From positions 30,392 to 94,391 of the forward strand of contig JAPPCX010000039.1 in NCBI GenBank assembly GCA_028875655.1: a stretch of DNA of 64,000 nt, written 5' to 3'. Origin of the DNA: Chloroflexota bacterium (GTDB lineage: Bacteria; Chloroflexota; Dehalococcoidia; Lucifugimonadales; UBA3495). Below are positions 1 through 64,000 of the stretch, one piece after another. How positions within the stretch are numbered: the first letter of the stretch is position 1; every line of letters starts with the position of its first letter. A program made the position numbers and the translations under genes. The notes beneath the pieces were generated by a model. That model did no database searches, was not told the origin of the DNA, and worked only from the letters and a program-made list of their open reading frames with translations.

Positions 1-344
1 GGGTATCGATCTCGCGGGCGCGGGCCGAGCAGGTTCGCTGCACCGGCCGGCTGGGCACTCTGGCCGCCGAATTGCTCAACGGCTGGTTCGCAAGGGACCA
101 GTCGCGCCGGCAGTTCAATCTTTACGATCCGCTGGCCGTGCTGGCCGCCACCCATCCCCACGTAGTCGAGTTGGATGCCATGAGCATGACCGTGATTGAC
201 TCGGACGACACCGATGATTCTACGATGTGGGGGAAGTGCGAGGTGATTGACGCGAACCGGGGCCCCGTGCTCGTGGCGGCACCGGATCGCGTGGACAGCA
301 CAGCGGCGCATGCTGCGATCCAAGACCTGCTGAAATGGGCATAG
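1..344 (+). CDS. nucleoside hydrolase family protein, C-terminal fragment (5' end outside window)
   Basis: Frame 3 is open from the window edge to TAG 342-344. The visible C-terminus (LYDPLAVLAATHP...) resembles inosine/uridine-preferring nucleoside hydrolases. Only about 110 aa are visible. Confidence 0.4.
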   Translation, partial: VSISRARAEQVRCTGRLGTLAAELLNGWFARDQSRRQFNLYDPLAVLAATHPHVVELDAMSMTVIDSDDTDDSTMWGKCEVIDANRGPVLVAAPDRVDSTAAHAAIQDLLKWA

Positions 345-358
345 CCGAGGATTATCGT

Positions 359-1798
359 ATGACCGACGTAAAACGGGTTCTAGTCGTGGTGTTTGACGGT
401 CTGCAGCCGGCGCAAATCACTCCGCAACTGATGCCCAACCTCTCGGAATTCGCGCGTACCGGGGTAACCCTCTCAAATCACCACCCGGTTTTCCCCACCG
501 TAACCAGGGTCAACGCTTCGAGCCTGGTTACGGGATGTCTTCCAGGCAAACATGGTCTGGCCGGCAACACTTTCCTGTGCCGCGACTACGACCCGAACCG
601 GGTTATCCCCGCGATGGAGCCGACGCTGCAAGCCATCGTCGATACAACGGGACAGGCGTTGCTGGTCCCAACCCTGGCCGACATACTTCGCCAGCGCGGC
701 ATGGAATACGTAGCCATAGGCACCGGCACCAGCGGGAACGCTTACGTACACAACCCGAACGCCGACACATCCGGCGGCGCCACCATCCATCCGGACTTCA
801 CGTTGCCCAGGCCGTTGTATGCAGAACTATCGGAGCGCTTCGGCGAGTGGCCGGCCCAAGACCTTCCCAACACGGCCCGGCTGGTTCACGCCCGGCGGGT
901 TCTGACGGAGTACGTCCTGCCCGAACTCGACCCTTCGGTGGCCCTGCTATGGTTTTCCGAACCTGACAAAACGCAGCATGAGGACGGCGTCGGGCTGGGC
1001 CGGGCCGCGCAGGCTGTTACGGAAGCCGATGCCGAATTCGGCGAACTGCTGCGCTGGCTCGAACGAAACGGACGGCACGAAACTACCGACATCTTCATTA
1101 CCTCTGACCATGGCTATTCGACCATCAGCGAAGTGGTTCCGGTCGAGGCCGCTTTGCGGAACGCCGGTTTCCCGCCGGTTGACCAACCGGGCGGGGTCGC
1201 GGTCGCAAACAACGGCGGGTCGGCCCTGTTCTACATCCACCAGTGCGACCCGGACACGTCGGCAAAATTGGCCGGCTGGTTGACGGGCCAGCAATGGTGC
1301 GGCCCGCTGTTCGCTTCGGAGCGGATCGGCAACCCACCCGGGACGCTGCCAGCGTCGTTGATCGGTTGCGACGGCCCGCGGTCGCCGGACCTGATTATGT
1401 CGTTCCCGTGGACCAGCGATGTAAACCCGTCCGGATACGCCGGGTACGCACCTGCCACCGGAGGAACGGCGGGCCAGGGACAACACGGGAGCATGAGCCG
1501 GCACGAGCTGAAAAACGTCGGCCTGGCCCGCGGGCCATCAATCCACAAAAACGTGGTCATCGACACTCCCACCGGGAACATCGACCTGGCGCCCACTATC
1601 CTGCACCTGCTGGGATTCGACAGCGCCGCTCCGACGATGGACGGGCGTATCCTGGAAGAGGCCCTGGTTAATTCTGAAGAACCGACCCCGTCGGAGTGGA
1701 CCACAACTCACGAAGCCGCTGCGAACGGCTACGGGCAGCGTGTCAGGGTCAGCCACGTGGGGAGATCCCGATACCTGGACTGGGGCAACCGCCTGTAA
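359..1798 (+). CDS. type I phosphodiesterase / nucleotide pyrophosphatase (alkaline phosphatase superfamily) protein
   Basis: The ORF spans 335-1798. ATG 359 is preferred because GAGGA lies 7 nt upstream. Motifs VVVFDGL, FPTVTRVNASSLVTG (Thr nucleophile context) and ITSDHGYS are typical of the NPP family. Confidence 0.7.
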   Translation: MTDVKRVLVVVFDGLQPAQITPQLMPNLSEFARTGVTLSNHHPVFPTVTRVNASSLVTGCLPGKHGLAGNTFLCRDYDPNRVIPAMEPTLQAIVDTTGQALLVPTLADILRQRGMEYVAIGTGTSGNAYVHNPNADTSGGATIHPDFTLPRPLYAELSERFGEWPAQDLPNTARLVHARRVLTEYVLPELDPSVALLWFSEPDKTQHEDGVGLGRAAQAVTEADAEFGELLRWLERNGRHETTDIFITSDHGYSTISEVVPVEAALRNAGFPPVDQPGGVAVANNGGSALFYIHQCDPDTSAKLAGWLTGQQWCGPLFASERIGNPPGTLPASLIGCDGPRSPDLIMSFPWTSDVNPSGYAGYAPATGGTAGQGQHGSMSRHELKNVGLARGPSIHKNVVIDTPTGNIDLAPTILHLLGFDSAAPTMDGRILEEALVNSEEPTPSEWTTTHEAAANGYGQRVRVSHVGRSRYLDWGNRL

Positions 1799-1805
1799 CA
1801 GCCTC

Positions 1806-1893
1806 TGGCGGAGGGAGTGGGATTCGAACCCACGAGGGTATTAGCCCTGCCGGTTTTCAAGACCGGTGCATTCGTCCACTCTGCCATCCCTCC
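1806..1893 (-). tRNA. tRNA-Ser (anticodon UGA), CCA encoded
   Basis: The reverse complement folds as a class II tRNA. Acceptor is GGAGGGA/TCCCTCC and the D stem is GCA/TGC. The anticodon stem CCGGT/ACCGG carries loop CTTGAAA. There is a 16-nt variable arm, a T arm GTGGG-TTCGAAT-CCCAC, discriminator G and a terminal CCA. Confidence 0.9.
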
Positions 1894-1940
1894 GCAACGA
1901 GCAATGGCGGATGCATCCAGTATAGCAGGGCATGGACTGC

Positions 1941-3389
1941 CTACACCCTGCGGAGCAGTTCCGCCTCCAACCGGTCGGCGTCAAAGGCTTCACTGGTCGA
2001 TGCGACCTTGACGTCGCCCTCGCGCACCATGCGTTCGGCTTCGCTCTCTTCCATCACTTCCGGGAAGGCTTCTTCCCGTTCCCGCTGGCGGATGACGTCG
2101 CGGTTGTGGTCGGCGAAGAGCCGGCGCATGGCCACCACCACCGAGTCTGTGGACGACAGGTACTCGGGCATTTGGTACTGGGTGTACTTCTCGGCGTCGT
2201 AGTCCTGGTTGCGGAAGTTGAAGTTGAGCTCCCAGTTGCGATAGGGCCAGGTGGCTCCGCGCACCATCCTACGCAAGAGTCCGGGGCGCGTTTCGTACCG
2301 CTCCACGTTGAGGTACACCATGCGGGTCAGGTTCTCCTCGACCGGAACCGGCCAGCGAGTGCTACGGAAATAGCGGGCGTTGCCGCCGGTGCGCGACATA
2401 CCGGGCAGGCGGGTGCCGTTCCACTCGTTCACATCGGGCGTGTCAGCAGCAGCTCCACGGCGGTAGTAGGGATCCTGACCCCGGCGACGGGCCTTCCAGT
2501 CAAAGAACCAGGTCCAGAGCAGGCGCCAGCGGTGCAGCGGCCAAACGCCATCCACGCCGGGGTAGTACATCTGGTAGGGAATCTTGCCTTCCTCGTCGTA
2601 GTAATACTGTTCCACGGAGGACTTTCCGCTGCCCGGCCGGTAGTGGACGTTCTTGTTGTTGACCAGGTTGGTGCGGTAACCCAGCGGGGTCCGGGGCCGG
2701 CCGCCAACGCGGCTGCCCAGGATACGCAGCGCGTTGCGGTGAACCATGAAGGCGTTGTGGGCGTCCATGGTGTTTTCCAGCACCAGCACCCAGTTGCAAT
2801 CGAACATATCAAAGGATGGGCGACAAATGTTGTGCTCTTCGAACATTTCGGGAGGAATGTCTTCCTGGGGGTCAACCGGCTCGCCCTCGCCCATCCAGAC
2901 GAAGACCATGCCCTTGAGCGTCACGGTGGGGAACTTACGGGCCTTCATGCCTGGCGCGCCGACCATCATGGACTCAGGCCCTTCGGTGAGGAACGCCACG
3001 CAGTTGCCGTCACCGTCGAAGGTAGCTCCGTGGTACGGACAGGTCAGGAACCCTTCAAAATAGCACCGACCCATCGACAGATAAACGGCGCGGTGGGGGC
3101 ACCAGTCCAGCAGGGCCTGCACTTCCCCTTGCTTGTCCTTGAAGAACACCACGTCGGTGCCCAGCATCCGCAGCATGTTGGGCCTGTTTTTCTTCACGTC
3201 CTTGGCGGGCAGGGCCGGGTACCAGTATTCCCGGAAACCCAGCGGTGGGATGCGGCTGCGCCGGTCGCGGGGGTTGTCCGGTCTTTTGAAAGGCGGGGTG
3301 GAATCGAATCCCTGGAATCCGCGCCGCATCTTCTTATAGCCGCCGGGATAACCGGAAAGCGGTTTGAGCAAAAGGCGTTTCAGTCCCAT
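1941..3389 (-). CDS. Rieske (2Fe-2S) domain oxygenase, large-subunit-like
   Basis: 482-aa ORF. The Rieske motif is CPHRAVYLSMG...CPYHGATF (CxH...CxxH), followed by a long catalytic-type domain. Confidence 0.75.
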   Translation of the reverse strand: MGLKRLLLKPLSGYPGGYKKMRRGFQGFDSTPPFKRPDNPRDRRSRIPPLGFREYWYPALPAKDVKKNRPNMLRMLGTDVVFFKDKQGEVQALLDWCPHRAVYLSMGRCYFEGFLTCPYHGATFDGDGNCVAFLTEGPESMMVGAPGMKARKFPTVTLKGMVFVWMGEGEPVDPQEDIPPEMFEEHNICRPSFDMFDCNWVLVLENTMDAHNAFMVHRNALRILGSRVGGRPRTPLGYRTNLVNNKNVHYRPGSGKSSVEQYYYDEEGKIPYQMYYPGVDGVWPLHRWRLLWTWFFDWKARRRGQDPYYRRGAAADTPDVNEWNGTRLPGMSRTGGNARYFRSTRWPVPVEENLTRMVYLNVERYETRPGLLRRMVRGATWPYRNWELNFNFRNQDYDAEKYTQYQMPEYLSSTDSVVVAMRRLFADHNRDVIRQREREEAFPEVMEESEAERMVREGDVKVASTSEAFDADRLEAELLRRV

Positions 3390-3484
3390 AATCGCTGCCC
3401 CCGTTTCAAATCATGGTGGATTTCCGCCATATTAGCAGAATGCACCGGGATTGCCATCCGCCGGGGGCGGACTCCCAAGGCGCC

Positions 3485-4324
3485 CTAGAACGGATACGGC
3501 TGGCCACCACCCACTGCCAGTACCTGGCCGGTAATGTAAGAAGCGTCATGGGAAGCGAGAAACGCTATGGCCGCTGCCTGCTCGTCGGCTTCGCCGCGCC
3601 GGCCCATGGGGATTTCCGAGTTACGGGTCGCTGAACGGTATTCGTCCTGGTCCGCGCGTTCGCGGGCGGGCAAATCGGGCGGAACCACTGCCACGCCGTG
3701 GTCGCGGGGAGTCATGCGGTCGTCGGCCGCGGTGCCGCTGGGGGCGATGCAGTTCACCCGGATGCCCAAGTGGGCGACTTCCCGGGCCAGCGAGGTGGTG
3801 AGTCCAATCTGGCCGGCCTTGGCGGCGGCGTAGGGCACCCGGAAGCGTCCGGTTACGGCGTGAGTAGCGATGTTGACGATGGACCCGGAACCCTGCTCGA
3901 TCATGTAGGGCAAAGCGGCGCGGCAGCACCACATCGCCGTCCAGAAGCTGCGATCCATCTCCGCCTGAATCTGCTCCGGCGTGTAATACTGGAACGACTG
4001 GAACCAAATGGTTCCGCCGGCTATGTTCGCCAGTGCGTCGATCCTGCCGTAAGCGTCGTGCGCCCTAGCCATCAAGGTCTCGGCGTTCTCCCAACGGGAA
4101 AGGTCGCCAAGGGCGATTTCACAAGAACCTCCGAAATCTCGGATCGCTGCGCGCACTCGCTCAGATGTCTCGGCCACCATGTCGCCGATTACAATGGCTG
4201 CCCCTTCCTGGGCCAGACGGCGGGCGGTGGCCGCGCCAATGCCCTGACCACCGCCGGTAACAACGACGACCTGGCCTTCAAATCGACGGGCCCCGGCCGC
4301 TTTGGGATCCAATACAGTCGCCAT
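3485..4324 (-). CDS. SDR family NAD(P)-dependent oxidoreductase
   Basis: N-terminal VVVVTGGGQGIGAATARRLA Rossmann motif and PYAAAKAG (YxxxK) active-site motif. 279 aa. Confidence 0.85.
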   Translation of the reverse strand: MATVLDPKAAGARRFEGQVVVVTGGGQGIGAATARRLAQEGAAIVIGDMVAETSERVRAAIRDFGGSCEIALGDLSRWENAETLMARAHDAYGRIDALANIAGGTIWFQSFQYYTPEQIQAEMDRSFWTAMWCCRAALPYMIEQGSGSIVNIATHAVTGRFRVPYAAAKAGQIGLTTSLAREVAHLGIRVNCIAPSGTAADDRMTPRDHGVAVVPPDLPARERADQDEYRSATRNSEIPMGRRGEADEQAAAIAFLASHDASYITGQVLAVGGGQPYPF

Positions 4325-4396
4325 GGTGGTTACCTATCCGGTGGATTGATCCGCCGTTACTGCCGCTTTACGCCCGCGGTGCAATCCATGGCGCGG

Positions 4397-4723
4397 TCAG
4401 CTTGGAGTAGCATCGGCACTGGAGAAAAAATCTTTCTCCAAATCGGGGTCAACCACACCCAGCAGGCCGTTAGTGTAGAGGCGGCACGCCCGCAGCCACA
4501 GCACCAGGATGGCGTTGTTCACATACATTTGCGGAAGCTCGCGCCCGTGCTCCTGGCGAGCATGAGCGCGAATTCCCGCTTCAAAGAACTGCTCCAGGAA
4601 TGGCGTTGGCTCGTTATCCAGCGCGCACGCCTCCAGGATTTCCGGCGGGGCCTCGCCGCACAGCATGGCCGGCGAGGCTTCCGCCAAGCGAATATAGTCG
4701 GGTTCCTGGTCCTGGGTAATCAC
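4397..4723 (-). CDS. hypothetical protein (108 aa)
   Basis: GTG start lies 6 nt after the stop of the upstream NHL gene. Third-position GC bias matches its neighbours. No family recognised. Confidence 0.5.
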   Translation of the reverse strand: MITQDQEPDYIRLAEASPAMLCGEAPPEILEACALDNEPTPFLEQFFEAGIRAHARQEHGRELPQMYVNNAILVLWLRACRLYTNGLLGVVDPDLEKDFFSSADATPS

Positions 4724-4729
4724 GCCGGA

Positions 4730-5794
4730 TCACAGGTTCATCTGTGGAACCATGTAATTGTCCATCTTGTTGTAAATCTGCAGCCGGCTGCGCTGGGCGT
4801 CCAGCACCACCAGGCGGCCACGTTCCTCGTCAAAATGCACGTCCGTGGGCAGCGCGAACCGCCACTCCGACTCGGTGGTGGGAACCTCCCGCCGTCGCTT
4901 GAGGTAGTCCGCGTTGGCAACCACCGTCATGTCGGCCCACTTGCTGAGCCACTGGGCATCGCCGATGAGGGAGATGATGAAGTTGCCTTCCTTGTCGAAG
5001 ACATGGACCTTGCCGGCGTGCATCCCGTTGTCGCTCCAGTCAGCAACGTACACGTCGCCCTGCGGGTCAATGGTAACCTGGACGGGAAGGTGCATCTGGC
5101 CGCGCTTGGTTCCGGGCTCACCGAACTGCATCAGCCACTCCCCGTCAGTGGTGAATTTCTGCACCCGGTGGTTGCGGTGATCGGCGACGTAAACCGAGCC
5201 GTCGCTCTGGTCAACGGTGATGCCCCACGGAGAATTGAACTCCCCGCTGCCATCGCCCAGGGAGCCCCAACTGGTGATCAACCGGCCATCGCCGGTGAAC
5301 TTGCGGACCTCGTGGCTGCGCCCGTCGGTGCAGTAGATATTGCCGTCGCCGTCAACGGCGATGCTGGACGTGCCGTGTTCCTTGCCGTCGTCTTCGGGAA
5401 CGGCGCTCCACCGGGCGACAAACGTGCCGTCCTTCTCGAACTCGGAGACTTGATTCATCCACTCGTCGGCCACATAGATGTGGCCATTGGGCGCCAGCAC
5501 CATGCCGGATGGCCAGATGAACTCGCCGTCGCGGTCGCCGTACTTGCCGAATTCGCCGGTGAATTCCTCATCTCCCTCATTTTCGCCCAGGTCAATGATG
5601 CTGACCCGTGCGCCGTAGGCCAGCTTGTTCCACGGCACGTTGGAAATGCCTTCGATGCCCCGATTGAGCACGTAAACGGTGTTGCCCTCAAAGGCCATCG
5701 CGGTGGGCTGGCTGAAGCCCATGCCCGAAGCGGCGCCGCGGCCCACCGAGTGGCTGTAGTCGAACACCCGGCCCTTTGCGATTTGCGTAAGCAT
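4730..5794 (-). CDS. NHL repeat beta-propeller protein
   Basis: Repeated YVAD-x-x-N-x-V-x-x-F-x-x-DG units (YVADHRNHRVQKFTTDG, YVADEWMNQVSEFEKDG, YCTDGRSHEVRKFTGDG). The start is trimmed to ATG 5794 (MLTQIAKG). Confidence 0.7.
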   Translation of the reverse strand: MLTQIAKGRVFDYSHSVGRGAASGMGFSQPTAMAFEGNTVYVLNRGIEGISNVPWNKLAYGARVSIIDLGENEGDEEFTGEFGKYGDRDGEFIWPSGMVLAPNGHIYVADEWMNQVSEFEKDGTFVARWSAVPEDDGKEHGTSSIAVDGDGNIYCTDGRSHEVRKFTGDGRLITSWGSLGDGSGEFNSPWGITVDQSDGSVYVADHRNHRVQKFTTDGEWLMQFGEPGTKRGQMHLPVQVTIDPQGDVYVADWSDNGMHAGKVHVFDKEGNFIISLIGDAQWLSKWADMTVVANADYLKRRREVPTTESEWRFALPTDVHFDEERGRLVVLDAQRSRLQIYNKMDNYMVPQMNL

Positions 5795-5913
5795 AGTTTT
5801 ACCTGCTTGCAGCTTGTGTGTCTTGTCAAAATTTCGGGGCCAGCAGATTAGCACCCGCCGGCCCCGGCCGTTTCTGCCTGTCGGCGCGTCCCGAAAACCG
5901 GAACCAGTGCCGG

Positions 5914-7041
5914 CTAGATGAACGGGACCTTTTCGAACTGTCCGCTCACGATAGGGTTGGCGTCCAGTCCCATCCAGTCTTCCAGGATGGTAGTGTACAC
6001 GCCGCGGAAGTCGGTGTTGGGCACGAGGTCGCCCTGTTCCAGGTCTTCGGGCTTGGAGGACGGGTATTCGCCGTACTCGCCACCCTTGACCGGGTCGCCC
6101 ATCATCAATACCAGGCCGGCGGCGCCGTGGTCGGTGCCGCTGCCGTTGTCGTGGACCCGGCGGCCGAACTCGGAGAACATCAGCAGGATGACGTTGTCGG
6201 CGGCATCGTTCTCACGCAGGTCATCGAAGAAGCTGGAGACGGCGGCGGAAACGTCGCGCCACAGGCCGTCGTGCATGCCCACCTGGTTGGAATGGCTGTC
6301 GAAGCTGCCGTGGTCGCAGTAGAGTACCCGGCTGCCCAGGTTCGCCTGATGCACCTGGGATATTCCCTTGAGCTTGCGGGCGATGGGGGTGTCGGGGTAC
6401 TCAACGCTGCTGCTGTACTGCTCGGGGGCCACCTTGAGGATATCAGCTGCCTTGAGGCCGTCAAGGCCGGTCTGACCCAGGTAGTCCATCACGAAGCCGC
6501 TGCCGATGGTGGGGGAATAGAGGCGCGAGAAGCGGTTGATGATCTTCTCCCGCTGCATCTCTTCCTGGATGCTGGTCAGCATGCCGAAGTTCTCCAGGTC
6601 GTCCACGCACGCGACGGGGACGCCGGGCAGCGCCAGGGCGCGCGGCAGGCTCGGCCCGAAGCTGACGGCCGTGACCACGTTTTCCTTGTTGGGGTCGATG
6701 TCGCGGGTGGCGCGGCCCAGCCAGCCCTCGGTTCCCAGCTTGTCCGGCTCACAGGTGTGCCAGATGTCCATGCTGCGGAAGTGGCTGCGCGGGCTGTTGG
6801 CGTAGCCGACGCCGTGGACGATAGCCATGTTGCCGTCATCCCAGAACCGGCGCAGCGGGGCCAGTTCGGGGTGGAAACCGATGCTGTCGTTCAGCTTGAG
6901 GATGCGCTCGTCCGCGACTCCCACCACGGGCCGCTTTTCGCGGTAAAGCGGCTCGGCATGGGGAATTACGGTGTTCATGTAGTCATTGCCGCCGGTAAGC
7001 TGCAAGACCACCAGAACCGGATCTTTCTTCGTAGAGGTCAT
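5914..7041 (-). CDS. DUF1501 domain protein (sulfatase-like fold)
   Basis: Motifs LQLTGGNDYMN and DHGSFDSHSNQ, with ...GTDHG near the C-terminus. The start is trimmed to ATG 7041 (AGGAG upstream), because the longer ORF runs through a REP element. Confidence 0.75.
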   Translation of the reverse strand: MTSTKKDPVLVVLQLTGGNDYMNTVIPHAEPLYREKRPVVGVADERILKLNDSIGFHPELAPLRRFWDDGNMAIVHGVGYANSPRSHFRSMDIWHTCEPDKLGTEGWLGRATRDIDPNKENVVTAVSFGPSLPRALALPGVPVACVDDLENFGMLTSIQEEMQREKIINRFSRLYSPTIGSGFVMDYLGQTGLDGLKAADILKVAPEQYSSSVEYPDTPIARKLKGISQVHQANLGSRVLYCDHGSFDSHSNQVGMHDGLWRDVSAAVSSFFDDLRENDAADNVILLMFSEFGRRVHDNGSGTDHGAAGLVLMMGDPVKGGEYGEYPSSKPEDLEQGDLVPNTDFRGVYTTILEDWMGLDANPIVSGQFEKVPFI

Positions 7042-7099
7042 TTTGCTTGCTCCTGTGGGTATAGTCGTTCCACTGCGAGTGTGCGTTGCGCCAAGGCGT

Positions 7100-7125
7100 G
7101 GATTCCGGCTTTCGCCGGAACGACG
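7100..7125. repeat. REP-like palindrome, family A variant (GGATTCCGGCTTTCGCCGGAACGACG)
   Basis: The hairpin TTCCGGC-TTTC-GCCGGAA lies in the gap between the DUF1800 stop and the DUF1501 start. It shares its architecture with eight other loci listed below. Confidence 0.7.
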
Positions 7126-7144
7126 AATCGGCGCGACAATCACA

Positions 7145-8548
7145 TCAGGCGTACTGGTAATCGCGCAGCGAAACGATCAACTGCAGCATTTCGGAAATCC
7201 GCTCCTCGGACGCGCTTACGTCGGAGTCAGTCGCCCAGGAAACGGTGCCGCCGACCTCGGCGTGGGTCACCAGTTCCTGCCTGGTGGCATCGTCCACTTC
7301 CAGCGGGCCCATGAGGTCCAGGCAGTTGTCCACCATCGCCTGCGGGGTCAGGTCGCCCTGGGCCTGCATGCGGCTGATCATGGAGCGGATGCCCGGGCGG
7401 CTGACGTCGCTGACCATGTCGGCGGTGAAGTTGATGCGACGCATCAGGGAGCCGCTGTTGATCCACTCCACGCCGGTGTGCCAGCCTTCCACGCTGGGCG
7501 GGTTCAGCAGATCCTGGCCCATGTAGGTGGGCTGGCGGGCCATTTCGCCCAGACCGGGGCCTGGGAACTCGAAGCCGCCGACCAGCCGCAGGGTTCCCAC
7601 CACCACTTCGGCGGGACTCTTGAGGCGAGCGTAGCGGGCGTTCTTGAAGAAGTCGCTGTTGAACAGCACCCGGAGCGTCGCGGTGATGTCGCACCCGGAA
7701 TCGACAAAGGCGTCGGCCAGCAGGTCGATGGCATCCTCGTCCTTGGGCGGGGTCACCTGCCAGGCCGGTACCTGCGCTTCGTCCGCCACGAAGAAGTTGT
7801 AGAGGTGGCGCGCAATGAAGGTCGCGGTGGCCGGATGCTCGCAGATGATGTTGATGATATCTTCGCCGTTGAAGTTGCCCGTCTCGCCGAGGAACGATTT
7901 CTCGCCGTCGTCGTGGTCTTCCGGCAGATACTGGAATTGCCAGTCATGGCGTCCGATGGGGCCGCGCGGCAACTTGGGTTCAAAGGTCCAGCCGGTGAAG
8001 GCCCGGGAGGCTTCCCGTACGTCAACCTCGGTGTAGGTGCCGACGCCCATGCTGAACAGTTCCAGCAACTCGCGGCCCCAGTTTTCGTTAACGGCGTCGG
8101 CATGGTTCTCAAAGTTGTCGAGCCAGTAGATCATCGCCGGGTTCTTGGCGACTTCCAGCAACAGGTCTTTGTAGTTGCCCATGCCCTTTTCGCGGAACAG
8201 GGCGACCATGCGCGTGATCTCGTCGTAGTGGTCAACCTTGGAAACGCCGGTAGCGAAGATCTGGTGCCAGAACAGCGCCATCTTCTCTTCCAACGGCCGC
8301 TTGGTATTGATCATGAAGTGCAGCCACTCGGCCGAACCCATCCCCTGGATGGTGCCGGGACGCCAGGTCCAGGGCTGATAGCGGATCAATTCGTAGCGGT
8401 CAATGGCCGGCTGGCTCTCGGGGTCGAGCAGCTCGTCAACCGTAGCCTCGTAGCCTTTGGCAACCCGCTCTTCCAGTTCCTCGCGGGTCGCGCCAAAGCC
8501 GGCACGACGCATCAGGTGGGCCATCAAAGCAATGTCTTGCGATGCCAT
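7145..8548 (-). CDS. DUF1800 domain protein
   Basis: N-terminus LMAHLMRRAGFGATREELE is typical of DUF1800, and the gene sits immediately upstream of DUF1501 as usual for this pair. Start ATG 8548 is preceded by GGAGG. Confidence 0.75.
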   Translation of the reverse strand: MASQDIALMAHLMRRAGFGATREELEERVAKGYEATVDELLDPESQPAIDRYELIRYQPWTWRPGTIQGMGSAEWLHFMINTKRPLEEKMALFWHQIFATGVSKVDHYDEITRMVALFREKGMGNYKDLLLEVAKNPAMIYWLDNFENHADAVNENWGRELLELFSMGVGTYTEVDVREASRAFTGWTFEPKLPRGPIGRHDWQFQYLPEDHDDGEKSFLGETGNFNGEDIINIICEHPATATFIARHLYNFFVADEAQVPAWQVTPPKDEDAIDLLADAFVDSGCDITATLRVLFNSDFFKNARYARLKSPAEVVVGTLRLVGGFEFPGPGLGEMARQPTYMGQDLLNPPSVEGWHTGVEWINSGSLMRRINFTADMVSDVSRPGIRSMISRMQAQGDLTPQAMVDNCLDLMGPLEVDDATRQELVTHAEVGGTVSWATDSDVSASEERISEMLQLIVSLRDYQYA

Positions 8549-8607
8549 TACTTCGCCTCCTGCAAAGTGTTCAAAGTTTGGGCACATTATCTGTTATGCT
8601 GGAACTA

Positions 8608-8615
8608 CTGTCAAC
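8608..8615. repeat. left copy of 8-bp direct repeat CTGTCAAC (putative target-site duplication)
   Basis: Identical octamer abuts the outer end of each terminal inverted repeat (8608-8615 and 9796-9803). Confidence 0.7.
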
Positions 8616-8651
8616 GGGAATCATTCCACCCGTTATGTAACTAATCCCACC
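8616..8651. repeat. left terminal inverted repeat GGGAATCATTCCACCCGTTATGTAACTAATCCCACC
   Basis: Its reverse complement recurs at 9760-9795 with one mismatch (A/C at position 28). Confidence 0.85.
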
Positions 8652-8673
8652 CGTAATGGGCGCACTTGTCCCG

Positions 8674-9081
8674 TCATCCCGGCATTCCGGGAAACGGGAA
8701 CAACTCATCCAAATTGATGGCGAGAACGTCATCGACGGCGTAAACCCATGCAAGGCCTTCGATTTCGTCAGGCCAGTATGCGGCGAAGTACTCATACCCG
8801 TGATCCCGGGATGCGGTGGCTATTTCCTGGAGGAAGCAAGGCCACGTCCTGAAGGGGTTGGCGTAATTCTCCACCAAGCCGGTATCAAATATTGGTATGG
8901 CTATTGGCTCAGAATTGGTTTCTGGGGTGTCAGAGTCGGGGGGGAGGGGAAGCATGCGTAGGTAGTAGTGATCGTAGAAGTAGCCGCCACCGTACTCGGT
9001 ATAGTGGTCGCCCTCGGTGGTGTACGTCAAGGCATCCCCATCTAGGATACGCAAGGGACGGACTGGTTGTAGCGTTGACAT
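8674..9081 (-). CDS. hypothetical protein (135 aa), cassette ORF-A
   Basis: ATG 9081 is preceded by AAAAGGAGGCAAAA (strong SD). The protein is acidic and Tyr/Trp-rich (MSTLQPVRPLRILDGD...). The longer 244-aa ORF in the track is rejected as an upstream extension. Confidence 0.55.
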   Translation of the reverse strand: MSTLQPVRPLRILDGDALTYTTEGDHYTEYGGGYFYDHYYLRMLPLPPDSDTPETNSEPIAIPIFDTGLVENYANPFRTWPCFLQEIATASRDHGYEYFAAYWPDEIEGLAWVYAVDDVLAINLDELFPFPGMPG

Positions 9082-9128
9082 TTTTGCCTCCTTTTGGCAT
9101 GTTGTACAGGCTCCGCGAGGGTGTCTGT

Positions 9129-9719
9129 ATGGTGCGACCTGAAAATTTCGCTGATCATTTCGACTGGGCGAAATTGGCCTTCTTGTCTGGTCTAACCAGC
9201 GACGATTGGGCCTACCACCCGATGTATTTTGCTCGCTCGCCTGACCGTTCTTTTCCTTGTCGTTACGCCTCCTTTCTGGGTGTCCACCTGGTAGATGGCG
9301 ATATTTGGGACAGGAATGAAGTCGTTGGGACGACCAAGAACTGTCCCGATCACATCCTCCTTGACCCGGACAAGGGCATTGGGGGACGGAATAGTGAGCG
9401 GATAACAATTGGTGAATTGGCCAAAATAACAGGGGCTTCTCCTGTCCGCGCTGACAAACTTATCTTGATTTATAACCAATCCATCGACCGTTGGTACGAC
9501 CAGAGAGGCGACCCCGATGTACAAATTCGGTACAAATTGGCGCAACTTTATTGCGACTACGAAGTCCATGGCAACGCCTATGTCTCCTCTCTCCTTTCCT
9601 TCGTCTGGGTATCCAAGAACCAAAACACCGTAACCAACGCAACTAGGCGACTTCTTGATCGTTCGGGCTTGCCCTCGTGGCGGCTGGTGTCGGATGGGTG
9701 CTGTCATATCCCTAGTTGA
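9129..9719 (+). CDS. hypothetical protein (~196 aa), cassette ORF-B
   Basis: Divergent from ORF-A. ATG 9129 has GAGGG upstream, and ATG 9099 is an alternative. No family or catalytic motif recognised. Confidence 0.45.
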   Translation: MVRPENFADHFDWAKLAFLSGLTSDDWAYHPMYFARSPDRSFPCRYASFLGVHLVDGDIWDRNEVVGTTKNCPDHILLDPDKGIGGRNSERITIGELAKITGASPVRADKLILIYNQSIDRWYDQRGDPDVQIRYKLAQLYCDYEVHGNAYVSSLLSFVWVSKNQNTVTNATRRLLDRSGLPSWRLVSDGCCHIPS

Positions 9720-9759
9720 GCAGGGCGGGGATGAGGCTGTCAATTGGCGAGTGGTTATA

Positions 9760-9795
9760 GGTGGGATGAGTTACATAACGGGTGGAATGATTCCC
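9760..9795. repeat. right terminal inverted repeat
   Basis: Reverse complement of 8616-8651, 35/36 identical. Confidence 0.85.
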
Positions 9796-9803
9796 CTGTC
9801 AAC
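9796..9803. repeat. right copy of 8-bp direct repeat CTGTCAAC
   Basis: Identical to 8608-8615 and immediately outside the right IR. Confidence 0.7.
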
Positions 9804-9825
9804 GATAAGAGACGCTGATGAAGAC

Positions 9826-9855
9826 CGCGTAGCCCAGATCCGCGTACCCCAGATC
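9826..9855 (+). repeat. tandem 15-bp direct repeat CGCGTA[G/C]CCCAGATC x2
   Basis: Two adjacent copies with one mismatch end 1 nt before ATG 9857. Possible operator. Confidence 0.5.
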
Positions 9856-9856
9856 A

Positions 9857-10342
9857 ATGAACAGCACTGTCCCCGGAACCCGTCGCCAGCGGGAATTCGA
9901 CCGTGCCGCACCGCCGTCGCTGGCATGGATCGCCATGTTGGCCCTGGCCCTGTTCGCGTTGGCGCTGCCGATAGCAGGCCCGCTGGACGATCACCATTTC
10001 GCGGAGCGTTCGCATACCCACCAGCACATCTACCCTGACGGCCGCCCGGTGGGCCACGAGCACGCCGGCGCGCAGGCTCTGCCCCATCCACACTCCGACC
10101 GGTCGGGTAGGTCGTTGTCCTTCGGGCGCAACGGCGGCTCCGGGGAGGTAGTGTATCTGGCCGACGCCACCGCCGGTTTCCTGCTGGCGGTGATGAACGC
10201 GCCGTATCACAACGCGCCGGAATCCCTGCGTCCGGCGCCGCCGCGTGGCGATGGAAACAACCTGCTCAGGCCGTTTAGAGTTCTCAGCCGTCAACCTGCC
10301 GAACATCACATCGCACCGCTGCCGCCCCCGCCCATCGCGTAA
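9857..10342 (+). CDS. His-rich membrane-anchored hypothetical protein
   Basis: One hydrophobic segment (LAWIAMLALALFALALPIAG) is followed by HHFAERSHTHQHIYPDGRPVGHEHAG. No SD was seen, so the start is uncertain. Confidence 0.4.
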   Translation: MNSTVPGTRRQREFDRAAPPSLAWIAMLALALFALALPIAGPLDDHHFAERSHTHQHIYPDGRPVGHEHAGAQALPHPHSDRSGRSLSFGRNGGSGEVVYLADATAGFLLAVMNAPYHNAPESLRPAPPRGDGNNLLRPFRVLSRQPAEHHIAPLPPPPIA

Positions 10343-10384
10343 ATCCCCCGCACCTGCAAAAACACAACGCACGGAGGATTTTTC

Positions 10385-11380
10385 GTGATGCGAATGGATC
10401 ATGCCATCTTTCGCCGGCCCGCGTTTTGGCTGGCAACCACGATATTTGTACTGGCGCTGCCCGTGCTGGCGGCGTGCGGCACGGCTGCCCAGCCGGAACC
10501 TGCCGCGCCGGCGCCGGACGAGGAGATCGGCGCCTCCACCGGACAAAGCGCCGCTCAGAGCGCGGACCAACCGGCCGCCGAAACCGCGTCCACCGAATCC
10601 ATGTCGGGACATACCGGGCATGGGGAGCAAGGTTCAGCCGGCCCCGTCGTTCCCGCGGATGCGGTGATGATCAATCTGCCCATCGTGGCTCGATCCACCA
10701 CGTTGACCAGGGACGATCTGAGGGTCAGTCAGGGCGATACAGTCCGCTTGACTTTCACTTCCGACGAACCCGGCGAAGTACACCTGCATGGGTATGACCT
10801 CACCGCCCCGGTATCTCCGGAGCATCCAGGCGAGCTGGAATTTAAGGCAACGACCGCCGGGGCTTTTGGGATCAATTTCCACGTTTTCGCCGCCGGCAAC
10901 ATCACTGGAAGCGGCAGCGATCATCACGCAACCGCGCCGAAAACGGTGGTGTCGGAAACACCGGTCAGCGTTGCCATCACCGCGGAACCGGACGCCGACG
11001 GCGGAGTGAACGTCCAAATCGCCACCCAGGGGTTCCGGTTCGCGCCGGACCTGGTGGACCAACCACATACCCCCGGCGCCGGCCACGCCCACATCTATGT
11101 GGATGGCGTGAAACTGGGGCGGGTCTTTAACGCCAGCTACCGCATTGACCCACTGGCGCCCGGGCAGCACGAAATACGGGTTACGCTGAACACCAATGAC
11201 CACAGCGACTTGGTTTTTGACGGCAAAAACGTGGAAGCGACGGCAACCGTTGTTGTTCCCGACGTTGGCCAAGGCCACGGCGACAGCCACAGCGGGCACG
11301 ATCACGGAGACCACAACCACGGCGCCGACAGTGAGATCGTCGCCGAGGTCCACCTGGGCAACCTGGAAGTCTATCCGTGA
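10385..11380 (+). CDS. metal-binding lipoprotein (cupredoxin-like domain + DUF4399-like domain + His-rich tail)
   Basis: GGAGGA SD. Signal peptide with lipobox LAAC. GDTVRLTFTSDEPGEVHLHGYDL is cupredoxin-like and GAGHAHIYVDG is DUF4399-like. The C-terminus is GHGDSHSGHDHGDHNHG. Confidence 0.6.
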   Translation: MMRMDHAIFRRPAFWLATTIFVLALPVLAACGTAAQPEPAAPAPDEEIGASTGQSAAQSADQPAAETASTESMSGHTGHGEQGSAGPVVPADAVMINLPIVARSTTLTRDDLRVSQGDTVRLTFTSDEPGEVHLHGYDLTAPVSPEHPGELEFKATTAGAFGINFHVFAAGNITGSGSDHHATAPKTVVSETPVSVAITAEPDADGGVNVQIATQGFRFAPDLVDQPHTPGAGHAHIYVDGVKLGRVFNASYRIDPLAPGQHEIRVTLNTNDHSDLVFDGKNVEATATVVVPDVGQGHGDSHSGHDHGDHNHGADSEIVAEVHLGNLEVYP

Positions 11381-11385
11381 CGCGC

Positions 11386-11414
11386 GTAGGGGCGGGTTTG
11401 AAACCCGCCCCTAC
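11386..11414. terminator. perfect palindrome GTAGGGGCGGGTTT-G-AAACCCGCCCCTAC (family B), likely bidirectional terminator
   Basis: 14-bp perfect stem between convergent genes (stop 11380 and gltA stop 11437). A near-identical element lies at 28035-28063. Confidence 0.6.
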
Positions 11415-11436
11415 CGTGTAATCGTTTCGTCGCGCC

Positions 11437-12573
11437 TTACCGCTGTTCGATGGGAACGTACTCGCGATCCATCGGGCCAACATAGTGCAGGCGAGGGCGC
11501 AGCAGGATGTTGTTCTCGTACTGCTCGATGCACTGGGCAGACCAGCCGGGCACCCGCCCCAGCGCGAAGATGGGAATGAACAGGTCGGACTCGATCCCCA
11601 GCAGGTGATAGATGGAACCGGCGTAGAAGTCCACGTTCACGTAGATTCCCCGGTCCCGGTAGGGAGCCATCACGTCTTCGGACAAATGGGTGAGAATTTG
11701 GAACCAGCGCGGGTCGCCTCGCTTTTCGCCCAGCGCTTGGGAGCGTTCCCGCAGGTGGCGCGCGCGCGGGTCCTCAGCCCGATATACCCGGTGGCCGAAT
11801 CCCATGATGCGCTCGCGGTTGTCCAGCTTGTTGCGAGCGTACTCTTCCGCGTTTTCGGGGTTGCCGATTTCCATCGACATCTTCATTACTTCTTCGGCGG
11901 CGCCGCCGTGGGCCGGGCCTTTCAGCGTACCCACCGCGCCGGACACGGCAGCGTGCAGCGTCGAGTTGGTTGACGCGGCGACTCGGGCGGCAAAGGAAGA
12001 GGCGTTCACGCCATGCTCTGCATGCAGTATGAAGTCCACGTCCATCAGGGAGATGGTCTCATCGTCCGGAACTTCATTGAACAGCATGTAGAGGAAGTTG
12101 CCGGCGTGGTTCAGGTCCGGATTAGGCGCGACCGGCTCCAGGCCGTTGCGAATCCGGTGGTGAGCCGTAACGATGGTCGGAGCCTGGGCAGTCAACCGCA
12201 GGGCCTTGCGGACATTGGCTTCCCGGGAGTTGACCTCCGATTCTTCGTCAAAAGCGGCCAGCCCGATCATCGCGGTCTGGAGGACATCCATGGGGTGCGC
12301 CGACTGAACGGCGTCGATGACGGTGATGATTTCGTTCGGTATCCGCCGGTTGGCCCGCAGGAAATTATCCATCTCTGCCAACTGCGCGCTGTTGGGCAAC
12401 TCCCCGTACAGAACGAGATATATGATCTCTTCAAAGGTGGACTTTTCGGCCAGGTCGTGGATATTGTACCCGCGATACAGCAGTTTTCCGATTTCGCCGT
12501 CGATGAAACTGGACTCGGTGGTGTCCATGTACACGTTCATCAAACCGCGATGCAGTTCCGGCTGGTCGGTCAT
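11437..12573 (-). CDS. gltA: citrate synthase (small, type II/2-methylcitrate synthase-like)
   Basis: 378 aa. Motifs HAEHGVNASS, GPAHGGA and GFGHRVYR are catalytic His/Asp region signatures of citrate synthases. AAGGAGG SD. Confidence 0.9.
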   Translation of the reverse strand: MTDQPELHRGLMNVYMDTTESSFIDGEIGKLLYRGYNIHDLAEKSTFEEIIYLVLYGELPNSAQLAEMDNFLRANRRIPNEIITVIDAVQSAHPMDVLQTAMIGLAAFDEESEVNSREANVRKALRLTAQAPTIVTAHHRIRNGLEPVAPNPDLNHAGNFLYMLFNEVPDDETISLMDVDFILHAEHGVNASSFAARVAASTNSTLHAAVSGAVGTLKGPAHGGAAEEVMKMSMEIGNPENAEEYARNKLDNRERIMGFGHRVYRAEDPRARHLRERSQALGEKRGDPRWFQILTHLSEDVMAPYRDRGIYVNVDFYAGSIYHLLGIESDLFIPIFALGRVPGWSAQCIEQYENNILLRPRLHYVGPMDREYVPIEQR

Positions 12574-12670
12574 CTGTGTCCTCCTTGACGTGGGGCAGCG
12601 CCCCGGCGCCGCCGGCGTTATTCGCTTCGTTGCGGCGGCGAATTATGCTAGCACCGGGCGCGTTAGAGTG

Positions 12671-13618
12671 TCAACGCTTCCGCTTGATGGCGCGCAGGGC
12701 GGCCTGTTCGACGCCATGGGCGGTGAGTCCGTTCTTGGCCATCAGCTCATTGGCCGGGCCGGAACCGGTGTAGCCATGCAATGCCACCATCTCGACCGGC
12801 ACGGGTTGATTTCGCGCCACAACACCCGCCACTATACTGCCCAGCCCGCCGTGCACATAGTGCTCCTCGGCGGTCACGATTGCGCCCGTCTCATGTGCCG
12901 CCGCGATGATGGCGGGCTCGTCGGCGGGGGCCAGGGTGTGCAGGTTGATCACCCGTGCCTGGATTCCCTGGCCGGAGAGGCTCTCGGCGGCGTCCAGGGC
13001 CGGCGCAACCAGCGAACCGCAGGCGATGATGCTTACGTCGCTCCCCTCACGCATCACCTCCCCCTCCCCCATACGGAACCGGTAGCCGTCGGTGTGGACT
13101 ACCGGAGTCGCGGCCCGGGGCAGCCGGACGTAGAGCGGACCTTGCATAGTTGCCGCGCTGCGAATGACCTGCTCGGTTTCCGGCGCGTCCGCAGGCGTCA
13201 CTACGCTGAAAGAAGGCAACGCGCACATCAGCGACAGGTCTTCGATGCTGTGGGCGGACATGCCGTCTTCGCCGGTCAGGATGCCGGCGTGGGTGCAGAT
13301 CAGTTTCACGTTCAGCGACGGTTGCGACACCAACACCCGAAGTTGATCGTACGGACGTCCAGTCCCGAATACGCTGAACGTGCTCACGAATGGGATCTTC
13401 CCGGCAGCGGCCAGGCCGGCCGCCACGCCAACGATGTTCTGCTCTGCCGGCCCGAAGTCGAAAAACCGGTCGGGGTACTGGTCGCGCCAGAGATGGACAA
13501 AAGTGGAGACGTTTAAATCCCCACCCAGCACTACGATGTCGGGGTGTTCTTCCGCCATCGTGAGCAGGGTGCGGCCATAGGTTTCGCGGGTTGCCGCCGA
13601 TTGACGGTTGGTAGTCAT
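12671..13618 (-). CDS. transketolase, C-terminal (pyrimidine-binding) subunit
   Basis: The start is trimmed to ATG 13618 (MTTNRQSAATRETYG), which overlaps the TGA of the upstream subunit (ATGA). The FGPAEQN motif is present. Confidence 0.85.
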   Translation of the reverse strand: MTTNRQSAATRETYGRTLLTMAEEHPDIVVLGGDLNVSTFVHLWRDQYPDRFFDFGPAEQNIVGVAAGLAAAGKIPFVSTFSVFGTGRPYDQLRVLVSQPSLNVKLICTHAGILTGEDGMSAHSIEDLSLMCALPSFSVVTPADAPETEQVIRSAATMQGPLYVRLPRAATPVVHTDGYRFRMGEGEVMREGSDVSIIACGSLVAPALDAAESLSGQGIQARVINLHTLAPADEPAIIAAAHETGAIVTAEEHYVHGGLGSIVAGVVARNQPVPVEMVALHGYTGSGPANELMAKNGLTAHGVEQAALRAIKRKR

Positions 13619-14442
13619 CAGGCCAGCTCCTTGAGGGCCGCTTCGTATTCGTCGGCGGTGGGCGCGCGCCCGTGAAAGCCCGGGTTGTTTTCCATGAAGC
13701 TGACGCCCTTGCCCTTGACGGTATCGGCGATGATCACGGTGGGGCCGCCGTCCGTCGCCTCGCTGAGGGCATGGAGCACGTCGGCGTGCTCGTGGCCGTC
13801 GCATGAGATCACGTTCCAGCCAAAATCGCGCCAACGGTCGGCCAGGGGTTCCAGCGTCATCACCTCATCGGTGAACCGGTCGTTTTGGATGCGGTTGCGG
13901 TCAATGATGGCGGTGAGGTTGTCGGCGCCGTGGTGTGCCGCGGACATGGCCGCTTCCCACACTTCTCCCTCCTGGCACTCCCCGTCGCCCAGCAGGGCAA
14001 ACACCCGGTAGTTGCGGCCGTCCAGCCTGGCGGCCAGCGCGTGGCCCAGCGCGAACGAAAGCCCCATACCCAGGGACCCTGAGTTCATCTCGACGCCGGG
14101 AGTTATTGGATGAGCATGGCCCTGGAGCAGCCCATCGGTTTTCCGGTACGACGACAGTTCGGACGCCGGGAAGTAACCCGCGCGAGCCAGCGTTACGTAG
14201 AAACCCGGCGAGGCGTGTCCTTTGCTGAGCACAAACCGGTCCCGCTCCGGCCAGTCGGGCGCGCCGGGGTCGTACCGCAGCACGCCAAAATACAGCGAGA
14301 TCAGGATGTCTATCTCGGAGAGAGAGCCGCCCGTGTGTCCGCTGCCGGCGTCGAAAATCATTTTCAGAATTTCGCGTCGTGATTCGAGGGCGGCGGCGCG
14401 CATCTCCTCGACGGTCAACATCGGTTGTGTCACTACGGCCAA
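13618..14442 (-). CDS. transketolase, N-terminal (TPP-binding) subunit
   Basis: 274 aa. GHTGGSLS, LSKGHA and GDGECQEGEVWEA are TPP-binding motifs. Confidence 0.85.
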   Translation of the reverse strand: MAVVTQPMLTVEEMRAAALESRREILKMIFDAGSGHTGGSLSEIDILISLYFGVLRYDPGAPDWPERDRFVLSKGHASPGFYVTLARAGYFPASELSSYRKTDGLLQGHAHPITPGVEMNSGSLGMGLSFALGHALAARLDGRNYRVFALLGDGECQEGEVWEAAMSAAHHGADNLTAIIDRNRIQNDRFTDEVMTLEPLADRWRDFGWNVISCDGHEHADVLHALSEATDGGPTVIIADTVKGKGVSFMENNPGFHGRAPTADEYEAALKELA

Positions 14443-14508
14443 AGCGTCACCTGCTATTGACGAGGATGATATTGGGGGCGGAAAGAATTATATTCGCCGG
14501 TACCGCCA

Positions 14509-15408
14509 GTGTCCATATTGGGTACACTGGAATGCCAGTCGAGAGGTTGCGCCCCGGTGATTATAGACTTCCATTGCCACGTCCTGCCCCCGCAATTTCA
14601 GGGACGCCACCGGGAACTGGCCGCGCAGGACGCCACCTATGCCGCGTTGTTCCCGGACCAACGCGGTCGTACCGCCGACGTGGACGCGCTGCTCTACGAC
14701 ATGGACGCTGCCGGGATAGATCACGCGGTAATTATGGGATTTGGATGGACCAATCAGGGAATCGCCGAGACTGCAAACAACTACCTGGTCAGCGCAACAA
14801 AGGCTCATCCCGACCGCATATCGGCGTTCGCCTCGGTGAACCCGGCCTGGGGGGATGCAGCGATACTTGAAGCGCGCCGATGCCTGGATGCCGGCGCGGT
14901 GGGCATCGGCGAGTTGCACGCAGACACGCAAGGCTACGACATAGGGGATCCGGACGTGATGGCGCCGATTATGTCCTTGTTGCAGGACGCGGGGTTGCCA
15001 ATCACCATTCACGCATCGGAACCGGTGGGGCACCTGTATCCCGGCAAAGGCCAGACTACACCGGACATACTGCTGCGGTTCGTGTCCAATTTCCCCGACA
15101 ATCGCATCGTGTTAGCCCACCTCGGCGGTGGCTTGCCTTTCTACGCGGCAATGCCCGAGGTTGCGGAGGGGCTGTCCAACGTCTGGTATGATACGGCGGC
15201 CCTGCCGTATCTCTACCGTCCGAGCGCGGTTGCGGCCGCGGCGGTCACCGCGGGGGCGGACCGGATACTCTTCGGCACCGATTATCCGCTGCTTCCGCAC
15301 CGGCGCGTCCTGGACTATCTGAAGTCCGCCGAATTGCCGCCGGCCGACGCAGACGCGACCCTGGGCGGCAACGCGGCATCCCTGCTTTTCGAACCACGGC
15401 ATGACTGA
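14509..15408 (+). CDS. amidohydrolase family (PF04909-like TIM-barrel metal hydrolase)
   Basis: IIDFHCHVLPP metal-binding start motif. GTG 14557 with GAGAGG 10 nt upstream may be the true start. Confidence 0.7.
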   Translation: MSILGTLECQSRGCAPVIIDFHCHVLPPQFQGRHRELAAQDATYAALFPDQRGRTADVDALLYDMDAAGIDHAVIMGFGWTNQGIAETANNYLVSATKAHPDRISAFASVNPAWGDAAILEARRCLDAGAVGIGELHADTQGYDIGDPDVMAPIMSLLQDAGLPITIHASEPVGHLYPGKGQTTPDILLRFVSNFPDNRIVLAHLGGGLPFYAAMPEVAEGLSNVWYDTAALPYLYRPSAVAAAAVTAGADRILFGTDYPLLPHRRVLDYLKSAELPPADADATLGGNAASLLFEPRHD

Positions 15409-15967
15409 ATCGGCCCGACAGACCATTGCGGACACGCTCCCGGATTACCTGCGCCCGGGCCTGGACATCGTGTTGATCGGGCTGAATCCGTCAACCCGCT
15501 CGGTGCAGGCCGGACACTACTTTGCGAACCCACGCAACCGGTTCTGGCGGGCGATCTCCGCGTCCGGGTTGATTGGCCGCGAGGTCTGGCCTGAAGACGA
15601 CGCGGCGTTGCTGGACATGGGTATCGGGTTCACCGACGTGGTGAAACAGCCGACGCCGCAAGCGTCCGGCTTGACCGCGTCCGACTATCGCCGGGATGCG
15701 CCGTTGCTGCGGGAGAAGCTTCTGGAACACCGGCCTGCCATCGCCTGTTTTCACGGCGCGACGGGGTACCGCGCCTATCTGCGGTATGCGGAAAACGTCC
15801 GAGCGTCTGGCGAAATCGTGCTGGGTCGCCAGGAGCACACCATCGGCGGCAGCGAGGTCTTCGTCGTACCCAACCCCAGCCCGGCGAACGCGCGTTATTC
15901 CTTGCAGGATCTCACGTCCTGGTACGCTGCGCTGGGCCGGCTGCGTGAGGAGTTAAAGGGTGCTTGA
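15401..15967 (+). CDS. mug: G/U mismatch-specific uracil-DNA glycosylase (Mug/TDG family)
   Basis: LDIVLIGLNPS and HYFANPRNRFW motifs. The ATG overlaps the preceding stop by 8 nt. Confidence 0.8.
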   Translation: MTESARQTIADTLPDYLRPGLDIVLIGLNPSTRSVQAGHYFANPRNRFWRAISASGLIGREVWPEDDAALLDMGIGFTDVVKQPTPQASGLTASDYRRDAPLLREKLLEHRPAIACFHGATGYRAYLRYAENVRASGEIVLGRQEHTIGGSEVFVVPNPSPANARYSLQDLTSWYAALGRLREELKGA

Positions 15968-16547
15968 CCACGGGGACACGCTACGCACGTTCATCGCGCT
16001 TCCGTTGCCCGGCGACTGGACTGCGACGCTGGAAGATGTCATCGATGAATTGGACTCGGCGGCTCCCGCCGGCGTGCGTTGGGTTCGGCCGTCGGGCATC
16101 CATCTCACGTTGAAGTTTTTAGGAGCCACCGACCCGGCGCTGGTGTCACGCATTCTGGACGGGTTGCTGGATAGTGTGGGAGGAGCGCCGGGGCCGGCGC
16201 TTTCGCTCTCGGGGTTGGGAACCTTCCCCAACCGCAACAATCCCCGGGTGATCTGGGCCGGAGTGTCCGGCGACATGGAGACTTTGGCAAACTTGCAGCA
16301 GCGGGTCGAGACCTTGGCCGTCGGCCTCGGTTGGGCTGCTGAACGCAGGCCGTTTCGACCGCACCTGACCATCGGACGCGTACGGGATCGCATATCCCCG
16401 AGAGAGCGCAAGCGGTTGGTGACGGCCATCTCGAACTGCGCCGTGCCCCGGCTGCCATCCTGGCGACCCGACGCGGTGCGGCTCTACAAAAGCGAACTCA
16501 CACCCCGGGGAGCGATTTACACCAACCTGGGCGAGGTTGAAATCTGA
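15960..16547 (+). CDS. thpR: RNA 2',3'-cyclic phosphodiesterase (2H family, ThpR/LigT)
   Basis: Two H-x-T-x motifs (HLTLKF and HLTIGR). GTG start overlaps the mug stop by 8 nt. Confidence 0.8.
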   Translation: MLDHGDTLRTFIALPLPGDWTATLEDVIDELDSAAPAGVRWVRPSGIHLTLKFLGATDPALVSRILDGLLDSVGGAPGPALSLSGLGTFPNRNNPRVIWAGVSGDMETLANLQQRVETLAVGLGWAAERRPFRPHLTIGRVRDRISPRERKRLVTAISNCAVPRLPSWRPDAVRLYKSELTPRGAIYTNLGEVEI

Positions 16548-17479
16548 TGGAAACTACGTTGACCGGAGTTATCAAGCCCACCGCGCCATACGATTTTGAA
16601 TTGACCGCGGGGCAGCCAAACTACTCCCGCGACCAGGAATTCAAGACCGAGGATTACGTTGACGGGTCATATATCCGGCTGTTGGACCTGGGAGACAAGA
16701 CGGCGCTGGCCAGGGTGGAGTCAACCGGCTCGGTGGAGGACCCGGAACTGACCATAGCGCTCACCGGCGATGACTTGAGCGACGCCGACGCGGAACGGGC
16801 CGGCCGGCAGATTTCATGGCTCCTCGGCTGCGACCAGGATCTGCGACCGTTCTATGACGCAGCAGGCGATGACCCGGTATTGTCCGAAGTGGTCGAGCAG
16901 TTTTACGGGTACCACAACACCCGAACCGCGTCGGTTTTCGAGGCCCTGGTGCAGGCGGTCATGGGCCAGCAGATCGCCACTGCCGTGGCCCGAATCGTGC
17001 GCAACCTGTTGATCCAGAATTACGGCGTGCGCGCTTCAATCGAGGGCCGGGAGTGGTACGCATTTCCACGGGCGAACGCCCTGGCCACGGCGGAAGTGGC
17101 CGACCTCCGGCAGCTGAAGTTGAGCGTAAGAAAATCCGAGTACATTCAGGGCATCGCGCAGGCCGCGCTGGAATCCCCGGATGGGTTCGAGGGGATGCAC
17201 GACCTGCCCGACGAGGAAGTCATCACGCGCATGGTCGCTTTGCGCGGCGTCGGCCAGTGGACGGCCCAATGGGTGCTGGTTCGGGCGCTGGCCCGGCCCG
17301 ACGGGTTTCCTATCGGCGATCTGGCCCTGAGGCGAACGGTAGCCGGTCTTTACTTCGACGGGGCGGAGATCAGCGACGACGAGTTGCTGGAGTTCTCCCA
17401 CCGGTGGTCGCCCTGGCGCTCCTACGCAACGGCGTATCTCTTCGCGGCATTGCGAGCCGGCAGGGTGGCGGGTTCCTGA
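16547..17479 (+). CDS. DNA-3-methyladenine glycosylase II-like (HhH-GPD, AlkA family)
   Basis: The HhH-GPD region LRGVGQWTAQWVLVRALARPDGFPIGDLALRR includes the catalytic Asp context. The ATG shares its A with the upstream TGA. Confidence 0.75.
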   Translation: METTLTGVIKPTAPYDFELTAGQPNYSRDQEFKTEDYVDGSYIRLLDLGDKTALARVESTGSVEDPELTIALTGDDLSDADAERAGRQISWLLGCDQDLRPFYDAAGDDPVLSEVVEQFYGYHNTRTASVFEALVQAVMGQQIATAVARIVRNLLIQNYGVRASIEGREWYAFPRANALATAEVADLRQLKLSVRKSEYIQGIAQAALESPDGFEGMHDLPDEEVITRMVALRGVGQWTAQWVLVRALARPDGFPIGDLALRRTVAGLYFDGAEISDDELLEFSHRWSPWRSYATAYLFAALRAGRVAGS

Positions 17480-17492
17480 TTGGCCGGGACTC

Positions 17493-18818
<1,326 letters not shown>

Positions 18819-18827
18819 TTCAAATAC

Positions 18828-19928
18828 CTATTCCCAGCGGAAGGTGCGGTTGGCGATGACGAAGGCTATCACAAACCACACCGCCATTCCCAGAAAGTTG
18901 GGCCATTGCGCGATTATTGAATCCCCCTGCACCGTCATGCCGCGGATGGCTTCCACCAGGAAGGTGAGCGGCAGGTAGTCGGTTACGGTTTGCAGGATGC
19001 TGGGCAGAACGTCCCGGGAGAAGAACACGCCGGAAAGGAACATCATGGGCAGCGACACGATGTTGGCCAGGGGAGCGGCCTGCTGCTCAGTGCGCGCCCA
19101 TCCCGACACGGCAAAGCCCAACGCGAGGAACACCGCGCCGCCCAATCCCGCCGCCAGCAACACGGCGAAGAAGTTGCCGGCGAATTCAGCGCCGAACACG
19201 AACACGGCCACGCCGGCCAGGATCAAGGTCTGCAATATGACGACTATCAGCCGGGTAATCACCTGAGCGGTCAGGAGGGTTGCCGGGTTCAATGGCGTCG
19301 CCAGCAGCCGGCGCAACACGCCCTCCCGCTTCATGGTGACGAAACTGAATGCCACGCTGAAGAGTCCCAACTGCATGATCGCCATGCCGATGACGCCGGG
19401 CATCAGGAAGTCGATGTAGCCCAGATCCCGTGCGGCCACGGCTTCGCTCTCCAGGGTGACCAATCGCTCGGCGCCACTGAGCGCGAAGTTCATCTCGTCG
19501 ATGCCCGAGCGCAGGATACCCAGCCCCACCTCCGACTCGGCGCGCCGGCCCGCGTGGTACAACGCCCGCACCGTTATCGGTTCCCAAGCGGCGCCTTCCC
19601 CTGAGACCGCCGGACCGAAGTTCTCCGGCAGGATGAGCACCAGGTCCCGCTGCCCGTCGGATAGTTCCGCCAGCTCATCCTGCTCGCTGCCGATATTCAC
19701 CCGCAGGGCTTCGACGTTCCCAGCTTCGTCAATGAACCGGGCCGAGGCTTCATTCTGCGCCAGATCTACAATGCCCAGATCCACCTTGCCCAACTCGCCA
19801 AAGTTGAGCAGGCCAAATATGACCATGATCACCAGCGGCAGGAAGAACGTCCAGAACAGCGCCGCGCGGTCTCGCGCCCACATCCGAATGGACATCCAGG
19901 TCAGGTAGATGGCGGGACGAGTAGCCAA
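18828..19928 (-). CDS. ABC-2 type transporter permease
   Basis: 366 aa. One N-terminal TM segment, a large loop, then 5 TM segments. It lies directly downstream of the ABC ATPase. Confidence 0.75.
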   Translation of the reverse strand: MATRPAIYLTWMSIRMWARDRAALFWTFFLPLVIMVIFGLLNFGELGKVDLGIVDLAQNEASARFIDEAGNVEALRVNIGSEQDELAELSDGQRDLVLILPENFGPAVSGEGAAWEPITVRALYHAGRRAESEVGLGILRSGIDEMNFALSGAERLVTLESEAVAARDLGYIDFLMPGVIGMAIMQLGLFSVAFSFVTMKREGVLRRLLATPLNPATLLTAQVITRLIVVILQTLILAGVAVFVFGAEFAGNFFAVLLAAGLGGAVFLALGFAVSGWARTEQQAAPLANIVSLPMMFLSGVFFSRDVLPSILQTVTDYLPLTFLVEAIRGMTVQGDSIIAQWPNFLGMAVWFVIAFVIANRTFRWE

Positions 19929-19929
19929 T

Positions 19930-20724
19930 TCAGAACTCTCGCAATGAACGACCGGTCAAATCCAGGAAAACGTCCTCAAGGGTCGCGGCGCGCACTTCGT
20001 GGTCGCGCTGGAAACCCCGACCGATCAGTTCTTTGATCAGGGTATCCGGGGTATCGAGGGTAATGATTTTGCCCGCGTCCATCACCGCCACCCGGTCGCA
20101 AAGCTCTTCGGCCTCTTCCATGTAGTGAGTGGTCAAAACGATGGTGCGACCCTCTTCCTTCCAACCGGCGATGGTTTCCCACATCAAATGCCTGGCCTGT
20201 GGATCAAGCCCGGTGGTGGGTTCATCCAGAAATATCACCGCCGGATCGTTGACCAACGCGGCAGCAATGGCGAACCGCTGCTTCTGCCCGCCGGACAGTG
20301 TGCGAAACGAGGCAGAGCGCCGCTCCCAAAGGTCAACGGTATTGAGCAGCGGTTCCGGGTCCACTTTCATCCGGTAGATGCTGCCCAGCATTTTCAGGAT
20401 TTCCTGCAACTGCAGGTGCTCGAAAAACGCGCTGCTCTGGAGCTGAACGCCGATGAGATGCTTGACCGCCTTCGGGTCCTTCCCAACGTCAATACCCCCA
20501 ACCCTGGCCTGCCCGCTGTCGGCGGTGCGCATTCCCTCAATGATTTCAACCGTAGTGGTTTTGCCCGACCCATTCGGCCCCAGCAGGGCGAAAACCTCGC
20601 CCTTCTGCACCTCAAAGGAAACGCCGTCCACGGCCTGCACGTCGCCGTAACGTTTCCGCAAATCATCCACCACGATGATAGGTTCGCCAGCCCCGTCAGC
20701 CCCATGATTGTTGGCAATTTGCAT
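19930..20724 (-). CDS. ABC transporter ATP-binding protein (DrrA/CcmA-like exporter type)
   Basis: Walker A GPNGSGKTT, signature LSGGQKQR, Walker B VIFLDEPTTGLD. Confidence 0.9.
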   Translation of the reverse strand: MQIANNHGADGAGEPIIVVDDLRKRYGDVQAVDGVSFEVQKGEVFALLGPNGSGKTTTVEIIEGMRTADSGQARVGGIDVGKDPKAVKHLIGVQLQSSAFFEHLQLQEILKMLGSIYRMKVDPEPLLNTVDLWERRSASFRTLSGGQKQRFAIAAALVNDPAVIFLDEPTTGLDPQARHLMWETIAGWKEEGRTIVLTTHYMEEAEELCDRVAVMDAGKIITLDTPDTLIKELIGRGFQRDHEVRAATLEDVFLDLTGRSLREF

Positions 20725-20742
20725 TCGATTCCGTCCCTGAAA

Positions 20743-20751
20743 ATTATACCA
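20743..20751 (-). promoter_or_regulatory. extended -10 promoter element TGGTATAAT for the ABC-2/ffh transcription unit
   Basis: The reverse complement of 20743-20751 reads TGGTATAAT, 19 nt upstream of ATG 20724. Confidence 0.4.
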
Positions 20752-20810
20752 CCGCCCACTCGAGTCCCACCGATGTTGTAACCAGTGCAGTGAACCGGAC
20801 AGATCGCGGG

Positions 20811-20819
20811 TGGTAAAAT
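20811..20819 (+). promoter_or_regulatory. extended -10 promoter element TGGTAAAAT for sbcC-like gene (near-leaderless)
   Basis: The motif ends 10 nt before ATG 20830. No SD lies between them. Confidence 0.35.
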
Positions 20820-20829
20820 CTGCGATGCC

Positions 20830-23397
20830 ATGATCCCGCTCCGATTGTCAGTCCGCAATTTCCTGTGCTACCGCGATGATGTGCCAGCCTTGGACCTACA
20901 GGGCATACACGTAGCCTGTTTGTGCGGAGCAAATGGGCACGGCAAGTCGGCGTTGCTGGATGCCATGACCTGGTGCCTTTGGGGGCAGGCGCGAACCGGC
21001 AGCCGGAACCACAACTCGCTAATCGCCTACGGCGAGACCGAGTGCCGGGTCGAACTCGATTTCCAGGCTAAGGGTCAACTGTACCGGGCCATTCGCCGCC
21101 GGCGCAGCGCTGGCCAGGGTCGCACTGAGCTGGACCTGTTCGTGCTGGACGATGCCGAGCAGCCGCGCCCCATCACCGGAAACACCCTGAACGAGACCGC
21201 CACCCGCATCAGAAACCTGCTGGGCATGGACTACGACACCTTCGTGAATTCCGCCTTTCTGCTTCAGGGCCGCTCGGATGAATTCACCCGCAAAACTCCG
21301 TCGGAGCGGAAGGACGTGCTGTCGTCGATTCTTGGCCTGGACCTGTACGAAGCTTTACAAGCGGCCGCCCGCAATAAACGCTCCGAATGGCAGGACAACG
21401 TCACTCGAACCGAGGGCGCGCTGACCCAAACCAGAACCGCGCTGGACGAATTACCCGACCCCACCGACGAACTGGCCGTCATTGAGCGACGGCTGAACGC
21501 GCTGGCCGGCGAACTGGACGCCGCCGCCGCGGAGGCATCGCAGCGATGGGCGAGCGTAGAAGAACTGCGCCGAAAGCGGGCGGAACTCGCCCGCGCGGAA
21601 CAACGCATTGCCACGCTGCGGGAGGATATCGAGCGGACCGGCGCAGCAATAGCGGCTACGCGGCAGCGGATTGATCACACCAAAGCCTTGTCGGAGCGGG
21701 CCAACGAAATCGACGCCGGTGCGCAACAACTGGCGGCGGCGCGGGACGACCTGGAGCGGCTGGAATCGGCGCGCCGGGAGTACGACCGCCTGCACGACCA
21801 CCGCAACGAGTTGCAGGTGGCGATTGGGCGAGAGCAGGCCGCGCTATCCGCGGAGTCCGTGGAGCTGGAGCGGCGCATCCGCGAGGAACTGGAGCCATGG
21901 GCAGGCCGGGCCGAATCCATCGCCGGCCGGCTGGCGGACTTGGCGGATGCGGAGCAGGGCCTGATTGCGGAGCAGGACGTTATTGACGCGCAAAGCGCCG
22001 ACGCTACAGAACTGCAAAGCAGTATCGCCGTGGCGCAAGGCGCTATGGAGCGATGCGTCTCTGAGGGAAAAGAACTCCGGACCAGACAAATCGATATGCA
22101 ATCCGCCGGGGCATTATGCCCGCTGTGCCGCACGCCTCTGACCGAAGATGCATGCGGCAACATCGCCGACTGGTATGAGTCGGAGATTGCGGCCAAGCTG
22201 CGGCAGCATACCGAAATCAAAGAAGGACTCAACGGACTGACGCAGCGGCTGGAAGAACTGTCCGGCGATACGGATCGCCGGCGCAAGGCGCTGGCCCGGC
22301 AACAGGGGCAAACGCAGCAGGAACGGGGCCGGCTGGAGCAGGAACGCCGGCAGAGCGATGACGCAACGGAACAGTTGAGAACCCTGCAACCGCGTTTGGC
22401 CGGGCTGCAAGCGGCGCTGGCGGCCGGGGATTTCGCAGCCGACGAACGGGTTGCGCTCGGCGAAATCGACGATGCCATCGCGGCTCTGGCCTATGACGAC
22501 ACCAGCCGGGAGGAGGCATACCGCCTGACGCAATCGCTGCTGCATTGGGAAACAGAGCGCCGGGATCTGGATGCGGCGCTGGCCCGGCTGCCCGGCGATG
22601 AGGCCGAACTGGGGCAGAATGAAGAGCGGGCGGAACGCTGGCGGACGGAACTGGCCGACGCAGAAGCCGGGTTGACGGCAGACCTGGCGGCCATTGCCGA
22701 ACTGCCGGAACAGGAACGGGCGGCTGAAATCGCGGACGCTGCGCTGGCCGCGCTGTCCAGTGAAAGGGATGATCTGCTGGCCCGGCAGGGCCGCTTGCAG
22801 GCCGACGCGGAAAGAAGGCGTGGCTACCAGGCCGAAATTGGCCGCCTCCAGAGCAGCCACAACAGCGCTCAAACCGAGCAGGGCATCTACGCCGAGCTGT
22901 TCGGCGCGTTCGGCAGAAGCGGCGTTCCGGCCATGCTGATCGACGCCGCCGTGCCTCACTTGGAAAACGAGGCCAACCACCTGCTGGGCCGCATGACCGA
23001 CAACCGCATGGCGATCCGGCTGGAAACCCAGCGGGACAACCGGAGCGGCAATACCACAGAGACCCTGGACATCCTCATCAGCGATGAGTTGGGGTCGCGC
23101 AACTACGAGTTGTTCAGCGGCGGCGAGGCGTTCCGCATCAACCTGGCGCTGCGGATTGCGCTGTCCAAGGTTTTGTCGCAACGGCTGGGCGCGCCACTGC
23201 CTACGCTGTTCATCGACGAGGGGTTCGGCACACAAGACGCGGCCGGGCGCGAGCGCATCGTTGACGCCATCGCGTCCATCCAGGACGAGTTCGAGAAGAT
23301 CATCGTGATAACGCACCTGGACGATTTGAAGGACCTGTTCCCCGCTCGCATTGAGGTGCTGAAAACGGAGGCCGGCTCGCAATTCTGGCTGAGTTAG
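20830..23397 (+). CDS. sbcC: SbcC/Rad50-like SMC-family ATPase with CxxC zinc hook
   Basis: Walker A GANGHGKSALLDA, long coiled-coil middle, hook CPLC (LCPLCRTPL), signature FSGGEAFRINLALR, Walker B LFIDEGFG. 855 aa. Confidence 0.8.
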   Translation: MIPLRLSVRNFLCYRDDVPALDLQGIHVACLCGANGHGKSALLDAMTWCLWGQARTGSRNHNSLIAYGETECRVELDFQAKGQLYRAIRRRRSAGQGRTELDLFVLDDAEQPRPITGNTLNETATRIRNLLGMDYDTFVNSAFLLQGRSDEFTRKTPSERKDVLSSILGLDLYEALQAAARNKRSEWQDNVTRTEGALTQTRTALDELPDPTDELAVIERRLNALAGELDAAAAEASQRWASVEELRRKRAELARAEQRIATLREDIERTGAAIAATRQRIDHTKALSERANEIDAGAQQLAAARDDLERLESARREYDRLHDHRNELQVAIGREQAALSAESVELERRIREELEPWAGRAESIAGRLADLADAEQGLIAEQDVIDAQSADATELQSSIAVAQGAMERCVSEGKELRTRQIDMQSAGALCPLCRTPLTEDACGNIADWYESEIAAKLRQHTEIKEGLNGLTQRLEELSGDTDRRRKALARQQGQTQQERGRLEQERRQSDDATEQLRTLQPRLAGLQAALAAGDFAADERVALGEIDDAIAALAYDDTSREEAYRLTQSLLHWETERRDLDAALARLPGDEAELGQNEERAERWRTELADAEAGLTADLAAIAELPEQERAAEIADAALAALSSERDDLLARQGRLQADAERRRGYQAEIGRLQSSHNSAQTEQGIYAELFGAFGRSGVPAMLIDAAVPHLENEANHLLGRMTDNRMAIRLETQRDNRSGNTTETLDILISDELGSRNYELFSGGEAFRINLALRIALSKVLSQRLGAPLPTLFIDEGFGTQDAAGRERIVDAIASIQDEFEKIIVITHLDDLKDLFPARIEVLKTEAGSQFWLS

Positions 23398-23415
23398 AAC
23401 GTGTTGGAGAAGTTA

Positions 23416-23480
23416 GTCATTCCCGCACCTTACCCGTCATTCCCAGACCCCTACCGTCATTCCCGCGAAAGCGGGAATCC
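23416..23480. repeat. REP-like element family A (inverted orientation): 2 tail units GTCATTCCC + hairpin head
   Basis: GTCATTCCC recurs at 20-nt spacing. The element ends in ATTCCCGC-GAAA-GCGGGAAT. Confidence 0.8.
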
Positions 23481-23498
23481 AGTGAAGGAGAGAACATC

Positions 23499-23924
23499 AT
23501 GCTGACCGACGCGCAACGGGATTTTCTGTCCCGAAACCACAACGGGGCGCTGACCACGTTCCGCCGCAATGGAGCGGCGCAGATGAGCATTGTCACCTGC
23601 GGCATTTATGGCGACGGGGTGGCGTTCACCACCACCGAGGACCGGGCCAAGTTGCGGAACCTGCGGCGGGATCCGCGCTGCACCATCCTGGTGGGCACCG
23701 ACGACTGGCGCAACTTCGTGGTGCTGGAGGGCGAAGCCAAGCTGTTCGGCGTCGATAACACCAGCGCCGACGAATACCGGGAAACGCTGCGCAACGTGTA
23801 CCGCACCGCGGCCGGGCAGGAACACCCCAACTGGCCGGAGTACGACCAGGCGATGCGGGACGACCGGCGCTACGGTATCATCGTGACGCCGACCCACGTT
23901 TACGGGCGGACGGATCTCAGATGA
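23499..23924 (+). CDS. PPOX-class (pyridoxamine 5'-phosphate oxidase fold) probable F420-dependent enzyme
   Basis: 141 aa. FLSRNHNGALTTFRRNGAAQMSIV...DPRCTILV is the typical family pattern. AAGGAG SD. Confidence 0.7.
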   Translation: MLTDAQRDFLSRNHNGALTTFRRNGAAQMSIVTCGIYGDGVAFTTTEDRAKLRNLRRDPRCTILVGTDDWRNFVVLEGEAKLFGVDNTSADEYRETLRNVYRTAAGQEHPNWPEYDQAMRDDRRYGIIVTPTHVYGRTDLR

Positions 23925-26199
23925 TGCCTTCGGCCAACCGCAGGGCCTCCACGTCGAAGGGGATTTCGTCGTAGTCGCCGTTGAGGGCGGCCAGGACGCG
24001 CTCGCCGGACAGGGGCAGTTGCTTGACCCGCACGCCCACGGCGTCGTACACGGCGTTGGCGATGGCGGCGGGCGGCCCGAAGCCGGGCGGCTCAGCGACG
24101 GCGCGCGCGCCAAACGGCCCATCTTCGGCCGGCACCCGGATCAGCACGTCTTCGATTTCCGGCAGGTCGATTGCCAGGGGCATGAGGTAGGACGCAAATG
24201 ACGGGTTGCGCACCGCGCCGTTGTCGGGATCAAACTGCTGGTCCTCGGTGAGGGCGCGTCCGATGCCCTGCACCACGCCGCCGTCGAGCTGGCCCTCCAC
24301 GGCCATGGGGTTGATGGCAACGCCCACGTCCTGGGCCTGAACGTAGCGCAGCAACTTGATCTGCCCGGTATCCCGGTCAACCTTGACCTCGGCGGCCTGG
24401 GTGGCGAACACCGGCGTGTAGGGCATGCTGGACAGCGCAGCCGTCCCGATGATCGGCCCGCCGCGAGAGGTGATGCTGGCGGCTGCGAGTTGGGCGAAGG
24501 TCAAACCCTGGGGTTCGTTATCCATCACGTACACCCGGCCGTCCTCGCAGCCCAGCGCATCCTCGGGGACTCCCAGGCGTTCGGCGGCCAGGGCCATCAG
24601 CTTCTGGACGGTGTCCTCGGCGGCGCGCTGCACTGCGGTGCCCTGGCTGTACACGACGCGGCTGCCGCCGGACTGGCCGGTGTAAGGGGCCATGTCGGTA
24701 TCCCGCTTGGCGACGATGACGCTGCCCATGGGAATGCCCAGGGCCTCGGCGGCGATGGCGGCCAGCGACGTGTCGCTGCCGGAAATGTCGGTGGAGCCGG
24801 TGAGCAAGCTCACCGTGCCGTCGTCGTTGACGCTGATGGCGGCGGTGGACGGGCCGCTGCCGCTGCGCCATTCGCAGAGGGCCAGGCCCAAACCGTGCCC
24901 GTCCTCAAGCTGACGCGGCCATTCCATCTTTTCCTTGATGGCCTCCAGCGTCTCGATCAGGCCGTTGGACGGGACGACCGCGCCGCTGACCGATACGTCG
25001 CCCTCGCGCAGGGCGTTGTGGAGGCGCAGGTCGTAGGGGTCCATGCCGATTTGCTGGGCGATGTGGTCCATGTGGGACTCGACGGCGAAGGTCATGTCGG
25101 CGACGCCGGAGGCGCGGTAGGACCCGACGTAGATCTTGTTGGTGTACACACCGTATGAACGCAGCCGGAAGTTGGGTATCCGGTACGCGCCGATGCCGTG
25201 ACCAATGCCGGAGTTGGGGCCGGCACCGAGATACGCGCCCACGTCGAAGATGGTGTAGGCTTCGCGGGCGACAATTGTACCGTCGTTCATCACGCCGGAG
25301 CGGACATAGTTGGTCACGGGCAGGCGCGGGCCGTTCATGGTGAATACTTCCTCGCGCGTGTTGACCAGCTTGACCGGGCGGCCCGTCCGCATGGCAAGGA
25401 GGGCCGGGAACGCCTCAAAAGCGAGCCGCAGCTTCGCGCCGAATCCGCCGCCCAGCTCCATGGGCACGATGCGGATGCGGGACACCGGCATTTCCAGCAC
25501 GGCGGCCAGGCCGGCGCGAATCTGGTACGGGCCCTGGGTGGATGCGTAAACCACCAAGCGGCCGCTGGGTTCCACGTCGGCGACGCAGGCCATGGGTTCC
25601 AGGAAGCCCTGATTGATGCCCTGGGAGCGATACACGTCCTCAACCACCACGTCGGCATCGCGGAACGCCTGCTCAACGTCGCCGCGATCGGCGTCCAGCA
25701 GAGTGCTGACGTTGTGGCCGAGCGTAAAGCCGTAGCCTTCGTAGCTCTCCAGTTCCGGATGGACGGAGGCCGCGCCTTCCACCATGGCCGATAGCGGGTT
25801 GACCACCGAAGGGATGTCCTCGTATTCAACCTTGATGAGCTCAATGGCTTCCTGAGCGGTGGCTTCATCATCGGCTGCGACGGCGGCGATGGGTTCGCCG
25901 ACGAAGTTAACTACCTCGCGGGGCATTACGTAGCGGTCGCGGAGCGCGCCGGACCCGAACCGTATATCGGGGAAGTCGGTTCCCGTGATTACGGCCCGCA
26001 CGCCGGGCAACGCGGCGGCCTCGCCGGTGTCGATGCTGACGATGCGGGCGTGGTTCCGCGCGCTGGGGAGCAGCTTGCACGCCAGCATACCGGGGAGGTA
26101 CACGTCGGAGGCGTAGGCGGCGCGGCCGGTCACCTTTTCGTAGGCGTCCACGCGGGGGTGGTTTTGTTCCAGGACTTTGAATTGGGTTGCGGTAGTCAT
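23917..26199 (-). CDS. xanthine dehydrogenase/aldehyde oxidase family molybdopterin-binding subunit (CoxL-like)
   Basis: The start is trimmed to ATG 26199 (MTTATQFKV, GGAGG upstream). The a/b hammerhead N-terminus is RVDAYEKVTGRAAYASD. The active-site loop GSYRASG is not the CODH form I VAYRCSFR motif. Confidence 0.85.
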   Translation of the reverse strand: MTTATQFKVLEQNHPRVDAYEKVTGRAAYASDVYLPGMLACKLLPSARNHARIVSIDTGEAAALPGVRAVITGTDFPDIRFGSGALRDRYVMPREVVNFVGEPIAAVAADDEATAQEAIELIKVEYEDIPSVVNPLSAMVEGAASVHPELESYEGYGFTLGHNVSTLLDADRGDVEQAFRDADVVVEDVYRSQGINQGFLEPMACVADVEPSGRLVVYASTQGPYQIRAGLAAVLEMPVSRIRIVPMELGGGFGAKLRLAFEAFPALLAMRTGRPVKLVNTREEVFTMNGPRLPVTNYVRSGVMNDGTIVAREAYTIFDVGAYLGAGPNSGIGHGIGAYRIPNFRLRSYGVYTNKIYVGSYRASGVADMTFAVESHMDHIAQQIGMDPYDLRLHNALREGDVSVSGAVVPSNGLIETLEAIKEKMEWPRQLEDGHGLGLALCEWRSGSGPSTAAISVNDDGTVSLLTGSTDISGSDTSLAAIAAEALGIPMGSVIVAKRDTDMAPYTGQSGGSRVVYSQGTAVQRAAEDTVQKLMALAAERLGVPEDALGCEDGRVYVMDNEPQGLTFAQLAAASITSRGGPIIGTAALSSMPYTPVFATQAAEVKVDRDTGQIKLLRYVQAQDVGVAINPMAVEGQLDGGVVQGIGRALTEDQQFDPDNGAVRNPSFASYLMPLAIDLPEIEDVLIRVPAEDGPFGARAVAEPPGFGPPAAIANAVYDAVGVRVKQLPLSGERVLAALNGDYDEIPFDVEALRLAEGII

Positions 26200-26272
26200 C
26201 GGTTGCCTCCGTGTCGGAGTTGGAGAGTAGAAGGCGCCGGGTAGTTCGTATGGGTTGCCACCCTCACCATAG

Positions 26273-26295
26273 CCCTCTCCCATCAAGGGAGAGGG
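26273..26295. repeat. hairpin CCCTCTCCC-ATCAA-GGGAGAGGG in coxS-coxL gap
   Basis: 9-bp perfect stem in the 116-nt intercistronic spacer. Confidence 0.6.
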
Positions 26296-26315
26296 GACAT
26301 TATCAGCTACGGTAA

Positions 26316-26792
26316 TCAGGCGGATGCTCGCATTTCGGCGGCGGCGGCCATGATTGCCTCCACCACGCGGTTGTAGCCCGTGCAGCGGCAGAGGTTCCCG
26401 CCGATGGCGAAACGAACATCCTCCTCGGTGGGGTCGGGATTGGCTTGCAGGAAGCCGGTGGCGGACATGATGAGGCCCGGGATGCAGAAGCCGCATTGCA
26501 GGCCGCCGTGATCGACGAAAGCTTTCTGCACCGGACTCAGTCCGTCCACGTCGGCCAAGCCTTCGATGGTGGTGATCTCGGAATCGTGGGCGCTGTGGGC
26601 GAGGACGAGGCAGGACGTGACGGGCTTGCCGTCCATCAGGACGGTACAAGCGCCGCAGTCGCCTTCATCGCAACCCTTTTTGGAGCCGGTCAGCCTGGCA
26701 TCGTCGCGCAGGCAATCCAGGAGAGAGTAGAAAGGTTCTACCAGGAGCAGGCGGTTTTCGCCATTTATGTTGAGTGTCAGGGGTTGTTTCAT
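26316..26792 (-). CDS. (2Fe-2S)-binding small subunit (CoxS-like)
   Basis: Plant-type cluster motif CDEGDCGACTV and second cluster CGFCIPG...CRCTGY. ATG 26792 (MKQPLTLNING) is preferred over TTG 26807. Confidence 0.9.
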   Translation of the reverse strand: MKQPLTLNINGENRLLLVEPFYSLLDCLRDDARLTGSKKGCDEGDCGACTVLMDGKPVTSCLVLAHSAHDSEITTIEGLADVDGLSPVQKAFVDHGGLQCGFCIPGLIMSATGFLQANPDPTEEDVRFAIGGNLCRCTGYNRVVEAIMAAAAEMRASA

Positions 26793-26815
26793 TTGGATCA
26801 ACCTCAAACTTCACG

Positions 26816-26884
26816 CCTGGATTCCCGCTTTCGCGGGAATGACGGTAGTGTGGGCGGGAATGACGGTGGGGAGCGGAATTACCC
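26816..26884. repeat. REP-like element family A: hairpin head GGATTCCCGCTTTCGCGGGAATGACGG + 2 tail units
   Basis: Stem ATTCCCGC/GCGGGAAT with loop TTTC, followed by GGGAATGACGG and GGAATTACC repeats at about 20-nt spacing. Confidence 0.85.
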
Positions 26885-26899
26885 AGTAGGATGAGCGTA

Positions 26900-26970
26900 G
26901 ATTCCGGCCCCGTATCAAGTACGGGGTGACGTTCTTTCGCCGGAATGACGGTGGGGGCAGCAATGACGGG
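26900..26970. repeat. REP-like element family A, composite form with nested inner hairpin
   Basis: GATTCCGGC[CCCGTATCAAGTACGGGG]TGACGTTCTTTCGCCGGAATGACGG. A near copy lies at 53440-53500. Confidence 0.8.
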
Positions 26971-26974
26971 GTAG

Positions 26975-27892
26975 TTACCAGGCGGTTTGGACGGCCAGGC
27001 GGCGGATGTCATCGTATGAGGGGGGATTGCCGGCGGTGGCGACGGCGTGGCTGAGCGTGCGCTCGGTGAGGACGCGCACCATCTCACGGCGGTAGTCTGC
27101 GCCGCTGCGCACGTCGGCGATGGGATTGCAGGATTGGGCGGCCAAGCGGCCGGCCTCGGCGATGTTGGCGGCATCCGGAATTTGGCCCACCAGCCGGCCC
27201 TCCGCGCCGTAGGCTCGCATGGGCGTAGGAGCGACGGCACCCAGTGCGATCCGCGCCGAGGCACAGGTTCCGTCGGCATTGAGGCTGACCACGGAGGCGA
27301 CGCCGACGGCCGAAATGTCCATCGCGCCGCGAGGACTGTGCTTGATGTACAACCCGCCGGTGTTCTCAGCCGGAGGGGGCAGCCGGATTTCGGTAAGAAT
27401 CTCGCCGGATTCCAGCGCCGTGCGGCCCGGGGCGACGAACACCTCGTCCATGGGCAGCCAACGCTCGCCTCCGGTTCCGATGATGCGGCACTGGGCGTTA
27501 TAGGCGAGTAGAGCCGGCAGGGTATCGCCGGCGGGGGAGGCATTGCACACGTTGCCGGCCACGGTGGCCAGGTTACGCACCTGCACGCCGGCGAACGCGG
27601 TTGCGCCGGCGACGAGCGCGGGGTAGCGGCTGCGAACGTCACCGTTCTGCTCAATGTCCTGGACAGTCGCCATGGCTCCGATGGACAGGCCATCGTCCGG
27701 GTTCCAGGTGATGTGGTCCAGGCCGGGGACGTGCTGCATACAAACTACGGAATCGGGTCGCCACACGCCGGTTCGCCAGCGAACCAGGAAATCGGTGCTG
27801 CCGGCGACGAGGCGAGTACTGTTTCCGCCGTCGGCCAGCATCCGGAGCGCCTCATCCAGGGAGCGCGGCTCCAGGTAGTCAAAACGAGCCAT
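26975..27892 (-). CDS. FAD-binding medium subunit of molybdopterin dehydrogenase (CoxM-like)
   Basis: MARFDYLEPRSLDEAL...AGSTDF is the typical FAD_binding_5 N-terminus. ATG 27892 has GGAGGG upstream. Confidence 0.85.
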   Translation of the reverse strand: MARFDYLEPRSLDEALRMLADGGNSTRLVAGSTDFLVRWRTGVWRPDSVVCMQHVPGLDHITWNPDDGLSIGAMATVQDIEQNGDVRSRYPALVAGATAFAGVQVRNLATVAGNVCNASPAGDTLPALLAYNAQCRIIGTGGERWLPMDEVFVAPGRTALESGEILTEIRLPPPAENTGGLYIKHSPRGAMDISAVGVASVVSLNADGTCASARIALGAVAPTPMRAYGAEGRLVGQIPDAANIAEAGRLAAQSCNPIADVRSGADYRREMVRVLTERTLSHAVATAGNPPSYDDIRRLAVQTAW

Positions 27893-28034
27893 CAAGCCCT
27901 CCAACTCCGGCGCGGTAGTTGCTGGGAAAAGGGAGTCAGCGGATCATTCCCGGATGCGCCGGAACGGTTGGATTATAGGGTTGGGCGGCGAAAGCGGTCA
28001 ACGCTGTCCACCGCTGTCACCCAAGCGGACAAAG

Positions 28035-28063
28035 GTAGGGGCGGGTTTCAGACCCGCCCCTAC
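28035..28063. repeat. palindrome family B GTAGGGGCGGGTTTCAGACCCGCCCCTAC
   Basis: Second copy of the 11386-11414 element, lying between the coxM-like start and the stop of the fusion gene. Confidence 0.7.
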
Positions 28064-28084
28064 AAACTTCGCTTTGCGCGCTAA

Positions 28085-30181
28085 CTACCGGCCGTTGCCG
28101 TAGGGCTGGATTAGGACGCGGAGGGTGCCGTCGTTCTCCTTGCGCTGGGTGAGGAGCTTGTGGCCGGCCTGCTCGGTCCAGTAGATGACGTCGTAGATGT
28201 TGAGGGCGTCGTGGAGGATGGCCTCGATGAAGGACGTGCGGTCGTACTCCATCTGGCGGCTGAGGGCGGCGATGACGCCGGCACAGTTCTTGCCGCGCCC
28301 GTCGATTATCGTCCATCCGCTGCCGTTCTGGTGGCCGTTGCCGCTACCATTTCCATTATGAGCGACGCCTACGGGGGCGCGGACGTCGATCTGGCCGCTC
28401 TTGCGCAGGTCGAGCTGCTCTTTGAAGTAGGCGACCGCCTCCCACGCGACGGCCCGGTCGCGCTCGCCGCTGGAGCATACTGCGCCGCGGACTCCGACGA
28501 TGTCGGGGTTGATGCGGGCCAGTTCGTCCAGGTTTTCCAGCTTCAGGTGTCCGCTGAGCGCGGTGCTCAGACCGGCCGCCTTGGCCTCCATGACCATGTC
28601 GCGCAGCACCGGTTCGGGCATGAAGTCGAACAGGTTCCGCCCGTCCTTGGTGAGCGTGTCGATGAGGAAGCCGTCGCACTCGCCGTCTTTGGCCAGTTGC
28701 ACCATCAGGTGCGGGTCAAGCCCACCGTCAAAGAGCAGGTTGTCCGCGAAGAGGGACCCGATGAGCTTGGTTTCAGCGTTGCCGATGGCGGCGCGGGACT
28801 CGCGGAGGACTTCAACGGCGGTTTCGTAGTCGGCAACCTGGAAACCCACTTTGACCGAGGTGGCGTCCATCATGGTGGCCGCGTGGACAGCCATAGCCAC
28901 GGTGCCCGGCTGGTTGGGAACGACGCCGAGGGTAACGCTGACGTGCTTGTGGGGCGGGATAATCTCCCGCACTTCCCGGACCAGACTGGGATGGGCGGAA
29001 CCCACCAACGCTTCTTGCAGGTTTTTCAAATCGATGATGTCGGCGCCGCCCCGGTCGGCTTCCAGCGCCTCGGCTTTGTTTTGAGCGCTGACCAACAGCA
29101 TCATGCCGGACCCTTCGAGGTCCAAGTGGCGGCCGGGCTCGCGGTTGCCGTTGAGCCAGGGAGCGTGGGGCCGACCGTGGATGACCTCGCGTTGCGGCTC
29201 TCGGGAAACGGTGGGACGTGGAATCAAGGGTTCCAGTTCCCGCCATAGCGCGCCCTTTTGCTCATCGGTGAGGTCGGTCAGCGGGGCGCGGACGCTGCCG
29301 CCGGCCATGCCCATCATCTCGCCCCAGGCCTTGCACATGGACACAGGCAGTGCGCCGCCGGTCTTCTTCATGGTGCCGCCCCACCACTTGTCGGACAACG
29401 CCTTGATGTCCTTGAGGTGGCGGTTGTAAAACTCCACGTCCAGGTCGCCGGCGGTGGCGCGGTCAATGAACTGCGTGTAGTAGTTGTGCAGCGGGGTGTC
29501 GAAGCGCCAGTCAGAGGTGTTGGCGAACATCACCTGCTGGTGAAATCCCAATTCTCTGGCCTTGTGGAATATCCACTCGTCGGGCGTGCTGATGATGGCA
29601 TCGCGGCCGACCAGTAGGTGCGTCTCGATGGAGATCTGCTGGTTAAAGCTGGCTTCCTTGACGCCGACCACGTTGGGGATGGCGCAGAGGCGCTTGAGAC
29701 CCTGGGGGCTGATGGTGATACCGAACTGCGGAGAGTTATAGAACATCATCGCCAAGTCGGTGCTGTCGGCGACCTGCGCCACGAAATCCACGACCTGATC
29801 CTCGGTCTTGGTGACCATGTAAGACGGTGCGATGATCAGCAGGTCAAACCCACGATCCTGGGCGTGCTCGGCCAACGCGATGCTCTCTTTAAGCGACGTA
29901 TCCGTAACGTGCGCGCCAATCAACCAGCGACCGGCGGCTTCATCAGCGACGGTATCCATCACGAGGCGGCGTTCGGCTTCGGTCAGGCTCCAGAATTCGC
30001 CCATGTTCCAAGTGCAGCCACCGCCGCGAACGCCGAGACTCTGGACGTGCCGGATGTTGCTGCGGAGTCCTTCGGTATCGACCCGGTTATCGGGGGTAAA
30101 GGGTGTGACCAGCGTCGTCCACTGCCCTTTCAGGGTTTGCCACGCCCATTCCTGGGCTTCATGCTTGCGGTAACCGGCCAT
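28085..30181 (-). CDS. tri-domain fusion: DapA-family class I aldolase + MfnB-like (DUF556) 4-HFC-P synthase + TusA-like domain
   Basis: One uninterrupted ORF. The N-terminal ~330 aa have a DapA-like pattern (TPFTPD..., Schiff-base Lys context VVGVKEAS). The middle ~240 aa match MfnB (GGADIIDLKN, FLIDTLTKDGRNLFDF, IVGVRGAVC). The last ~75 aa are TusA-like (IIDGRGKNCAGVIAAL...AGHKLL...DGTLRVLI). ATG 30181 has GGAGG upstream. Confidence 0.7.
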   Translation of the reverse strand: MAGYRKHEAQEWAWQTLKGQWTTLVTPFTPDNRVDTEGLRSNIRHVQSLGVRGGGCTWNMGEFWSLTEAERRLVMDTVADEAAGRWLIGAHVTDTSLKESIALAEHAQDRGFDLLIIAPSYMVTKTEDQVVDFVAQVADSTDLAMMFYNSPQFGITISPQGLKRLCAIPNVVGVKEASFNQQISIETHLLVGRDAIISTPDEWIFHKARELGFHQQVMFANTSDWRFDTPLHNYYTQFIDRATAGDLDVEFYNRHLKDIKALSDKWWGGTMKKTGGALPVSMCKAWGEMMGMAGGSVRAPLTDLTDEQKGALWRELEPLIPRPTVSREPQREVIHGRPHAPWLNGNREPGRHLDLEGSGMMLLVSAQNKAEALEADRGGADIIDLKNLQEALVGSAHPSLVREVREIIPPHKHVSVTLGVVPNQPGTVAMAVHAATMMDATSVKVGFQVADYETAVEVLRESRAAIGNAETKLIGSLFADNLLFDGGLDPHLMVQLAKDGECDGFLIDTLTKDGRNLFDFMPEPVLRDMVMEAKAAGLSTALSGHLKLENLDELARINPDIVGVRGAVCSSGERDRAVAWEAVAYFKEQLDLRKSGQIDVRAPVGVAHNGNGSGNGHQNGSGWTIIDGRGKNCAGVIAALSRQMEYDRTSFIEAILHDALNIYDVIYWTEQAGHKLLTQRKENDGTLRVLIQPYGNGR

Positions 30182-30315
30182 TTTAGTCAGCCTCCAACAG
30201 CAGTTGTCTTGCGTGAACCAATGGCGAGACACGCCAAAGGCGCGACCCGATTGGTCGAGAACAGTTTAAGCGGGCGGGCGGGCCGCCGTCAAATAAGGGC
30301 GATTCGGGGAAACCA

Positions 30316-31128
30316 TCAACCGGCCGGCTGGCAGTCTGGGCAAAACCAGGTACTGCGGCTGCGCACGCGCAGCAGTTGCACCTCGGTACCGCAATGCGGG
30401 CAATCCGCGCCCTTGTCACGGGGTATCGTCCACGGCGACAGCGCCGTTGGAGGATCCGGCCACTCGGCTTCCCGCGCGCCTGCGTACGCCTCCGTCGAGC
30501 GGGTGAGCGCGGTTACGATGGCACCGTGGAGGCGTGAGGTTTCATCCTCGGACAGGGTATTGCCGGCGCGCTCCGGGTGAATACCGGACAGATACAGCGC
30601 TTCGTCGGCATAGAGATTACCCAAGCCGGCGACGATGGATTGCTCCAGCAGCAGGGCTTTCAAGGGGGCTTTACGCCCGGCAAGGGCATCAGCAAGTATC
30701 CCGACGGTAAAAGACGGTTCCAAAGGCTCCGGTCCCATTTTGGACATGGCGTCCGCGGGGTCCGACAGCAGCCAGAGATGGCCGAACTTGCGCGGGTCGA
30801 TGAACCGCATCTCCCGGCCATCGTCCAGCGGGAAGGTGTGGCGCACCATGGGCGGCGGTTCGCTGTCGCCGTCATGTATGCGGAGGCGGCCGGTCATGCC
30901 CAGGTGGAGCACCAGGTGATAGCCGTCGTCCAGCGGGGCGATGAGATACTTGCCACGTCTCTGCACGTCCGCTATGCGCCGGCCGGCCACGCCCTCGATG
31001 AATTCGCCAACCGACGGATCGCGGATGGTGTTGGCCCAGGTGATTTCCGGCGCGCCCAACCTGCGCCCGACCAGGCCGGAACGGATGAGGTACTGGCGGG
31101 TGTTTTCGACTTCGGGGAGTTCGGGCAT
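30316..31128 (-). CDS. mutM: formamidopyrimidine-DNA glycosylase
   Basis: MPELPEVE N-terminus, H2TH region and C-terminal zinc finger CPHCG...CPDC. Confidence 0.9.
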   Translation of the reverse strand: MPELPEVENTRQYLIRSGLVGRRLGAPEITWANTIRDPSVGEFIEGVAGRRIADVQRRGKYLIAPLDDGYHLVLHLGMTGRLRIHDGDSEPPPMVRHTFPLDDGREMRFIDPRKFGHLWLLSDPADAMSKMGPEPLEPSFTVGILADALAGRKAPLKALLLEQSIVAGLGNLYADEALYLSGIHPERAGNTLSEDETSRLHGAIVTALTRSTEAYAGAREAEWPDPPTALSPWTIPRDKGADCPHCGTEVQLLRVRSRSTWFCPDCQPAG

Positions 31129-31137
31129 ATTCGATTG

Positions 31138-31192
31138 CCGGATTCCCGCCTTCGCGGGAATGACAGTGAGGGGGCTGGACTGACGGGAATTA
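31138..31192. repeat. REP-like element family A
   Basis: CCGGATTCCCGCCTTCGCGGGAATGACAG plus tail unit GACGGGAAT, between the ileS stop and the mutM start. Confidence 0.8.
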
Positions 31193-34100
31193 TTCGACGC
31201 GACGAACCGCCAGCGTGACCTCCATGCCTTCCACCTTGGCCGTTTCGGATCTGGCGTCTTCAGCGGGAGGTTCGGACAGCAGGGCTTCGCTGAGGGTCTC
31301 CTGCATGATGTAGTCTCGATGGCCGGTCATCACCCGCTCCACGTCGCCGGGTCCCTGATAGTAGGTCACAATGTGGTCGGTAATTTCGAAACGGGCGCCC
31401 TTCCTGAGGTTCTGGATGCGATGGGCTAGCTCGCGGGCCAGGCCCTCATCGGCCAATTCCGACGTGATATTGGCATCGACGGCAACCATGTACCCGGCCT
31501 CCAGGGCGGCGGAGTAGCCGTCAATGGCAACCACCGAGTCGCCGTCATCGCCTGCTGCCGACTGGGCCTGAGCGTACAGGTCCTGTTCGATCCCGTCGGC
31601 GCGGAGCGTCTTGATGTTGAGCTCTTCAAGGATCTGCTCGCTCACCCAATCCAGGTATTGCGCCTCGTCGGGTGTGCGGGTGCGTACCACCACTGACGCA
31701 AGGGGTTGCCGCACCTTGAGGCCGGCCTTGCTGCGGGCGGCGCGGCCCATGCTGGAAACGCGAATGGCGAGGCGCGTTGCGTCCATGATGGCGTCGTCAA
31801 TCAGCGACGGGTCGGCTACCGGATAGTCGGTCAGGTGGACACTGTCGGGCGCGTCGGGGTTGAAGCGGAGTTCCAGGTTGCGGTACATCTGCTCGGAAAC
31901 AAAGGGCGCCAGCGGGGCCATGAGGCGGGCCACGGTGGTGAGGCAGCGGTACAGGGTCGCGTAGGCGCCCAGCTTGTCGGCGTCGGCTTCGCTCTTCCAG
32001 AAGCGGCGACGGGAACGGCGGACGTACCAGTTGGACAGCGTGTCGATGAATTCGGCGATGCGGCGTCCGGCGTCGGTGGGGTTGTAGTTGTCGAGATGGC
32101 CGTCAACTACCTGTACCAACTGGTTCAGTTCGGCCAGAACCCAGCGGTCCAGCTCGGCCTCGGGCCGCCAATCGGCGGGGATTTGCGACGGCTCGAATTC
32201 ATCGATGTTAGCGTAGTTGGTGAAGAAGGAATAGACGTTCCACAGGGTCAGCAGCACCTGACGCAGGGTCTGCTGCACCAGCCTGTCTGAGAACCGGCGG
32301 GGTTCGCCGGGATGGGACGCGGTGAACAGATACCAGCGCAGGGCATCGGCTCCGTGGGTGTCCAGGATGCTGTCGGGTTCGACGATGTTGCCCAGCCGCT
32401 TGCTCATCTTGCGGCCGCGGCCATCCAGGATGAGGCCCAGGCAGATGACATTGCGGTAGGCAATGTCGTCCTGCATCAGCGTCGAAAGGGCGTGCAGGCT
32501 GTAGAACCAGCCACGGGTCTGGTCAACGGCTTCGCAGATGTAGTCGGCGGGCAGGCGGCCGTCGGTCTCAATATCGCGGTTCTCGAAGGGATAATGCCAC
32601 TGGGCGAGGGGCATCATGCCCGAGTCGAACCAGCAGTCCATCACCTCGGGGATGCGCCGGAACGCGCCGTTGCAGGCGTTGGATGGGCAAGGCCAAGTGA
32701 CATCATCAACGTAGGGCCGGTGGAGGTCCAGGTCTTCCAGGTTCTTGCCGCAACGTTGCGACAACTCCTCCACTCCGCCGAGGCAATCCATGCCGCCGCA
32801 CTCGTCACACTGCCAGATTGGGATGGGCGTGCCCCAGTAGCGTTCCCGGGAGATGGCCCAGTCCACGTTGTTGCGCAGCCATTCGCCAAACCGGCCCTCG
32901 CGGATGTGTTCCGGGTACCAGTTGATGCGGGAGTTGTTGCCCACCAGCCGGTCTTTCACTGCGGTGGTGCGGATGTACCAGGACGTCTTGGCGTAGTAGA
33001 GGAGCGGGGTGTCGCAGCGCCAGCAGAACGGGTAGGTGTGACGATAGACGCCCTGGTGGTACAGCAGGCCCCGAGATTCCAGGTCGGCCAGGATTTCGGG
33101 ATCGGCGTCCTTGACGAACTTGCCGGCGAAGGGGTAGTTGCCGGTGATGACGCCCTGTAAATCGACTGGCTGCACGAAGGCCAGATGATGTTCGCGTCCC
33201 AGGCCCAGGTCCTCATCACCGAAGGCCGGGGCGATGTGAACGATGCCGCTGCCGTCGTCCATGCTCACAAAGTCGGCGGACACTACTTTGGTGGAATAAG
33301 CATCAACATCTTCCAACGAGGTCTGGCCGTCGTCGTTCGCGATGAACTGGCGGATGGGAGTGCCATACTTGGAGGCGTCGTACAGTGGCCGGTAGGACAG
33401 GCCGACCAGTTCGCTGCCTTTCACTTCCTGCGTAACGGTGTAGTCGCCCTGCAGCACTTCCAGGAGCGCGGTGGCCAGTGCCATTCTGATCGTACCGCCG
33501 GCGTTGTTGGTGGTTTCAACGATGGAGTAGTCGGCGTCCTCGCTGACGGCCAGGGCGGTGTTGCCGGGCAGCGTCCACGGCGTCGTGGTCCACGCCAGGA
33601 AGTAGGACGGAACGTCGGGCGCGGAACCGCCCAGCCACTCGGTGGCCTCGAATGTTACGAAAGTTGACGGGTCTGGCGTGTTCTCGCGGTAACCCAGAGC
33701 GACCTCATGGGACGAAAGGCTGGAGACGCAGCGGGGGCAGTGCGGAGCGCCGCGCCGATCCTGGTAGAGCAGGCCCCGGTCCCACAACTGCTTGAGAATC
33801 CACCAGCCGGTCTCGATGTAGTTGTTTTCCAGGGTCACGTAGGGGTCTTCCATATCGACCCAGTAGCCGATACGGTCGGTCATAACCTCCCAATCCTTGA
33901 CGTACCGGAAAACGCTCTCGCGGCAACGTTTGTTGAATTCGGCGATACCGAATTCTTCGATTTCCCTTTTGGAAGACAAACCGAGTTCCTGTTCGATCTG
34001 GAGCTCAACCGGCAGGCCGTGGGTGTCCCAGCCGCCTTTGCGGATCACCCGGCAGCCCTTCATGGTGCGGTACCGGGAGATGACGTCCTTGAATACGCGG

Positions 34101-34291
34101 GCCAGGACGTGGTGAATGCCCGGGCTCCCGTTGGCGGTGGGCGGCCCTTCGTACATCATGAACAGGGGCGCGTCGGGCCGTTCGTCGTAAGAACGGCGAA
34201 ACACTTCCTGCTCCTTCCAGTATTCCAGAACCTCGGCATCCAGGTCGGGGAAATTGACCCGGCTGGAAACCACGTCAAACATAGCCGGCAT
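31190..34291 (-). CDS. ileS: isoleucine--tRNA ligase
   Basis: 1033 aa. HIGH-type motif PTANGSPGIHHV, KMSKS motif KMSKRLGN and a CP1 editing insertion. Confidence 0.95.
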   Translation of the reverse strand: MPAMFDVVSSRVNFPDLDAEVLEYWKEQEVFRRSYDERPDAPLFMMYEGPPTANGSPGIHHVLARVFKDVISRYRTMKGCRVIRKGGWDTHGLPVELQIEQELGLSSKREIEEFGIAEFNKRCRESVFRYVKDWEVMTDRIGYWVDMEDPYVTLENNYIETGWWILKQLWDRGLLYQDRRGAPHCPRCVSSLSSHEVALGYRENTPDPSTFVTFEATEWLGGSAPDVPSYFLAWTTTPWTLPGNTALAVSEDADYSIVETTNNAGGTIRMALATALLEVLQGDYTVTQEVKGSELVGLSYRPLYDASKYGTPIRQFIANDDGQTSLEDVDAYSTKVVSADFVSMDDGSGIVHIAPAFGDEDLGLGREHHLAFVQPVDLQGVITGNYPFAGKFVKDADPEILADLESRGLLYHQGVYRHTYPFCWRCDTPLLYYAKTSWYIRTTAVKDRLVGNNSRINWYPEHIREGRFGEWLRNNVDWAISRERYWGTPIPIWQCDECGGMDCLGGVEELSQRCGKNLEDLDLHRPYVDDVTWPCPSNACNGAFRRIPEVMDCWFDSGMMPLAQWHYPFENRDIETDGRLPADYICEAVDQTRGWFYSLHALSTLMQDDIAYRNVICLGLILDGRGRKMSKRLGNIVEPDSILDTHGADALRWYLFTASHPGEPRRFSDRLVQQTLRQVLLTLWNVYSFFTNYANIDEFEPSQIPADWRPEAELDRWVLAELNQLVQVVDGHLDNYNPTDAGRRIAEFIDTLSNWYVRRSRRRFWKSEADADKLGAYATLYRCLTTVARLMAPLAPFVSEQMYRNLELRFNPDAPDSVHLTDYPVADPSLIDDAIMDATRLAIRVSSMGRAARSKAGLKVRQPLASVVVRTRTPDEAQYLDWVSEQILEELNIKTLRADGIEQDLYAQAQSAAGDDGDSVVAIDGYSAALEAGYMVAVDANITSELADEGLARELAHRIQNLRKGARFEITDHIVTYYQGPGDVERVMTGHRDYIMQETLSEALLSEPPAEDARSETAKVEGMEVTLAVRRVE

Positions 34292-34314
34292 ACCTAAAAA
34301 CCTCCCTCCGGGAA

Positions 34315-35145
34315 TTAACGCCAGAAGGCGTGAAAATGGTGCAGCGGCCCATGCCCCTGCCCAATCGGGTAGGCCGCGCTGATGGCGGCGGTCACGTAGT
34401 CCTTGGCCTGCCTCACTGCCGCCGGCGTTTCCAGCCCGTGGGCCAGGCCGGCGGCCACGGCGGAAGCGAACGTGCAGCCGGTGCCGTGGGTATTGGTGGA
34501 GGGGATGCGCTCGGCGGTGAACTCCAGGAACTCTTCCCCATCATACAGGACGTCGGTCGGAGGCCCTTCCCGGTGTCCGCCTTTAACAACGACGGATTTA
34601 GCGCCCATGCCAATGATGGCTTCCGCAGCCCGGCGCACGTCGTCGTCGGACTCGATGGATCGTCCCGTCAATTCCTCGGCCTCCGGAATATTGGGCGTGA
34701 CTACTTTTGCCAGCGGGATCAGCTCGCTACAGATCGTAGCGATGGCTTCCTCCCGCAGCAGACGGTCGCCGCTTTTGGCAACCATCACCGGGTCCACCAC
34801 AAGATTGGTGATACCGTGACGGCGGACGGCTTCGGCTACGGTGGCAACGATGGCAGAGGAAGACAACATTCCGGTTTTCACCGCGTCCGCGCCGATGTCG
34901 GACACCACCGCGTCGATTTGCGCAGCGATCACATCAGTGGGGATTTCGTGAACCGCGGTTACGCCCACCGTGTTCTGCGCGGTGATGGCGGTGAGCGTCG
35001 ATGTGCCGAACACGCCCAGCGCGGAATAGGTCTTCAGGTCGGCTTGTATGCCGGCGCCTCCTCCGGAGTCTGACCCGGCGATGGTCATCGCGGTTGGCGG
35101 TCTGGATGAACTCATGGTATCTGCCAATTGTAAGGCAAGGTTCAA
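34315..35145 (-). CDS. thiD: hydroxymethylpyrimidine/phosphomethylpyrimidine kinase
   Basis: [17 protein letters not shown] and THGTGCTF motifs. The start is uncertain (TTG 35145 or ATG 35115). Confidence 0.9.
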
Positions 35146-35156
35146 ATGAGTCGGGC

Positions 35157-35540
35157 CTAGTCGGGATTCTCGGGGATGCGCCAGTCGTCAGTCCCGGCGT
35201 TCTCGTCGGGCCCGGTCGGCAGATTCATGGCAACCGCTGCATCCCGCAGTACGCTGATGTGCTCTTCATCGGAAAGGACGCCGATGTGCAGCGCCGGCAG
35301 GGTTTCAATGTTCAAGCCGGCAGCCAGGCCGAGCTCCAGAGAAAGACGCACGGCGGACTGGTTATCGGCGGCTTCGGTGATGATGACGAAGTCGTAGCGG
35401 CCCAGGACGGCGTATTGAGTGAGAACCTTGCCGGCGGCGGTTTCAACGGCGGCGGCGGCTTCGCTGAGCAGATTGGGGTTGTCATGCCCCATGCGTCGGC
35501 CCTGTCCGGTAAGGTTGGCGAGCATTACGTAAAGAGGCAT
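35157..35540 (-). CDS. GYD domain protein
   Basis: The start is trimmed to ATG 35540 (MPLYVMLANLTGQG). It contains GRYDFVII, the characteristic GYD-type motif. Confidence 0.6.
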   Translation of the reverse strand: MPLYVMLANLTGQGRRMGHDNPNLLSEAAAAVETAAGKVLTQYAVLGRYDFVIITEAADNQSAVRLSLELGLAAGLNIETLPALHIGVLSDEEHISVLRDAAVAMNLPTGPDENAGTDDWRIPENPD

Positions 35541-35704
35541 TATCGGGCACCTTTTGCAGAGATGATCAGGGAGGAACCGCAGGTAGTATAGCATTGCGGG
35601 GCCAGGCGGAATTTCGGCAATGACAGCCGAAAACCGGGCGTGCTATCATCCCGACGGTTATCTTCAGGACAAAGCGGCGGGGATGCGCCCACAGGAGGTC
35701 TGCC

Positions 35705-36547
35705 ATGGACATCGGCTTGAATATGTCGATTTCTACCAACTCGATAGACGTAGCGGAGATTGCGGCCAAGGCCGAAGCTTTGGGGTTCGAATCGATCTGG
35801 CTCCCTGAGCACCCGGTCATGCCCGTCAATACCGCCTCCAAGTATCCCGGTTCGCCTGACGGCTCCATACCCGATTACATGAGCGACATGGCGGATCCCT
35901 ACATAGGGCTGGCCAGAGCTTCCGCGGTTACGTCCACCATTAAATTGGGAACCGGTATCACACTGATACCGGAGCGCAATCCCCTGGTGCTGGCGGGCGC
36001 AATCGCATCGCTTGACCGCTTCTCCGGCGGCCGGTTCCTCCTGGGCATTGGCACCGGCTGGCTCCGGGAGGAAACCGAGATCATGGGCGGCGACTTTGAC
36101 CACCGCTGGACCCAGGCCCGGGAATCCATCGAGGTGATGCGGGCTTTGTGGACGCAGGATGCCGCCGAATATCACGGGTGCTACTACGACTTCCCGCCCG
36201 TTCAGTGCAACCCCAAGCCCGCTCAGGAAGGCGGGCCGCCGGTCATCCTGGGCGGCAACGCTCGCAACGTGTTCCGGCGAGTCGCCCGGTGGGGCGACGG
36301 CTGGATGCCCACGGCGTCCAGCCCGGAACAGATCGCCGCCGGGCGGGCCGCCATTGACGAGTTGGCCGAGGCGTCGGGCCGGGACCCTTCTGGCATCGGC
36401 ATCACCGTGTTTGGACAACCCGCAGACCGGGGCTTGATCTCCCAGTTTGAAAGCGCCGGCGCCAACCGCGTCATAGTCCGCCTTGGCGACACTACCAGTC
36501 CACAGGCATTGGAAGAAATCGAACGCATCGCGCAAGCCGTCTTGTGA
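35705..36547 (+). CDS. LLM-class (luciferase-like) probable F420-dependent oxidoreductase
   Basis: 280 aa. AEALGFESIWLPEHP and GIGTGWLREE are typical LLM patterns. AGGAGG SD. Confidence 0.8.
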   Translation: MDIGLNMSISTNSIDVAEIAAKAEALGFESIWLPEHPVMPVNTASKYPGSPDGSIPDYMSDMADPYIGLARASAVTSTIKLGTGITLIPERNPLVLAGAIASLDRFSGGRFLLGIGTGWLREETEIMGGDFDHRWTQARESIEVMRALWTQDAAEYHGCYYDFPPVQCNPKPAQEGGPPVILGGNARNVFRRVARWGDGWMPTASSPEQIAAGRAAIDELAEASGRDPSGIGITVFGQPADRGLISQFESAGANRVIVRLGDTTSPQALEEIERIAQAVL

Positions 36548-36566
36548 ACGCTCTGCGGTCTTTGCG

Positions 36567-36593
36567 GGGCGACGCAATGCGTCGCCCTTTTTT
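36567..36593 (+). terminator. intrinsic terminator
   Basis: GGGCGACGC-AAT-GCGTCGCCC (9-bp stem) followed by TTTTTT, 20 nt after the LLM stop. Confidence 0.8.
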
Positions 36594-36632
36594 GATGTCT
36601 GGTTGGCCTATTTTGACCTAGTATCGTGTGCT

Positions 36633-36644
36633 TTGATATATCAA
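36633..36644. promoter_or_regulatory. 12-bp perfect palindrome TTGATATATCAA in AT-rich intergenic island (possible operator)
   Basis: Seen directly. It lies within the AT-rich block 36594-36900. Confidence 0.3.
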
Positions 36645-36805
36645 GGCTTGGCATATTCTACATTTGAAAGCATGATGTTAAATTACTGATAATTCGCAAC
36701 GTATAATTTACGATATGCGCTATAAACGCAAAATAATAGCGGAATCCATCTAAATTAGCGCTCTTTTTCAACAGTTTTTCGCAATTGGAATGGCGCGAAT
36801 CCGGT

Positions 36806-36835
36806 TTGACTGCGCCTACCGGTATTGCCTATATT
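36806..36835 (+). promoter_or_regulatory. sigma-70-like promoter TTGACT-18 nt-TATATT for the ABC importer locus
   Basis: Near-consensus hexamers about 85 nt upstream of ATG 36921. GGAGG SD at 36910-36914. Confidence 0.5.
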
Positions 36836-36920
36836 GCCCGAACCTGAGTCCGGCGGCGACGGGTTCGCCGTTGGGTAAGGCACACCTACAGATCTACTCT
36901 ATACAAATTGGAGGACCTGT

Positions 36921-38909
36921 ATGTCGTATAGACGGTTTCTGCGATACCCGATAGCAACGCTGGCGGTGGCGCTGGCGACGACTGCGGTGATTGTCGGCTG
37001 CGGTGGCGCAGCGGAGGAAACGGCGGCGCCCGCCGCTCCGGCTCCCGCGCAACCGCAGCAACAGGCACAACAGCCGGCCCAGCCGGCCGCCACCCAGCCG
37101 CCGGCAGAAGTGAGGGCAACCAACACCCCGGTGCCCCAGGACGCTACCCTGGCGCCCACGCCGACCCAGCGCGCCTCCGTGTTGCAGGCGACGCCGCGGC
37201 CGACGCTGGCCCCCCAAACCCAGGGAGAACTGGTCACTGACCGGCTGATCGCCGTGCTGGACCCGCCCTCGCTGGAATCCATGCTTGACTGCGAAGTCAC
37301 CGGTTCCGGCGTGGTCAACTATCGAATGTCCAACGAGTTCATGGTGGACGCCAGCCGATTCGATGGCTCCTACGAGCCGATGCTCGCCACCGAGTGGAGC
37401 ATTACCGACGACGGGCGGACCTGGAACTTCAAGCTCCGGCAGGGCGTACGATGGCATGACGATTGGGGCGAATTCACGGCAAGGGACGTAAAACACTCCC
37501 TGGCCTATTACACCAACCCCGAATGTCGCGCGTCCTACTCCGACTATTTCCGCAGCGACCCTGGCAGTGACGTTGAAATCGTCAACGACTACGAAGTCAA
37601 CATTCACATGGAGAAGCGGCCGGCAGTGGACTTCCTTTACTGGTTCTCCGGCTATCGCGGGGTTCCCATCAGCAGCGCCGCCCAGTGGAATCAAGCCTGC
37701 CCCAACGGTGAAGCCGACTTTGGCAGCACCGAAGCCGGCGATCCCCTGGGGTACTGCAAAGCCAGCCGCGACGCCGTGTACGAAAAGTCGTCGCGCACCG
37801 GCCCCTACGAATACGTCAGTTTCGAGGAGGGCGTTGGTTGGGAGTGGTCCCGTGTCGATTACGACCACTGGCGTGTGAACCCCGAGTTCGCTGAAATCGA
37901 AATCAAGGACGTGCGTGAGCCGGCCACCCGCCTGGCGATCATGCAGGCTCGTGAGGGGCACATCGCCGCGATTAACCGTGCGCTGCTCCAGGACGCAATT
38001 GACGACGGCCTGGAAGTGTTCGACAGCTCCGTTACGGCGCAGACCACCTTCGCCATCTTCGGCGGCATGTACTTCGCAACGGGCGCAAAAGGCATAGATG
38101 TCAACGCTTCCGCCGAACAGCAGGCATCCGACCGGGACGCCTACAACATCGTGGCTGCCCGAGATGAGATGCATCCCTGGAACGACCCCGGCGAAAGCGG
38201 CAAAATGGTTAGGATGGCTATGAACAAGGCCCTGGACCGGGACCAGATCAACGACGCCATCTTCAAGGGAGCGGGCGGACGCCAGTGGGTGGCGACGCTG
38301 GTTCCCGACTTCCCCGGCGGCTACAACCCGGAGTGGGAAGACAGCTGGGACGAGTTGTACGGCTACGACCCGGAAACCGCCAAGCAGTTGTTGGCGGACG
38401 CCGGTTATCCCAACGGTTTCTCGTTCCGCATTCCGGTGTTCCCGCTGAGCGGCGTGCCGGAGATGCCGGACATGATGGAAGCCATGGCCAAGTTCTGGAC
38501 TGAGATCGGCCTTGACCCACAGCTTGACCCCATCGAGTTCTCCAACTGGCGGAACGAATATCGCGGGTTGAACACCGACTGCTGCATTTATCCCTTCCGG
38601 GGCCCCGCGGCGCCCATCGACACCCGCGTCCACTTCTACTTCAGCGCGGAGCGGTTCTTCAGGGCGTACAGCAGCGACGACATCCAGGAGAACAAGAACA
38701 AGGCCCTGCGGGCTTTGAACGAAGCGGACGCCACCGCCGACTGGCAGAAAGTGTCCGACGAAATCTTCTATGAAGCAGGCACCATCCCCGGCTGGACGCT
38801 GCCCGTCAGCGCGGTGGTGGACCCGGACGTGGTCGCGGAGTACATCTTCCTTGGCCCCAACAACGGCAACTACGTCTATCTCGAATACGTGAAAGGCGTG
38901 CGCGAATAG
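36921..38909 (+). CDS. ABC transporter substrate-binding lipoprotein, family 5 (peptide/nickel/opine type), copy 1
   Basis: Lipobox IVGC followed by a Pro/Ala/Gln-rich linker. WSITDDGRTWNFKLRQGVRWHD is the typical SBP_bac_5 motif. 662 aa. Confidence 0.85.
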   Translation: MSYRRFLRYPIATLAVALATTAVIVGCGGAAEETAAPAAPAPAQPQQQAQQPAQPAATQPPAEVRATNTPVPQDATLAPTPTQRASVLQATPRPTLAPQTQGELVTDRLIAVLDPPSLESMLDCEVTGSGVVNYRMSNEFMVDASRFDGSYEPMLATEWSITDDGRTWNFKLRQGVRWHDDWGEFTARDVKHSLAYYTNPECRASYSDYFRSDPGSDVEIVNDYEVNIHMEKRPAVDFLYWFSGYRGVPISSAAQWNQACPNGEADFGSTEAGDPLGYCKASRDAVYEKSSRTGPYEYVSFEEGVGWEWSRVDYDHWRVNPEFAEIEIKDVREPATRLAIMQAREGHIAAINRALLQDAIDDGLEVFDSSVTAQTTFAIFGGMYFATGAKGIDVNASAEQQASDRDAYNIVAARDEMHPWNDPGESGKMVRMAMNKALDRDQINDAIFKGAGGRQWVATLVPDFPGGYNPEWEDSWDELYGYDPETAKQLLADAGYPNGFSFRIPVFPLSGVPEMPDMMEAMAKFWTEIGLDPQLDPIEFSNWRNEYRGLNTDCCIYPFRGPAAPIDTRVHFYFSAERFFRAYSSDDIQENKNKALRALNEADATADWQKVSDEIFYEAGTIPGWTLPVSAVVDPDVVAEYIFLGPNNGNYVYLEYVKGVRE

Positions 38910-39024
38910 GCGAAACCAAACACTCTCGTGTGCAAATCCCGGCGTTGCGAACCTGACACTCGCAGCGTCGGGCTTGCCGTAAGACGGTGGACCCTTCCCA
39001 CCCTAATGGTTGAGAACAGGCACC

Positions 39025-39942
39025 ATGCAACGCTTCATAGTTCTGAGGTTATTACAGGGTTTGCTGGCGGTCTTCGCCATCAGCCTGATCGTTTTTTCGT
39101 TGTCGCGGGTCGCGGGTGACCCGCTGGCGGCCATCCTGGACGACGAATCGGGCAAGGAGCAGATCGAGCTGCTGCGGAAGCAGTGGGGACTGGACGAGCC
39201 GTTGCACGTCCAATACTTCACCTACATGAAGCGGCTGCTCACCGGCGACCTGGGCACGTCGTTCAAGTGGGACCGCCCGGTTGCGGAACTCATCATTGAA
39301 AGGCTGCCCGCAACTCTGCAACTTTCGGCCTTTGCCCTCATCGTCACCGGTGCGATCGCCTTTCCCATTGGGGTGTTATCGGCGGTCAAGAAGGACTCGT
39401 GGTTTGACACCGGCGGCAAAATGTTCGCCATATTAGGACAGTCCGCGCCGACCTTCGCCGTGGGACTGATTCTGATGTGGATTTTCGCGGTCCAGTTGGG
39501 CTGGCTGCCTACGTCGGGCAAGGGCGGAGTGAAGCACATGCTGTTGCCCGGCTTCGCGCTGGGGTACTACAACGTGGCTGCGATCATGCGGTTGACCCGG
39601 TCGTCAATGCTGGACGTCCTGGATGCCGAGTACGTCAAGCTGGCCCGCATCAAGGGCATTCCCGAATGGAAGATTATCTGGAAGCACTGCTTCCGCAACG
39701 CCCTGATTGGTCCATTGACTTACTTCAGCCTGATCTTCGCCATATTGATCACCGGCTCGGTGGTCATCGAGACCGTGTTCGCATGGCCCGGATTGGGATT
39801 GATGGTGATTGAAGCCATCAACTCCAAAGATCACATCACGGTACAAGCGGTGGTTATGCTGTTCGCCTTGCTTTACGTGGCGATCAACATCATCACGGAC
39901 GTCACATACGCGTACGTTGACCCGCGCATCCGATACGGATAG
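39025..39942 (+). CDS. ABC transporter permease (DppB/OppB-like), copy 1
   Basis: MQRFIVLRLLQG N-terminus and EAA-type loop YVKLARIKGIPEWKIIWKH. C-terminus DPRIRY. Confidence 0.85.
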   Translation: MQRFIVLRLLQGLLAVFAISLIVFSLSRVAGDPLAAILDDESGKEQIELLRKQWGLDEPLHVQYFTYMKRLLTGDLGTSFKWDRPVAELIIERLPATLQLSAFALIVTGAIAFPIGVLSAVKKDSWFDTGGKMFAILGQSAPTFAVGLILMWIFAVQLGWLPTSGKGGVKHMLLPGFALGYYNVAAIMRLTRSSMLDVLDAEYVKLARIKGIPEWKIIWKHCFRNALIGPLTYFSLIFAILITGSVVIETVFAWPGLGLMVIEAINSKDHITVQAVVMLFALLYVAINIITDVTYAYVDPRIRYG

Positions 39943-39966
39943 GCGTAGCCGGAGGGAAAAAGACTT

Positions 39967-41052
39967 ATGGCTGTACAGACAACCGCTCCGGGCGCACAGG
40001 TCGGTGGCGCCGCTGCGGCTGCAGCACCGGAATCATTCGGCACCAAAGCGTGGCGCGAAATCCGCCGGTTCCCGGTAGTGCCATCGTTTATTCTCATTGT
40101 CCTGCTGGTGATCCCGGCGATCTTTGCCGACCTGCTGGCGCCACACGACCATCTGCTGGGCAACCTCGAACGGGTACTGGAACCGCCGGCCTGGGTGACC
40201 GACCGGGAAAGTGAACGGGTCATTGTCCAGCGGGCCAGAGACAACAACGCTGAGGTCAGCCTTAACAACGCTCGCCGCAACATCGACAGCGGCGCCGGGA
40301 CCCTGATTGACGCCAACGGCAACGGCCAACCGGACATTGGCGAAACCATGGTGCGCGTCGAGCCCGGCGGCAGTTGGGAATACCCATTCGGCACCGACAA
40401 GCAGGGACGCGACGTGTTGAGCCGACTCATGCACGGGGCGCGCATATCCCTGGCGGTTTCGTGTCTCGCCATCCTGCTGGGCGGTTTCCTGGGAACCGGG
40501 TTGGGCATGCTGGCCGCGTTCAAGGGAGGGCTGGTGGACGCCATCCTGATGCGGATCGTGGACATCAAGCTGGCATTCCCCTCGATCCTGTTGGCGCTCA
40601 CCCTGGTAGTGGCGATTGGATCCGGCTTCAGCACCGTGGTCATCGTGATCGCCTTGCTTCTGTGGGCGCGCTACGCCCGCGTGGTTCGGGGTGAGGCATT
40701 GACCATCAAGGAACGCGATTTCATTGATCGCGCCCGCGTGTCTGGAGCCTCCAACCTCAGAATCATGCTCAGGCACATCTTCCCCAACGTCTTCAACACG
40801 GTCATCGTGCTGGCGACGCTGGAAGTGGGGCACGTGATCATTCTGGAAGCGACCCTGAGCTTCCTCGGAGCGGGCATCCCACGACCTCAACCCGCCTGGG
40901 GTTTGATGGCCGCGGACGGTCGAGAGGTCATCACCAGTTCGTGGTGGATCTTCTTGTTCCCCTGCCTGGCCATCGTGCTGACCGTGCTATCCATGAACCT
41001 GCTGGGCGACTGGCTCAGGGACCGGCTTGATCCCAAGCTGCGCAACGTCTAG
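39967..41052 (+). CDS. ABC transporter permease (DppC/OppC-like), copy 1
   Basis: Long periplasmic loop after TM1, then GTDKQGRDVLSR and FIDRARVSGASNLRIMLRH motifs. Confidence 0.85.
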   Translation: MAVQTTAPGAQVGGAAAAAAPESFGTKAWREIRRFPVVPSFILIVLLVIPAIFADLLAPHDHLLGNLERVLEPPAWVTDRESERVIVQRARDNNAEVSLNNARRNIDSGAGTLIDANGNGQPDIGETMVRVEPGGSWEYPFGTDKQGRDVLSRLMHGARISLAVSCLAILLGGFLGTGLGMLAAFKGGLVDAILMRIVDIKLAFPSILLALTLVVAIGSGFSTVVIVIALLLWARYARVVRGEALTIKERDFIDRARVSGASNLRIMLRHIFPNVFNTVIVLATLEVGHVIILEATLSFLGAGIPRPQPAWGLMAADGREVITSSWWIFLFPCLAIVLTVLSMNLLGDWLRDRLDPKLRNV

Positions 41053-41156
41053 GCCAGGCCAACGACGCAGTACCGAACACTCGAAACCCAACCGACAGTG
41101 GAGGATGACTAACGTAAAGCACTGAGACAAAACCCAACTCGTTAAGGAGGGGTGCA

Positions 41157-43136
41157 ATGAGAAGGAAACGAGCATTTCGATGGCCGATAATTCTCGCCGC
41201 GGCAACCACGCTGGCCGCAATATTCCTTGTCGGGTGCGGCGGAGCTGCTGAAGAATCCGCTCCGTCGCAACCGGTCAGCGCGCCGGCGGCGGCCCAAACC
41301 GCGCCCACGGCGGCCCCGGCTCCCCAGCAGCAACAGCCGCAGGCAGCAGCAGCCACCGCGACCGTAGCCCCTCCGCCGGCGACCTCAGCCCCAACGCGCC
41401 CCTCGTTCGTCGGTACCACTCCGGTTGCTCAGCCCCAACCCACGGTTGCAGCCGCAGCCAATGAGGGCGAACTCAAGACCAATGACCTCGTCTTCCTGTT
41501 CTCGCAGCAGACCCGCCAGGGCATCATGGACTGCGACGTAACGGGGAGCGCCACGAGCCAACACCGACCGTCTCATGAGTTCCTGATCGACGCCAACCGT
41601 TATGACGGATCCCTGGAACCTCAATTGGCGACCGACTGGAGTGTCAGCGACGACGGGAGGACGTGGAACTTCAAACTGCGCGAGGGAGTCAACTTCCATT
41701 TCGGGTACGGAGAATTCACGGCTCACGACATTGTCAACTCGCTGAATTACTACACCAATCCCGTGTGTGGCGCGTCCTACTCGGACTACTTCCGCACTAA
41801 CCCGCAGGCGCTGCCGGAAGTCATCAGCGACTATGAGATCAATATCACGATGGGCGCTCGCCCCGAGTTGATCTTCGACTATTGGATCTCCGGCTACCGC
41901 GGTCTCCCTATGAGCAGCAAAGCCCAATGGGACACCGGTTGCCCCAACGGAGCGGCGGATTACGAGTCGTTCGCGGAAGTGCCTCACCTGGAAGGATATT
42001 GCTCGGCCGGCGAGCCAGCCCTGCTCGAAGAAGGCCCGGCCCGTCTCGGGCCCTACCAGTTCGCCAATTTCGAGAAGGGCATTGGCTGGCTATGGGAACG
42101 CGCTCCCGGTGAACACTACCGCGTTACTCCCGACTGGGATACCATTGAAATCAAGATCATCGAGGAGGCGTCCACCCGCCTGGCGGCCATGCTGGCTCGT
42201 GAGGCCCATCTGGCCACGATCGACCGGGCGCTGGTCGGTGAAGCGCTGGACGCTGGTCTGGATCTTGCGCCCAGCCAGGTGGTTGCCGTCAACAGCATGA
42301 TGGTCTTCGGCGGTATGTACTACGCTACCAAGGAAGGGCCTGAGTTCGAGCCCTACTCCGCCGCATCCTACGACCCCACCGTTCCGTGGGCAGCGCCGGG
42401 CGATGCTGGCAAGATGGTCCGCATGGCGATGAACAAGGCCATCGACCGCGACGCCATCAGAGAAAACCTCTTTGACGGTCAGGGCGCCGAGGGCCGCGTC
42501 GCCGGCCTGATCCCCAGCGCCGAAGCGTTCGGTGGCGAGTACGCGGGATACAATCCGGAATGGGAAAGTTCCTGGGAAGAGCTCTACGGCTTCGACCCAG
42601 AACGGGCCCGGGAACTCCTGGCAGAGGCCGGCTATCCCAACGGGTTCAACGTACCGATCATCAGCTACACCATGAGCGGCCTGCCTGAGATGAAGGACTA
42701 CGTGGTGGCAATAGCCGGCATGTGGGAGAACATCGGCCTGACCACGGAGATTCGCGAGATGGAATTCTCGCAGTGGCGGCAGGAATATCGTGGCGCGACC
42801 ACCAACTGCTGCATCTATCCCTTCCGGGGTTACGCCGAGCCGCCCCACCCCACGATTCACTTCGCATACAGCCCGGAACGGTTCATGCGGTTCTACGTCA
42901 GCGATACCGTTTGGCAAAACACCTTCAACGCCCTGAACTCCCTCAACTTCGAGGAGCAGTTGGGCTACTGGCACGCGGCTACGGACGAACTATTCTACGA
43001 GGTGGCGTCGATCCCGTTGCATACGCTGTCGGTGCAGGTGGTGATCGACCCGGAGGTGGTTGAGGAGTACATTTACCTCGGCCCCTACGGCGGACAATTC
43101 ACCGACCTGGAACACATCAAGGGCGTCCGTTACTGA
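41157..43136 (+). CDS. ABC transporter substrate-binding lipoprotein, family 5, copy 2
   Basis: Paralog of 36921-38909, with lipobox LVGC, PAQ linker and WSVSDDGRTWNFKLREGVNFH. AAGGAGG SD. Confidence 0.85.
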   Translation: MRRKRAFRWPIILAAATTLAAIFLVGCGGAAEESAPSQPVSAPAAAQTAPTAAPAPQQQQPQAAAATATVAPPPATSAPTRPSFVGTTPVAQPQPTVAAAANEGELKTNDLVFLFSQQTRQGIMDCDVTGSATSQHRPSHEFLIDANRYDGSLEPQLATDWSVSDDGRTWNFKLREGVNFHFGYGEFTAHDIVNSLNYYTNPVCGASYSDYFRTNPQALPEVISDYEINITMGARPELIFDYWISGYRGLPMSSKAQWDTGCPNGAADYESFAEVPHLEGYCSAGEPALLEEGPARLGPYQFANFEKGIGWLWERAPGEHYRVTPDWDTIEIKIIEEASTRLAAMLAREAHLATIDRALVGEALDAGLDLAPSQVVAVNSMMVFGGMYYATKEGPEFEPYSAASYDPTVPWAAPGDAGKMVRMAMNKAIDRDAIRENLFDGQGAEGRVAGLIPSAEAFGGEYAGYNPEWESSWEELYGFDPERARELLAEAGYPNGFNVPIISYTMSGLPEMKDYVVAIAGMWENIGLTTEIREMEFSQWRQEYRGATTNCCIYPFRGYAEPPHPTIHFAYSPERFMRFYVSDTVWQNTFNALNSLNFEEQLGYWHAATDELFYEVASIPLHTLSVQVVIDPEVVEEYIYLGPYGGQFTDLEHIKGVRY

Positions 43137-43179
43137 CCACATCGGTCAAACGAAGAGCGTCAACTTAGGGAGTTCCGTT

Positions 43180-43214
43180 CTCCGGCGTCGACTCGGTTTG
43201 AGTCGACGCCGGAG
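43180..43214 (+). other. 15-bp perfect-stem hairpin after SBP copy 2 (no T-run)
   Basis: CTCCGGCGTCGACTC-GGTTT-GAGTCGACGCCGGAG, 44 nt after the stop. Likely an mRNA-stabilising or attenuating structure inside the operon. Confidence 0.6.
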
Positions 43215-43251
43215 CAACCGACCTTAACAGGGAAAAAGGAACGGACCGGAC

Positions 43252-44172
43252 ATGCAGGCATACATATTGAGGCGAGTCGTTCAGGGAATTTTGGCGATCT
43301 TCGTAATCTGCACGGTGACCTTTGCGTTGGCCCGCGTTTCCGGCGACCCGCTTAACGTCCTTTTGCCGGAAGAGGCCTCCGAAGAGCAGATAGAGTTGAT
43401 CAAGGCCGAATGGGGTCTGGATAAACCCCTACACATGCAATATCTCCAGTACCTCGGAAAATTGTTCCGGGGCGATCTGGGCGAAGCGATCGCGTGGCCC
43501 AATTCCACCGCGACTGAACTGATAGTGCAGCGGCTGCCAAACACCATAAAGTTGTCCGCCCTTGCGCTCATCGTCAGCGGCGTGATCGCGTTTCCGGTGG
43601 GCGTCCTGGTCGCCATCAAGAAAGACACGCCCTTCGACTATGGTGGCAAATTGTTCGCCATCCTCGGGCAGTCTGCGCCCACCTTCGCCGTCGGGTTGAT
43701 ACTGATGTGGATATTCGCCGTCCAGTTGAATATTTTCCCAACTTCAGGCAGCGGAGGAATCGAATACATTATCCTCCCTGCCCTGGCGTTGGGGTATTAC
43801 AACGTGGCGGCTCTGATGCGCCTGACCCGTTCATCAATGTTGGAAGTCCTCGACACCGAGTATGTAAAGCTGGCTCGAATCAAAGGCGTGCCCGAGTGGA
43901 AAGTCGTCTGGAAACACTGCTTCCGGAACGCCTTGATCGTCCCTCTCACATACTTTGGACTTATCGGCGCGGTACTCATCACCGGATCGGTGGTGATCGA
44001 AACGGTGTTTGCATGGCCTGGACTGGGACACCTGGTTATCAAGGCCATCCTGTTCCGAGACTACGTGGTGGTGCAGGCGGTGGTCCTGTTGTTTGCCACC
44101 GCGTTCGTCATCATCAACATCATGGTGGACGTGTTGTACGCGTATATTGACCCACGGATCCGGTACACATAG
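43252..44172 (+). CDS. ABC transporter permease (DppB/OppB-like), copy 2
   Basis: Colinear paralog of 39025-39942. Confidence 0.85.
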   Translation: MQAYILRRVVQGILAIFVICTVTFALARVSGDPLNVLLPEEASEEQIELIKAEWGLDKPLHMQYLQYLGKLFRGDLGEAIAWPNSTATELIVQRLPNTIKLSALALIVSGVIAFPVGVLVAIKKDTPFDYGGKLFAILGQSAPTFAVGLILMWIFAVQLNIFPTSGSGGIEYIILPALALGYYNVAALMRLTRSSMLEVLDTEYVKLARIKGVPEWKVVWKHCFRNALIVPLTYFGLIGAVLITGSVVIETVFAWPGLGHLVIKAILFRDYVVVQAVVLLFATAFVIINIMVDVLYAYIDPRIRYT

Positions 44173-44230
44173 GTAGGTCCGAAAACTGCTGCGGACAGCG
44201 CCAGGCGTGCGGCAATGAACGAGGTGTGAA

Positions 44231-45316
44231 ATGGCAGCCGTCACTACTAGCCCAGAGGTAACCGGGGTCGATACTCAGCAGCGCGCTGGTCGGGTCGCGA
44301 AAGTGGTCCGGGCGATCCGCGAACTGCCGCTCATACCCTTGGTCGTGCTCATATTCCTGCTGGTGATTCCCGCGATCTTCGCGAATCAACTGGCGCCTCA
44401 CAACCAGCGCATCGGCGTACTGGACGACGCGAAGCTGCCGCCCTTCTGGGTATCCGAAAGCTTCGAGTCGCGGACGGTGGTGCAGCGCGCGGACAAGGAT
44501 CGCCTGGATGTTGAGATTGGCCTCACCAATGCGCAGCGCAAGGTGGAACGCGGCGAAGCCACTATCCTGAGCGGAGGTGAAGACGGGACGGTCGATCCCG
44601 GTGATACCCTCCGGTTCCAGGCCAACAAGGGCGGGTCCATGGAGTATCCGTTGGGTACCGACAAGCAAGGCCGCGACATCCTGAGCCGGATCATGCACGG
44701 CGCCCGCATTTCGTTGATGGTCTCTTCGCTGGCTATTCTGCTTGGCGGGGGTCTGGGAACCCTGCTCGGGATGATGGCCGCCTACCGGGGCGGCAAGACC
44801 GATGCGATCATCATGCGCATCGTTGACATCAAGCTGGCGTTCCCGTCAATCCTGCTGGCGCTGGTGCTGGTGGCCGCGATCGGGGCCGGGTTCACCACCG
44901 TCATCGTCGTGATCGCGGTGTTGCTGTGGGCCCGTTACGCTCGCGTGGTACGCGGCGAAGCGTTGGCGATCAAGCAACAGGACTTCATCGACCGGGCCCG
45001 GGTTTCCGGAGCGTCAAACGCGCGAATAATGATGCGGCACATCTTCCCCAACCTGGTCAATACAGTGGTAGTATTGGCTACCCTGGAGGTGGGCCACGTT
45101 ATAATCCTGGAATCTACTCTCAGCTTCCTGGGCGCCGGCATTCCGGCCCCCACCCCGGCATGGGGAGTCATGGTAGCCGATGGCAGGGACCTGATTACCA
45201 CCGCATGGTGGATTTTCCTGTTCCCTTGCCTAGCCATCGTGCTTACGGTACTCTCTATGAACCTGCTGGGAGACTGGCTGAGGGATAAACTGGACCCCAA
45301 ATTGAGGAACGTTTAA
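44231..45316 (+). CDS. ABC transporter permease (DppC/OppC-like), copy 2
   Basis: Colinear paralog of 39967-41052. The C-terminal ~60 aa are nearly identical. Confidence 0.85.
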   Translation: MAAVTTSPEVTGVDTQQRAGRVAKVVRAIRELPLIPLVVLIFLLVIPAIFANQLAPHNQRIGVLDDAKLPPFWVSESFESRTVVQRADKDRLDVEIGLTNAQRKVERGEATILSGGEDGTVDPGDTLRFQANKGGSMEYPLGTDKQGRDILSRIMHGARISLMVSSLAILLGGGLGTLLGMMAAYRGGKTDAIIMRIVDIKLAFPSILLALVLVAAIGAGFTTVIVVIAVLLWARYARVVRGEALAIKQQDFIDRARVSGASNARIMMRHIFPNLVNTVVVLATLEVGHVIILESTLSFLGAGIPAPTPAWGVMVADGRDLITTAWWIFLFPCLAIVLTVLSMNLLGDWLRDKLDPKLRNV

Positions 45317-45319
45317 GCC

Positions 45320-46363
45320 ATGACAGCTGTACAGACCGCCACAGACACCATCCTCGAGGTCAATGACCTCAAAACGTACATCTTCACCCGCGCCGCCACC
45401 GTGAAAGCGGTGGACGGCATCTCGTTCAACCTGCGCAAGGGTGAAACCCTGGGCATTGTCGGGGAATCGGGTTGCGGCAAAACGATGACGGCCCTTTCGT
45501 TACTGCGGCTGGTGCCCAAGCCGGCCGGGCGAATAGTTGAGGGGGAAATCGTTCTCAACGGAGAGGACATTCTGCAGAAGAGTGAAGACGAAATGCGCGA
45601 CGTGCGCGGCCGTCAGATCTCCATGATTCTCCAGGACCCGCAGACTTCCCTGAACCCGGTATTCACCATCGGGAACCAGCTGCGGGAGGCCCTGGGCATA
45701 GCCCACCGGGAAAACAAGAGCTCCATGCTGTCGCGGGCCGTTGACGCACTGCGCAAGGTGAACGTGGCCGCGCCGGAACGCCGCCTGGACGACTACCCGC
45801 ACCAGATGTCGGGCGGCATGAAGCAGCGCGTCGTCGGCGCCATTGCCATGTCGTGCGAACCCGGCGTTATCATTGCGGACGAGCCAACCACCGCATTGGA
45901 CGTCACCATCCAGTTGCAGTACCTGCGCCTGCTGAAAGAAATCCAGGCCGAAACCGGGCTGGCCATCATCTTCATCACCCACGACTTTGGAGTGGTGGCC
46001 CGGATGTGCGACCGCGTGGCGGTAATGTACGCGGGGCGCATCATCGAGCAGGGCGACGTGCGTGACATCTTCAGCCGCCCGGCGCATCCTTACACCCAGG
46101 CGCTGATCAATTCGGTTCCCAAACTGGAACAGAGCGTGGACCGGCTGTACTCCATTGACGGCCAGCCGCCGCTGCTCTCCAACCTGCCGGAGGGTTGTCG
46201 GTTTGCGCCGCGTTGCCCGTACGTCAGCGACCAGTGCTACGAAGCCTACCCCTCATCCTACCAACTGGACGAAGGACATCACGCCGACTGCTGGGCCCTG
46301 GACGCCAACTGGCAGGGCACGCCGATTGAGGAATTCGTGCCTCCGACCGGAACCGCAGGATAG
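45320..46363 (+). CDS. ABC transporter ATP-binding protein (DppD/OppD-like)
   Basis: Walker A GESGCGKT, signature MSGGMKQR, Walker B IIADEPTTALD and an oligopeptide C-terminal domain with CRFAPRCP. Confidence 0.9.
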   Translation: MTAVQTATDTILEVNDLKTYIFTRAATVKAVDGISFNLRKGETLGIVGESGCGKTMTALSLLRLVPKPAGRIVEGEIVLNGEDILQKSEDEMRDVRGRQISMILQDPQTSLNPVFTIGNQLREALGIAHRENKSSMLSRAVDALRKVNVAAPERRLDDYPHQMSGGMKQRVVGAIAMSCEPGVIIADEPTTALDVTIQLQYLRLLKEIQAETGLAIIFITHDFGVVARMCDRVAVMYAGRIIEQGDVRDIFSRPAHPYTQALINSVPKLEQSVDRLYSIDGQPPLLSNLPEGCRFAPRCPYVSDQCYEAYPSSYQLDEGHHADCWALDANWQGTPIEEFVPPTGTAG

Positions 46364-46414
46364 CGCCGGTCAAGCCCGTTACAATCTGATTATCTTTGAG
46401 GAGGACTGCTCCCC

Positions 46415-47398
46415 ATGGCAGTGGCTACTAACAACGACGCTCTTCTGGAAGTTCGCAACCTGAAAAAATATTTCCCCGTGACCAAGGGCCTCGTCCTGAT
46501 GAAAACCATCGGGTACGTTCAGGCCGTGGACGGCATTTCGTTCTCGATCAAGCAGGGCGAAACGGTTGGACTGGTCGGCGAATCGGGCTGCGGGAAGACG
46601 ACCACCAGCAAGCTGCTGCTTCGCCTGGAAAATCCCACCGAAGGCGACATTCTGCTGGAAGGCCGAGACATCAACACCTTCCGGGGGGCTGAGCTGCAGG
46701 ACTACCGCACCACGGTGCAGGCCGTGTTCCAGGACCCGTGGTCGTCGCTGAGTCCCCGTATGAGGGTACGCGACATCGTCTCGGAGCCGCTGGTGGTCAA
46801 CCGCAACGTGACCACCCAGGAAAAGAACGAGCGCGTCGCCGAGGTGTTGCAGCAGGTCGGCCTGCACGCTCAGCAGGCTACCAACTATCCGCACGAATTT
46901 AGCGGCGGACAGAGGCAGCGCATCGCAGTAGCGTCCGCACTGGTTTCTTACCCGAAGCTGATCGTACTGGACGAGCCGGTTTCAGCCCTTGACGTGTCGA
47001 TCCGCGCCCAGGTGATGAACCTGCTGAAAGACTTGCAGGAACAGTACAACGTGAGCTACCTGCTCATCGCGCACAACCTGGCTACCGTGCGCTACATGGC
47101 GCACGAGACGGCGGTGATGTACCTGGGTCAGATCGTGGAGTACGCTGAAACGGAAGAGCTGTACAACAACGCGCTCCACCCCTACACGCGTGCGCTGTTC
47201 TCCGCCGCGCTGCCGTCGCATCCGGACCTGATTCGCGAAGACATCGTCCTGCAGGGCGAGGTGCCGTCGCCCATCAACCCGCCGAGCGGCTGCCGTTTCC
47301 ATCCGCGCTGTCCTTTCGCCATGCCCCAATGTTCGGAAGAAGCGCCGGTGGAGAAAGAGGTTTCGCCCGGGCACCGCGTTTCGTGCCATCTGTACTGA
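46415..47398 (+). CDS. ABC transporter ATP-binding protein (DppF/OppF-like)
   Basis: Walker A GESGCGKTT, signature FSGGQRQR, Walker B IVLDEPVSALD, then CRFHPRCP. Confidence 0.9.
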   Translation: MAVATNNDALLEVRNLKKYFPVTKGLVLMKTIGYVQAVDGISFSIKQGETVGLVGESGCGKTTTSKLLLRLENPTEGDILLEGRDINTFRGAELQDYRTTVQAVFQDPWSSLSPRMRVRDIVSEPLVVNRNVTTQEKNERVAEVLQQVGLHAQQATNYPHEFSGGQRQRIAVASALVSYPKLIVLDEPVSALDVSIRAQVMNLLKDLQEQYNVSYLLIAHNLATVRYMAHETAVMYLGQIVEYAETEELYNNALHPYTRALFSAALPSHPDLIREDIVLQGEVPSPINPPSGCRFHPRCPFAMPQCSEEAPVEKEVSPGHRVSCHLY

Positions 47399-47420
47399 CC
47401 GTTTCCGGAAGGCAACAGGA

Positions 47421-47453
47421 AAACCCGCCCCCGAATGTGTGGGCGGGTTTTTT
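47421..47453 (+). terminator. intrinsic terminator of the ABC importer operon
   Basis: AAACCCGCCC-CCGAATGTGT-GGGCGGGTTT followed by a T-run. The stem sequence is related to palindrome family B. Confidence 0.75.
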
Positions 47454-47461
47454 GCTGTACG

Positions 47462-47534
47462 CCTGGATTCCCGCTTTCGCGGGAATGACGGTGAAGGTAA
47501 ACGGAATGACGATCAGCGTAGGCGGAATGACGTG
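47462..47534. repeat. REP-like element family A with two tail units
   Basis: CCTGGATTCCCGCTTTCGCGGGAATGACGG, then CGGAATGACG twice at about 21-nt spacing. Confidence 0.85.
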
Positions 47535-47546
47535 AAAGAACTTGGC

Positions 47547-49310
47547 TCATTTGATGCCGTAGATGTTGCCGTCGTTGGTGCGCACAATCAGCAGTTCGTT
47601 GCTCAGCGTTGGCGGGATTTTTACTGCCGAACTGAGGGAGATTCTCCAGTCCAACGACCCGTCGTGCCGGTCCAGAGAATACAGATTTCCCGAATCGTCC
47701 CCGAAGACTAACCGGTCTTTCACGATCAGCGGCGACGCGTGAATGGCATCATCGGCCGAGAAAGTCCACAGCTCAGAGCCATCGACAGCGTCCAGGGCGT
47801 ACATGTTGTGGTCATAGCCACCTACGTAAAGGACACTGCCGTTGTCGCCGTCGGACAAAGCGGGCGAGCTGAAAATCCCCTGCAGCGGATTTTCCGGCGA
47901 AAAGCGCCACAATCCGCCCTGCTGTCCGGGAGGACGCGGCACCCCCGGCACTTGCCAGAGCCACAATTGCGCCCAGATTTTCTTGAACTGGTACAAACCG
48001 GGGACTTCACGCTCCTCCGCGCTCACCGCGTACAACTGGCCGCTGGACGGGAAATATGCCCGGGTTCCGTCCGCCGAGACCACCGGGGAACCGGCGATGG
48101 TTTTGAGGGTGCGATAGCGAAACCACTCCTGGCCCGTGCGCGCCGAAAGGATATAGAAAATTCCCTTGTCGTCTCCCACAAACAGCCGGCCGTCATAGAT
48201 GGCCACGGAGGCGCTGGCGTTGCTGTCCAGTTGGGTCCGCCAGATTAGCGAACCACTACGGGCGTCCAGGGCGTACAGCCAAGCCTTGCCGGAGCTGATA
48301 TAGACCAGACCGTCGGACACCACCGGGGCGACTTCCACCGTATCTTCGGCCGGGAAACTCCACCAGGCATCGCCATTCAGGGTGCTCCAGGCATTAACGG
48401 TGTGGTCGGTGCTGCCAAAAAAGAGGTATGACTCGACCACCGCGGCCGCTCCGGTGATCCGCCCCGGAGTTGCCCCCTTCCAGCCTTCCCTGATCTGTCC
48501 GTCGTGTTCGGCTATTTTGTAAATGCCATTTGCGGAACCGACATAAGCATTGGCGTGCTGGGCCACCGGTTCGGAATCCAACGGCTCCGGAATGAAACTG
48601 TTCCAGACGACCTCGCCGTCCGGAGGCGGATAGCCGACTTCCATGCTCCTGCTGTTGCGCAGGTCTCGACCGCTGACCGTCCAAACCCCGGGGCCGACGT
48701 CAGCCGTCATCTCAGACTGAATTTTTTTGAGCAGGATCACCGGATTCGGCGCGAACGGGTAGTTCAGCCAGATTACGAACACCAGGAACAAGGAAACCGC
48801 TGCGGAGAAGATGATTCGTTTCCAGGAAATCCGGCTCAACAGCCAGTTGTGCCGGCGATGCTGCGCCCACGCCGGCAGACGGACCACCACCCGAGAGCAT
48901 CGCTGACAGCGCGTGCCAATGCGCTGGTTGGATTGACCGCAGTATGGGCAATCCGACAACAGGCGATCCTCGGCGACAGCGTCATCATCGGGCAGGCGGA
49001 CCTGACCAACGCCCGCCGGGGTTGGCGCCACAGGGGGTGATTCCGCCGAACTTGATCCGACCGGGTTTGATCCAACAGGGTTCGGGCCCACGGGTTCGGC
49101 AACCATGGCGGCGGGAAGCTCAACCATGGGGGCCGGCGCCCCTTCCGAACCGAGAGATAGGGCCTCCTGGCCGGCCGCGACCGGGGGGCCGGCGGGCAGG
49201 TCCGGCATCGGCGCGCTGCCGGCATCGGGCGCTGGGGCAGGCAAAGGAGATCCTTCCTGTTCCCTCAGTCGGCCGGTGATCCGCCGGAGAATGTTGCCGA
49301 AACCTGCCAT
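47547..49310 (-). CDS. zinc-ribbon / TM / PQQ-like (BamB-type) beta-propeller repeat protein
   Basis: Low-complexity N-terminus, CPYCGQSN...CQRCSRVV zinc ribbon, one TM segment (IIFSAAVSLFLVFVIWL), then repeated LYALDA..G...W propeller blades. Confidence 0.7.
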   Translation of the reverse strand: MAGFGNILRRITGRLREQEGSPLPAPAPDAGSAPMPDLPAGPPVAAGQEALSLGSEGAPAPMVELPAAMVAEPVGPNPVGSNPVGSSSAESPPVAPTPAGVGQVRLPDDDAVAEDRLLSDCPYCGQSNQRIGTRCQRCSRVVVRLPAWAQHRRHNWLLSRISWKRIIFSAAVSLFLVFVIWLNYPFAPNPVILLKKIQSEMTADVGPGVWTVSGRDLRNSRSMEVGYPPPDGEVVWNSFIPEPLDSEPVAQHANAYVGSANGIYKIAEHDGQIREGWKGATPGRITGAAAVVESYLFFGSTDHTVNAWSTLNGDAWWSFPAEDTVEVAPVVSDGLVYISSGKAWLYALDARSGSLIWRTQLDSNASASVAIYDGRLFVGDDKGIFYILSARTGQEWFRYRTLKTIAGSPVVSADGTRAYFPSSGQLYAVSAEEREVPGLYQFKKIWAQLWLWQVPGVPRPPGQQGGLWRFSPENPLQGIFSSPALSDGDNGSVLYVGGYDHNMYALDAVDGSELWTFSADDAIHASPLIVKDRLVFGDDSGNLYSLDRHDGSLDWRISLSSAVKIPPTLSNELLIVRTNDGNIYGIK

Positions 49311-49342
49311 TTATCCTGGAACCGTACGATTACCCGGCGAGA

Positions 49343-49392
49343 CCGGATTCCCGCTTTCGCGGGAATGGCGGAAAGGTACGCGGGAATGACGG
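49343..49392. repeat. REP-like element family A
   Basis: CCGGATTCCCGCTTTCGCGGGAATGGCGG plus tail CGGGAATGACGG. Confidence 0.85.
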
Positions 49393-49408
49393 CATTTGCC
49401 CACCAGCC

Positions 49409-49972
49409 CTAGTTGTCCGTCAGTGAGCCGTTGATCAACAGCTTGCGCACGCCCGGCGTGAGTTCGCGGGCGCGCTCCAAAAGTCCATCTCCGCTTACGT
49501 TGGTGATGGGATGCGGGCACATCAGATAGGGGAAGTTTGGAACCCCCATGAGCCGGGTGTAAGCGCGGGCGGTGTTGGCGAAAACGGTCGTGATGATCGT
49601 TGCCGCCGGGATGCCCTGGCGCTCCAAGGTAATTCCGTCGTGCAAACTGCCCGACGAGCAGCCCCCTCAATCACCCACACCCGCGATCACGAAGTCGGCG
49701 TTGCGGTGCAGGTCGGCCATGACTTCAGGAAATGGCGGCAGGGAGGCGCTGTGCTTGGTAACGTGGAAGATGTCGGCAAATTCAAACTCGGCGTCCAGCT
49801 CACGGGCGATGGCCCAGAGGATGGCGTCGGAATTGGCCTTGGAGTTGTCCAGCAGGCCCAGGCGCTTGCCGCGCAGGTCAATCGGCCGCGGAGCCATCAC
49901 CATCGCGGTTTCACCCGGATCAAAGCCGGTGGGGTCAATGAGTTGCACGGTTGGTCGGTTGGCAGTAGTCAT
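49409..49972 (-). CDS. probable selenoprotein (UGSC-family-like), TGA 49667-49669 read as Sec; 187 aa
   Basis: Track ORFs 49667-49972 and 49409-49645 are in the same frame and separated only by one TGA. Read-through gives ...FVIAGVGD-U-GGCSSGSLHDGITLERQGIP... (a U-x-x-C redox motif). A SECIS-like hairpin lies 10 nt downstream of the TGA codon. Confidence 0.6.
49635..49657 (-). promoter_or_regulatory. bacterial SECIS-like stem-loop
   Basis: mRNA UCGUCG-G-GCA-GUU-UGC-A-CGACGG. It starts 10 nt after the UGA codon (nt +13 counting the U of UGA as +1). The apical GUU loop sits at +23 to +25. The upper stem GCAGUUUGCAC resembles E. coli fdhF GCAGGUCUGCAC, whose loop is at +22 to +25. Confidence 0.5.
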
Positions 49973-50007
49973 CGCGGTCTCCTTTGTCCAGCAAGTCGGT
50001 CCGAGTC

Positions 50008-51045
50008 CTAGATCGCCGTGGTCACGGCCGGCACTCCAAAGTAATTCATGATCAGTTCGCTGTAGATGCCGCTGTCGCCGCCGGCCTTGACGATGAGGAT
50101 GTCGTCCGGGCTGTCCACGGTGAGCAGCCTTGCTGCATCATCGCCGTCTTCCACCTCGCCTTTCACCATGCCCAGGCGCTTCAGCTCACCCACGGAACGC
50201 CAGGCCCGCTCGTAGAGGTATTCCTGCATGTCCCGGCGGGTCCAACCCTGGCGGCCCAGCAGTTCCGAATGCCAATGGCCCACAACCCACACCCACTTGA
50301 TGCCTCGGCCAAAGTAGATTCCCAGTCCGTGGGACGCCATCCCGTCGGCGATTGAATCCAGCAGGCTTTCGCCGGTGGAGCCGTAGCGGTTGCCGTGCAT
50401 GGAAGGGTCCTGGATGGTGGCCACCGTAACGGTGGACTGGTCGGGCTGGAAACCGAGGCTGACGTGCATGGGTTCCCAGGGACTGTTCTCCTCGTCCTCG
50501 CCAAAAACCACGCCGAACTTGGTCAGACTGCCCATGCATCCCCGGTCCAGGACGCCCGGCCTCTGCTCAAACACGTTGATGAATATCAGGCGCAGCGCAC
50601 GGCCGATGGTGGAATTGGCCCGGTAGCCCGGGCTGAACAGGTTATCGGTGCAGTTCAACTCGATTTCCCGGCGGATGGGGCCGTTGACGATGGTCAACAA
50701 CCCGGTGGAGTTGGTAACGGCGGATACCTCGTGGATGCAGTTGGGGTCGAAATCGAACAGCGCTTTCATCGTCGCCAGCACCACGGGGAAATAGGCGGGC
50801 AGGCACCCGGCCATGACGGCGTTGGCCGCCGCCTGCTCGGCGGTCAACGTTCGCCGGCGCACCTCAACCTCGCCCAGCAACGTATCGGGCGCCAGGCCGG
50901 CGGCGTCCAGCATGGCCTGGACACGCTCGGCGGTAGGAGGCACCACCGGCAGGCCGTCGGTCCAGCCGCGCCGGTAACACTCCTCGATGGCGTCCAAACT
51001 GTCGGGGTATTCAACTACCGCTGCGCGTTGTGCTTGCTCAACCAT
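50008..51045 (-). CDS. conserved hypothetical protein (345 aa) adjacent to the putative selenoprotein
   Basis: Good coding bias. N-terminus ...CYRRGWTDGLPVVPPT.... No family recognised. The gene ends 35 nt upstream of the selenoprotein start. Confidence 0.6.
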   Translation of the reverse strand: MVEQAQRAAVVEYPDSLDAIEECYRRGWTDGLPVVPPTAERVQAMLDAAGLAPDTLLGEVEVRRRTLTAEQAAANAVMAGCLPAYFPVVLATMKALFDFDPNCIHEVSAVTNSTGLLTIVNGPIRREIELNCTDNLFSPGYRANSTIGRALRLIFINVFEQRPGVLDRGCMGSLTKFGVVFGEDEENSPWEPMHVSLGFQPDQSTVTVATIQDPSMHGNRYGSTGESLLDSIADGMASHGLGIYFGRGIKWVWVVGHWHSELLGRQGWTRRDMQEYLYERAWRSVGELKRLGMVKGEVEDGDDAARLLTVDSPDDILIVKAGGDSGIYSELIMNYFGVPAVTTAI

Positions 51046-51136
51046 TGACGGCTCCTGTGTGCAGACTGGGACACCGCCATTCTACCAATGGCAGCGCATC
51101 AATCTCAACTTGCCCCCGGAGGGAGACGGGGTTTGG

Positions 51137-51958
51137 CTATCGCAGGCCGACTGGACTCCAGGAGACGAGGCAACTGCGAATCGGCTGAGCTCCCTCCAGT
51201 CGCCAGACGCCGTCCTGGTGTTGCAGAGAGCGGTCCAGGAACTGCTCCAGCCGCTGCATCTCCTGGGTGCCGGGCGCCACGTACAGCTGGGAGGCAATGC
51301 CAGCGATGGCCGCCTCCCGGCTGGCGAACCGGAGGGTTGGGCGGTCGGGCAGGTCGGAAATCTTCGGCTGGATGCCCAACTCGTCCAGCACCGGCAGCAG
51401 CTGCGACACGGTGGGCAGCGCGAGCCGTGGCTCGCCGTGCACTACCTGCCAGATGTGATGAACTTGGGACCTGGAAGCCGTCCGCATCATTATCACCAGC
51501 GCCAGGCGCCTGGCATGGTTGTCCAGCTTTCGTACGAACGCTCCGATGTCGTGGATGACGTGGAGCACGTTGCAGCACAGCACCACGTCGGCGGGTTCTG
51601 CGGCCGCGTTCAGCCAATCCGATTCAATCATCGAAACGTTGCGGATGTCGTATTCGTCGGCGGTCTCGCGGAAAACGGCACGCATACTGGGAGACGGCTC
51701 GACGGCGGTGACCGCGCTGCAGGTCAGGGCCAGTGGCAGAGCCAGCCGGCCCCCGCCAGCGCCGACGTCCAGCAGGGTCTCGCCCTCCACCAGGCGAGAA
51801 CGCAACTCCTCGACGACTACATCGTCAGTGCGAAACGGGTCTTCTTTGAAATTGTGGGCCGCAGTCGCCCAGGAATCCGTGGGCCGTTGACCGCGAATAC
51901 GGTCGGACTGCTCGTGCTCTATGCGGACCATTTCGGTCCAAGCTTGTATTGCGCTCAT
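51137..51958 (-). CDS. class I SAM-dependent methyltransferase
   Basis: Motif I LLDVGAGGGRLALPLA. The start is trimmed to ATG 51958, with ATG 51988 as an alternative. The 405-aa track ORF overlaps the upstream gene. Confidence 0.7.
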   Translation of the reverse strand: MSAIQAWTEMVRIEHEQSDRIRGQRPTDSWATAAHNFKEDPFRTDDVVVEELRSRLVEGETLLDVGAGGGRLALPLALTCSAVTAVEPSPSMRAVFRETADEYDIRNVSMIESDWLNAAAEPADVVLCCNVLHVIHDIGAFVRKLDNHARRLALVIMMRTASRSQVHHIWQVVHGEPRLALPTVSQLLPVLDELGIQPKISDLPDRPTLRFASREAAIAGIASQLYVAPGTQEMQRLEQFLDRSLQHQDGVWRLEGAQPIRSCLVSWSPVGLR

Positions 51959-52017
51959 AAAGTTGGCTCCGGTGGGGGTGCTTGGCATGAGTTTACAGGA
52001 TACACGAGTCGGGTGGT

Positions 52018-52656
52018 TCAGCCGGGCAGCGCGGCCGGCAGACTGACCGCCGTCCGGGAACCTGTGGCCAGCAACACCGACGCCGGCGCGTTTTGCATCG
52101 CTCCGGTAACGCGACCGCCGCAAACCTCGTTGAAATCGCAGTCGATTCCCCACCGAGACGCCTGGCGCACCTGCCAGTCTGGCCTCGTCAGGTGATACGC
52201 TTTGACGCCGGCGGCCGGTTTTCCGTTGTAGCCCCAGTATCGACCGGTCAGAAATTCCTCCAGCGAGCCAGGCGTCGTGCTCATCGGCGCTTCGTCTGCC
52301 GAGGCCCAGAATCGCTGACGACGGCCCTTTTCGTCCCAGTGATAGGATACGCAAGCCGGCAGGGCCGCTCCGAAGGAATCACAAGCGTAGAATTCATGCC
52401 CCGTGGGAGCCGTCTCGAACCGCTCCCCGTACATGGCGCGCGCCGCCAAAGCAGTCAGGCGGTGGGGCACAAGCTGGCGGATGAAAACCACGCCGGGTTG
52501 TGGGTCGCCGCTAATCTCAGGCCGGCGCACGTAGAAGCGCAGGTTAATCTCGTCGTAGTTTGAAATCGGGGACGGCAACCCGAAGACCCTTGTGGACTCG
52601 AACCTGAGACCGACCAGGCTGATATAAGCCCGGCCTTGCCAGTGGTCAGTGATCAA
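52018..52656 (-). CDS. DUF2071 domain protein with no canonical start for its conserved N-terminus (possible pseudogene or non-canonical start)
   Basis: The first canonical start is TTG 52656. The frame stays open 37 codons further upstream (ACRRTVIPAALTANWINPLIFSWPVEDAVFEPLLPPG) up to TGA 52768-52770. That stretch looks like the conserved DUF2071 N-terminus but has no ATG/GTG/TTG. Confidence 0.5.
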   Translation of the reverse strand: MITDHWQGRAYISLVGLRFESTRVFGLPSPISNYDEINLRFYVRRPEISGDPQPGVVFIRQLVPHRLTALAARAMYGERFETAPTGHEFYACDSFGAALPACVSYHWDEKGRRQRFWASADEAPMSTTPGSLEEFLTGRYWGYNGKPAAGVKAYHLTRPDWQVRQASRWGIDCDFNEVCGGRVTGAMQNAPASVLLATGSRTAVSLPAALPG

Positions 52657-52787
52657 TCCCGGCGGGAGCAGGGGTTCGAAAACCGCATCTTCAACAGGCC
52701 AGGAAAAGATAAGCGGGTTAATCCAGTTCGCAGTAAGGGCGGCAGGGATAACGGTCCTTCGACAGGCTCAGGACGAGCGGTGTAGGA

Positions 52788-53423
52788 TCAGGATTCGAGT
52801 TGGGCCAGCCGTTGCTCCAGCCGGCGCTGCTGCAAGGAAATGGTCAAGTCGCCACGGGTCCGCTCCAGGACGCCGCGCATGGCGTCGGTGCTGCGCCGCA
52901 ACCCACCCGTGATGGCCTCGGGAAAATCGACGGTGACCAGTATTCCGTAGATTTCATCCATCAATTCCATCAGTTCTTCACACCGCCCGGTGTCATCCCG
53001 GCGCAGCGCGTCCAGAATATAACGCCGCAGTTCGCCGATCACCTCTGCCATGCCGTTCAGGTACGCCGGCGGGTCGATACCCAGCGTCTCCGCATCTGGA
53101 ATCTCGCCCCCGGAAATAACCGCCAACGTGATGTTGGCTTCGGTATATTCCTTGCGCGCGTCGGAGAGGAATCCTGCATAGTAGATTTCGGGGTTGTCGG
53201 TGCGGATGCTGGCCGTCTCGTCCAACTGCTGGGAAGCTTCCGCGATGAGACGCCTGGCCTCGTCAAAATCGTCGCGGTGGACGGCGCGGATGGCATTGGC
53301 CGAGCTGCGGATCACCTGGCGGGACACCGCCAACGCCCGCTCCCGGGCATCGTGCCGAGCGGTCAGTTGCGAGACGGCGTGCTCGGACAACGCTGCCAGG
53401 TGGGGGCCGTATCGGGTTGGCAT
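52788..53423 (-). CDS. translin-family protein (bacterial homolog)
   Basis: 211 aa, helical. YLNGMAEVIGELRRY matches the translin/TRAX signature region. The start is trimmed to ATG 53423 (AAAGGAAA upstream). Confidence 0.55.
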   Translation of the reverse strand: MPTRYGPHLAALSEHAVSQLTARHDARERALAVSRQVIRSSANAIRAVHRDDFDEARRLIAEASQQLDETASIRTDNPEIYYAGFLSDARKEYTEANITLAVISGGEIPDAETLGIDPPAYLNGMAEVIGELRRYILDALRRDDTGRCEELMELMDEIYGILVTVDFPEAITGGLRRSTDAMRGVLERTRGDLTISLQQRRLEQRLAQLES

Positions 53424-53439
53424 GAAATTTCCTTTGGGG

Positions 53440-53500
53440 CTGGATTCCGGCCCCGTATCGAGCACGGGTGACGTTCCTTCGCCGGAATGACGAGGTGGGG
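53440..53500. repeat. REP-like element family A, composite form with nested hairpin
   Basis: CTGGATTCCGGC[CCCGTATCGAGCACGGG]TGACGTTCCTTCGCCGGAATGACG, a near copy of 26900-26970. Confidence 0.8.
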
Positions 53501-54478
53501 TTAGACCCGACCGCCGGCGGCGCGGATGGCCTCGGTGAGCTGAGCTGCTGCGGCTTCGGGGTCGGGGGCGCTGCCCACCGCGGCGGTAACGCAGATGGCG
53601 TCCGCGCCGGCTTCGACGACGGGCGCGACGTTATGGGCGGTGATGCCGCCGATGGCGACCAGCGGCACCTGGGCGGCGGCTCGCGCCTGCTTCAACCGCT
53701 CGGGGCCTTGCGGGGCCCGCGTGACCTGCTTGGTGGTGGTGGTGTACATTGCGCCAAAGGCGACGTGGTCCGCGCCCATCTGCTGGGATTCCACGATCAG
53801 GTCGATCTCGCGGTTGGAGCGGCCAAGCACCTGACCGGGCGAGAGAATCTTGCGAGCCTCGACGACGGGCAGGTCGGTCTGGCCCACGTGCAAGCCGACG
53901 TGATCCGGCCCCAGCGCGGCGGCCAAATCGGCGTGGTCGTTGATGATGAGCAATGCGTCGTTGGCGGCGCAGAGGTCACGGAGAGCGATGCCGAGCGGCA
54001 GTTGCTCGCCCTTGTCCCGCAGCTTGTCGCGGAGTTGCAGCATCCGCGCGCCCCCGTTGACGGCGGCGCGGGCGATGTCCAGCGGATCGCGTCCGCCGGT
54101 GACTTCGGGATCGATGATTACGTAAAGTCCGCGGATGCGCCCGGCTTGGGTTTGACGGAGGGCTGCGCCGATACGGTAAACCGCGTCATCCAGCGCGCGG
54201 TCCAACTGCAACGCCACGTCCGACGGAATCTCGCCGCCGGCTTCCAGCGCCGACAACAAGCCTCTGGCGGCGCTGGCCAGGTTCAAGGCTTCGTTGCGGT
54301 TCTCCGCTCCCTGCCCGGCGGTGGACTCGCGCTGAGGGTCGCTGATACCGTCGCCCAGCCACCCGATTTCGCCCCGCATCAAACCCTCCGGGACGCTGTC
54401 CGACGCCAGCAAGCCGTCGAGGCAGGCGAGCAGGGCGGGCATTAAGTTCGAGCCCGCGGGTTCGCGTGGAGTGGTCAC
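53501..54478 (-). CDS. thiE: thiamine-phosphate synthase with ~110-aa N-terminal extension
   Basis: The C-terminal 210 aa have the ThiE pattern (LYVIIDP, LQLRDK, IINDH, VGLHVGQTD, IGGI). The N-terminal extension is not assignable. Confidence 0.8.
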   Translation of the reverse strand: MTTPREPAGSNLMPALLACLDGLLASDSVPEGLMRGEIGWLGDGISDPQRESTAGQGAENRNEALNLASAARGLLSALEAGGEIPSDVALQLDRALDDAVYRIGAALRQTQAGRIRGLYVIIDPEVTGGRDPLDIARAAVNGGARMLQLRDKLRDKGEQLPLGIALRDLCAANDALLIINDHADLAAALGPDHVGLHVGQTDLPVVEARKILSPGQVLGRSNREIDLIVESQQMGADHVAFGAMYTTTTKQVTRAPQGPERLKQARAAAQVPLVAIGGITAHNVAPVVEAGADAICVTAAVGSAPDPEAAAAQLTEAIRAAGGRV

Positions 54479-54810
54479 AGGTCCAGTCCTTTGGGCGCTT
54501 CGCCGCTGCGGGCCGAGTCGATGGACTGGCGAACTGAGTCCGGCATGTCCACGCCGTGCCTGGCGAACGACTCTTCAACGTGGCGTCCGATGTTTCGAGG
54601 ATCGCTGTAGTAGTCCCGGCTGCGGCTGCCTACGGGGTTTGCCTCATGCACGCCGGAGACGGTTTTGCCCGTGGCGAAGGTGGACATGCGCCGTTCCATC
54701 GTTCCGCTGCCGCACGCCGCGCAGGATGGCGCCACGTGGTTGCTGACGGAGCGCACGAAAACCGACTCGACGGCGCGACATTCCTGGCAGCGATACTCGT
54801 AGATGGGCAT
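54475..54810 (-). CDS. FmdB-family zinc-ribbon protein
   Basis: MPIYEYRCQEC...CAACGS (CxxC...CxxC). Its stop overlaps the thiE start by 4 nt. Confidence 0.75.
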   Translation of the reverse strand: MPIYEYRCQECRAVESVFVRSVSNHVAPSCAACGSGTMERRMSTFATGKTVSGVHEANPVGSRSRDYYSDPRNIGRHVEESFARHGVDMPDSVRQSIDSARSGEAPKGLDL

Positions 54811-54815
54811 AACGA

Positions 54816-55145
54816 CTAGGGATTCGGGTGATTGATTTCGTGGCGGTGCTGGTGGAAATCGGGAGTGACGTTGCCGCCCATGGCTTCGCCCATGCGCCCC
54901 ATGTGCGAGTCAATGCTTCCGATATGGCTGTTGTCCAGGTCGGCAGCCGCGTTGTCCGGCATCCAGTTCAAGCTTTCGCCCCAGGAACGGTGAAAGGAAA
55001 AGCCGGACATCAGCCTGGAGAGGTCCGCGCTGGAACACCCCTTGCAGGCCAATCCGTTCTCAGGAGTCCAGCTGTACACGAGGCGAGATTGCCGTTGGCC
55101 GCACTGGTTGCATTTGTATTCGTACATCGGCATGGCAGCCGGCAT
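54816..55145 (-). CDS. FmdB-family zinc-ribbon protein (tandem paralog)
   Basis: MPMYEYKCNQC...CKGCSS. The start is either ATG 55145 or ATG 55133. Confidence 0.75.
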   Translation of the reverse strand: MPAAMPMYEYKCNQCGQRQSRLVYSWTPENGLACKGCSSADLSRLMSGFSFHRSWGESLNWMPDNAAADLDNSHIGSIDSHMGRMGEAMGGNVTPDFHQHRHEINHPNP

Positions 55146-55163
55146 TTTAGCACACCCGGCTCA

Positions 55164-55171
55164 TGTATAAT
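55164..55171 (+). promoter_or_regulatory. -10 element TGTATAAT upstream of polA
   Basis: Perfect TATAAT at 55166-55171 preceded by TG, about 50-60 nt before the polA start candidates. Confidence 0.35.
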
Positions 55172-55221
55172 GCCACCTCAGATACGCGGCCAGACCCCAG
55201 GGTACCGGCCGGCGGACGGGG

Positions 55222-58032
55222 GTGCCCCTAATGGTAAACAGCGGCCAGATGTCCATGCCGATGTCGTTCGGTGGCGCCGTCAGACAGAACCCGCTCCTGC
55301 TGCTTATCGACGGCCACGCCATGGTCCATCGCTCGTTTCGGGCGATCAGCGTCAGCCGCAACCTCACGGTGTCGTCGTCAGGGGAGGACGTTACCGGAGT
55401 CTATGGGTTCGCCAGCGTTTTCCTGCGCGCGCTGAACGAATGGCAGCCCACACACGTGGCCGTGGCTTTTGACACGCCGACGCCCACGTTCCGACACGAG
55501 CGGTTCGCCGAATACAAGGCGCAACGTCCGCCGAGTCCGCCTGAGTTGCGGCCGCAGTTCAACCGGGTCAAGGAGTTGATGGCGGCGTTCGCGGTGCCGG
55601 TGTACGAACTGCCGGGGTGGGAGGCGGACGACATCATCGGGACGCTGTCCCGGCAGGCGGAAGCGGCCAACGTGGAAACGGTGATCCTGACCGGCGACCG
55701 GGACACTTTCCAGCTGATAACCCCTCACGTGCGGGTGGATCTGGCCAGCAGCGAGCGCGACCGCAGAATCGTGGGCGAGGAAGAACTGGCGGAGCGGTAC
55801 GGCGGGCTTACCGCGGCACAGCAGCCCGATTACAAGGCGCTGGTTGGCGACAAGTCCGACAACATCCCCGGCGTTCCCAGCGTCGGCGACAAGACGGCCA
55901 CCACCCTGCTGAGCAACTACGGCACGCTGGAAGGAATCTACGAACACCTTGAAGAGATTACGCAAAAGCGGGTCAAGAACAGCCTGACGGAAAACGAAGC
56001 GCTGGCCTACGAGTGCCGCTTTCTGACCACCATCGACTGCGCCGCGCCAGTCAGTTTTGACCTGGACGCCAGCGCTTTCTGGAATTACGACCGGGGCGAC
56101 GTGGTGGCGTTGATGACCGCCCTGGAGTTCCACAGCCTGGTGGGGCGCGTTCCCTCTCCCGACGCTCCCTGGGCCACCGCCACGGGGAACTCCGACGCTG
56201 CAATCACAGCATTTGCTGGGGAAGCGCCGGCGCCGGCGGACCACGACTACCACACCGTGACCACAAAGGACGAGCTGGACGCCATGCTGGCTGCCATCCG
56301 GGAGGCCGGCGCGTTCGCCTTTGACACCGAATCCAGCAGCACCGACCCCATGGCCGCCGACCTGGCCGGCCTGAGCTTCGCCGTGGACGGCGGCCTGGCC
56401 TGGTACGTGCCGGTGGGACACGCCGACGGCGAACAGTTGCCGCTGGAGGAAGTGATGGCCGCCGTGCGCCCGCTGTTCACCGCCGAGGGCATGGGCCGCT
56501 GCGCGCACAACGCTAACTACGACCTGACCTTGCTCAGCAACTACGGCATTGACCCTTACGGCGTCATTGACCACGACACCATCATTTCGGCGCACCTGCT
56601 GGGCAAGACCCGGACGCAGTTGGGCCTCAAACCCTTGGCCCTGGAATTCCTGGGCCGCGAAATGACCGAAATCAAGGAACTCATCGGCACGGGCCGCAAC
56701 CAGAAAACGTTTAACGAAGTGGACATCAACGACGCCACGCCGTACGCAGCCGCCGATGCCGACTGCACGTTGCAGCTGCGGCAGAAGTTCGAGCCGCCCC
56801 TGGCAGAGCGGAATCTCAACGGGTTGCTCTCCGACACGGAGTTGCCCCTGATTCCGGTGCTGGTGGAAATGCAGCGCCACGGCGTCAAGCTTGACGCCGG
56901 CATACTGCACGAAATGTCCCGCGACCTGAAAGAGCAGCTGGAGCGGATCGAGACCGACCTGTACGGCGATATCGGCCACACGGTAAACATCAACTCGCCC
57001 AAGCAGTTGAGCGACCTGCTGTTCGGCGAACTGGGGCTGCCCACCACGCGCCGCACCAAGTCGGGGTACTCCACCGACGCCAACGCGCTGGAATCCCTCA
57101 AAGGAATGCACCCGGTGGTGGACCGAATCCTCGACTACCGCCAGGTTGCCAAGCTCAAGTCCACCTACGTGGATGCGCTGCCCGGCATGGTGAACGAGCG
57201 CACCGGGCGCATCCACACGTCATACCACCAGACCGGTTCCGACACCGGGCGGCTTAGCAGCAGCGATCCCAACCTGCAGAACATCCCCATCCGCACCGAG
57301 TTGGGGCGGCAGGTGCGGCGGGCTTTCGTCGCCGACGCCGGCTGCCAACTGCTCTCCGCGGACTATTCGCAGATTGAGCTGCGGGTGCTGGCGCACCTGT
57401 CGCAAGACCCGTCGCTGCTGGAGGCGTTCCGCCGGGGCGAGGACATCCATGCCGCCACCGCCAGCCAGATGTTCAGCGTGCCCATCAATGAAGTGGACGG
57501 CGAACAGCGGCGCATCGCCAAGGTGCTGAACTTCGGCGTGATCTACGGCCTGGGGCCCTACGGAATTTCGCAGCAGACCGGGTTCAGCCGGGAAGAAGGG
57601 CGGCAGTTCATCGATAATTACCTGTCGCAATACCCGGGCATCAACGGCTACCTGGAATCGGTGAAGGACCAGACGCGCGAGACAATGTACGCTGAGACCC
57701 TGCTGGGCCGCCGGCGCTACTTCCCCGACATCCAGTCCACCAACCACAACGTACGGGCCGCCGCCGAGCGCATGGCGATCAACATGCCTATCCAGGGCAC
57801 CGCCGCCGACATCATGAAGAAGGCCATGATCAACGTGCAGGCGCGCATGCAACGCGAGCAGATGCGTTCCCGCATGATTCTACAAGTGCACGACGAGCTG
57901 GTGTTTGAGGTGCCCGACGACGAAATGGACGCCATGAGCGCGCTGGCGCTGGATGAAATGCCGGCGGCGCTTGATTTGGACGTCACGCTGAAGGTGGACG
58001 TGAAATCAGGGTACTCGTGGGGAGATTTCTGA
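55222..58032 (+). CDS. polA: DNA polymerase I
   Basis: 5'-nuclease domain (LLLIDGHAMVHRSF). 3'-5' exonuclease domain with FAFDTESSS. Polymerase motifs LLSADYSQIELRVLAH, RRIAKVLNFGVIYG and QVHDELVFE. The start is GTG 55222 or ATG 55231. Confidence 0.95.
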   Translation: MPLMVNSGQMSMPMSFGGAVRQNPLLLLIDGHAMVHRSFRAISVSRNLTVSSSGEDVTGVYGFASVFLRALNEWQPTHVAVAFDTPTPTFRHERFAEYKAQRPPSPPELRPQFNRVKELMAAFAVPVYELPGWEADDIIGTLSRQAEAANVETVILTGDRDTFQLITPHVRVDLASSERDRRIVGEEELAERYGGLTAAQQPDYKALVGDKSDNIPGVPSVGDKTATTLLSNYGTLEGIYEHLEEITQKRVKNSLTENEALAYECRFLTTIDCAAPVSFDLDASAFWNYDRGDVVALMTALEFHSLVGRVPSPDAPWATATGNSDAAITAFAGEAPAPADHDYHTVTTKDELDAMLAAIREAGAFAFDTESSSTDPMAADLAGLSFAVDGGLAWYVPVGHADGEQLPLEEVMAAVRPLFTAEGMGRCAHNANYDLTLLSNYGIDPYGVIDHDTIISAHLLGKTRTQLGLKPLALEFLGREMTEIKELIGTGRNQKTFNEVDINDATPYAAADADCTLQLRQKFEPPLAERNLNGLLSDTELPLIPVLVEMQRHGVKLDAGILHEMSRDLKEQLERIETDLYGDIGHTVNINSPKQLSDLLFGELGLPTTRRTKSGYSTDANALESLKGMHPVVDRILDYRQVAKLKSTYVDALPGMVNERTGRIHTSYHQTGSDTGRLSSSDPNLQNIPIRTELGRQVRRAFVADAGCQLLSADYSQIELRVLAHLSQDPSLLEAFRRGEDIHAATASQMFSVPINEVDGEQRRIAKVLNFGVIYGLGPYGISQQTGFSREEGRQFIDNYLSQYPGINGYLESVKDQTRETMYAETLLGRRRYFPDIQSTNHNVRAAAERMAINMPIQGTAADIMKKAMINVQARMQREQMRSRMILQVHDELVFEVPDDEMDAMSALALDEMPAALDLDVTLKVDVKSGYSWGDF

Positions 58033-58035
58033 CCT

Positions 58036-58926
58036 ATGGAACTGATGCGCAGCCTGGTGTTCGTACCCGGAAACCGCGCCAACATGCTGGAACGGGCGTT
58101 GGGATTCCACGCCGATATCGTCATGGTTGACCTGGAGGACTCGGTGCCTCCCGGCGAGAAGGGAACGGCTTGCGAGATGGCCGTGGAGTGGGTTCCCAAG
58201 CTGCGGGCCGCCGGGCGGAGGGTGATGGTGCGCGTCAACTCGCTGGACACCGGCCTTACCGCCGGCGAGCTGGCGGCGGTGGTGTCGCCAGACCTGGCCG
58301 GCATCAGCATTGGCAAGGGTGATACGCAGTGGGACTTGCAGCAGGTGGATAGATTGCTGGCGCCGTTGGAAAACAGCGTCGGAATACCGCAGGGGAGCAT
58401 CCGGGTAGTGCCCTGGATTGAAACCGCCATGGCGATTGTTCACGTGTACGAGATGGCCACGGCGTCGCAACGGATCGCCGGTATCGCCTTTGGCGGCGAG
58501 GACTACACCAACGATATGGGGATCATCCGCAACGACTTCGGCGAGGAAAGCTACTTCGCGCGTTCCTCGGTGGCGATAGCGGCCAGGGCCGCCGGCGTGG
58601 CCGGGCTGGACGGGCCATTCGTCGGCTTCCGCGATCCCGATGGTCTCAGAAAGGATGCCGGCGCGGCGCGGCAGATGGGCTACACCGGAAAGTTTGCCAT
58701 CCACCCGTCCCAGATCGACATCATCAACGAAACGTTCTCGCCGAACCCGGAGGACGTGACGTATGCCCGACGGGTCATGGAGGCATGGGAAGAGGCGGAA
58801 GCCGCCGGCCGGGGCTCCCTGTCCATCGACGGGCGAATGGTGGACGTGCCGGTGGTCAAACGGGCGCAGAATCTGCTGGCGCTGGTGGCCGAAATTGAGC
58901 GGCAGACGGCCGCGATCCCGGAGTAG
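58036..58926 (+). CDS. HpcH/HpaI aldolase / citrate lyase beta (CitE)-like protein (acyl-CoA lyase family)
   Basis: LVFVPGNRANMLERAL...DIVMVDLEDSV and the FGGEDYTNDMG pattern. Starts 3 nt after the polA stop. Confidence 0.75.
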   Translation: MELMRSLVFVPGNRANMLERALGFHADIVMVDLEDSVPPGEKGTACEMAVEWVPKLRAAGRRVMVRVNSLDTGLTAGELAAVVSPDLAGISIGKGDTQWDLQQVDRLLAPLENSVGIPQGSIRVVPWIETAMAIVHVYEMATASQRIAGIAFGGEDYTNDMGIIRNDFGEESYFARSSVAIAARAAGVAGLDGPFVGFRDPDGLRKDAGAARQMGYTGKFAIHPSQIDIINETFSPNPEDVTYARRVMEAWEEAEAAGRGSLSIDGRMVDVPVVKRAQNLLALVAEIERQTAAIPE

Positions 58927-58936
58927 CGACCCGCCG

Positions 58937-59305
58937 ATGTCCGCCGACCGGATCATCCTGAACGGGATGCAGTTCTACGGGTTTCACGGGGTGAACGCGG
59001 AGGAGCGCACGCTGGGACAGCCATTCGTGGTTGACCTGGAAGCCGAGTTGGATTTGGAGCCGGCCGGCGCATCGGATAACCTGGCCGATACGGTCAGCTA
59101 CACCCACCTGTATCGGGTAGTTCGGGACGTGATGGAAGGCGAACCGTACCACCTGCTGGAAGCGGCAGCGACGAAAATCGTGGACAGCGTATTCATCCAA
59201 CAGCCGCCGGTTGCCGCCGTGCGCGTGCGGGTGAGCAAACCCCGGCCGCCGATCAGGGGTTCCGTCATTGAGTCCGCGGCGGTTGAGCTATACCGGAGAC
59301 GATAA
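58937..59305 (+). CDS. folB: dihydroneopterin aldolase
   Basis: Trimmed to ATG 58937. IILNGMQFYGFHGVNAEERTLGQPFVVDL is a classic FolB N-terminus. Confidence 0.85.
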   Translation: MSADRIILNGMQFYGFHGVNAEERTLGQPFVVDLEAELDLEPAGASDNLADTVSYTHLYRVVRDVMEGEPYHLLEAAATKIVDSVFIQQPPVAAVRVRVSKPRPPIRGSVIESAAVELYRRR

Positions 59306-59319
59306 GGGAGTTGATTGCC

Positions 59320-60945
59320 ATGACGACGGCGGACAATGCGAGCGTAGCCTTGCGGTTCAACGAGGCCACCAAGCTCCAGTACATCAACCTGGACAACAAG
59401 CCCCCGCTCTACAAGGTTTACCCTGGCCTCCGCGCCATCGGCCTGCCTGATGTCTCCGATCAACCGGGCCCTCAGACGCCAACCCTGGCTGCCATTCGAG
59501 GCGACGATGCCGGCGATCAAACCGGGCCGCTGACGCTGGAAAAGTTGACCAGCCTGTTGTACCACTCCGCCGCCGTAATCCGCCGCCGCCAACTCAGCGA
59601 TGGCGAAGTGCACTACCGGGCCGCGGCGTCCGCCGGCGCCCTGTACCCCACGGAAATCTACGTAGTATGCGGCGACCTCGAAGGCTTGCGGGCCGGCGTC
59701 TATCATTTCAACCCCCGTGATTGCACGCTAGCCCGGTTGCGCAACGGCGATCTGCGGCGGTGGGTGGCCAGCGCTGTTGGCGACCACGCGGCGTATCCCG
59801 CCACCCTGGTGTTCACGACGGTTTTCTGGCGCAGCGCGTGGAAGTACCGGGAGCGCGGCTATCGATACTGCTACTGGGACCTGGGGACGGTGTCCTCCAA
59901 CCTGCTGGCTGCGGCCAACGCGGAAGCGGTTCCGGTCAAACTGAACTTCGGATTCGTAGATCGAATGCTGACCGGGTATTTCGGGATTGACGGAATCACC
60001 GAAGCCCCGTCCCTGGTGGCTTCTGTGGGCGCTCCCGACGGTATGTTGCCCGATGGTCCCGGCGACGTGCCGGGCGCACTGCCTCAGGAGAGCAACGACC
60101 TGACCGCCGGCGCAATTGACTACCCCATGAGCGCCCAGGTCCATGCCGCGGTGTTCTTGCAGACCCACGACGATCTGTCGAACTGGAACGAGGCTGCAGC
60201 CGGACTGTCTCAATCCGAAAAAGACGAGCTCGACGGCACCGGCGACACGTTCCGGCCTCTGCGTTCCGGAAACGACGGCGCGTTCGACGGCAACGTTGAT
60301 TTAAGCGCGCTTGCGTCCACGCCGCTGGCCGATTGCATCAGATCCCGCGGATCCACTCGTAGATTCTCACGGGAGGCTATCCCGTGGGAAGCGTTCCGCA
60401 GCGTGGTGGATGCGGCGGGCAGCGCGATCAACGCGCCGGGCCTGGAAAGCGGTTTCAGCCCGAACTTGGGGCTGTACTTCATAGTCAACGCGGTCGAGGG
60501 GTTGGAACCCGGCGCGTATTACTACAACCCCTTTTACAACGGCCTCCGGCTCCTGAAAGCCGGCGATTTCCGCGAGATGGCCGGACACTTGGGATTCGAG
60601 CAGGCGTTGCCAGCGGACGCCGCCGCGGTCGCGTTTATCACCGCCGACCTGCAGGAGATTGACCGCGACCTTGGGCCGAGGGGCTACCGGATGGTTCAAA
60701 CCGTCGCCGGCATCATTGGCGGGCGGCTGTATCTGGGTATGCACGCGCTGGGGCTGGGCGCTACCGGCCTGACATTTTACGATGACAGCGTGGTGGAGTT
60801 TTTCTCGCCGCACGCGGCGGGTCGGTCGGCGGTGTTCGTCGTCCCCATGGGCGTTCCGGCCAGGCCCAACCGTGTGCGCCCGTTCCGCTCGCAGATCGCC
60901 GTCAGCCTGGACTCCCGCGCACGGGGCGCCGGGCAGGAAGGGTAG
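59320..60945 (+). CDS. two-domain SagB/ThcOx-type nitroreductase-family dehydrogenase
   Basis: AAGGGAG SD before ATG 59320. AASAGALYPTEIYVV...GVYHFNP is the SagB-type domain signature. A second nitroreductase-like half follows (RGSTRRF...GAYYYNP). Confidence 0.65.
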   Translation: MTTADNASVALRFNEATKLQYINLDNKPPLYKVYPGLRAIGLPDVSDQPGPQTPTLAAIRGDDAGDQTGPLTLEKLTSLLYHSAAVIRRRQLSDGEVHYRAAASAGALYPTEIYVVCGDLEGLRAGVYHFNPRDCTLARLRNGDLRRWVASAVGDHAAYPATLVFTTVFWRSAWKYRERGYRYCYWDLGTVSSNLLAAANAEAVPVKLNFGFVDRMLTGYFGIDGITEAPSLVASVGAPDGMLPDGPGDVPGALPQESNDLTAGAIDYPMSAQVHAAVFLQTHDDLSNWNEAAAGLSQSEKDELDGTGDTFRPLRSGNDGAFDGNVDLSALASTPLADCIRSRGSTRRFSREAIPWEAFRSVVDAAGSAINAPGLESGFSPNLGLYFIVNAVEGLEPGAYYYNPFYNGLRLLKAGDFREMAGHLGFEQALPADAAAVAFITADLQEIDRDLGPRGYRMVQTVAGIIGGRLYLGMHALGLGATGLTFYDDSVVEFFSPHAAGRSAVFVVPMGVPARPNRVRPFRSQIAVSLDSRARGAGQEG

Positions 60946-60948
60946 CGG

Positions 60949-61899
60949 CTATTCCCAATCATCCTCTTGCGGCGGCGTAACAATCTGGAGAACGGGGTCG
61001 CCGTCAACGTCGTCGGTGTCCAATACGGGGACCTCGACGCTGGAGTCATCGGCGTCATCATCGATTTCGTCGGTGGCGAGCGCCGGCAGCGCGTCCTCCG
61101 GTTCCGGTTCGGCGGCAGGGTCGATGACCAAGCCCAGGGTTTCGGCGCTCTCTGCGAGGTCGTCGCCGGTGTAGTCAAGATCGCGGCCGTCCGGTTCGCC
61201 GTCGCTGCGGCGGACGGGAGGAAAGGACACCACGTTGCGCAAAGACGGGTGTTGACGGGTCTCCCGGATGACGATGGAGACTGCCTCCCCGTCGATGCTG
61301 ACGATGGCCGCGCCGTAACGGTTCCCTCCGTCCATCAGCTTGCGCAGGCGTCGAGCCAGGCGAGGCTCCACCGATCCTAACCGCTGGTTATCGACGGAAT
61401 ACGCCACCACCGAGTCGCCGCGTATCGAAAGGGTTGCCGTGCCTCCGGCAACAATGCCGGCCAGAGCGGAGGCGTCGCCCGTTGGCCGCAGCGTCGTGGT
61501 GCAGGACTTGCCGCCCTCCCCGATGAACAGGGGCGACAGTTCCGCGACGCTGGCGGGCGGGGACTGACGAGATGCGCCGGCGGATTCCAGTTTTTCGAGG
61601 CGAGCCAGATTCTTGCGGGCAATGTTGTTGTTGGGGTGCTTGACGCGCAGGTCATTCAGGACCGTTCGCGCCGTCGCATAGTCCGCCAACTCCATCAGGG
61701 CCTTGGCCAAACGGTTGGCGGTCTCGCAATCGTCCGGATAAAGCTCAAGGATTGCACGGTTCAGTTCCGCCGCTCTAGCCCACTGGCCGTCGAGGGCGAG
61801 TTTGACCGCGTCTTTGCCCAGGTTGATACGAAATCGGCTTGCCGTCATCGTTCTCTGGCTTGAATTCGTCCCCGAACTCGCTCTGTGTTGGACCATCAT
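60949..61899 (-). CDS. TPR-containing protein with central HIRAN-like segment and highly acidic C-terminal tail
   Basis: Trimmed to ATG 61899 (GAAGGGA upstream). TPR-like helices appear in the first 100 aa. The tail is DEIDDDADDSSVEVPVLDTDDVDGD. The HIRAN-like call is tentative. Confidence 0.5.
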   Translation of the reverse strand: MMVQHRASSGTNSSQRTMTASRFRINLGKDAVKLALDGQWARAAELNRAILELYPDDCETANRLAKALMELADYATARTVLNDLRVKHPNNNIARKNLARLEKLESAGASRQSPPASVAELSPLFIGEGGKSCTTTLRPTGDASALAGIVAGGTATLSIRGDSVVAYSVDNQRLGSVEPRLARRLRKLMDGGNRYGAAIVSIDGEAVSIVIRETRQHPSLRNVVSFPPVRRSDGEPDGRDLDYTGDDLAESAETLGLVIDPAAEPEPEDALPALATDEIDDDADDSSVEVPVLDTDDVDGDPVLQIVTPPQEDDWE

Positions 61900-62069
61900 G
61901 GCTATTCCCTTCAATCGAATCCGGTTCTCGTAAGTTATATTCCATACCGTAGGCCATAGCATTACACAGGCGCGGGCGCGGGCGTCAATGAAACGATGGG
62001 CAGATTTGGGCAAATTATTGAAATTTAGCAACTTGCCAGGCTTTTCAGCCACAGCTGCGAATTCCGATA

Positions 62070-62097
62070 CTGGATTCCCGCTTTCCCGGGAATGCCG
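62070..62097. repeat. REP-like element family A (head only, degenerate)
   Basis: CTGGATTCCCGCTTTCCCGGGAATGCCG. Confidence 0.7.
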
Positions 62098-62122
62098 AGT
62101 TGAAGTCAAAGTGCCAAATGGC

Positions 62123-62845
62123 CTATCCGTATTTACCGGTAAACCATCGCCATCGGATGAGAAACAAATCCCGGAGCGTTCGCCACCCGTCACGAAATGG
62201 TCGCACCTTGCTCTCCGCCCGGTAATGCCAGTCAATGCCGACCTCGGCGGTGGTGAAGTTGCGCTTGCGGGCCAGGAACAGAATCTCCGCGTCAAAGGCG
62301 AACCCATCCAGCGTTTGCGCTGGAAACAGCCCCTCTGCCGCCGGCTCCGTAAATATCTTGAACCCGCACTGGGTGTCAGCTATGCCCGGGGTAGCCAGCA
62401 ACCGGGTAAAGACATTGAAAACCCGGCCCATTAACCGCCGGCCATGCGGTTCGCCAATGCGCCGCGCTCCGGGGGCCTCCCGGGAGCCGATCACTATGTC
62501 GGCATCCGGCGCGTCGGGTGGCAGCAGCCGGCCCAGCAGTTCGATGGGCATGGACAAATCGGCGTCGCAAAGGAAACGAAATTCGCCGTGCGCGGCGAGC
62601 ATGCCCTGTTTCACCGCCGCGCCCTTGCCCCGGTGCAAGTAGGTATGCACGTCGAAACCCGGGTGTGTCCGCCCAAAGTCCCGGACGATGGCCGGCGTGT
62701 CGTCCTCGCTGCCGTCATCGGCTACGATGACTTCCCAGGTGTAGGGGCGGCTACCGAGGTAGTCGTTCAGCGTGGTCAGGGTTTGCGGCAGCCTCCCCGC
62801 TTCGTTATAGGCGGGGATCACCACCGAAAGGTAACAGGACGACAT
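62123..62845 (-). CDS. family 2 glycosyltransferase (polyprenol-phosphate hexosyltransferase-like)
   Basis: LSVVIPAYNEAGRLPQTL and the ADDGSEDDT...DADLS pattern. 240 aa. Confidence 0.8.
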   Translation of the reverse strand: MSSCYLSVVIPAYNEAGRLPQTLTTLNDYLGSRPYTWEVIVADDGSEDDTPAIVRDFGRTHPGFDVHTYLHRGKGAAVKQGMLAAHGEFRFLCDADLSMPIELLGRLLPPDAPDADIVIGSREAPGARRIGEPHGRRLMGRVFNVFTRLLATPGIADTQCGFKIFTEPAAEGLFPAQTLDGFAFDAEILFLARKRNFTTAEVGIDWHYRAESKVRPFRDGWRTLRDLFLIRWRWFTGKYG

Positions 62846-62865
62846 TGCGGGAGGCCACGGAACGG

Positions 62866-64000
62866 CTAACCTTCGTCCAGCTCAAAACCCCGGTGCAGCA
62901 GGCGGACGGCCTCGTGGGCCTGCTCCCGGCCGATGATGCACGATATGCGAATCTCCGAGGTGGTAATCATGTCGATGTTGATGCCACCGTCGGCGAGGAT
63001 CCGAAACATCCGGGATGCGTAGCCCGGCGTGTTCTGCATCCCGGAACCCACCACGCTCACGGATGCCAGCGAGCTGTCGCTGATCACCTGGGCCGCGCTC
63101 AAGGCGGGCGCCATGGACGACAGCCGGCGCAGGGTTTGGGGCAGGTCGTCGGTGGTGACCGTGAAGCTGATGTCGGTGGTGGTCCGGTCGGCGCTGGTAT
63201 TCTGTACGATGGTGTCCACGCTGATGCCGGAGGCGGCCAGCGGCTCGAACAGCGCCGCCGCGACGCCCGGCTTGTCCTCCACGCCGCAGACGGTGACTTT
63301 GGCCACGTTGGTCTGATAGGCGATTCCTGTTACTTTGATGCGGTCTTCCATGAGCGCCTCATCCGAAGGTTGTTGGATCATTGTGCCGGGGGCGTCGGTG
63401 AAACTGGACGCGACGTAAATGGGCACCTTATACACCGCGCCCAACTCTATTGACCGGGGGTGCATTTTCGCGCCGGCGGCGGCCAATTCCAGCATTTCAT
63501 CGTATGCGACTTCAGATAGCTTGGCCGCCTTGCTCACCACACGCGGGTCGGCGGTGTAAATCCCCTCCACGTCGGTGTAGATATCGCACCGGTCAGCTTC
63601 AAGGGCGGCTGCCAAGGCGACGGCGGTGGTATCCGAACCACCGCGGCCCAGCGTGGTAATGTCCTCGTCCGGGGTCAGGCCCTGGAAGCCGGCTACGATC
63701 ACGAGCCTTCCCTTGGCCAGTTCGTGCTGCAAGCGGGCCGGGTCCACCTCGCTGATGCGCGCGCGGCCGTAGGCATTGTCGGTGCGGATACCGGCTTGCG
63801 GCCCACTCAGGCTGATGGCGTCGTAGCCGAGACTGCGCAGCGCCATGGACAAGAGCGTGATCGAGACCAGTTCCCCGGTGGACAGCAACAGGTCGAGTTC
63901 TCGTGGGTCGGGTTCGGGGGTGACCGTCCGCGCCAGGTCGATAAGTTCATCGGTGGTATCACCCATTGCGGACACCACGGTGACCACCTGGTGGCCGGCA
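62866..64000 (-). CDS. lysC: aspartate kinase (N-terminus outside window)
   Basis: VVSAMGDTTDELI, TLGRGGSDTTAVALAAAL and two C-terminal ACT domains. The frame is open to the window edge. Confidence 0.9.
   Translation of the reverse strand, partial: AGHQVVTVVSAMGDTTDELIDLARTVTPEPDPRELDLLLSTGELVSITLLSMALRSLGYDAISLSGPQAGIRTDNAYGRARISEVDPARLQHELAKGRLVIVAGFQGLTPDEDITTLGRGGSDTTAVALAAALEADRCDIYTDVEGIYTADPRVVSKAAKLSEVAYDEMLELAAAGAKMHPRSIELGAVYKVPIYVASSFTDAPGTMIQQPSDEALMEDRIKVTGIAYQTNVAKVTVCGVEDKPGVAAALFEPLAASGISVDTIVQNTSADRTTTDISFTVTTDDLPQTLRRLSSMAPALSAAQVISDSSLASVSVVGSGMQNTPGYASRMFRILADGGINIDMITTSEIRISCIIGREQAHEAVRLLHRGFELDEG

Follow-up and report, generated by a model that had tools for sequence, protein, structure and literature searches.

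The segment at positions 8616-9795 of the 64,000-nucleotide stretch of Chloroflexota DNA analysed here (the window) is best explained as a non-autonomous transposon of the mobile insertion cassette (MIC) type, which carries passenger genes and is moved in trans, a reading to which we give a probability of roughly 0.85. Including both of its terminal inverted repeats it is 1,180 bp long, and it holds two divergent genes, termed here ORF A and ORF B, and no recognisable transposase gene. Transposition of the cassette is shown directly by the existence of both filled and empty sites. The cassette belongs to a known kind of element and is not a new class of mobile element. A passenger-carrying, non-autonomous element moved in trans was among the readings offered by the initial annotation of this sequence, and it is now the favoured one.

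The empty site lies on a 409,820-bp contig from another sample (L015), which lacks the element, carries a single copy of the octamer CTGTCAAC and has a DUF1800 gene and a gene for a 161-aa protein 120 bp apart. Window positions 3145-8616 and 9796-13736 correspond to a single uninterrupted segment of this contig in a gapless alignment, at 99.27% and 99.67% identity over 5.5 and 3.9 kb, respectively. The segment absent from the empty site is exactly 8616-9795. Since the flanks of the filled and empty alleles differ by less than 1%, the insertion is recent. The initial annotation had read the repeats and the octamers beside them as the footprint of a transposition event and had proposed looking in related genomes for an empty site with a single octamer; such a site is now at hand in a near-identical genome, with flanks of 99.3-99.7% identity.

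The target of the insertion is a divergent promoter region of about 120 bp, with the DUF1800-DUF1501 genes on one side and the gene for the His-rich 161-aa protein on the other. A host promoter-like site, TTGACA-17-GATAAT (11/12; positions 8586-8614, minus strand), lies outside the element and faces the DUF1800-DUF1501 genes. The minus strand of the left CTGTCAAC copy contains the -35 hexamer TTGACA of this promoter, and the insertion, 1 bp upstream of the -35 hexamer, has left the DUF1800 promoter intact. A hybrid outward promoter composed of the right copy of the duplication and the right repeat was not found by a promoter scan and is unconvincing by eye.

The left terminal inverted repeat (8616-8656, plus strand) has a 36-nt core at 8616-8651 that starts 5'-GGGAATCATTCC, and the right repeat (9755-9795, minus strand) has its core at 9760-9795. 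When the left core is aligned with the reverse complement of the right, the two read GGGAATCATTCCACCCGTTATGTAACT[A/C]ATCCCACC and are identical at 35/36 positions, and a repeat search gives longer arms of 41 nt that are 93% identical. A 27-nt core of the repeat occurs at two sites only in the 64-kb window with up to three mismatches allowed, and no such pair is expected by chance (100 shuffles). Within the left repeat a 12-nt sub-repeat is present twice, 21 nt apart, as CCACCCGTTATG at 8626 and CCACCCGTAATG at 8647. The target-site duplication CTGTCAAC adjoins the left repeat at 8608-8615 and the right repeat at 9796-9803. As a G follows both copies, the duplication could be 9 bp long (CTGTCAACG), in which case one repeat would be 1 base shorter. 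The ends of the element are GGG...CCC. Just inside the left repeat, an imperfect palindrome of 31 nt (8666-8696) straddles the stop codon of ORF A; in inverted orientation, the same palindrome opens contigs from two other samples.

The element is also the most marked low-G+C island of the window, with a G+C content of 53.0% against 62.5% for the window as a whole, that is, about 10 points lower. The G+C count is 25/60 at 9421-9480 as against 42/60 at 10441-10500, and GC3 is 0.65 in ORF A and 0.57 in ORF B, compared with 0.72-0.85 in the neighbouring genes. This low G+C marks both genes as foreign. The structural description given in the initial annotation has stood up well to recomputation: the 36-nt repeats with 35 identical positions, the octamer outside both of them (possibly 9 bp), the AT-rich interior with the G+C counts just cited, and the back-to-back pair of genes, one for an acidic protein of 135 aa with an AAGGAGG Shine-Dalgarno sequence and one for a protein of about 196 aa, were all recovered.

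The cluster of DUF1800 proteins (at least 90% identity) has 280 members, and the exact ORF B sequence is present on only eight contigs. The read sets and assemblies that contain the element are SRR10996928, SRR10996931, SRR24412596, ERZ23496516, ERZ23496776, ERZ23499966 and ERZ27277388. All long contigs that carry the element have it at the same site, and between samples its sequence varies only in the palindrome and one indel. Several short-read contigs end inside the element or its repeats, which fits a repeated or polymorphic element. In a 932-bp contig (L005) the right repeat continues into a different flank, AGCTATTCACTGCG..., of which only 36 nt are present; the contig has a poly-C artefact as well as a 1-nt deletion within the repeat, and its flank has no match in the window or in JGI metagenomes. 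Read from 36 nt in one contig, this junction suggests a second insertion site.

None of the reading frames within the element matches a transposase, recombinase or defence family. Indeed, ORF A, ORF B and five alternative frames are without a family match in Pfam, NCBIfam, PADLOC or PHROGs, in agreement with the earlier statement that neither ORF could be assigned to a transposase, a recombinase or any other family. A Mutator-like DDE transposase is absent from the element, from the examined region of the 64-kb window and from the 9.6 kb upstream of the window, which contain hopanoid and housekeeping genes only. The repeat 20-mer CATTCCACCCGTTATGTAAC has no match in the GTDB representative genomes, JGI metagenomes or IMG/VR. 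The terminal 17-mer has 87 matches in GTDB genomes, about the number estimated for chance; all of these are single, come from unrelated taxa, show no likeness beyond the 17 nt and have no inverted partner, and they are taken as chance matches. A plasmid search with the 60-nt left end gave no match, k-mers of the repeat retrieve only unrelated primers from the literature, and six 8-9-mers of the repeat find no similar repeat among the listed entries of Tables S1 and S2 of PMC3942029. Neither a cognate insertion sequence sharing these ends nor a copy of the repeat accompanied by a transposase, which the initial annotation had hoped might be located, was found in GTDB genomes, JGI metagenomes, IMG/VR or plasmids.

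By the published definition, a MIC has inverted repeats and passenger genes but no transposase, and usually comes with a target duplication; one such element, MIC231, has been shown to be mobilised in trans by IS231A (PMC3913671). The cassette described here has terminal repeats, a duplication with a proven insertion, no transposase gene and passenger ORFs with ribosome-binding sites, and thereby has the same make-up as MIC231 of Bacillus cereus and the qnrD and qnrS2 mic elements, which likewise combine repeats, duplication and passenger gene(s) with the lack of a transposase in about 1-2 kb. It also differs from them. MIC231 shares its ends with IS231, whereas no cognate insertion sequence for the present cassette was found in the collections searched, and those MICs carry a resistance or peptidase gene, whereas this cassette carries two uncharacterised genes in an uncultured Chloroflexota host. 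MITEs are similarly non-autonomous, with terminal repeats, a target duplication and a transposase supplied in trans, but they are noncoding and typically no longer than a few hundred bp, whereas the 1,180 bp of the cassette are almost all coding and include two ORFs.

Prokaryotic Mutator-like elements (IS256, ISH6, ISLre2/TnGBS and ISKra4/ISMich2/ISAzba1) have 8-9-bp duplications, 18-39-bp repeats and a conserved terminal C (5'-G...); members of the ISKra4 group occur in Chloroflexi, and some Mutator-like elements have near-perfect repeats and insert beside sigma-A promoters (PMC3942029). The cassette resembles them in its GGG...CCC ends, 36-nt repeats, 8-9-bp duplication and promoter site, features that are not exclusive to these families. 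It departs from them in having no Mutator-like transposase within it or linked to it, and in lying 1 bp from the -35 box, as opposed to the 13-17 bp of Mutator-like families (PMC3942029). The 8- or 9-bp duplication coupled with the GGG...CCC ends would suit, without proving, an enzyme of the IS256/ISKra4 type. Duplications of 8 bp are, however, also made by ISL3, IS66, IS6, IS1595, ISAs1 and IS1, and for this reason an assignment to IS256/ISKra4 would be tentative.

Collectively, we infer a route of mobilisation in which a DDE-type transposase, provided by a matching insertion sequence at another place in the genome or the community, would bind the repeats, cut the target with a stagger of 8 or 9 bp and then integrate the cassette. 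The 12-nt sub-repeat hints that there may be two binding sites per end. The recent insertion itself, which is shown directly, placed the cassette in the promoter region between the DUF1800-DUF1501 genes and the gene for the 161-aa protein, with duplication of 8 (possibly 9) bp. In this mechanism ORF A and ORF B would be cargo and would have no function in transposition.

ORF A (8674-9081, minus strand) has its coding region at 8677-9081 and its stop codon at 8674-8676, and specifies a protein of 135 aa with a pI of 4.05, 22 aromatic residues and 22 Asp and Glu against 5 Lys and Arg. The spacer between the two divergent start codons (9082-9128; 47 bp) accommodates both ribosome-binding sites, that of ORF A being AAGGAGG, 5 nt upstream of the ATG; a promoter scan resolved no promoter in this spacer. 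No relatives of ORF A were found among 5.8 billion proteins, nor a match among PDB sequences or plasmids, and a tblastn search of every context locus and of the remainder of the window returned ORF A itself only. With its low pI and 5 basic residues, the predicted protein would be a poor candidate for DNA binding, and only its size and charge would argue against a role for it in transposition.

ORF B (9129-9719, plus strand; 196 aa) is a divergent member of a family of uncharacterised proteins of about 190 aa, which comprises more than 400 clusters, typically with members on one contig each, and is without a Pfam model. The family is marked by the motifs FGDSYDxVK, LFLDPDTG and LVFDQS. At several positions that hardly vary in the rest of the family, ORF B and its three nearest relatives carry other residues: this small branch has T82K and H154S in common, and G8A and D116N are confined to the window copy, in which an Asp that is 98% conserved in the family is replaced by Asn. 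An AlphaFold model built from an alignment of four sequences was poor (pLDDT 50.8), and 122 sequences were used for the final model, which has a pLDDT of 91.7 and a pTM of 0.89 and predicts a Rossmann-like alpha/beta fold. ORF B has no match among PDB sequences, and a Foldseek search with the model, a step that the initial annotation had recommended, gave no PDB match at E <=0.001 and nothing significant in BFVD.

The top Foldseek matches, all weak, are class I methyltransferases and PLP enzymes, which score about equally against the model; the best are 9fl4_A and 6h1d_A, with E values of 4e-3 to 6e-3 and a TM score of about 0.4. In common with class I SAM-dependent methyltransferases (N6AMT1/KMT9, RlmJ), ORF B is predicted to have an alternating alpha/beta, Rossmann-like core, with a conserved hhhDPDxG loop after a beta-strand and an acidic residue at the end of the next strand. 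Unlike these enzymes, it has neither a GxGxG nor an NPPY motif, and no Pfam methyltransferase matched any of 99 members of the ORF B family. The N-terminal G-[DN]-x-x-D-[IV]-[VL]-K motif and the DP loop resemble RlmJ; comparison with E. coli RlmJ by hhalign returned a probability of 0.2% and gave no support for an RlmJ-like protein.

If the cassette had no need of a helper, ORF B, as a representative of a diverged branch, would be a new transposition protein that recognises the repeats, possibly together with ORF A. The element does contain two intact, well-signalled genes and nothing else, neither of them has a known function, the substitutions of the ORF B branch at nearly invariant positions could signify a new function, and two of the three nearest relatives of ORF B (L007, L009) lie among mobile DNA. 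The wider family speaks otherwise, since its more than 400 clusters are of stand-alone proteins, flanking repeats longer than 12 nt are present in none of the nine other contexts of ORF B relatives, and three related genomes (L018, L019, L021) keep a relative at the same place after dinB. The confident model does not match RNase H-like, HUH, recombinase, transposase, integrase or nuclease folds, and ORF A is ill-suited to binding DNA. An autonomous element of this sort, which the initial annotation had considered in the form of one ORF being a new transposition protein, is accordingly regarded as highly improbable, and the specific proposal that the ORF B branch has the 36-nt repeats as its substrate, whether ORF A takes part or not, as extremely improbable; were it true, the cassette would move itself with a transposase fold unrelated to DDE, HUH, serine and tyrosine enzymes. 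A different possibility is that the cassette is the dead relic of a larger transposon or insertion sequence, the transposase gene of which was replaced or deleted, and that it inserted once and is now immobile. The failure to find a partner transposase in GTDB genomes, JGI metagenomes or IMG/VR, the shared site in every long contig with the element and the near-identity of copies across samples, which vary only in the palindrome and one indel, would all be compatible with a relic. Its repeats, however, have kept 35/36 identity and extend right up to the terminal base, its insertion is a recent event, and the L005 contig has a different right junction, so a relic is considered quite unlikely.

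The cargo itself might be a two-gene conflict module, that is, a toxin/immunity, defence or anti-defence pair, with an ORF A that would either neutralise ORF B or act as a DNA mimic against restriction; such a cargo is compatible with movement of the cassette in trans. The genes sit close together in divergent orientation within a mobile element, and in its small size, strong acidity and high content of aromatic residues ORF A resembles many immunity proteins and DNA-mimic anti-restriction proteins. Relatives of ORF B, moreover, adjoin type I restriction-modification genes (L007, L025-27), McrBC (L022-24) and mobile elements. Against this, ORF A is an orphan and no ORF A-like sequence lies beside any of the ORF B relatives examined, no partner recurs among the neighbours of these relatives in the contexts compared, neither gene has a PADLOC or PHROGs match, and no member of the ORF B family was found in IMG/VR viral contigs or plasmids. 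That ORF B relatives clearly persist alone also argues against ORF A as an obligatory antidote. The toxin/immunity or defence pair envisaged in the initial annotation has therefore gained no support, and a conflict module is judged unlikely, if somewhat less so than a relic. The reading of the cassette as a MIC-type transposon moved in trans accommodates the anatomy and the empty site with ORF A and ORF B as putative cargo.

No long-standing question depends on this cassette. It does provide a clean case of a transposase-less cassette seen both filled and empty in the wild, in uncultured Chloroflexota, and it shows MIC-type elements moving small sets of foreign genes in a phylum with little-studied mobile DNA. 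The cargo also points to the widespread ORF B family, which has more than 400 clusters and a confident predicted structure with no close structural match, and the occurrence of its members beside restriction systems, McrBC, dinB and mobile DNA makes this family a reasonable target for functional work.

The segment from the outer end of one terminal inverted repeat to that of the other (window 8616-9795; 1,180 bp) is a recently transposed, transposase-less cassette that carries two foreign genes. The left repeat, with the core GGGAATCATTCCACCCGTTATGTAACT[A/C]ATCCCACC, occupies 8616-8651 on the plus strand and its reverse complement forms the right repeat at 9760-9795 on the minus strand; sequence comparison gives 35/36 identity between the two, and a repeat finder gives longer arms of 41 nt with 93% identity. 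The octamer CTGTCAAC lies directly outside each repeat, at 8608-8615 and 9796-9803. Both the repeats and the abutting octamers had been described in the initial annotation, and on rechecking they are as reported there. Since a G follows the octamer at both copies, the target-site duplication is 8 or possibly 9 bp long, the longer value leaving one repeat 1 base shorter. Within the 64-kb window there is no further copy of the 27-nt repeat core, even with up to three mismatches tolerated, and its expected count in shuffled sequence is 0. The left end additionally contains a 12-nt motif that occurs twice, 21 nt apart (CCACCCGTTATG and CCACCCGTAATG), and these could be two putative transposase-binding sites.

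The initial annotation had read this anatomy as the footprint of a transposition event, and an empty site bears it out. Querying public assemblies for the exact proteins of the flanks, we found a locus (L015) in another sample, on a contig of 409,820 bp, where 120 bp separate the DUF1800 gene from the gene for the His-rich 161-aa protein. The sequence there reads ...GCTGGAACTA CTGTCAAC GATAAGAG..., with one octamer and no element. Both window flanks align without gaps to one continuous stretch of this locus (99.27% identity for window 3145-8616 and 99.67% for 9796-13736) and overlap only in the duplicated bases. The same locus rules out the contrary case named in the annotation, that of a block conserved at the orthologous position without a duplication. 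The lineage with the DUF1800 protein is well sampled: the 90% cluster of that protein has 280 members, some of them named Chloroflexota bacterium, whereas the exact ORF B sequence was found on only eight contigs, which indicates that the insertion is both recent and rare.

In four contigs from several other samples (L002, L003, L004 and L006) the element is identical and occupies the same insertion site. A 932-bp contig (L005) extends from inside the element across the right repeat and on into another flank, AGCTATTCACTGCGCTAACCGG...; at 860-932 its right repeat has a 1-nt deletion (GGAATGAT-CCC) and the sequence beyond is unlike that of the window. These 36 nt of flank tentatively suggest a second insertion site, and they could be placed neither in the window nor in JGI metagenomes. 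The start of this contig is a 51-nt poly-C assembly artefact, at a G-run near window 8940-8950. Three contigs, from an NCBI MAG, an ENA assembly and a Logan assembly (L012, L013 and L014), all begin at window 9779, which is 17 nt into the right repeat, before continuing into the normal right flank, and further contigs break within the element. Such breaks are the usual behaviour of short-read assembly at repeated or polymorphic sequence, which does not account for the exact shared start. A 31-nt imperfect palindrome at window 8666-8696, across the ORF A stop codon, is exactly inverted at positions 1-31 of L003 and of L004, where the contigs of two other samples begin. The inversion is genuine, covers all 31 nt and is not a fold-back, and it may represent a quasi-palindrome template-switch polymorphism.

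The composition of the element differs from that of its surroundings. Its G+C content is 53.0%, compared with 62.5% for the window; at third codon positions, its ORFs have a G+C of 0.57-0.65 and neighbouring genes one of 0.72-0.85, and it is the clearest of the low-G+C islands in the window; the earlier counts of 25/60 inside and 42/60 outside the element are both exact. Elsewhere, a 370-bp AT-rich intergenic stretch between two plus-strand genes (36550-36920; about 51% G+C over 600 bp) resembles a terminator with a promoter region behind it. Of RNA genes, the window yielded a single one, for tRNA-Ser (anticodon TGA; 1806-1893, minus strand).

The element entered 1 bp upstream of the -35 box of a near-consensus sigma-70-type promoter (TTGACA-17-GATAAT, 11 of 12; 8586-8614, minus strand) that faces the DUF1800-DUF1501 genes. 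The -35 hexamer lies inside the octamer at 8608-8615, and because the octamer was duplicated this promoter remains intact. On the other side, only 61 bp of the original upstream region of the 161-aa gene are left. Two genes for His-rich proteins lie to the right of the element, at 9857-10342 (161 aa, with an N-terminal hydrophobic segment) and 10385-11380 (330 aa, with the C-terminal end GHGDSHSGHDHGDHNHG). No Pfam family is on record for either protein; metal binding, as guessed initially, is plausible for these putative metal-binding proteins.

The gene pair is as first described. ORF A (8677-9081, stop codon 8674-8676, minus strand) encodes 135 aa with a pI of 4.05 and has AAGGAGG 5 nt before its ATG; the product of ORF B (9129-9719, plus strand) is 196 aa long. 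The annotation had assigned neither to a family, and likewise ORF A, ORF B and five alternative frames are without a match to any model in Pfam, NCBIfam, PADLOC or PHROGs. ORF A has no relatives among 5.8 billion proteins and matches neither PDB sequences nor plasmids, and none of the ORF B relatives has anything similar nearby. Three proteins are related to ORF B at 40-50% identity, and a profile search yields 281 representatives in a 50%-identity cluster library (1.84 billion proteins) and 405 clusters in a larger collection. Almost every one of them is a protein of about 190 aa that stands alone, is annotated as hypothetical and has no Pfam domain. The family is marked by the motifs FGDSYDxVK, LFLDPDTG and LVFDQS and by invariant D9, K15, W27, P31, M32, L78-D79-P80, G83, L111, F158 and R185. 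ORF B of the window retains every invariant residue, deviates by G8A and D116N at positions that are 98-99% conserved, and has T82K and H154S in common with its three nearest relatives. A confident AlphaFold model (122-sequence alignment; pLDDT 91.7, pTM 0.89) predicts an alternating alpha/beta, Rossmann-like architecture. With this model, Foldseek returned no match at an E of 0.001 or better in the PDB or BFVD; the best weak matches are class I methyltransferases (KMT9/N6AMT1, E 4e-3, TM 0.41), followed by PLP enzymes. A possible resemblance of ORF B to the N-terminus and DPPY loop of RlmJ is not supported by profile comparison (probability 0.2%).

The initial annotation also considered that one of the ORFs might be a new kind of transposition protein, which we regard as very improbable. 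No transposase, integrase, nuclease or recombinase fold is among the top Foldseek matches listed from the PDB and BFVD. A search that does recover the 36-nt pair of the window found no inverted repeats of more than 12 nt beside an ORF B-family gene in nine other genomic contexts. In three related long contigs (L018, L019 and L021, at 4600-6576), a dinB-type Y-family DNA polymerase gene precedes the family gene by about 245 bp, on the same strand and in conserved synteny, and this constant place indicates vertical inheritance rather than transposition in these genomes. Elsewhere, family members adjoin a type I restriction-modification system, a Ros/MucR regulator and a nucleoside deoxyribosyltransferase gene (L025-L027, 1-6564) or an McrBC system (L022-L024; 6001-9936 in L022), and one relative lies beside IS607-like tnpB and resolvase genes (L009). 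The closest relative on a long contig (P0003; 48% identity, or 51-53% in alignments A1-A3) resides in a mobile or defence island (L007, 750-20603) with an AlpA-like regulator, IS66, DDE_3 and DDE_Tnp_1 transposases, a Replic_Relax relaxase, a dnstrm_HI1420 antitoxin-like gene, type I restriction-modification genes and an AAA_21 ATPase. No partner recurs among the neighbours of ORF B relatives, and searches of viral contigs and plasmids returned no member of the family. The repeat-less contexts, the dinB synteny, the lack of a recurrent partner and this absence from viral contigs and plasmids together argue that ORF B is cargo and not the transposase; the genes around its relatives may point to a function connected with DNA or with conflict.

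As for the mobilising enzyme, the repeat 20-mer has no match in GTDB representative genomes, JGI metagenomes or IMG/VR, the terminal 17-mer has chance-level matches only, and no cognate insertion sequence with the same ends was found in these collections. The carrier assemblies were reached by exact protein look-up alone. The 9.6 kb upstream of the window contain only hopanoid and housekeeping genes and no transposase; a hopanoid-type cluster, with squalene-hopene cyclase, two SQS_PSY genes and an amine-oxidase-type gene, lies within 1-10000 of the contig sequence upstream of window position 1 (L116). One survey describes prokaryotic Mutator-like elements (IS256, ISKra4 and relatives) as having 8- or 9-bp duplications and 18-39-bp repeats with a terminal C, as occurring in Chloroflexi and, in some cases, as targeting promoters; in the searched part of its tables, no repeat matches those of the element in sequence (PMC3942029). 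The element fits the generic features of this group. Because the fit is generic, none of the repeats searched matches and several other insertion-sequence families also produce 8-bp duplications, we assign it to no transposase family. In its anatomy it is a cut-and-paste or copy-out/paste-in transposon of the DDE type whose transposase was lost or never present. Mobile insertion cassettes are defined by inverted repeats, usually a target duplication, and passenger genes without a transposase, and mobilisation in trans has been demonstrated for MIC231 by IS231A (PMC3913671). The element matches this published definition and thus adds to an already known kind of mobile DNA.

Follow-up and report, generated by a model that had tools for sequence, protein, structure and literature searches.

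A conserved three-part fusion protein of SAR202-type Dehalococcoidia joins two Schiff-base barrels to a TusA-like domain and has a putative role in sulfur metabolism

The window, a stretch of 64,000 nucleotides of Chloroflexota DNA, contains a complete gene (P0001; 28085..30181, minus strand, 698 codons plus TAG) that encodes a DHDPS-like barrel, an MfnB-like barrel and a TusA-like domain in one chain; all features described below also lie on the minus strand. The frame is open from 30181 to 28088 and ends with TAG at 28087-28085. A preliminary description of this DNA had reported the uninterrupted 698-codon frame but not its strand; the plus strand of 28085-30181 has stops. The ATG at 30181 is the true start, since the N-termini of homologues read MA.Y.K.EAQ.WAW and match it, and since a Shine-Dalgarno sequence GGAGG (30191..30195) lies 9 nt 5′ of it; a GTG at 30232 merely lengthens the listed ORF. 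Between fpg and the fusion gene there is a sigma-70-like promoter match, TTGACG-18-TAAACT (9/12, 30263..30292), identified by consensus. A GC-rich hairpin, GGGGCGGG-TCTGAAA-CCCGCCCC (28038..28060), lies 25 nt past the stop and has no T-run; it may be a repeated palindromic element that ends the transcript. The downstream genes coxM-coxS-coxL, assigned by Pfam, are preceded by a promoter-like site, TTGACC-18-TATAAT (27972..28001), that matches the consensus at 11 of 12 positions. The fusion gene is monocistronic at this locus, and its unit ends before the coxM promoter-like site. No riboswitch or other RNA leader was found in the window or in 7 diverse loci. The CoxMSL operon does adjoin the gene, as had been noted earlier, but this is not a functional link: coxM has its own promoter match and the adjacency is confined to the lineage of the window.

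The N-terminal part (residues 18-314; 29240..30130) is a (beta/alpha)8 barrel of the DHDPS/NAL family, with a Pfam DHDPS match of E 7e-31 (PF00701, 107.5 bits), which bears out the DapA-type class I aldolase with a VGVKEAS lysine context proposed from the sequence. As in DapA, NanA, KdgD, the archaeal KD(P)G aldolases and the NahE-type enzymes, the barrel carries the V-G-[VI]-K-E-[AS] lysine and the Y-N-x-P tyrosine. Neither K175 (VGVKEAS, codon 29657-29659) nor Y148 (FYNSPQFG) varies among 178 fusions or in the archaeal and split partners. In contrast to that family, the equivalents of the T44/Y107 proton relay are missing. Alignments to PDB structures show that GTTGE has become W-N-M-G-E and the YY pair YM; N59, M60 and M122 align to DapA T44, T45 and Y107, and the usual carboxylate loop and the tyrosine of the neighbouring subunit are therefore absent, leaving just the Schiff-base lysine and one tyrosine. 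With the threonines of GTTGE and the second tyrosine lost, a classical pyruvate aldolase reaction cannot be taken for granted. No variation occurs in the W-x-M-G-E-F-W motif that has taken their place, and the motifs ANTSDWRFD, WW and K..WGE..GM are invariant and peculiar to this family. Against the DapA equivalog TIGR00674 the domain scores 78.9 bits (cut-off 206), while the true dapA of the genome scores 312 bits and is found elsewhere (C120:4349-5197), beside a dapB-like match. On genomic grounds, the fusion as the cell's DapA is thus ruled out.

The middle part (residues 360-590; 28412..29104) is an MfnB-like barrel (PF04476). The Pfam model 4HFCP_synth (MfnB) matches residues 362-584 with E 5e-55 and 187 bits (cut-off 22.4), and residues 6-223 of the domain align to PDB 4rc1 over its full length (1.6e-43, 152 bits). 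The earlier assignment of an MfnB-type region with ADIIDLKN (K386), LIDTLTKDG (K512) and GVRGAVC (C569) is confirmed. The catalytic and substrate residues of MJ1099, D25/K27, K85, D151/K155 and R217, correspond to D384/K386, K444, D508/K512 and R574, and all of these are invariant in alignments of the 178 fusions and of 61 sequences, so the two Schiff-base/substrate lysines, the two aspartates and the phosphate-binding arginine are retained. The roles of these residues in MfnB have been described, together with a mechanism in which phosphate elimination in site 1 and a TIM-like step in site 2 precede the aldol reaction (PMC11365854). The fusion has the TIM-barrel class I aldolase fold and the catalytic residues in common with MfnB (MJ1099; PDB 4RC1/4U9P). 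Unlike MfnB, its barrel is always joined or adjacent to the TusA-like cysteine domain and the DHDPS-like barrel, and the organisms in which it occurs lack Ftr and other users of methanofuran. The identity to stand-alone MfnBs is about 36-46%, on a long separate branch; the clade of the three-part module is sister to a genuine-looking MfnB (P0257), which has a GHMP kinase and a pyridoxal decarboxylase as neighbours, and has a stem branch of 0.78. The scores against the NCBIfam equivalogs NF002573 and NF002575 are 190.6 and 177.2 bits (cut-offs 341 and 304). The long stem and these sub-threshold scores suggest an altered function.

The C-terminal part (residues 621-693; 28103..28321) has a TusA/YeeD fold. 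The Pfam TusA match (residues 625-692, E 1.3e-3, 18.9 bits) is below the 28.6-bit cut-off; PF01206 is recorded for many homologues, and the stand-alone archaeal protein of locus L100 scores 27.0 bits. The AF2 model of the domain (pLDDT 84) has a beta-alpha-beta-alpha-beta-beta topology, and its best Foldseek matches are the thiosulfate-handling YeeD/TsuB (8k1r, E 9e-4) and the IscS partner TusA (3lvj_C, TM 0.70/0.78, rmsd 2.0), together with the SirA-like 3hz7; 1dcj is matched as well. The TusA-like C-terminus with DGRGKNCAG, GHKLL and DGTLRVLI, in which the cysteine is kept and CP has become CA, is present as the preliminary description had it. This cysteine, C633 (codon 28283-28285), opens helix 1 (residues 633-646 in the AF2 model). 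It is invariant in the 178 fusions and in the archaeal stand-alone proteins, and it is the single invariant cysteine of bacterial and archaeal domains that are otherwise 18-31% identical. The two-layer fold, the helix-1 cysteine and the W/F....GH motif in helix 2 are shared with the TusA/YeeD(TsuB)/SirA-like proteins (PF01206; 3LVJ, 1DCJ, 8K1R, 3HZ7), to whose solved members the domain is 15-18% identical. Those carriers are free-standing and have C-P-x-P, whereas the domain studied here is enzyme-linked and has its cysteine in the context G-K-x-C-[AST]-G-[VIL]-I. A search for stand-alone TusA-like proteins returned fusion fragments only, no IscS, DsrE or rhodanese partner was identified, and no donor gene is conserved beside the module. 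The parts are separated by a Pro-rich linker (residues 315-359; 29105..29239; pLDDT <50 at 323-358) and a Gly/Asn-rich linker (residues 591-620; 28322..28411; pLDDT <50 at 603-623), both variable, with mean column identities of 0.45 and 0.49. The corresponding values for the domains are 0.75-0.82 among the 178 fusions, with the TusA-like domain at 0.82. The AF2 pTM of the whole protein is 0.47, and the model holds no confident arrangement of the domains.

Dehalococcoidia have hundreds of such fusions (64-95% identity). Full-length homologues form at least 499 clusters (68-95% identity), and the gene was found at more than 556 loci in species-representative genomes, many of which are single-chromosome assemblies. 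The fusion is therefore not an artefact of sequencing or assembly, which had been named as a possible objection. The architecture is not rare but the standard form in a large group of Dehalococcoidia (SAR202-type), bacteria of ocean and soil. Some marine SAR202 lineages have the split form DHDPS | MfnB-TusA, peat and soil archaea also have the parts as adjacent genes, and archaeal or soil contigs have them as three genes, MfnB | TusA | DHDPS. In such split modules the TusA-like part persists as a separate gene of 90-106 aa. In the literature that was searched the fusion is uncharacterised, and nothing was found on it or on bacterial PF04476 outside methylotrophs. At each of the 26 syntenic loci the fusion is better conserved than IleRS (medians 85% and 78%). 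Purifying selection acts with equal strength on the three parts, which also stay adjacent when they are split, and the protein is best explained as a conserved enzyme system of three components on a single chain. Clustering of the ORFs of 81 loci gave no universal neighbour, and synteny in Dehalococcoidia is inconsistent (IleRS/Fpg/Cox, Acs/SpeE/SpeD or PDT). In a phylum-wide sample of 400 genomes the module was found in the genome of the window only, along with one ordinary MfnB, so this sample is not usable for cross-tabulation.

The best contextual lead, which the preliminary description did not consider, is sulfite and organosulfur metabolism. At locus L119 the order is dsrA-dsrB-dsrM-dsrK, MfnB, TusA, DHDPS, Usp and a TauE-family gene, with sat-DUF6955-aprB-aprA further on. 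The module is followed by an APS kinase at L095 and L096, and by a class-III aminotransferase at L100, L120, L121, L125 and L126; the JGI name of the latter, taurine--2-oxoglutarate transaminase, is an automatic annotation, for which NCBIfam gives just a sub-threshold 'hypothetical' model. A SufU-like gene, as read from its sequence, lies downstream at L061. The genome of the window itself has sat and aprBA and no dsrAB; its AprA shares 56% identity with the AprA of L119. SAR202 have been described as organosulfur-degrading sulfite oxidisers, and their aprA clade includes an archaeal sequence (PMC5864207); the aprA clade and the fusion module have the same odd phyletic pattern. On the basis of these sulfur genes near split modules and of sat and aprBA in the genome, we infer, with a probability of about 40%, that the fusion represents an undescribed enzyme system that handles sulfur species on a triose-phosphate-like substrate.

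In MfnB, one glyceraldehyde-3-phosphate (GA3P) is bound to a lysine as a Schiff base and gives up its phosphate in a beta-elimination. By this precedent, the MfnB-like barrel would act by elimination or addition on a phospho- or sulfo-aldehyde with three carbons; possible reactions are the interconversion of sulfolactaldehyde with sulfite and an enzyme-bound enol-methylglyoxal, or the conversion of GA3P and sulfite to sulfolactaldehyde and Pi. The DHDPS-like barrel would contribute a second Schiff-base step, in which the C3 aldehyde would be supplied or removed through aldol cleavage or condensation of a 2-oxo acid. Cys633 would ferry sulfur, as sulfite (Cys-S-SO3-) or as sulfane sulfur, into the active site or out of it, and could thereby connect the system to the sulfite-oxidising AprBA-Sat enzymes of the cell and to Dsr in the archaeal relatives. 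This specific form, a cofactor-free lysine-Schiff-base 'sulfo-triose' lyase or synthase that exchanges sulfite for phosphate or eliminates sulfite at C3 (sulfolactaldehyde, GA3P) and passes sulfite to the TusA-fold cysteine for AprBA-Sat or Dsr, is unlikely. The closest mechanistic precedents for a barrel with a carrier cysteine are ThiG with ThiS-COSH and the 2-thioglucose-6-P synthase BexX, in which a lysine Schiff base readies a sugar phosphate for attack by protein-bound sulfur. Their barrels are unrelated to those of the fusion and their carriers are ubiquitin-like thiocarboxylates, not a TusA-fold cysteine; the genome of the window has its own ThiG. The enzymes that add or release sulfite in sulfonate metabolism (ComA, cysteate synthase, SuyAB, Xsc, and the KDSG aldolase and sulfolactaldehyde steps of the sulfo-ED pathway) resemble the proposal in that sulfite would be eliminated from, or added to, C3 of a carbonyl compound with three carbons, and some relatives tie the module to sat, apr, dsr and tauE by genomic context; none of these enzyme families is homologous to the three parts of the fusion. 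Several results speak against a role in sulfur metabolism. The context comes from a few related archaeal-type contigs, and dsr, apr, sat, cysC and tauE are found within 10 kb in none of 80 Dehalococcoidia loci. The extreme conservation fits a biosynthetic housekeeping enzyme more than a catabolic desulfonating one. The cysteine lies in C-x-G in place of C-P in a domain with a sub-threshold TusA score, and the pTM of 0.47 gives no support for Cys633 reaching either active site. No sulfonate-specific residue change was found, and the phosphate-binding arginine is kept.

The product may be a metabolite or cofactor of the furan type, or another one condensed from trioses, as the preliminary description suggested. 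In its explicit form, 4-HFC-P would be made from two GA3P and, after a NahE-type condensation with pyruvate and delivery of a persulfide by the cysteine, would give a new furan or thiophene, possibly thiol-bearing, that is not methanofuran. The retention of all MfnB catalytic residues, the sister position to P0257 with its GHMP kinase and pyridoxal decarboxylase, the aminotransferase that some archaea place after the module as MfnC after MfnB, and a housekeeping-like conservation suited to a cofactor favour such a route. It is nonetheless doubtful, because there is no known consumer, with Ftr in none of the 51 genomes that carry the module; because the stem branch of 0.78 and the NCBIfam score of 190 bits (cut-off 341) suggest that the function has changed; because the DHDPS-like part lacks the threonines that bind the pyruvate carboxylate; and because these organisms are not known to have a furan or thiophene cofactor. 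The chance that the protein is the canonical MfnB of methanofuran biosynthesis, or that its DHDPS part is DapA, is next to nil: the family-level Pfam matches fit, but Ftr (PF01913) was found in 0 of the 51 carrier genomes, with positive controls in methanogens, the mfnA check suggested earlier gave a sole, weak MfnA-like match in the genome (25% identity), and dapA with 312 bits is elsewhere. Methanofuran biosynthesis is ruled out on the same genomic grounds, as far as these reach, and the earlier statement that methanofuran and H4MPT genes are absent holds, extended from the window to its whole genome and 50 other carriers. Alternatively, sulfur chemistry may not be involved at all: the TusA-like domain would be structural, regulatory or for oligomerisation, and the barrels a sugar-acid or sugar-phosphate aldolase pair, e.g. 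KD(P)G-type cleavage that feeds a triose-phosphate-converting barrel. The weak TusA match (18.9 bits), the missing CP motif, the archaeal KD(P)G aldolases within the DHDPS family, a weak NF040954 match and the lack of sulfur genes in most genomic contexts agree with such a pair. We regard it as quite improbable, since the single cysteine is invariant from bacteria to archaea despite 18-31% domain identity, and since the TusA-like part is as conserved as the catalytic barrels and is kept as its own gene in split modules.

An accessory or ring-forming enzyme of menaquinone biosynthesis is suggested by UbiD-UbiA-UbiX, which in L060, as judged by sequence motifs, immediately precede the fusion and in marine split loci are 6-7 kb away. 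This is very unlikely, because the adjacency is absent in most lineages, because it leaves the sulfur carrier without a role, and because the futalosine ring route is not missing from the genome, where both PF02621 proteins (MqnA/MqnD type) occur along with a DAHP synthase. A replacement of menaquinone ring synthesis is ruled out by the two PF02621 proteins, and one of shikimate entry by the DAHP synthase (Pfam 286 bits, 49% identical to AroG). Also rejected were a new PLP synthase (C6 + C3 - CO2 = C8), since PdxS is present (364 bits; PdxJ is absent from the genome, as expected); a new HMP-P synthase, considered because ThiC is absent from the genome of the window and ThiD is nearby, since 28 of 50 carriers have ThiC; and a role in NAD synthesis, since nadA, nadB and nadC are all present. 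As an observation in its own right, 36 of the 51 carrier genomes, including that of the window, have Dxr without a canonical DXS, and bacteria of this type have been reported to be MEP-only (PMC6107057). The fusion could in principle be a substitute source of 1-deoxy-D-xylulose 5-phosphate (DXP) in such lineages, possibly through an MTA-derived methylthio-pentulose phosphate from which the cysteine would remove the methylthio group, as in the RLP/cupin MTA-isoprenoid shunt. The DXS gap and the reliance on MEP, MtnA in 46 of 51 carriers, the MTA producers SpeE/SpeD beside the module in 15-19 loci, and pyruvate and GA3P as the substrates of DXS would accord with such a source. However, DXS occurs alongside the module in 15 carriers, 3 carriers have neither DXS nor MtnA, and archaea use mevalonate, so that archaeal carriers should need no DXP. 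Furthermore, there is no plausible TPP-free route from pyruvate and GA3P to DXP, the missing DXS could be accounted for more simply by a heteromeric E1-type TPP enzyme, and a class II aldolase-family gene in the genome could consume MTRu-1-P. A DXS substitute is therefore highly improbable.

In the dark ocean, SAR202-type Dehalococcoidia rank with the most abundant bacteria, and the fusion, conserved beyond IleRS, is one of their most conserved proteins, with a function not described in the searched literature. The folds are individually well understood, and the combination of two Schiff-base barrels with a carrier cysteine is unprecedented, so the reaction is likely to be new chemistry. An MEP pathway without a recognisable DXS in most carriers poses the separate question of how isoprenoid synthesis begins. 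If a furan is made, it would be a new cofactor or metabolite outside methanogens. If the sulfur lead is true, the fusion would be a missing enzyme of marine and peat organosulfur cycling, and a sulfo-triose reaction would open to SAR202 and certain archaea of peat a new way into, or out of, the pool of organosulfonates.

The fusion gene is a single open frame of 698 codons found on the minus strand only (28085-30181), running from the ATG at 30181 to the TAG at 28087-28085, and all of the motifs quoted in the preliminary description were found in it. An upstream GTG at 30232 is a possible extension of the frame in the ORF listing; homologues begin at MA.Y.K.EAQ.WAW, directly after the ATG at 30181, and a GGAGG Shine-Dalgarno sequence lies 9 nt 5′ of this ATG. 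The gene carries a Shine-Dalgarno site of its own as well as a promoter-like site, and a GC hairpin with a perfect 8-bp stem and no T-tract (GGGGCGGG-N7-CCCGCCCC, 28038-28060) lies just 3′ of its stop codon. No riboswitch or other Rfam element was found upstream of the gene in the window locus and in seven diverse loci. The coxM-coxS-coxL-like molybdoenzyme genes (23917-27904, minus strand) are indeed adjacent, with coxM starting 180 nt downstream of the fusion. A link between the two was not upheld, since the cox genes have a strong promoter match of their own (an 11/12 sigma-70 match before coxM) and the adjacency is limited to the window's own lineage. In syntenic relatives, the Cox large subunit is conserved even above the fusion (median 89%).

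The domain search recovered two of the three proposed parts by Pfam, namely DHDPS (residues 18-314, E 7e-31) and 4HFCP_synth/MfnB (residues 362-584, E 5e-55), while the TusA match was sub-threshold (residues 625-692, 1.3e-3). In the DHDPS-like barrel, the Schiff-base lysine is conserved as K175 (VGVKEAS), as is the YNSP tyrosine; the GTTGE loop reads WNMGE and the YY pair has Met in its second position. The pyruvate loop was not found in this part. Because the altered loop and the family motifs ANTSDWRFD, WW and K..WGE..GM are invariant across fusions and archaeal stand-alone proteins alike, the domain is, by its sequence, a specialised enzyme rather than a decayed one. The C-terminal domain has the Cys motif G-K-x-C-[AST]-G instead of C-P-x-P; it lacks the CP motif as well as a profile match above threshold. 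When modelled alone, it gave a confident fold (pLDDT 84) of beta-alpha-beta-alpha-beta-beta topology with Cys633 predicted at the start of helix 1, and the top Foldseek matches were YeeD/TsuB, E. coli TusA (TM 0.70/0.78) and a SirA-like protein; both the fold and the Cys position therefore agree with TusA. The full-length model (pLDDT 69.5, pTM 0.47) is unreliable for the domain arrangement.

The fusion had been presented as unusual and proved to be common. Full-length homologues at 68-95% identity form at least 499 clusters, and species-representative genomes contain more than 556 fusion loci, almost all of them in genomes named Dehalococcoidia, SAR202 or Chloroflexota. Many of these assemblies are closed chromosomes, which together with the single minus-strand ORF shows that the frame is real and not a frameshift artefact. 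The parts also occur separately. In some marine lineages, a DHDPS-like gene of 323 aa directly precedes an MfnB-TusA gene of 327 aa. Contigs from peat and soil metagenomes, with archaeal ThrRS editing domains, archaeal GluRS or L15e in the flanks, show three further arrangements: three genes in the order MfnB, TusA, DHDPS (L013, L095/96, L101, L119); an MfnB-TusA gene with the DHDPS gene convergent to it (L103); or MfnB and TusA genes followed by a class-III aminotransferase gene, with the DHDPS gene a few kb off (L100, L120, L121, L125 and L126). Among 178 aligned fusions, the mean column identity was 0.75, 0.82 and 0.82 for the domains and 0.45 and 0.49 for the two linkers, and K175, Y148, K386, K444, K512, C569 and C633 were invariant. 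At all 26 IleRS-Fpg-fusion loci, similarity to the window copy was higher for the fusion than for IleRS (median 85% vs 78%). Of 400 genomes sampled evenly from the phylum, the window's genome was the only one with the module, and its order- and class-level relatives among the genomes listed from the sample are small (1.3-2.4 Mb); the module thus appears restricted to certain lineages with large genomes. Set against more than 556 carrier species, this result may mean that the window's lineage is oddly placed or that carriers are under-sampled at ≥90% completeness. In 15-19 Dehalococcoidia loci (context B; L042-L056, L063-L078), the fusion adjoins genes for spermidine synthase and a SpeH-type SAM decarboxylase, and an acetyl-CoA synthetase gene lies upstream; these neighbours were assigned by inspecting the sequences of cluster representatives.

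Several known roles were rejected. The DapA-type aldolase of the preliminary description is not the DapA of the cell, given a genuine dapA on a different contig. Ftr, the universal user of formylmethanofuran, was found in 0 of 51 module-bearing (carrier) genomes while methanogen controls were positive, which extends the earlier remark on missing methanofuran genes and removes a methanofuran role. The module is also not a stand-in for a missing housekeeping step, as the window's genome has DAHP synthase, two MqnA/MqnD-type proteins, PdxS, NadA/B/C and the Pan, Rib and Moa enzymes. Nor does it replace ThiC, which is missing there but was found in 28 of the 50 other carriers. A quinone link, suggested by UbiD-UbiA-UbiX directly upstream of the module in L060, is seen in single loci rather than generally, and the window's genome has the ring route.

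When E. coli proteins were searched against the window's genome by tblastn, ThiC, ThiH, HemE, BioF, BioD and ThiI were not found and the BioB match was very weak, while ThiG, ThiF, ThiE, ThiD, ThiL and CyoE are present; this gene content suggests that the organism is auxotrophic for HMP and biotin and makes heme by a HemE-independent route. A SAM-cycle cluster (contig C19, 75663-81985, minus strand) contains mtnA, an arylsulfotransferase-like beta-propeller gene, mtnP, a rhodanese-domain protein gene, ahcY and metK, of which all except mtnA were assigned by sequence inspection only. The sole class II aldolase/adducin-family gene (C43, 28076-28696, plus strand) lies ~1.7 kb before the window start; its product is 38% identical to FucA and is a candidate for MtnB or for a DHAP-shunt aldolase consuming methylthioribulose-1-P.

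Dxr (C94, 4266-5363), IspD/IspF (C62, 32388-34098), IspH (C25, 10551-11465) and ThiG were matched in this genome by E. coli queries but DXS was not. Only the C-terminal half of E. coli Dxs matches, to E1-beta proteins and to a split transketolase (12671-14442 of the window), which is its best but partial match. The N- and C-subunit ORFs of the latter (12671-13834 and 13618-14442, minus strand; NCBIfam NF004559 at 312 and 287 bits) overlap as listed, and the true start of the C-subunit is probably further downstream. Among the 51 carriers, all have Dxr (50 above the cut-off, one frameshifted) and 15 have full-length DXS (TIGR00204 above 680 bits); many of the 36 DXS-less carriers are closed chromosomes. 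These bacteria are reported to use the MEP pathway only (PMC6107057). The module could be a substitute source of DXP, but we consider this very improbable: DXS and the module occur together in 15 genomes, DXS and MtnA are both missing from three, DXP should be dispensable for archaeal carriers, and a TPP-free route to DXP is not evident. The main rival to the sulfur-handling reading given below is a true furan synthase feeding a metabolite or cofactor, perhaps a thiolated one. The MfnB-like barrel aligns over its whole length with M. jannaschii MfnB (MJ1099, PDB 4rc1; 1.6e-43) and retains the equivalents of D25, K27, K85, D151, K155 and the capping-loop R217. Neither an equivalog match nor the pathway context of MfnB was found for it, and in the PF04476 tree the module barrels cluster tightly at the end of a long stem, with an ordinary MfnB, encoded next to GHMP kinase and pyridoxal decarboxylase genes, as their sister. 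We regard a furan synthase as unlikely.

Sulfur genes surround the split module in some contigs. In L119, a 27-kb soil contig, the module trio lies between dsrA-dsrB-dsrM-dsrK and a TauE-family permease gene, which is followed by sat, DUF6955, aprB and aprA. In L095/L096, close relatives of L119, an APS kinase gene comes after the DHDPS-like gene. In a further group of archaeal-type contigs, the module precedes a class-III aminotransferase, annotated by JGI as taurine--2-oxoglutarate transaminase, with overlapping or near-abutting frames. The window's genome encodes Sat (C114, 9758-10999, minus strand) and AprBA (C102, 28577-31388, minus strand), its AprA being 56% identical to that of L119, and lacks DsrAB. 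Because dsr/apr/sat/cysC/tauE-type genes lie within 10 kb of the module in 0 of 80 Dehalococcoidia loci, the sulfur lead rests on a handful of related contigs. SAR202 bacteria have been described as organosulfur degraders in which released sulfite is oxidised via AprBA-Sat, and their aprA forms its own clade together with one archaeal sequence (PMC5864207). This unusual SAR202-plus-archaea pattern is the same for this clade and for the module, and the sat/aprBA genes and split-module contexts fit the published organosulfur picture.

MfnB has two sites for glyceraldehyde-3-phosphate (GA3P), and one substrate loses its phosphate to give an enzyme-bound enol of methylglyoxal before aldol condensation and cyclisation (PMC11365854). 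Taken together, sequence, fold and a few neighbourhoods point tentatively (probability about 0.4) to a Schiff-base enzyme system of triose type that handles sulfur. In its first half-reaction, MfnB eliminates the C3 phosphate of GA3P from an enamine bound to a lysine. Sulfolactaldehyde corresponds to GA3P with a sulfonate group in place of the phosphate, and at this position sulfite is a good Michael donor that could also serve as a leaving group. By analogy, the module-type barrel could free sulfite from a C3 aldehyde or attach it to one. A 2-oxo-acid aldol step on the DHDPS-like barrel would provide or consume this aldehyde, and the TusA-fold Cys would carry a sulfur species. Cys-S-sulfonate or Cys-thiosulfonate carriers occur in assimilatory APS reductase, SoxYZ, TusA/DsrE and YeeD systems. 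This specific sulfo-triose reaction is doubtful. Each part of the module belongs, by similarity, to a known superfamily. To our knowledge, no system combining two Schiff-base barrels with a TusA-fold cysteine has been described, and the closest precedents in mechanism, ThiG/ThiS and BexX, show no sequence relationship to the module; the reaction of the module is probably new.

Follow-up and report, generated by a model that had tools for sequence, protein, structure and literature searches.

Two ORFs on the minus strand of the contig analysed here (49667..49972, 101 aa, and 49409..49645, 78 aa) lie in a common frame and are separated by a single TGA, and the question is whether they are a broken gene, two genes or one gene whose internal TGA is translated. 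The contig stretch, 64,000 nucleotides long and called the window below, belongs to a sponge-associated Dehalococcoidia (SAR202-like) bacterium. A preliminary description of the locus had taken the two ORFs for one selenoprotein gene with an fdhF-like SECIS. The reading that best explains all the data together, to which we give a probability of about 0.85, is that this is an intact UGSC selenoprotein gene, that its UGA is decoded as selenocysteine (Sec) by means of a SECIS hairpin within the ORF, and that its product is a redox module serving a 345-aa partner protein encoded next to it (Table 1).

Table 1. Positions in the window of the features of the UGSC locus
Feature	Position	Strand	Details
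Complete UGSC-family selenoprotein gene (predicted)	49409..49972	-	187 codons; ATG 49972-49970; Sec codon 102; stop TAG 49411-49409; motif U102-G-G-C105
In-frame UGA, predicted to be read as Sec102	49667..49669	-	TGA at the column in 83/83 genome loci and 76/82 metagenome loci (the other 6/82 Cys, TGC or TGT)
SECIS core hairpin (candidate)	49638..49654	-	nt +16 to +32; UCG-G-GCA / GUU / UGC-A-CGA; loop G23-U24-N25
Extended hairpin as first drawn	49635..49657	-	nt +13 to +35; adds pairs U13-G35, C14-G34, G15-C33
Frozen synonymous block	49634..49660	-	codons +3 to +11 after UGA: TGC TCG TCG GGC AGT TTG CAC GAC GGA
Shine-Dalgarno-like AAGGAG	49979..49984	-	6 nt 5' of the UGSC ATG; read off the sequence
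Partner gene, 345 aa	50008..51045	-	ends 35 nt upstream of the UGSC start; invariant Cys81 codon 50805-50803
Sigma-70-like promoter candidate TTGAGA-18-TAGAAT	51079..51108	-	34 nt 5' of the partner ATG; consensus scan 10/12
GAAA-loop hairpin of a repeated intergenic element	49348..49365	-	44 nt beyond the UGSC stop codon; found 7 times in the window, 0 expected
Sponge metatranscriptome coverage	49226..50853	-	contigs without differences from the window; both the partner/UGSC junction and the UGA are included

A single gene of the UGSC family

Translation of the minus strand from 49972 to 49409 gives one frame of 187 codons with a lone in-frame TGA at 49669-49667, which confirms that the two ORFs are one frame, and the joined frame reads ...ADFVIAGVGD up to the TGA and GGCSSGSLHDGITLERQGIPAATIITTVF... 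after it, so that the TGA does stand in the U-x-x-C setting that had been pointed out. With U replaced by C for the family-model scans, the joined protein matches the NCBIfam model NF041046 'UGSC family (seleno)protein' with 130.6 bits (cut-off 125, residues 35-179) and Pfam PF24696 with 176.3 bits (cut-off 25, residues 11-179); the family had been named beforehand, and rightly. The prediction that gene callers would split the gene was also correct, since on the same contig the public gene calls report one piece of 101 aa and another of 72 or 78 aa, each of which matches PF24696. Moreover, the great majority of the database homologs listed are 'hypothetical protein' fragments of 100-105 aa that stop at ...GD, and the public data searched show the UGSC gene either cut in two or ending early at the UGA. 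Downstream of the TGA, codon positions 1/2/3 have diverged by 0.22/0.17/0.58, versus 0.22/0.11/0.52 upstream, the amino-acid identity is 0.76 versus 0.74, and there are no further stops 3' of the TGA in 80 orthologs. Judged by this comparison, the region 3' of the TGA evolves as coding sequence.

The UGSC family contains three motif clades, namely UGGC, to which the window gene belongs, UGAC and UGSC. As in the family at large (NF041046/PF24696, the 'UGSC-containing protein' of Zhang & Gladyshev), the Sec of the window protein falls on the U/C column and is followed by x-x-C, whereas the third motif residue is Gly in the window (U-G-G-C) and Ser in U-G-S-C, which is a clade variant. The family itself is already known and has been catalogued since 2005-2008, so the novelty of the window gene is low; it is an ordinary, mis-annotated member. 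UGSC is among the approximately five most abundant selenoprotein families in aquatic metagenomes, and no functional characterisation of UGSC proteins was found in the literature on the family. In the GOS survey, 255 Sec forms and 21 Cys forms of UGSC were counted (PMC2398784).

Selenocysteine or cysteine at codon 102

The preliminary description had made its proposal depend on homologs aligning Sec or Cys with the TGA. They do: among 165 related loci from several phyla the aligned codon is TGA in 159, and it is TGC or TGT, for Cys, in the other six. The interchange of Sec and Cys at an aligned column is a hallmark of selenoproteins. The full-length Cys forms read GVGDCGACSSGSL, and the relatives as a whole show UGGC, UGAC, UGSC and CGAC/CGSC at the motif column. 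From this comparison the UGA at codon 102 is predicted to be decoded as selenocysteine. Three other same-frame TGA junctions in the window are not selenoproteins: at 4732(-) the end of an NHL-repeat gene is followed by an unrelated ORF, at 10636(-) there is a pair of Arg-rich shadow frames, and at 58030(+) polA is followed by the next gene.

A conserved hairpin behind the UGA codon

Counting the U of UGA as +1, the hairpin UCGUCG-G-GCA-GUU-UGC-A-CGACGG is found in the window sequence where it had been placed, at nt +13 to +35 with the loop G23-U24-U25, and its core starts 12 nt past the UGA. The extent first given to it has to be reduced, as only part of it is conserved. All three Sec clades retain the core (nt +16 to +32), while the three lower pairs (nt 13-15 with 33-35) are restricted to the U-G-G-C clade, where 99.8% of the cells are paired and the changes in the extended hairpin are solely G-C to G-U; the U-G-S-C clade is without the lower pairs and has AGC/AGT for the first Ser. 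In the 111 distinct Sec sequences the six pairs of the core helix are 100% paired; in the loop, G23 and U24 never change and N25 varies freely. Nucleotides 19 and 29 form a G.A mismatch in the window and pair as G-U in other clades. At pair 21-27 there are two independent compensatory swaps from C-G to G-C, in L110 and L121, both of them synonymous. The observed covariation score and percentage paired were matched by shuffle controls 0 times out of 500, and RNAalifold recovers the identical core helix. The covariation is limited to this one pair with two events, most pairs never vary, and as support it is thin; within the window's own clade, where the sequence is too invariant, there was none, and the variation came from metagenome loci.

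The codons themselves are strongly constrained. The synonymous codon entropy is 0-0.43 bits in the frozen block versus 1.1-2.3 bits in the flanking 4- and 6-fold codons, the third-position divergence is 0.04 versus 0.52-0.58 in the flanks, and the synonymous variation in the hairpin is more than 12-fold below that of the flanking codons. Furthermore, the block is present in all 159 TGA forms and degraded in all six Cys forms, which encode the same CSSGS peptide by other codons; 6/6 of them no longer form pair 18-30, and 5/6 lack the GU loop. The conservation of the hairpin in orthologs, another point raised beforehand, is thus borne out for the core, which goes with the Sec forms and is lost in the Cys forms. 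The MFE fold of the 63 nt after the UGA prefers a competing hairpin (nt 9-29), and its z of -0.87 is not significant; folding by itself is therefore no guide, and the support for the SECIS hairpin comes from the comparative data. A competing hairpin A (nt 10-22) was rejected: two of its five pairs cannot form anywhere in the UGSC clade and are disrupted by the G21 variants, and it leaves the frozen sites at nt 24-36 unexplained; within the UGGC clade it is compatible with the sequences and thermodynamically as good. The element was not detected by an RNA-family model: an Rfam 15 scan of 49300-50100 at E <= 10 returned no SECIS family and just chance sRNA matches.

The reference features of the fdhF SECIS are experimentally defined (PMC8659212). 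The likeness to it, which had been pointed out beforehand, stands in most respects when the window is aligned directly with fdhF of E. coli K-12. Both elements lie within the ORF directly 3' of the UGA, both have a minimal stem-loop of 17 nt (nt 15-31 in fdhF, nt 16-32 in the window), G23 and U24 of the apical loop are at identical positions, and the 3' arm UGCAC at nt 26-30 as well as GCA in the 5' arm are found in both. The main differences are that the loop is GGUC (4 nt) in fdhF and GUU (3 nt) in the window, and that the bulged U17 of fdhF is absent, nt 17 of the window being a paired C and G19.A29 the only irregularity. We infer that the hairpin at nt +16 to +32 acts as a bacterial SECIS and would be bound by SelB. 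In addition, the 17-nt element is compact and near-invariant, and could be a clean search pattern to rescue such genes in MAG annotation.

Selenocysteine machinery and other readings of the TGA

There is no selA, selB, selD or tRNA-Sec in the 64-kb window; a whole-window Rfam scan returned tRNA-Ser only, and a regular-expression search for SelA/SelB/SelD signatures in the window and 1 Mb of loci, which is a crude test, hit IF2 only. In relatives the machinery is found. In locus L075 a tRNA-Sec (ARAGORN; Rfam RF01852, 70.5 bits) is situated some 370 nt away from the UGSC ortholog, and none of the genes around this tRNA encodes Sec machinery. The sponge SAR202 genome bin87 has SelA, SelB and SelD in its COG Table S4 (PMC5649159), and this genome (MPNC...) is our locus L020, which carries a TGA ortholog of the window gene. 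In the lineage of the window, OZ242042.1 has a 97% identical ortholog, and the assembly GCA_026705825.1 contains an identical copy of the partner gene.

If the TGA were a true stop, the locus would be a pseudogene or would give a 101-aa product and a separately started 78-aa product, which is how standard gene callers annotate it, and hundreds of database entries are indeed fragments of 100-101 aa, with no Sec machinery in the window to speak for another decoding. However, the TGA is fixed at one codon in 159 loci of several phyla, the eight codons from it to the supposed second start (GGCSSGSL) encode the most conserved peptide of the family, Cys-form homologs and fusions run continuous through the site, and the downstream divergence is coding-like and free of stops, so that this explanation is effectively refuted. 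Insertion of one of the standard amino acids (Trp, Gly or Cys) at the UGA, whether through a reassigned code or through near-cognate suppression, is also highly improbable. Although one ENA record translates an orthologous TGA as Trp (P0001/L003), and the missing selA, selB, selD and tRNA-Sec in the window would fit as well, TGA is the ordinary stop of 15 of the 39 long genes in the window, the residue at this column in TGA-free homologs is always Cys, the fdhF-like hairpin occurs only together with TGA, and tRNA-Sec and SelA/B/D exist in relatives that have the ortholog. For another RNA- or DNA-level function of the frozen block instead of Sec insertion, such as an attenuator, an sRNA target or a protein-binding site, one could cite the missing match to an Rfam SECIS model, the thin covariation and the equal thermodynamic quality of the nt 10-22 hairpin in the window's clade; but the block follows the TGA and not the peptide, being degraded in Cys forms that encode the same residues, in loop bases and spacing it agrees with the SECIS established by experiment in fdhF, and neither the U-G-S-C clade nor the G21 variants can form the competing hairpin intact, which leaves such a function with very little probability.

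The partner protein

The gene for the 345-aa protein adjoins UGSC in 81 of the 83 genome loci and in 29 of the 30 metagenome loci with enough flank, where it lies upstream or downstream of UGSC, and it is found beside the Cys forms too (E 3e-83). Clustering of all neighbours gave no third conserved neighbour gene; a CCG/Fe-S neighbour of the Cys-form locus L084 occurs in 1/82 loci and is not conserved. Moreover, UGSC is fused to 20 of the 30 long partner relatives, at either end (UGSC-partner and partner-UGSC), and four of the 30 have an AhpC-TSA/Redoxin (thioredoxin-fold) domain with CPTC or CPTS motifs instead of UGSC. One partner fusion is with a ferredoxin:thioredoxin reductase catalytic domain. 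The partner family comprises about 4,900 clusters at 50% identity, and Cys81 is its single invariant Cys (120/120 sequences), alongside about 20 polar residues that are also invariant. The AF2 model of the partner has a pLDDT of 87. Searches against Pfam and NCBIfam gave no family even at E <= 10. Sequence/profile matches to the PDB, 45 residues long and to de novo designed TIM barrels, are spurious, and the best Foldseek matches to the PDB (TM 0.2-0.27; Toblerone-fold hydrolases and class I fumarase) were taken as no match.

With its linkage and its invariant residues, the partner is probably the enzyme served by UGSC, that is, the catalytic subunit. It would probably also correspond to the 'Unknown_1' domain reported in 2008; a UGSC/'Unknown_1' fusion is shown in Figure S1A of the GOS paper of that year (PMC2398784). 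No account of the constant pairing of UGSC with the 345-aa protein was found in the UGSC literature, where only the UGSC/Unknown_1 fusion is mentioned.

Fold of the UGSC protein and proposed redox mechanism

The fold of UGSC was modelled on P0141, a natural Cys form that is 44% identical to the window protein. In the AF2 model (pLDDT 87), strands and helices alternate strictly as (beta-alpha)5 and the Cys caps the N-terminus of the helix that follows strand 3; the top 50 Foldseek matches of the model in the PDB are flavodoxin, WrbA, FMN reductase, TIR and GTPase folds, with no thioredoxin fold among them. Comparison of UGSC with solved structures by sequence found no remote homology. The fold is therefore predicted from the model to be flavodoxin-like, not thioredoxin-like as had been proposed earlier (PMC2398784). 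The redoxin domains (AhpC-TSA/Redoxin, TlpA/ResA-like) that hold the N-terminal place of UGSC in partner-family fusions have CPTC or CPTS where UGSC has U/CxxC or CGAS, and this shared position with such motifs suggests an equivalent role in thiol-disulfide exchange, although the two folds are unrelated (thioredoxin versus flavodoxin-like) and no sequence similarity was detected.

We propose that, like the fdhF element of E. coli, the hairpin would bring SelB and its Sec-tRNA(Sec) to a ribosome halted at the UGA, and that the product would be a (beta-alpha)5 flavodoxin-like protein of about 20 kDa in which Sec102 caps the N-terminus of a helix and Cys105 follows one turn on. This protein would be the redox-active module of a two-protein system, in which the selenolate of Sec102 would attack an oxidised or substrate-bound form of partner Cys81, Cys105 would resolve the mixed Se-S bond to give an intramolecular selenenylsulfide, and the selenenylsulfide would be re-reduced by the disulfide-reducing systems of the cell. 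Linkage, fusion and conserved residues make it likely that UGSC is a selenol/thiol redox module serving the partner enzyme; the contact between Sec102 and Cys81 and the direction of electron flow are what we infer from them. In two-component selenoenzymes a small selenoprotein serves a substrate-binding subunit, for example GrdA with GrdB in glycine reductase. As there, a small Sec/Cys redox protein is encoded here beside a larger, presumably catalytic protein with a seemingly essential Cys, and by this analogy a selenenylsulfide cycle of the GrdA/GrdB type is plausible. Unlike in those systems, the UGSC hosts are for the most part aerobic bacteria of the sea, of soil and of sponges, and no relationship of UGSC or the partner to GrdA, GrdB or PrdB was found in sequence or fold.

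It is also conceivable, though unlikely, that UGSC works alone, as a general thiol oxidoreductase resembling thioredoxin, which was the view in 2008, and that the 345-aa neighbour is a syntenic bystander. The UxxC motif, the Trx-like fold suggested in PMC2398784 and the absence of the neighbour from about one in 30 well-flanked loci would agree with it, but the predicted flavodoxin-like fold, without a thioredoxin in the top 50 PDB matches, does not; nor does it account for a linkage that survives inversion of the gene order and changes of phylum, for the covalent UGSC fusions in both orders among two thirds of the long partner relatives, or for the partner being the only conserved neighbour. 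Going one step beyond the redox module that serves the partner, we somewhat favour the view that UGSC and the 345-aa protein, which has no Pfam family, together make up a single selenoenzyme, widespread but so far unrecognised, with the partner as catalytic half and UGSC as its dedicated selenol/thiol reductant. In such an enzyme UGSC would have been replaced by a thioredoxin-fold redoxin in some lineages, and in others UGSC would be wired to ferredoxin:thioredoxin-reductase-like or CCG-type Fe-S modules. If this is true, it offers a functional handle on a selenoprotein family abundant in aquatic environments, and the pairing and fusion with one enzyme-like family together with the swap between UGSC and redoxin make the function of UGSC accessible to concrete experiments.

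Transcription and possible ends of the operon

The partner/UGSC pair is transcribed in sponge metatranscriptomes. Runs X5, X6, X7 and X10 cover the UGSC/partner region, and the contigs of X5 (49239-49962), X6 (49694-50394) and X7 (49713-50109) show 0 differences to the window. Such contigs are without strand information and can contain DNA, but the depth in the same runs is close to zero at 51078-54800, which argues against DNA carry-over. The TTGAGA-18-TAGAAT element upstream of the partner gene is a putative promoter of the two-gene operon; the consensus scan that found it is weak when taken alone, and the RNA coverage is near zero further upstream. At the other end, the GAAA-loop hairpin behind the UGSC stop, one copy of the repeated intergenic element, may mark the 3' end of the operon.

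A single selenoprotein gene

The ORFs at 49667..49972 (101 aa) and 49409..49645 (78 aa), both on the minus strand, share a frame, and translation of 49972-49409 (-) gives 187 codons in one frame with a single break, ...ADFVIAGVGD*GGCSSGSLHDGITLERQGIPAATIITTVF..., so that the two ORFs are indeed one frame broken by a TGA, as the preliminary description had claimed; every item of its sequence description is present in the window. An AAGGAG motif lies 6 nt 5' of the ATG. The split expected from a gene caller is seen in the public annotation of the contig (101 aa plus 72 or 78 aa), and fragments of 100-105 aa make up nearly all of the best 120 of 436 database homologs.

After replacement of U by C, the joined protein exceeded the curated cut-off of 125 bits for the NCBIfam model NF041046, 'UGSC family (seleno)protein', with a score of 130.6, and matched Pfam PF24696 at 176.3 bits, which confirms the family that had been proposed. 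In the literature, the 'UGSC-containing protein' figures as a predicted selenoprotein without an assigned function; it was first reported from Hyphomonas neptunium and Olavius symbionts (PMC1976440) and ranked among the most abundant families of the GOS survey, with 255 Sec and 21 Cys forms (PMC2398784); reviews of 2022 and 2026 still class it as uncharacterised. Since both models are passed and the family is documented, the kind is already known, and the gene adds a new, mis-annotated U-G-G-C-clade member to a selenoprotein family long on record. The finding is real and its original interpretation correct; we give a probability of about 0.95 to a single selenoprotein gene of the UGSC family. 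The nearest genomic relatives (96-98% amino-acid identity) are in Dehalococcoidia/Chloroflexota MAGs, several being sponge-derived. Further members of the clade are found in SAR202, Candidatus Entotheonella, Binatia and Rokubacteria. Sponge metagenomes contain the exact window sequence.

Features located in the window
Feature	Position	Strand	Remark
In-frame TGA	49669-49667	-	Read from sequence
Partner gene, 345 aa	51045-50008	-	Ends 35 nt before UGSC start
Sigma-70-like site	34 nt upstream of partner ATG		Weak evidence
Intergenic repeat	7103-7120
Intergenic repeat	23460-23477
Intergenic repeat	26822-26839
Intergenic repeat	31143-31160
Intergenic repeat	47468-47485
Intergenic repeat	49348-49365
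Intergenic repeat	62075-62092

Decoding of the UGA

Homologs were to carry Sec or Cys at this column, and they do: TGA stands at the Sec codon in 83/83 genome-derived loci, with the frame running on into conserved sequence, and when the search was widened to metagenomes, 76 more TGA loci and 6 TGC/TGT loci were found, the full-length Cys forms having GVGDCGACSSGSL at the Sec column. At codon positions 1/2/3, orthologs diverge by 0.22/0.17/0.58 on the 3' side of the UGA versus 0.22/0.11/0.52 on the 5' side, amino-acid identity is 0.76 downstream versus 0.74 upstream, and no further stop was found downstream of the UGA in any ortholog. The genetic code is standard, since 15 of the window's 39 ordinary long genes have TGA as their stop codon. 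The sole homolog with Trp at the Sec column, P0001 (locus L003, ENA contig k141_1283860), has TGA as the underlying codon; the Trp arose because the depositor's pipeline translated TGA under another code table, the gene apparently having been called with TGA as Trp. Among the matches listed, P0001 is the only 'full-length' database entry of the Sec clades, with the key residue wrong.

No tRNA-Sec, no recognisable selA, selB or selD and no second selenoprotein gene were found within the 64-kb window. Evidence for the machinery is indirect and comes from relatives. In the Dehalococcoidia MAG contig CBDFGE010000002.1 (L075), ARAGORN found a tRNA-Sec (6921-7017 (-), anticodon TCA; 70.5 bits against Rfam RF01852, gathering score 47) roughly 370 nt 3' of the UGSC ortholog; its flanking genes encode a tRNA U5-methyltransferase, Maf, TatC and a pyridine-nucleotide disulfide oxidoreductase, which are not Sec machinery. 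SelA and SelB are reported to be enriched in sponge-symbiont bins, and SelA, SelB and SelD are listed for 5/5 SAR202 bins (Slaby et al. 2017, Table S4; PMC5649159), including bin87 (MPNC00000000), the source genome of a TGA ortholog (L020).

The hairpin downstream of the UGA

Synonymous entropy falls to 0-0.43 bits in codons +4 to +11 (TCG TCG GGC AGT TTG CAC GAC GGA) versus 1.1-2.3 bits in flanking 4- and 6-fold codons, and third-position divergence is 0.04 there versus 0.52-0.58 elsewhere. The hairpin first described (nt 13-35, counted from the U of UGA) is 99.8% paired in the window's clade, where no covariation was seen because it is nearly invariant. A competing hairpin at nt 10-22 is the MFE solution and fits this clade equally well; it was rejected as 2/5 of its pairs are lost throughout the U-G-S-C clade. 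What the three Sec clades (U-G-G-C, U-G-A-C, U-G-S-C) share is only the core UCGGGCA-GUN-UGCNCGA (nt 16-32).

Across 111 distinct sequences, pairs 16-32, 17-31, 18-30, 20-28, 21-27 and 22-26 are 100% paired, and G23 and U24 of the loop are invariant, N25 being any of the four bases. Pair 21-27 is C-G, replaced by G-C in two separate clades (L110 and L121) with both changes synonymous, and the window's clade has G.A at 19-29, where the others have G-U. RNAalifold recovered the same core helix independently. In the Cys forms, pair 18-30 is broken in 6/6 and the GU loop gone in 5/6, although these forms still encode the identical CSSGS peptide. A single copy of the core sequence is present in the window, and no Rfam model detected the hairpin. 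It is very probably the SECIS. Two loci of different clades, L065 and L114, carry the same double change in the lower stem (G15U and C33U), and the resulting U.U may be a tolerated pair.

The likeness to fdhF was borne out on comparison with the actual E. coli K-12 sequence (reference features from PMC8659212): G23, U24 and the 3' arm UGCAC (nt 26-30) occupy the same positions in both, whereas the loop here is GUU instead of GGUC and the 19/29 irregularity takes the place of the bulged U.

Expression and local context

Four sponge metatranscriptomes yielded contigs that match the window exactly over 49226-50853; one contig covers the entire UGSC gene including the UGA, and three cross the junction with the adjoining partner gene. 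Depth over 51078-54800 is about 0 in the same runs, which argues against DNA carry-over and for transcription. A divergent oligopeptide ABC transporter operon (42000-47400 (+); SBP_bac_5, two permeases, two ATPases), with a depth of 10-35 in sponge metatranscriptomes, keeps its synteny with the pair in around 35 relatives, a linkage specific to the window's clade.

Predicted fold and probable partner enzyme

The fold was modelled on the natural Cys form P0141, 44% identical to the window protein (pLDDT 87, pTM 0.81). The model is a strictly alternating (beta-alpha)5 fold with the Sec-equivalent Cys immediately following strand 3, as the N-cap residue of helix 3. A helix N-cap nucleophile with a second Cys one turn on is the classic redox-active dithiol/selenol-thiol geometry. 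Foldseek against the PDB returned flavodoxin, FMN reductase, WrbA, TIR and GTPase folds (TM 0.4-0.5) and no thioredoxin fold, so the model does not support the older suggestion of a Trx-like fold.

The partner gene is directly upstream of UGSC in 81/83 genome loci and adjoins it in 29/30 metagenome loci whose flanks were long enough, preceding it in the UGGC and UGSC clades and following it in the UGAC clade and the Cys forms; no other neighbour conserved across clades was found. Its product has no Pfam or NCBIfam match, and its AF2 model (pLDDT 87, pTM 0.89) no meaningful PDB match; the family is large, with no fewer than 7,960 word-index hits and, at E <= 1e-3, 4,862 representative clusters. 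In 120 distinct sequences a single Cys is invariant, C81, which is the N-cap residue of a helix and belongs to the motif N-x-V-x-A-G-C-x-P; about 20 polar residues are invariant as well, and together these positions look like an enzyme active site.

Among 30 long representatives of the partner family, 20 carry a UGSC domain, in either order. Several of these fusions begin or end exactly at the Sec column and are thus Sec-type fusions shortened by gene callers. In 4/30 an AhpC-TSA/Redoxin thioredoxin-fold domain (CPTC or CPTS) replaces UGSC, and 1/30 has an extra ferredoxin:thioredoxin-reductase catalytic domain. Because UGSC is here exchanged for a known thiol-disulfide oxidoreductase domain on the same enzyme domain, we regard this replacement as the strongest evidence that UGSC may be the redox module of the partner. 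Variants with one thiol only (CGAS in a fused UGSC, CPTS in redoxins) suggest that the attacking residue is the one at the first position, which is Sec102 in the window protein.

Service of UGSC to the partner enzyme is, in our estimate, reasonably likely. A bicistronic partner-UGSC mRNA would be transcribed, the hairpin at nt 16-32 would recruit SelB.GTP.Sec-tRNA(Sec) at UGA102 for Sec insertion, and the Sec102 selenolate would reduce oxidised or substrate-linked Cys81 of the partner via a mixed Se-S bond, to be resolved by Cys105; the resulting selenenylsulfide would be recycled by cellular disulfide reductases. The gene itself is only moderately interesting; the linkage and fusions with the partner and the non-thioredoxin fold are worth following up.

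The family includes a triple fusion, P0350 (549 aa; C-terminal half of UGSC, partner domain and FeThRed_B ferredoxin:thioredoxin reductase catalytic domain), and tandem-duplicated two-domain proteins of about 710 aa (P0257, P0259, P0261-P0263, P0265). At the Cys-form metagenome locus L084 (2579-3886), a Fer4_8/CCG (heterodisulfide-reductase-like Fe-S) gene is directly upstream of the pair, which fits disulfide-reduction chemistry; found in 1/82 loci, it is not a conserved component.

Intergenic repeat

A REP/MITE-like intergenic repeat has seven copies in the window versus 0 expected; it consists of a doubled CGTCATTCCCGC half-site and, after it, the hairpin TTCCCGC-GAAA-GCGGGAA. The stem of the copy at 7103 is preserved by compensatory changes (CCGGC/GCCGG). 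Two copies were compared with gene ends, and both begin shortly after a stop codon (UGSC and the PQQ-propeller gene); the repeat may be a terminator-like or mobile element. Contig depth over 47340-47873 rises 5- to 20-fold in 4/4 sponge metatranscriptomes, and many contigs pass into unrelated sequence at 47462-47493, exactly at a repeat copy; RNA from many loci or organisms probably contains the repeat in abundance.
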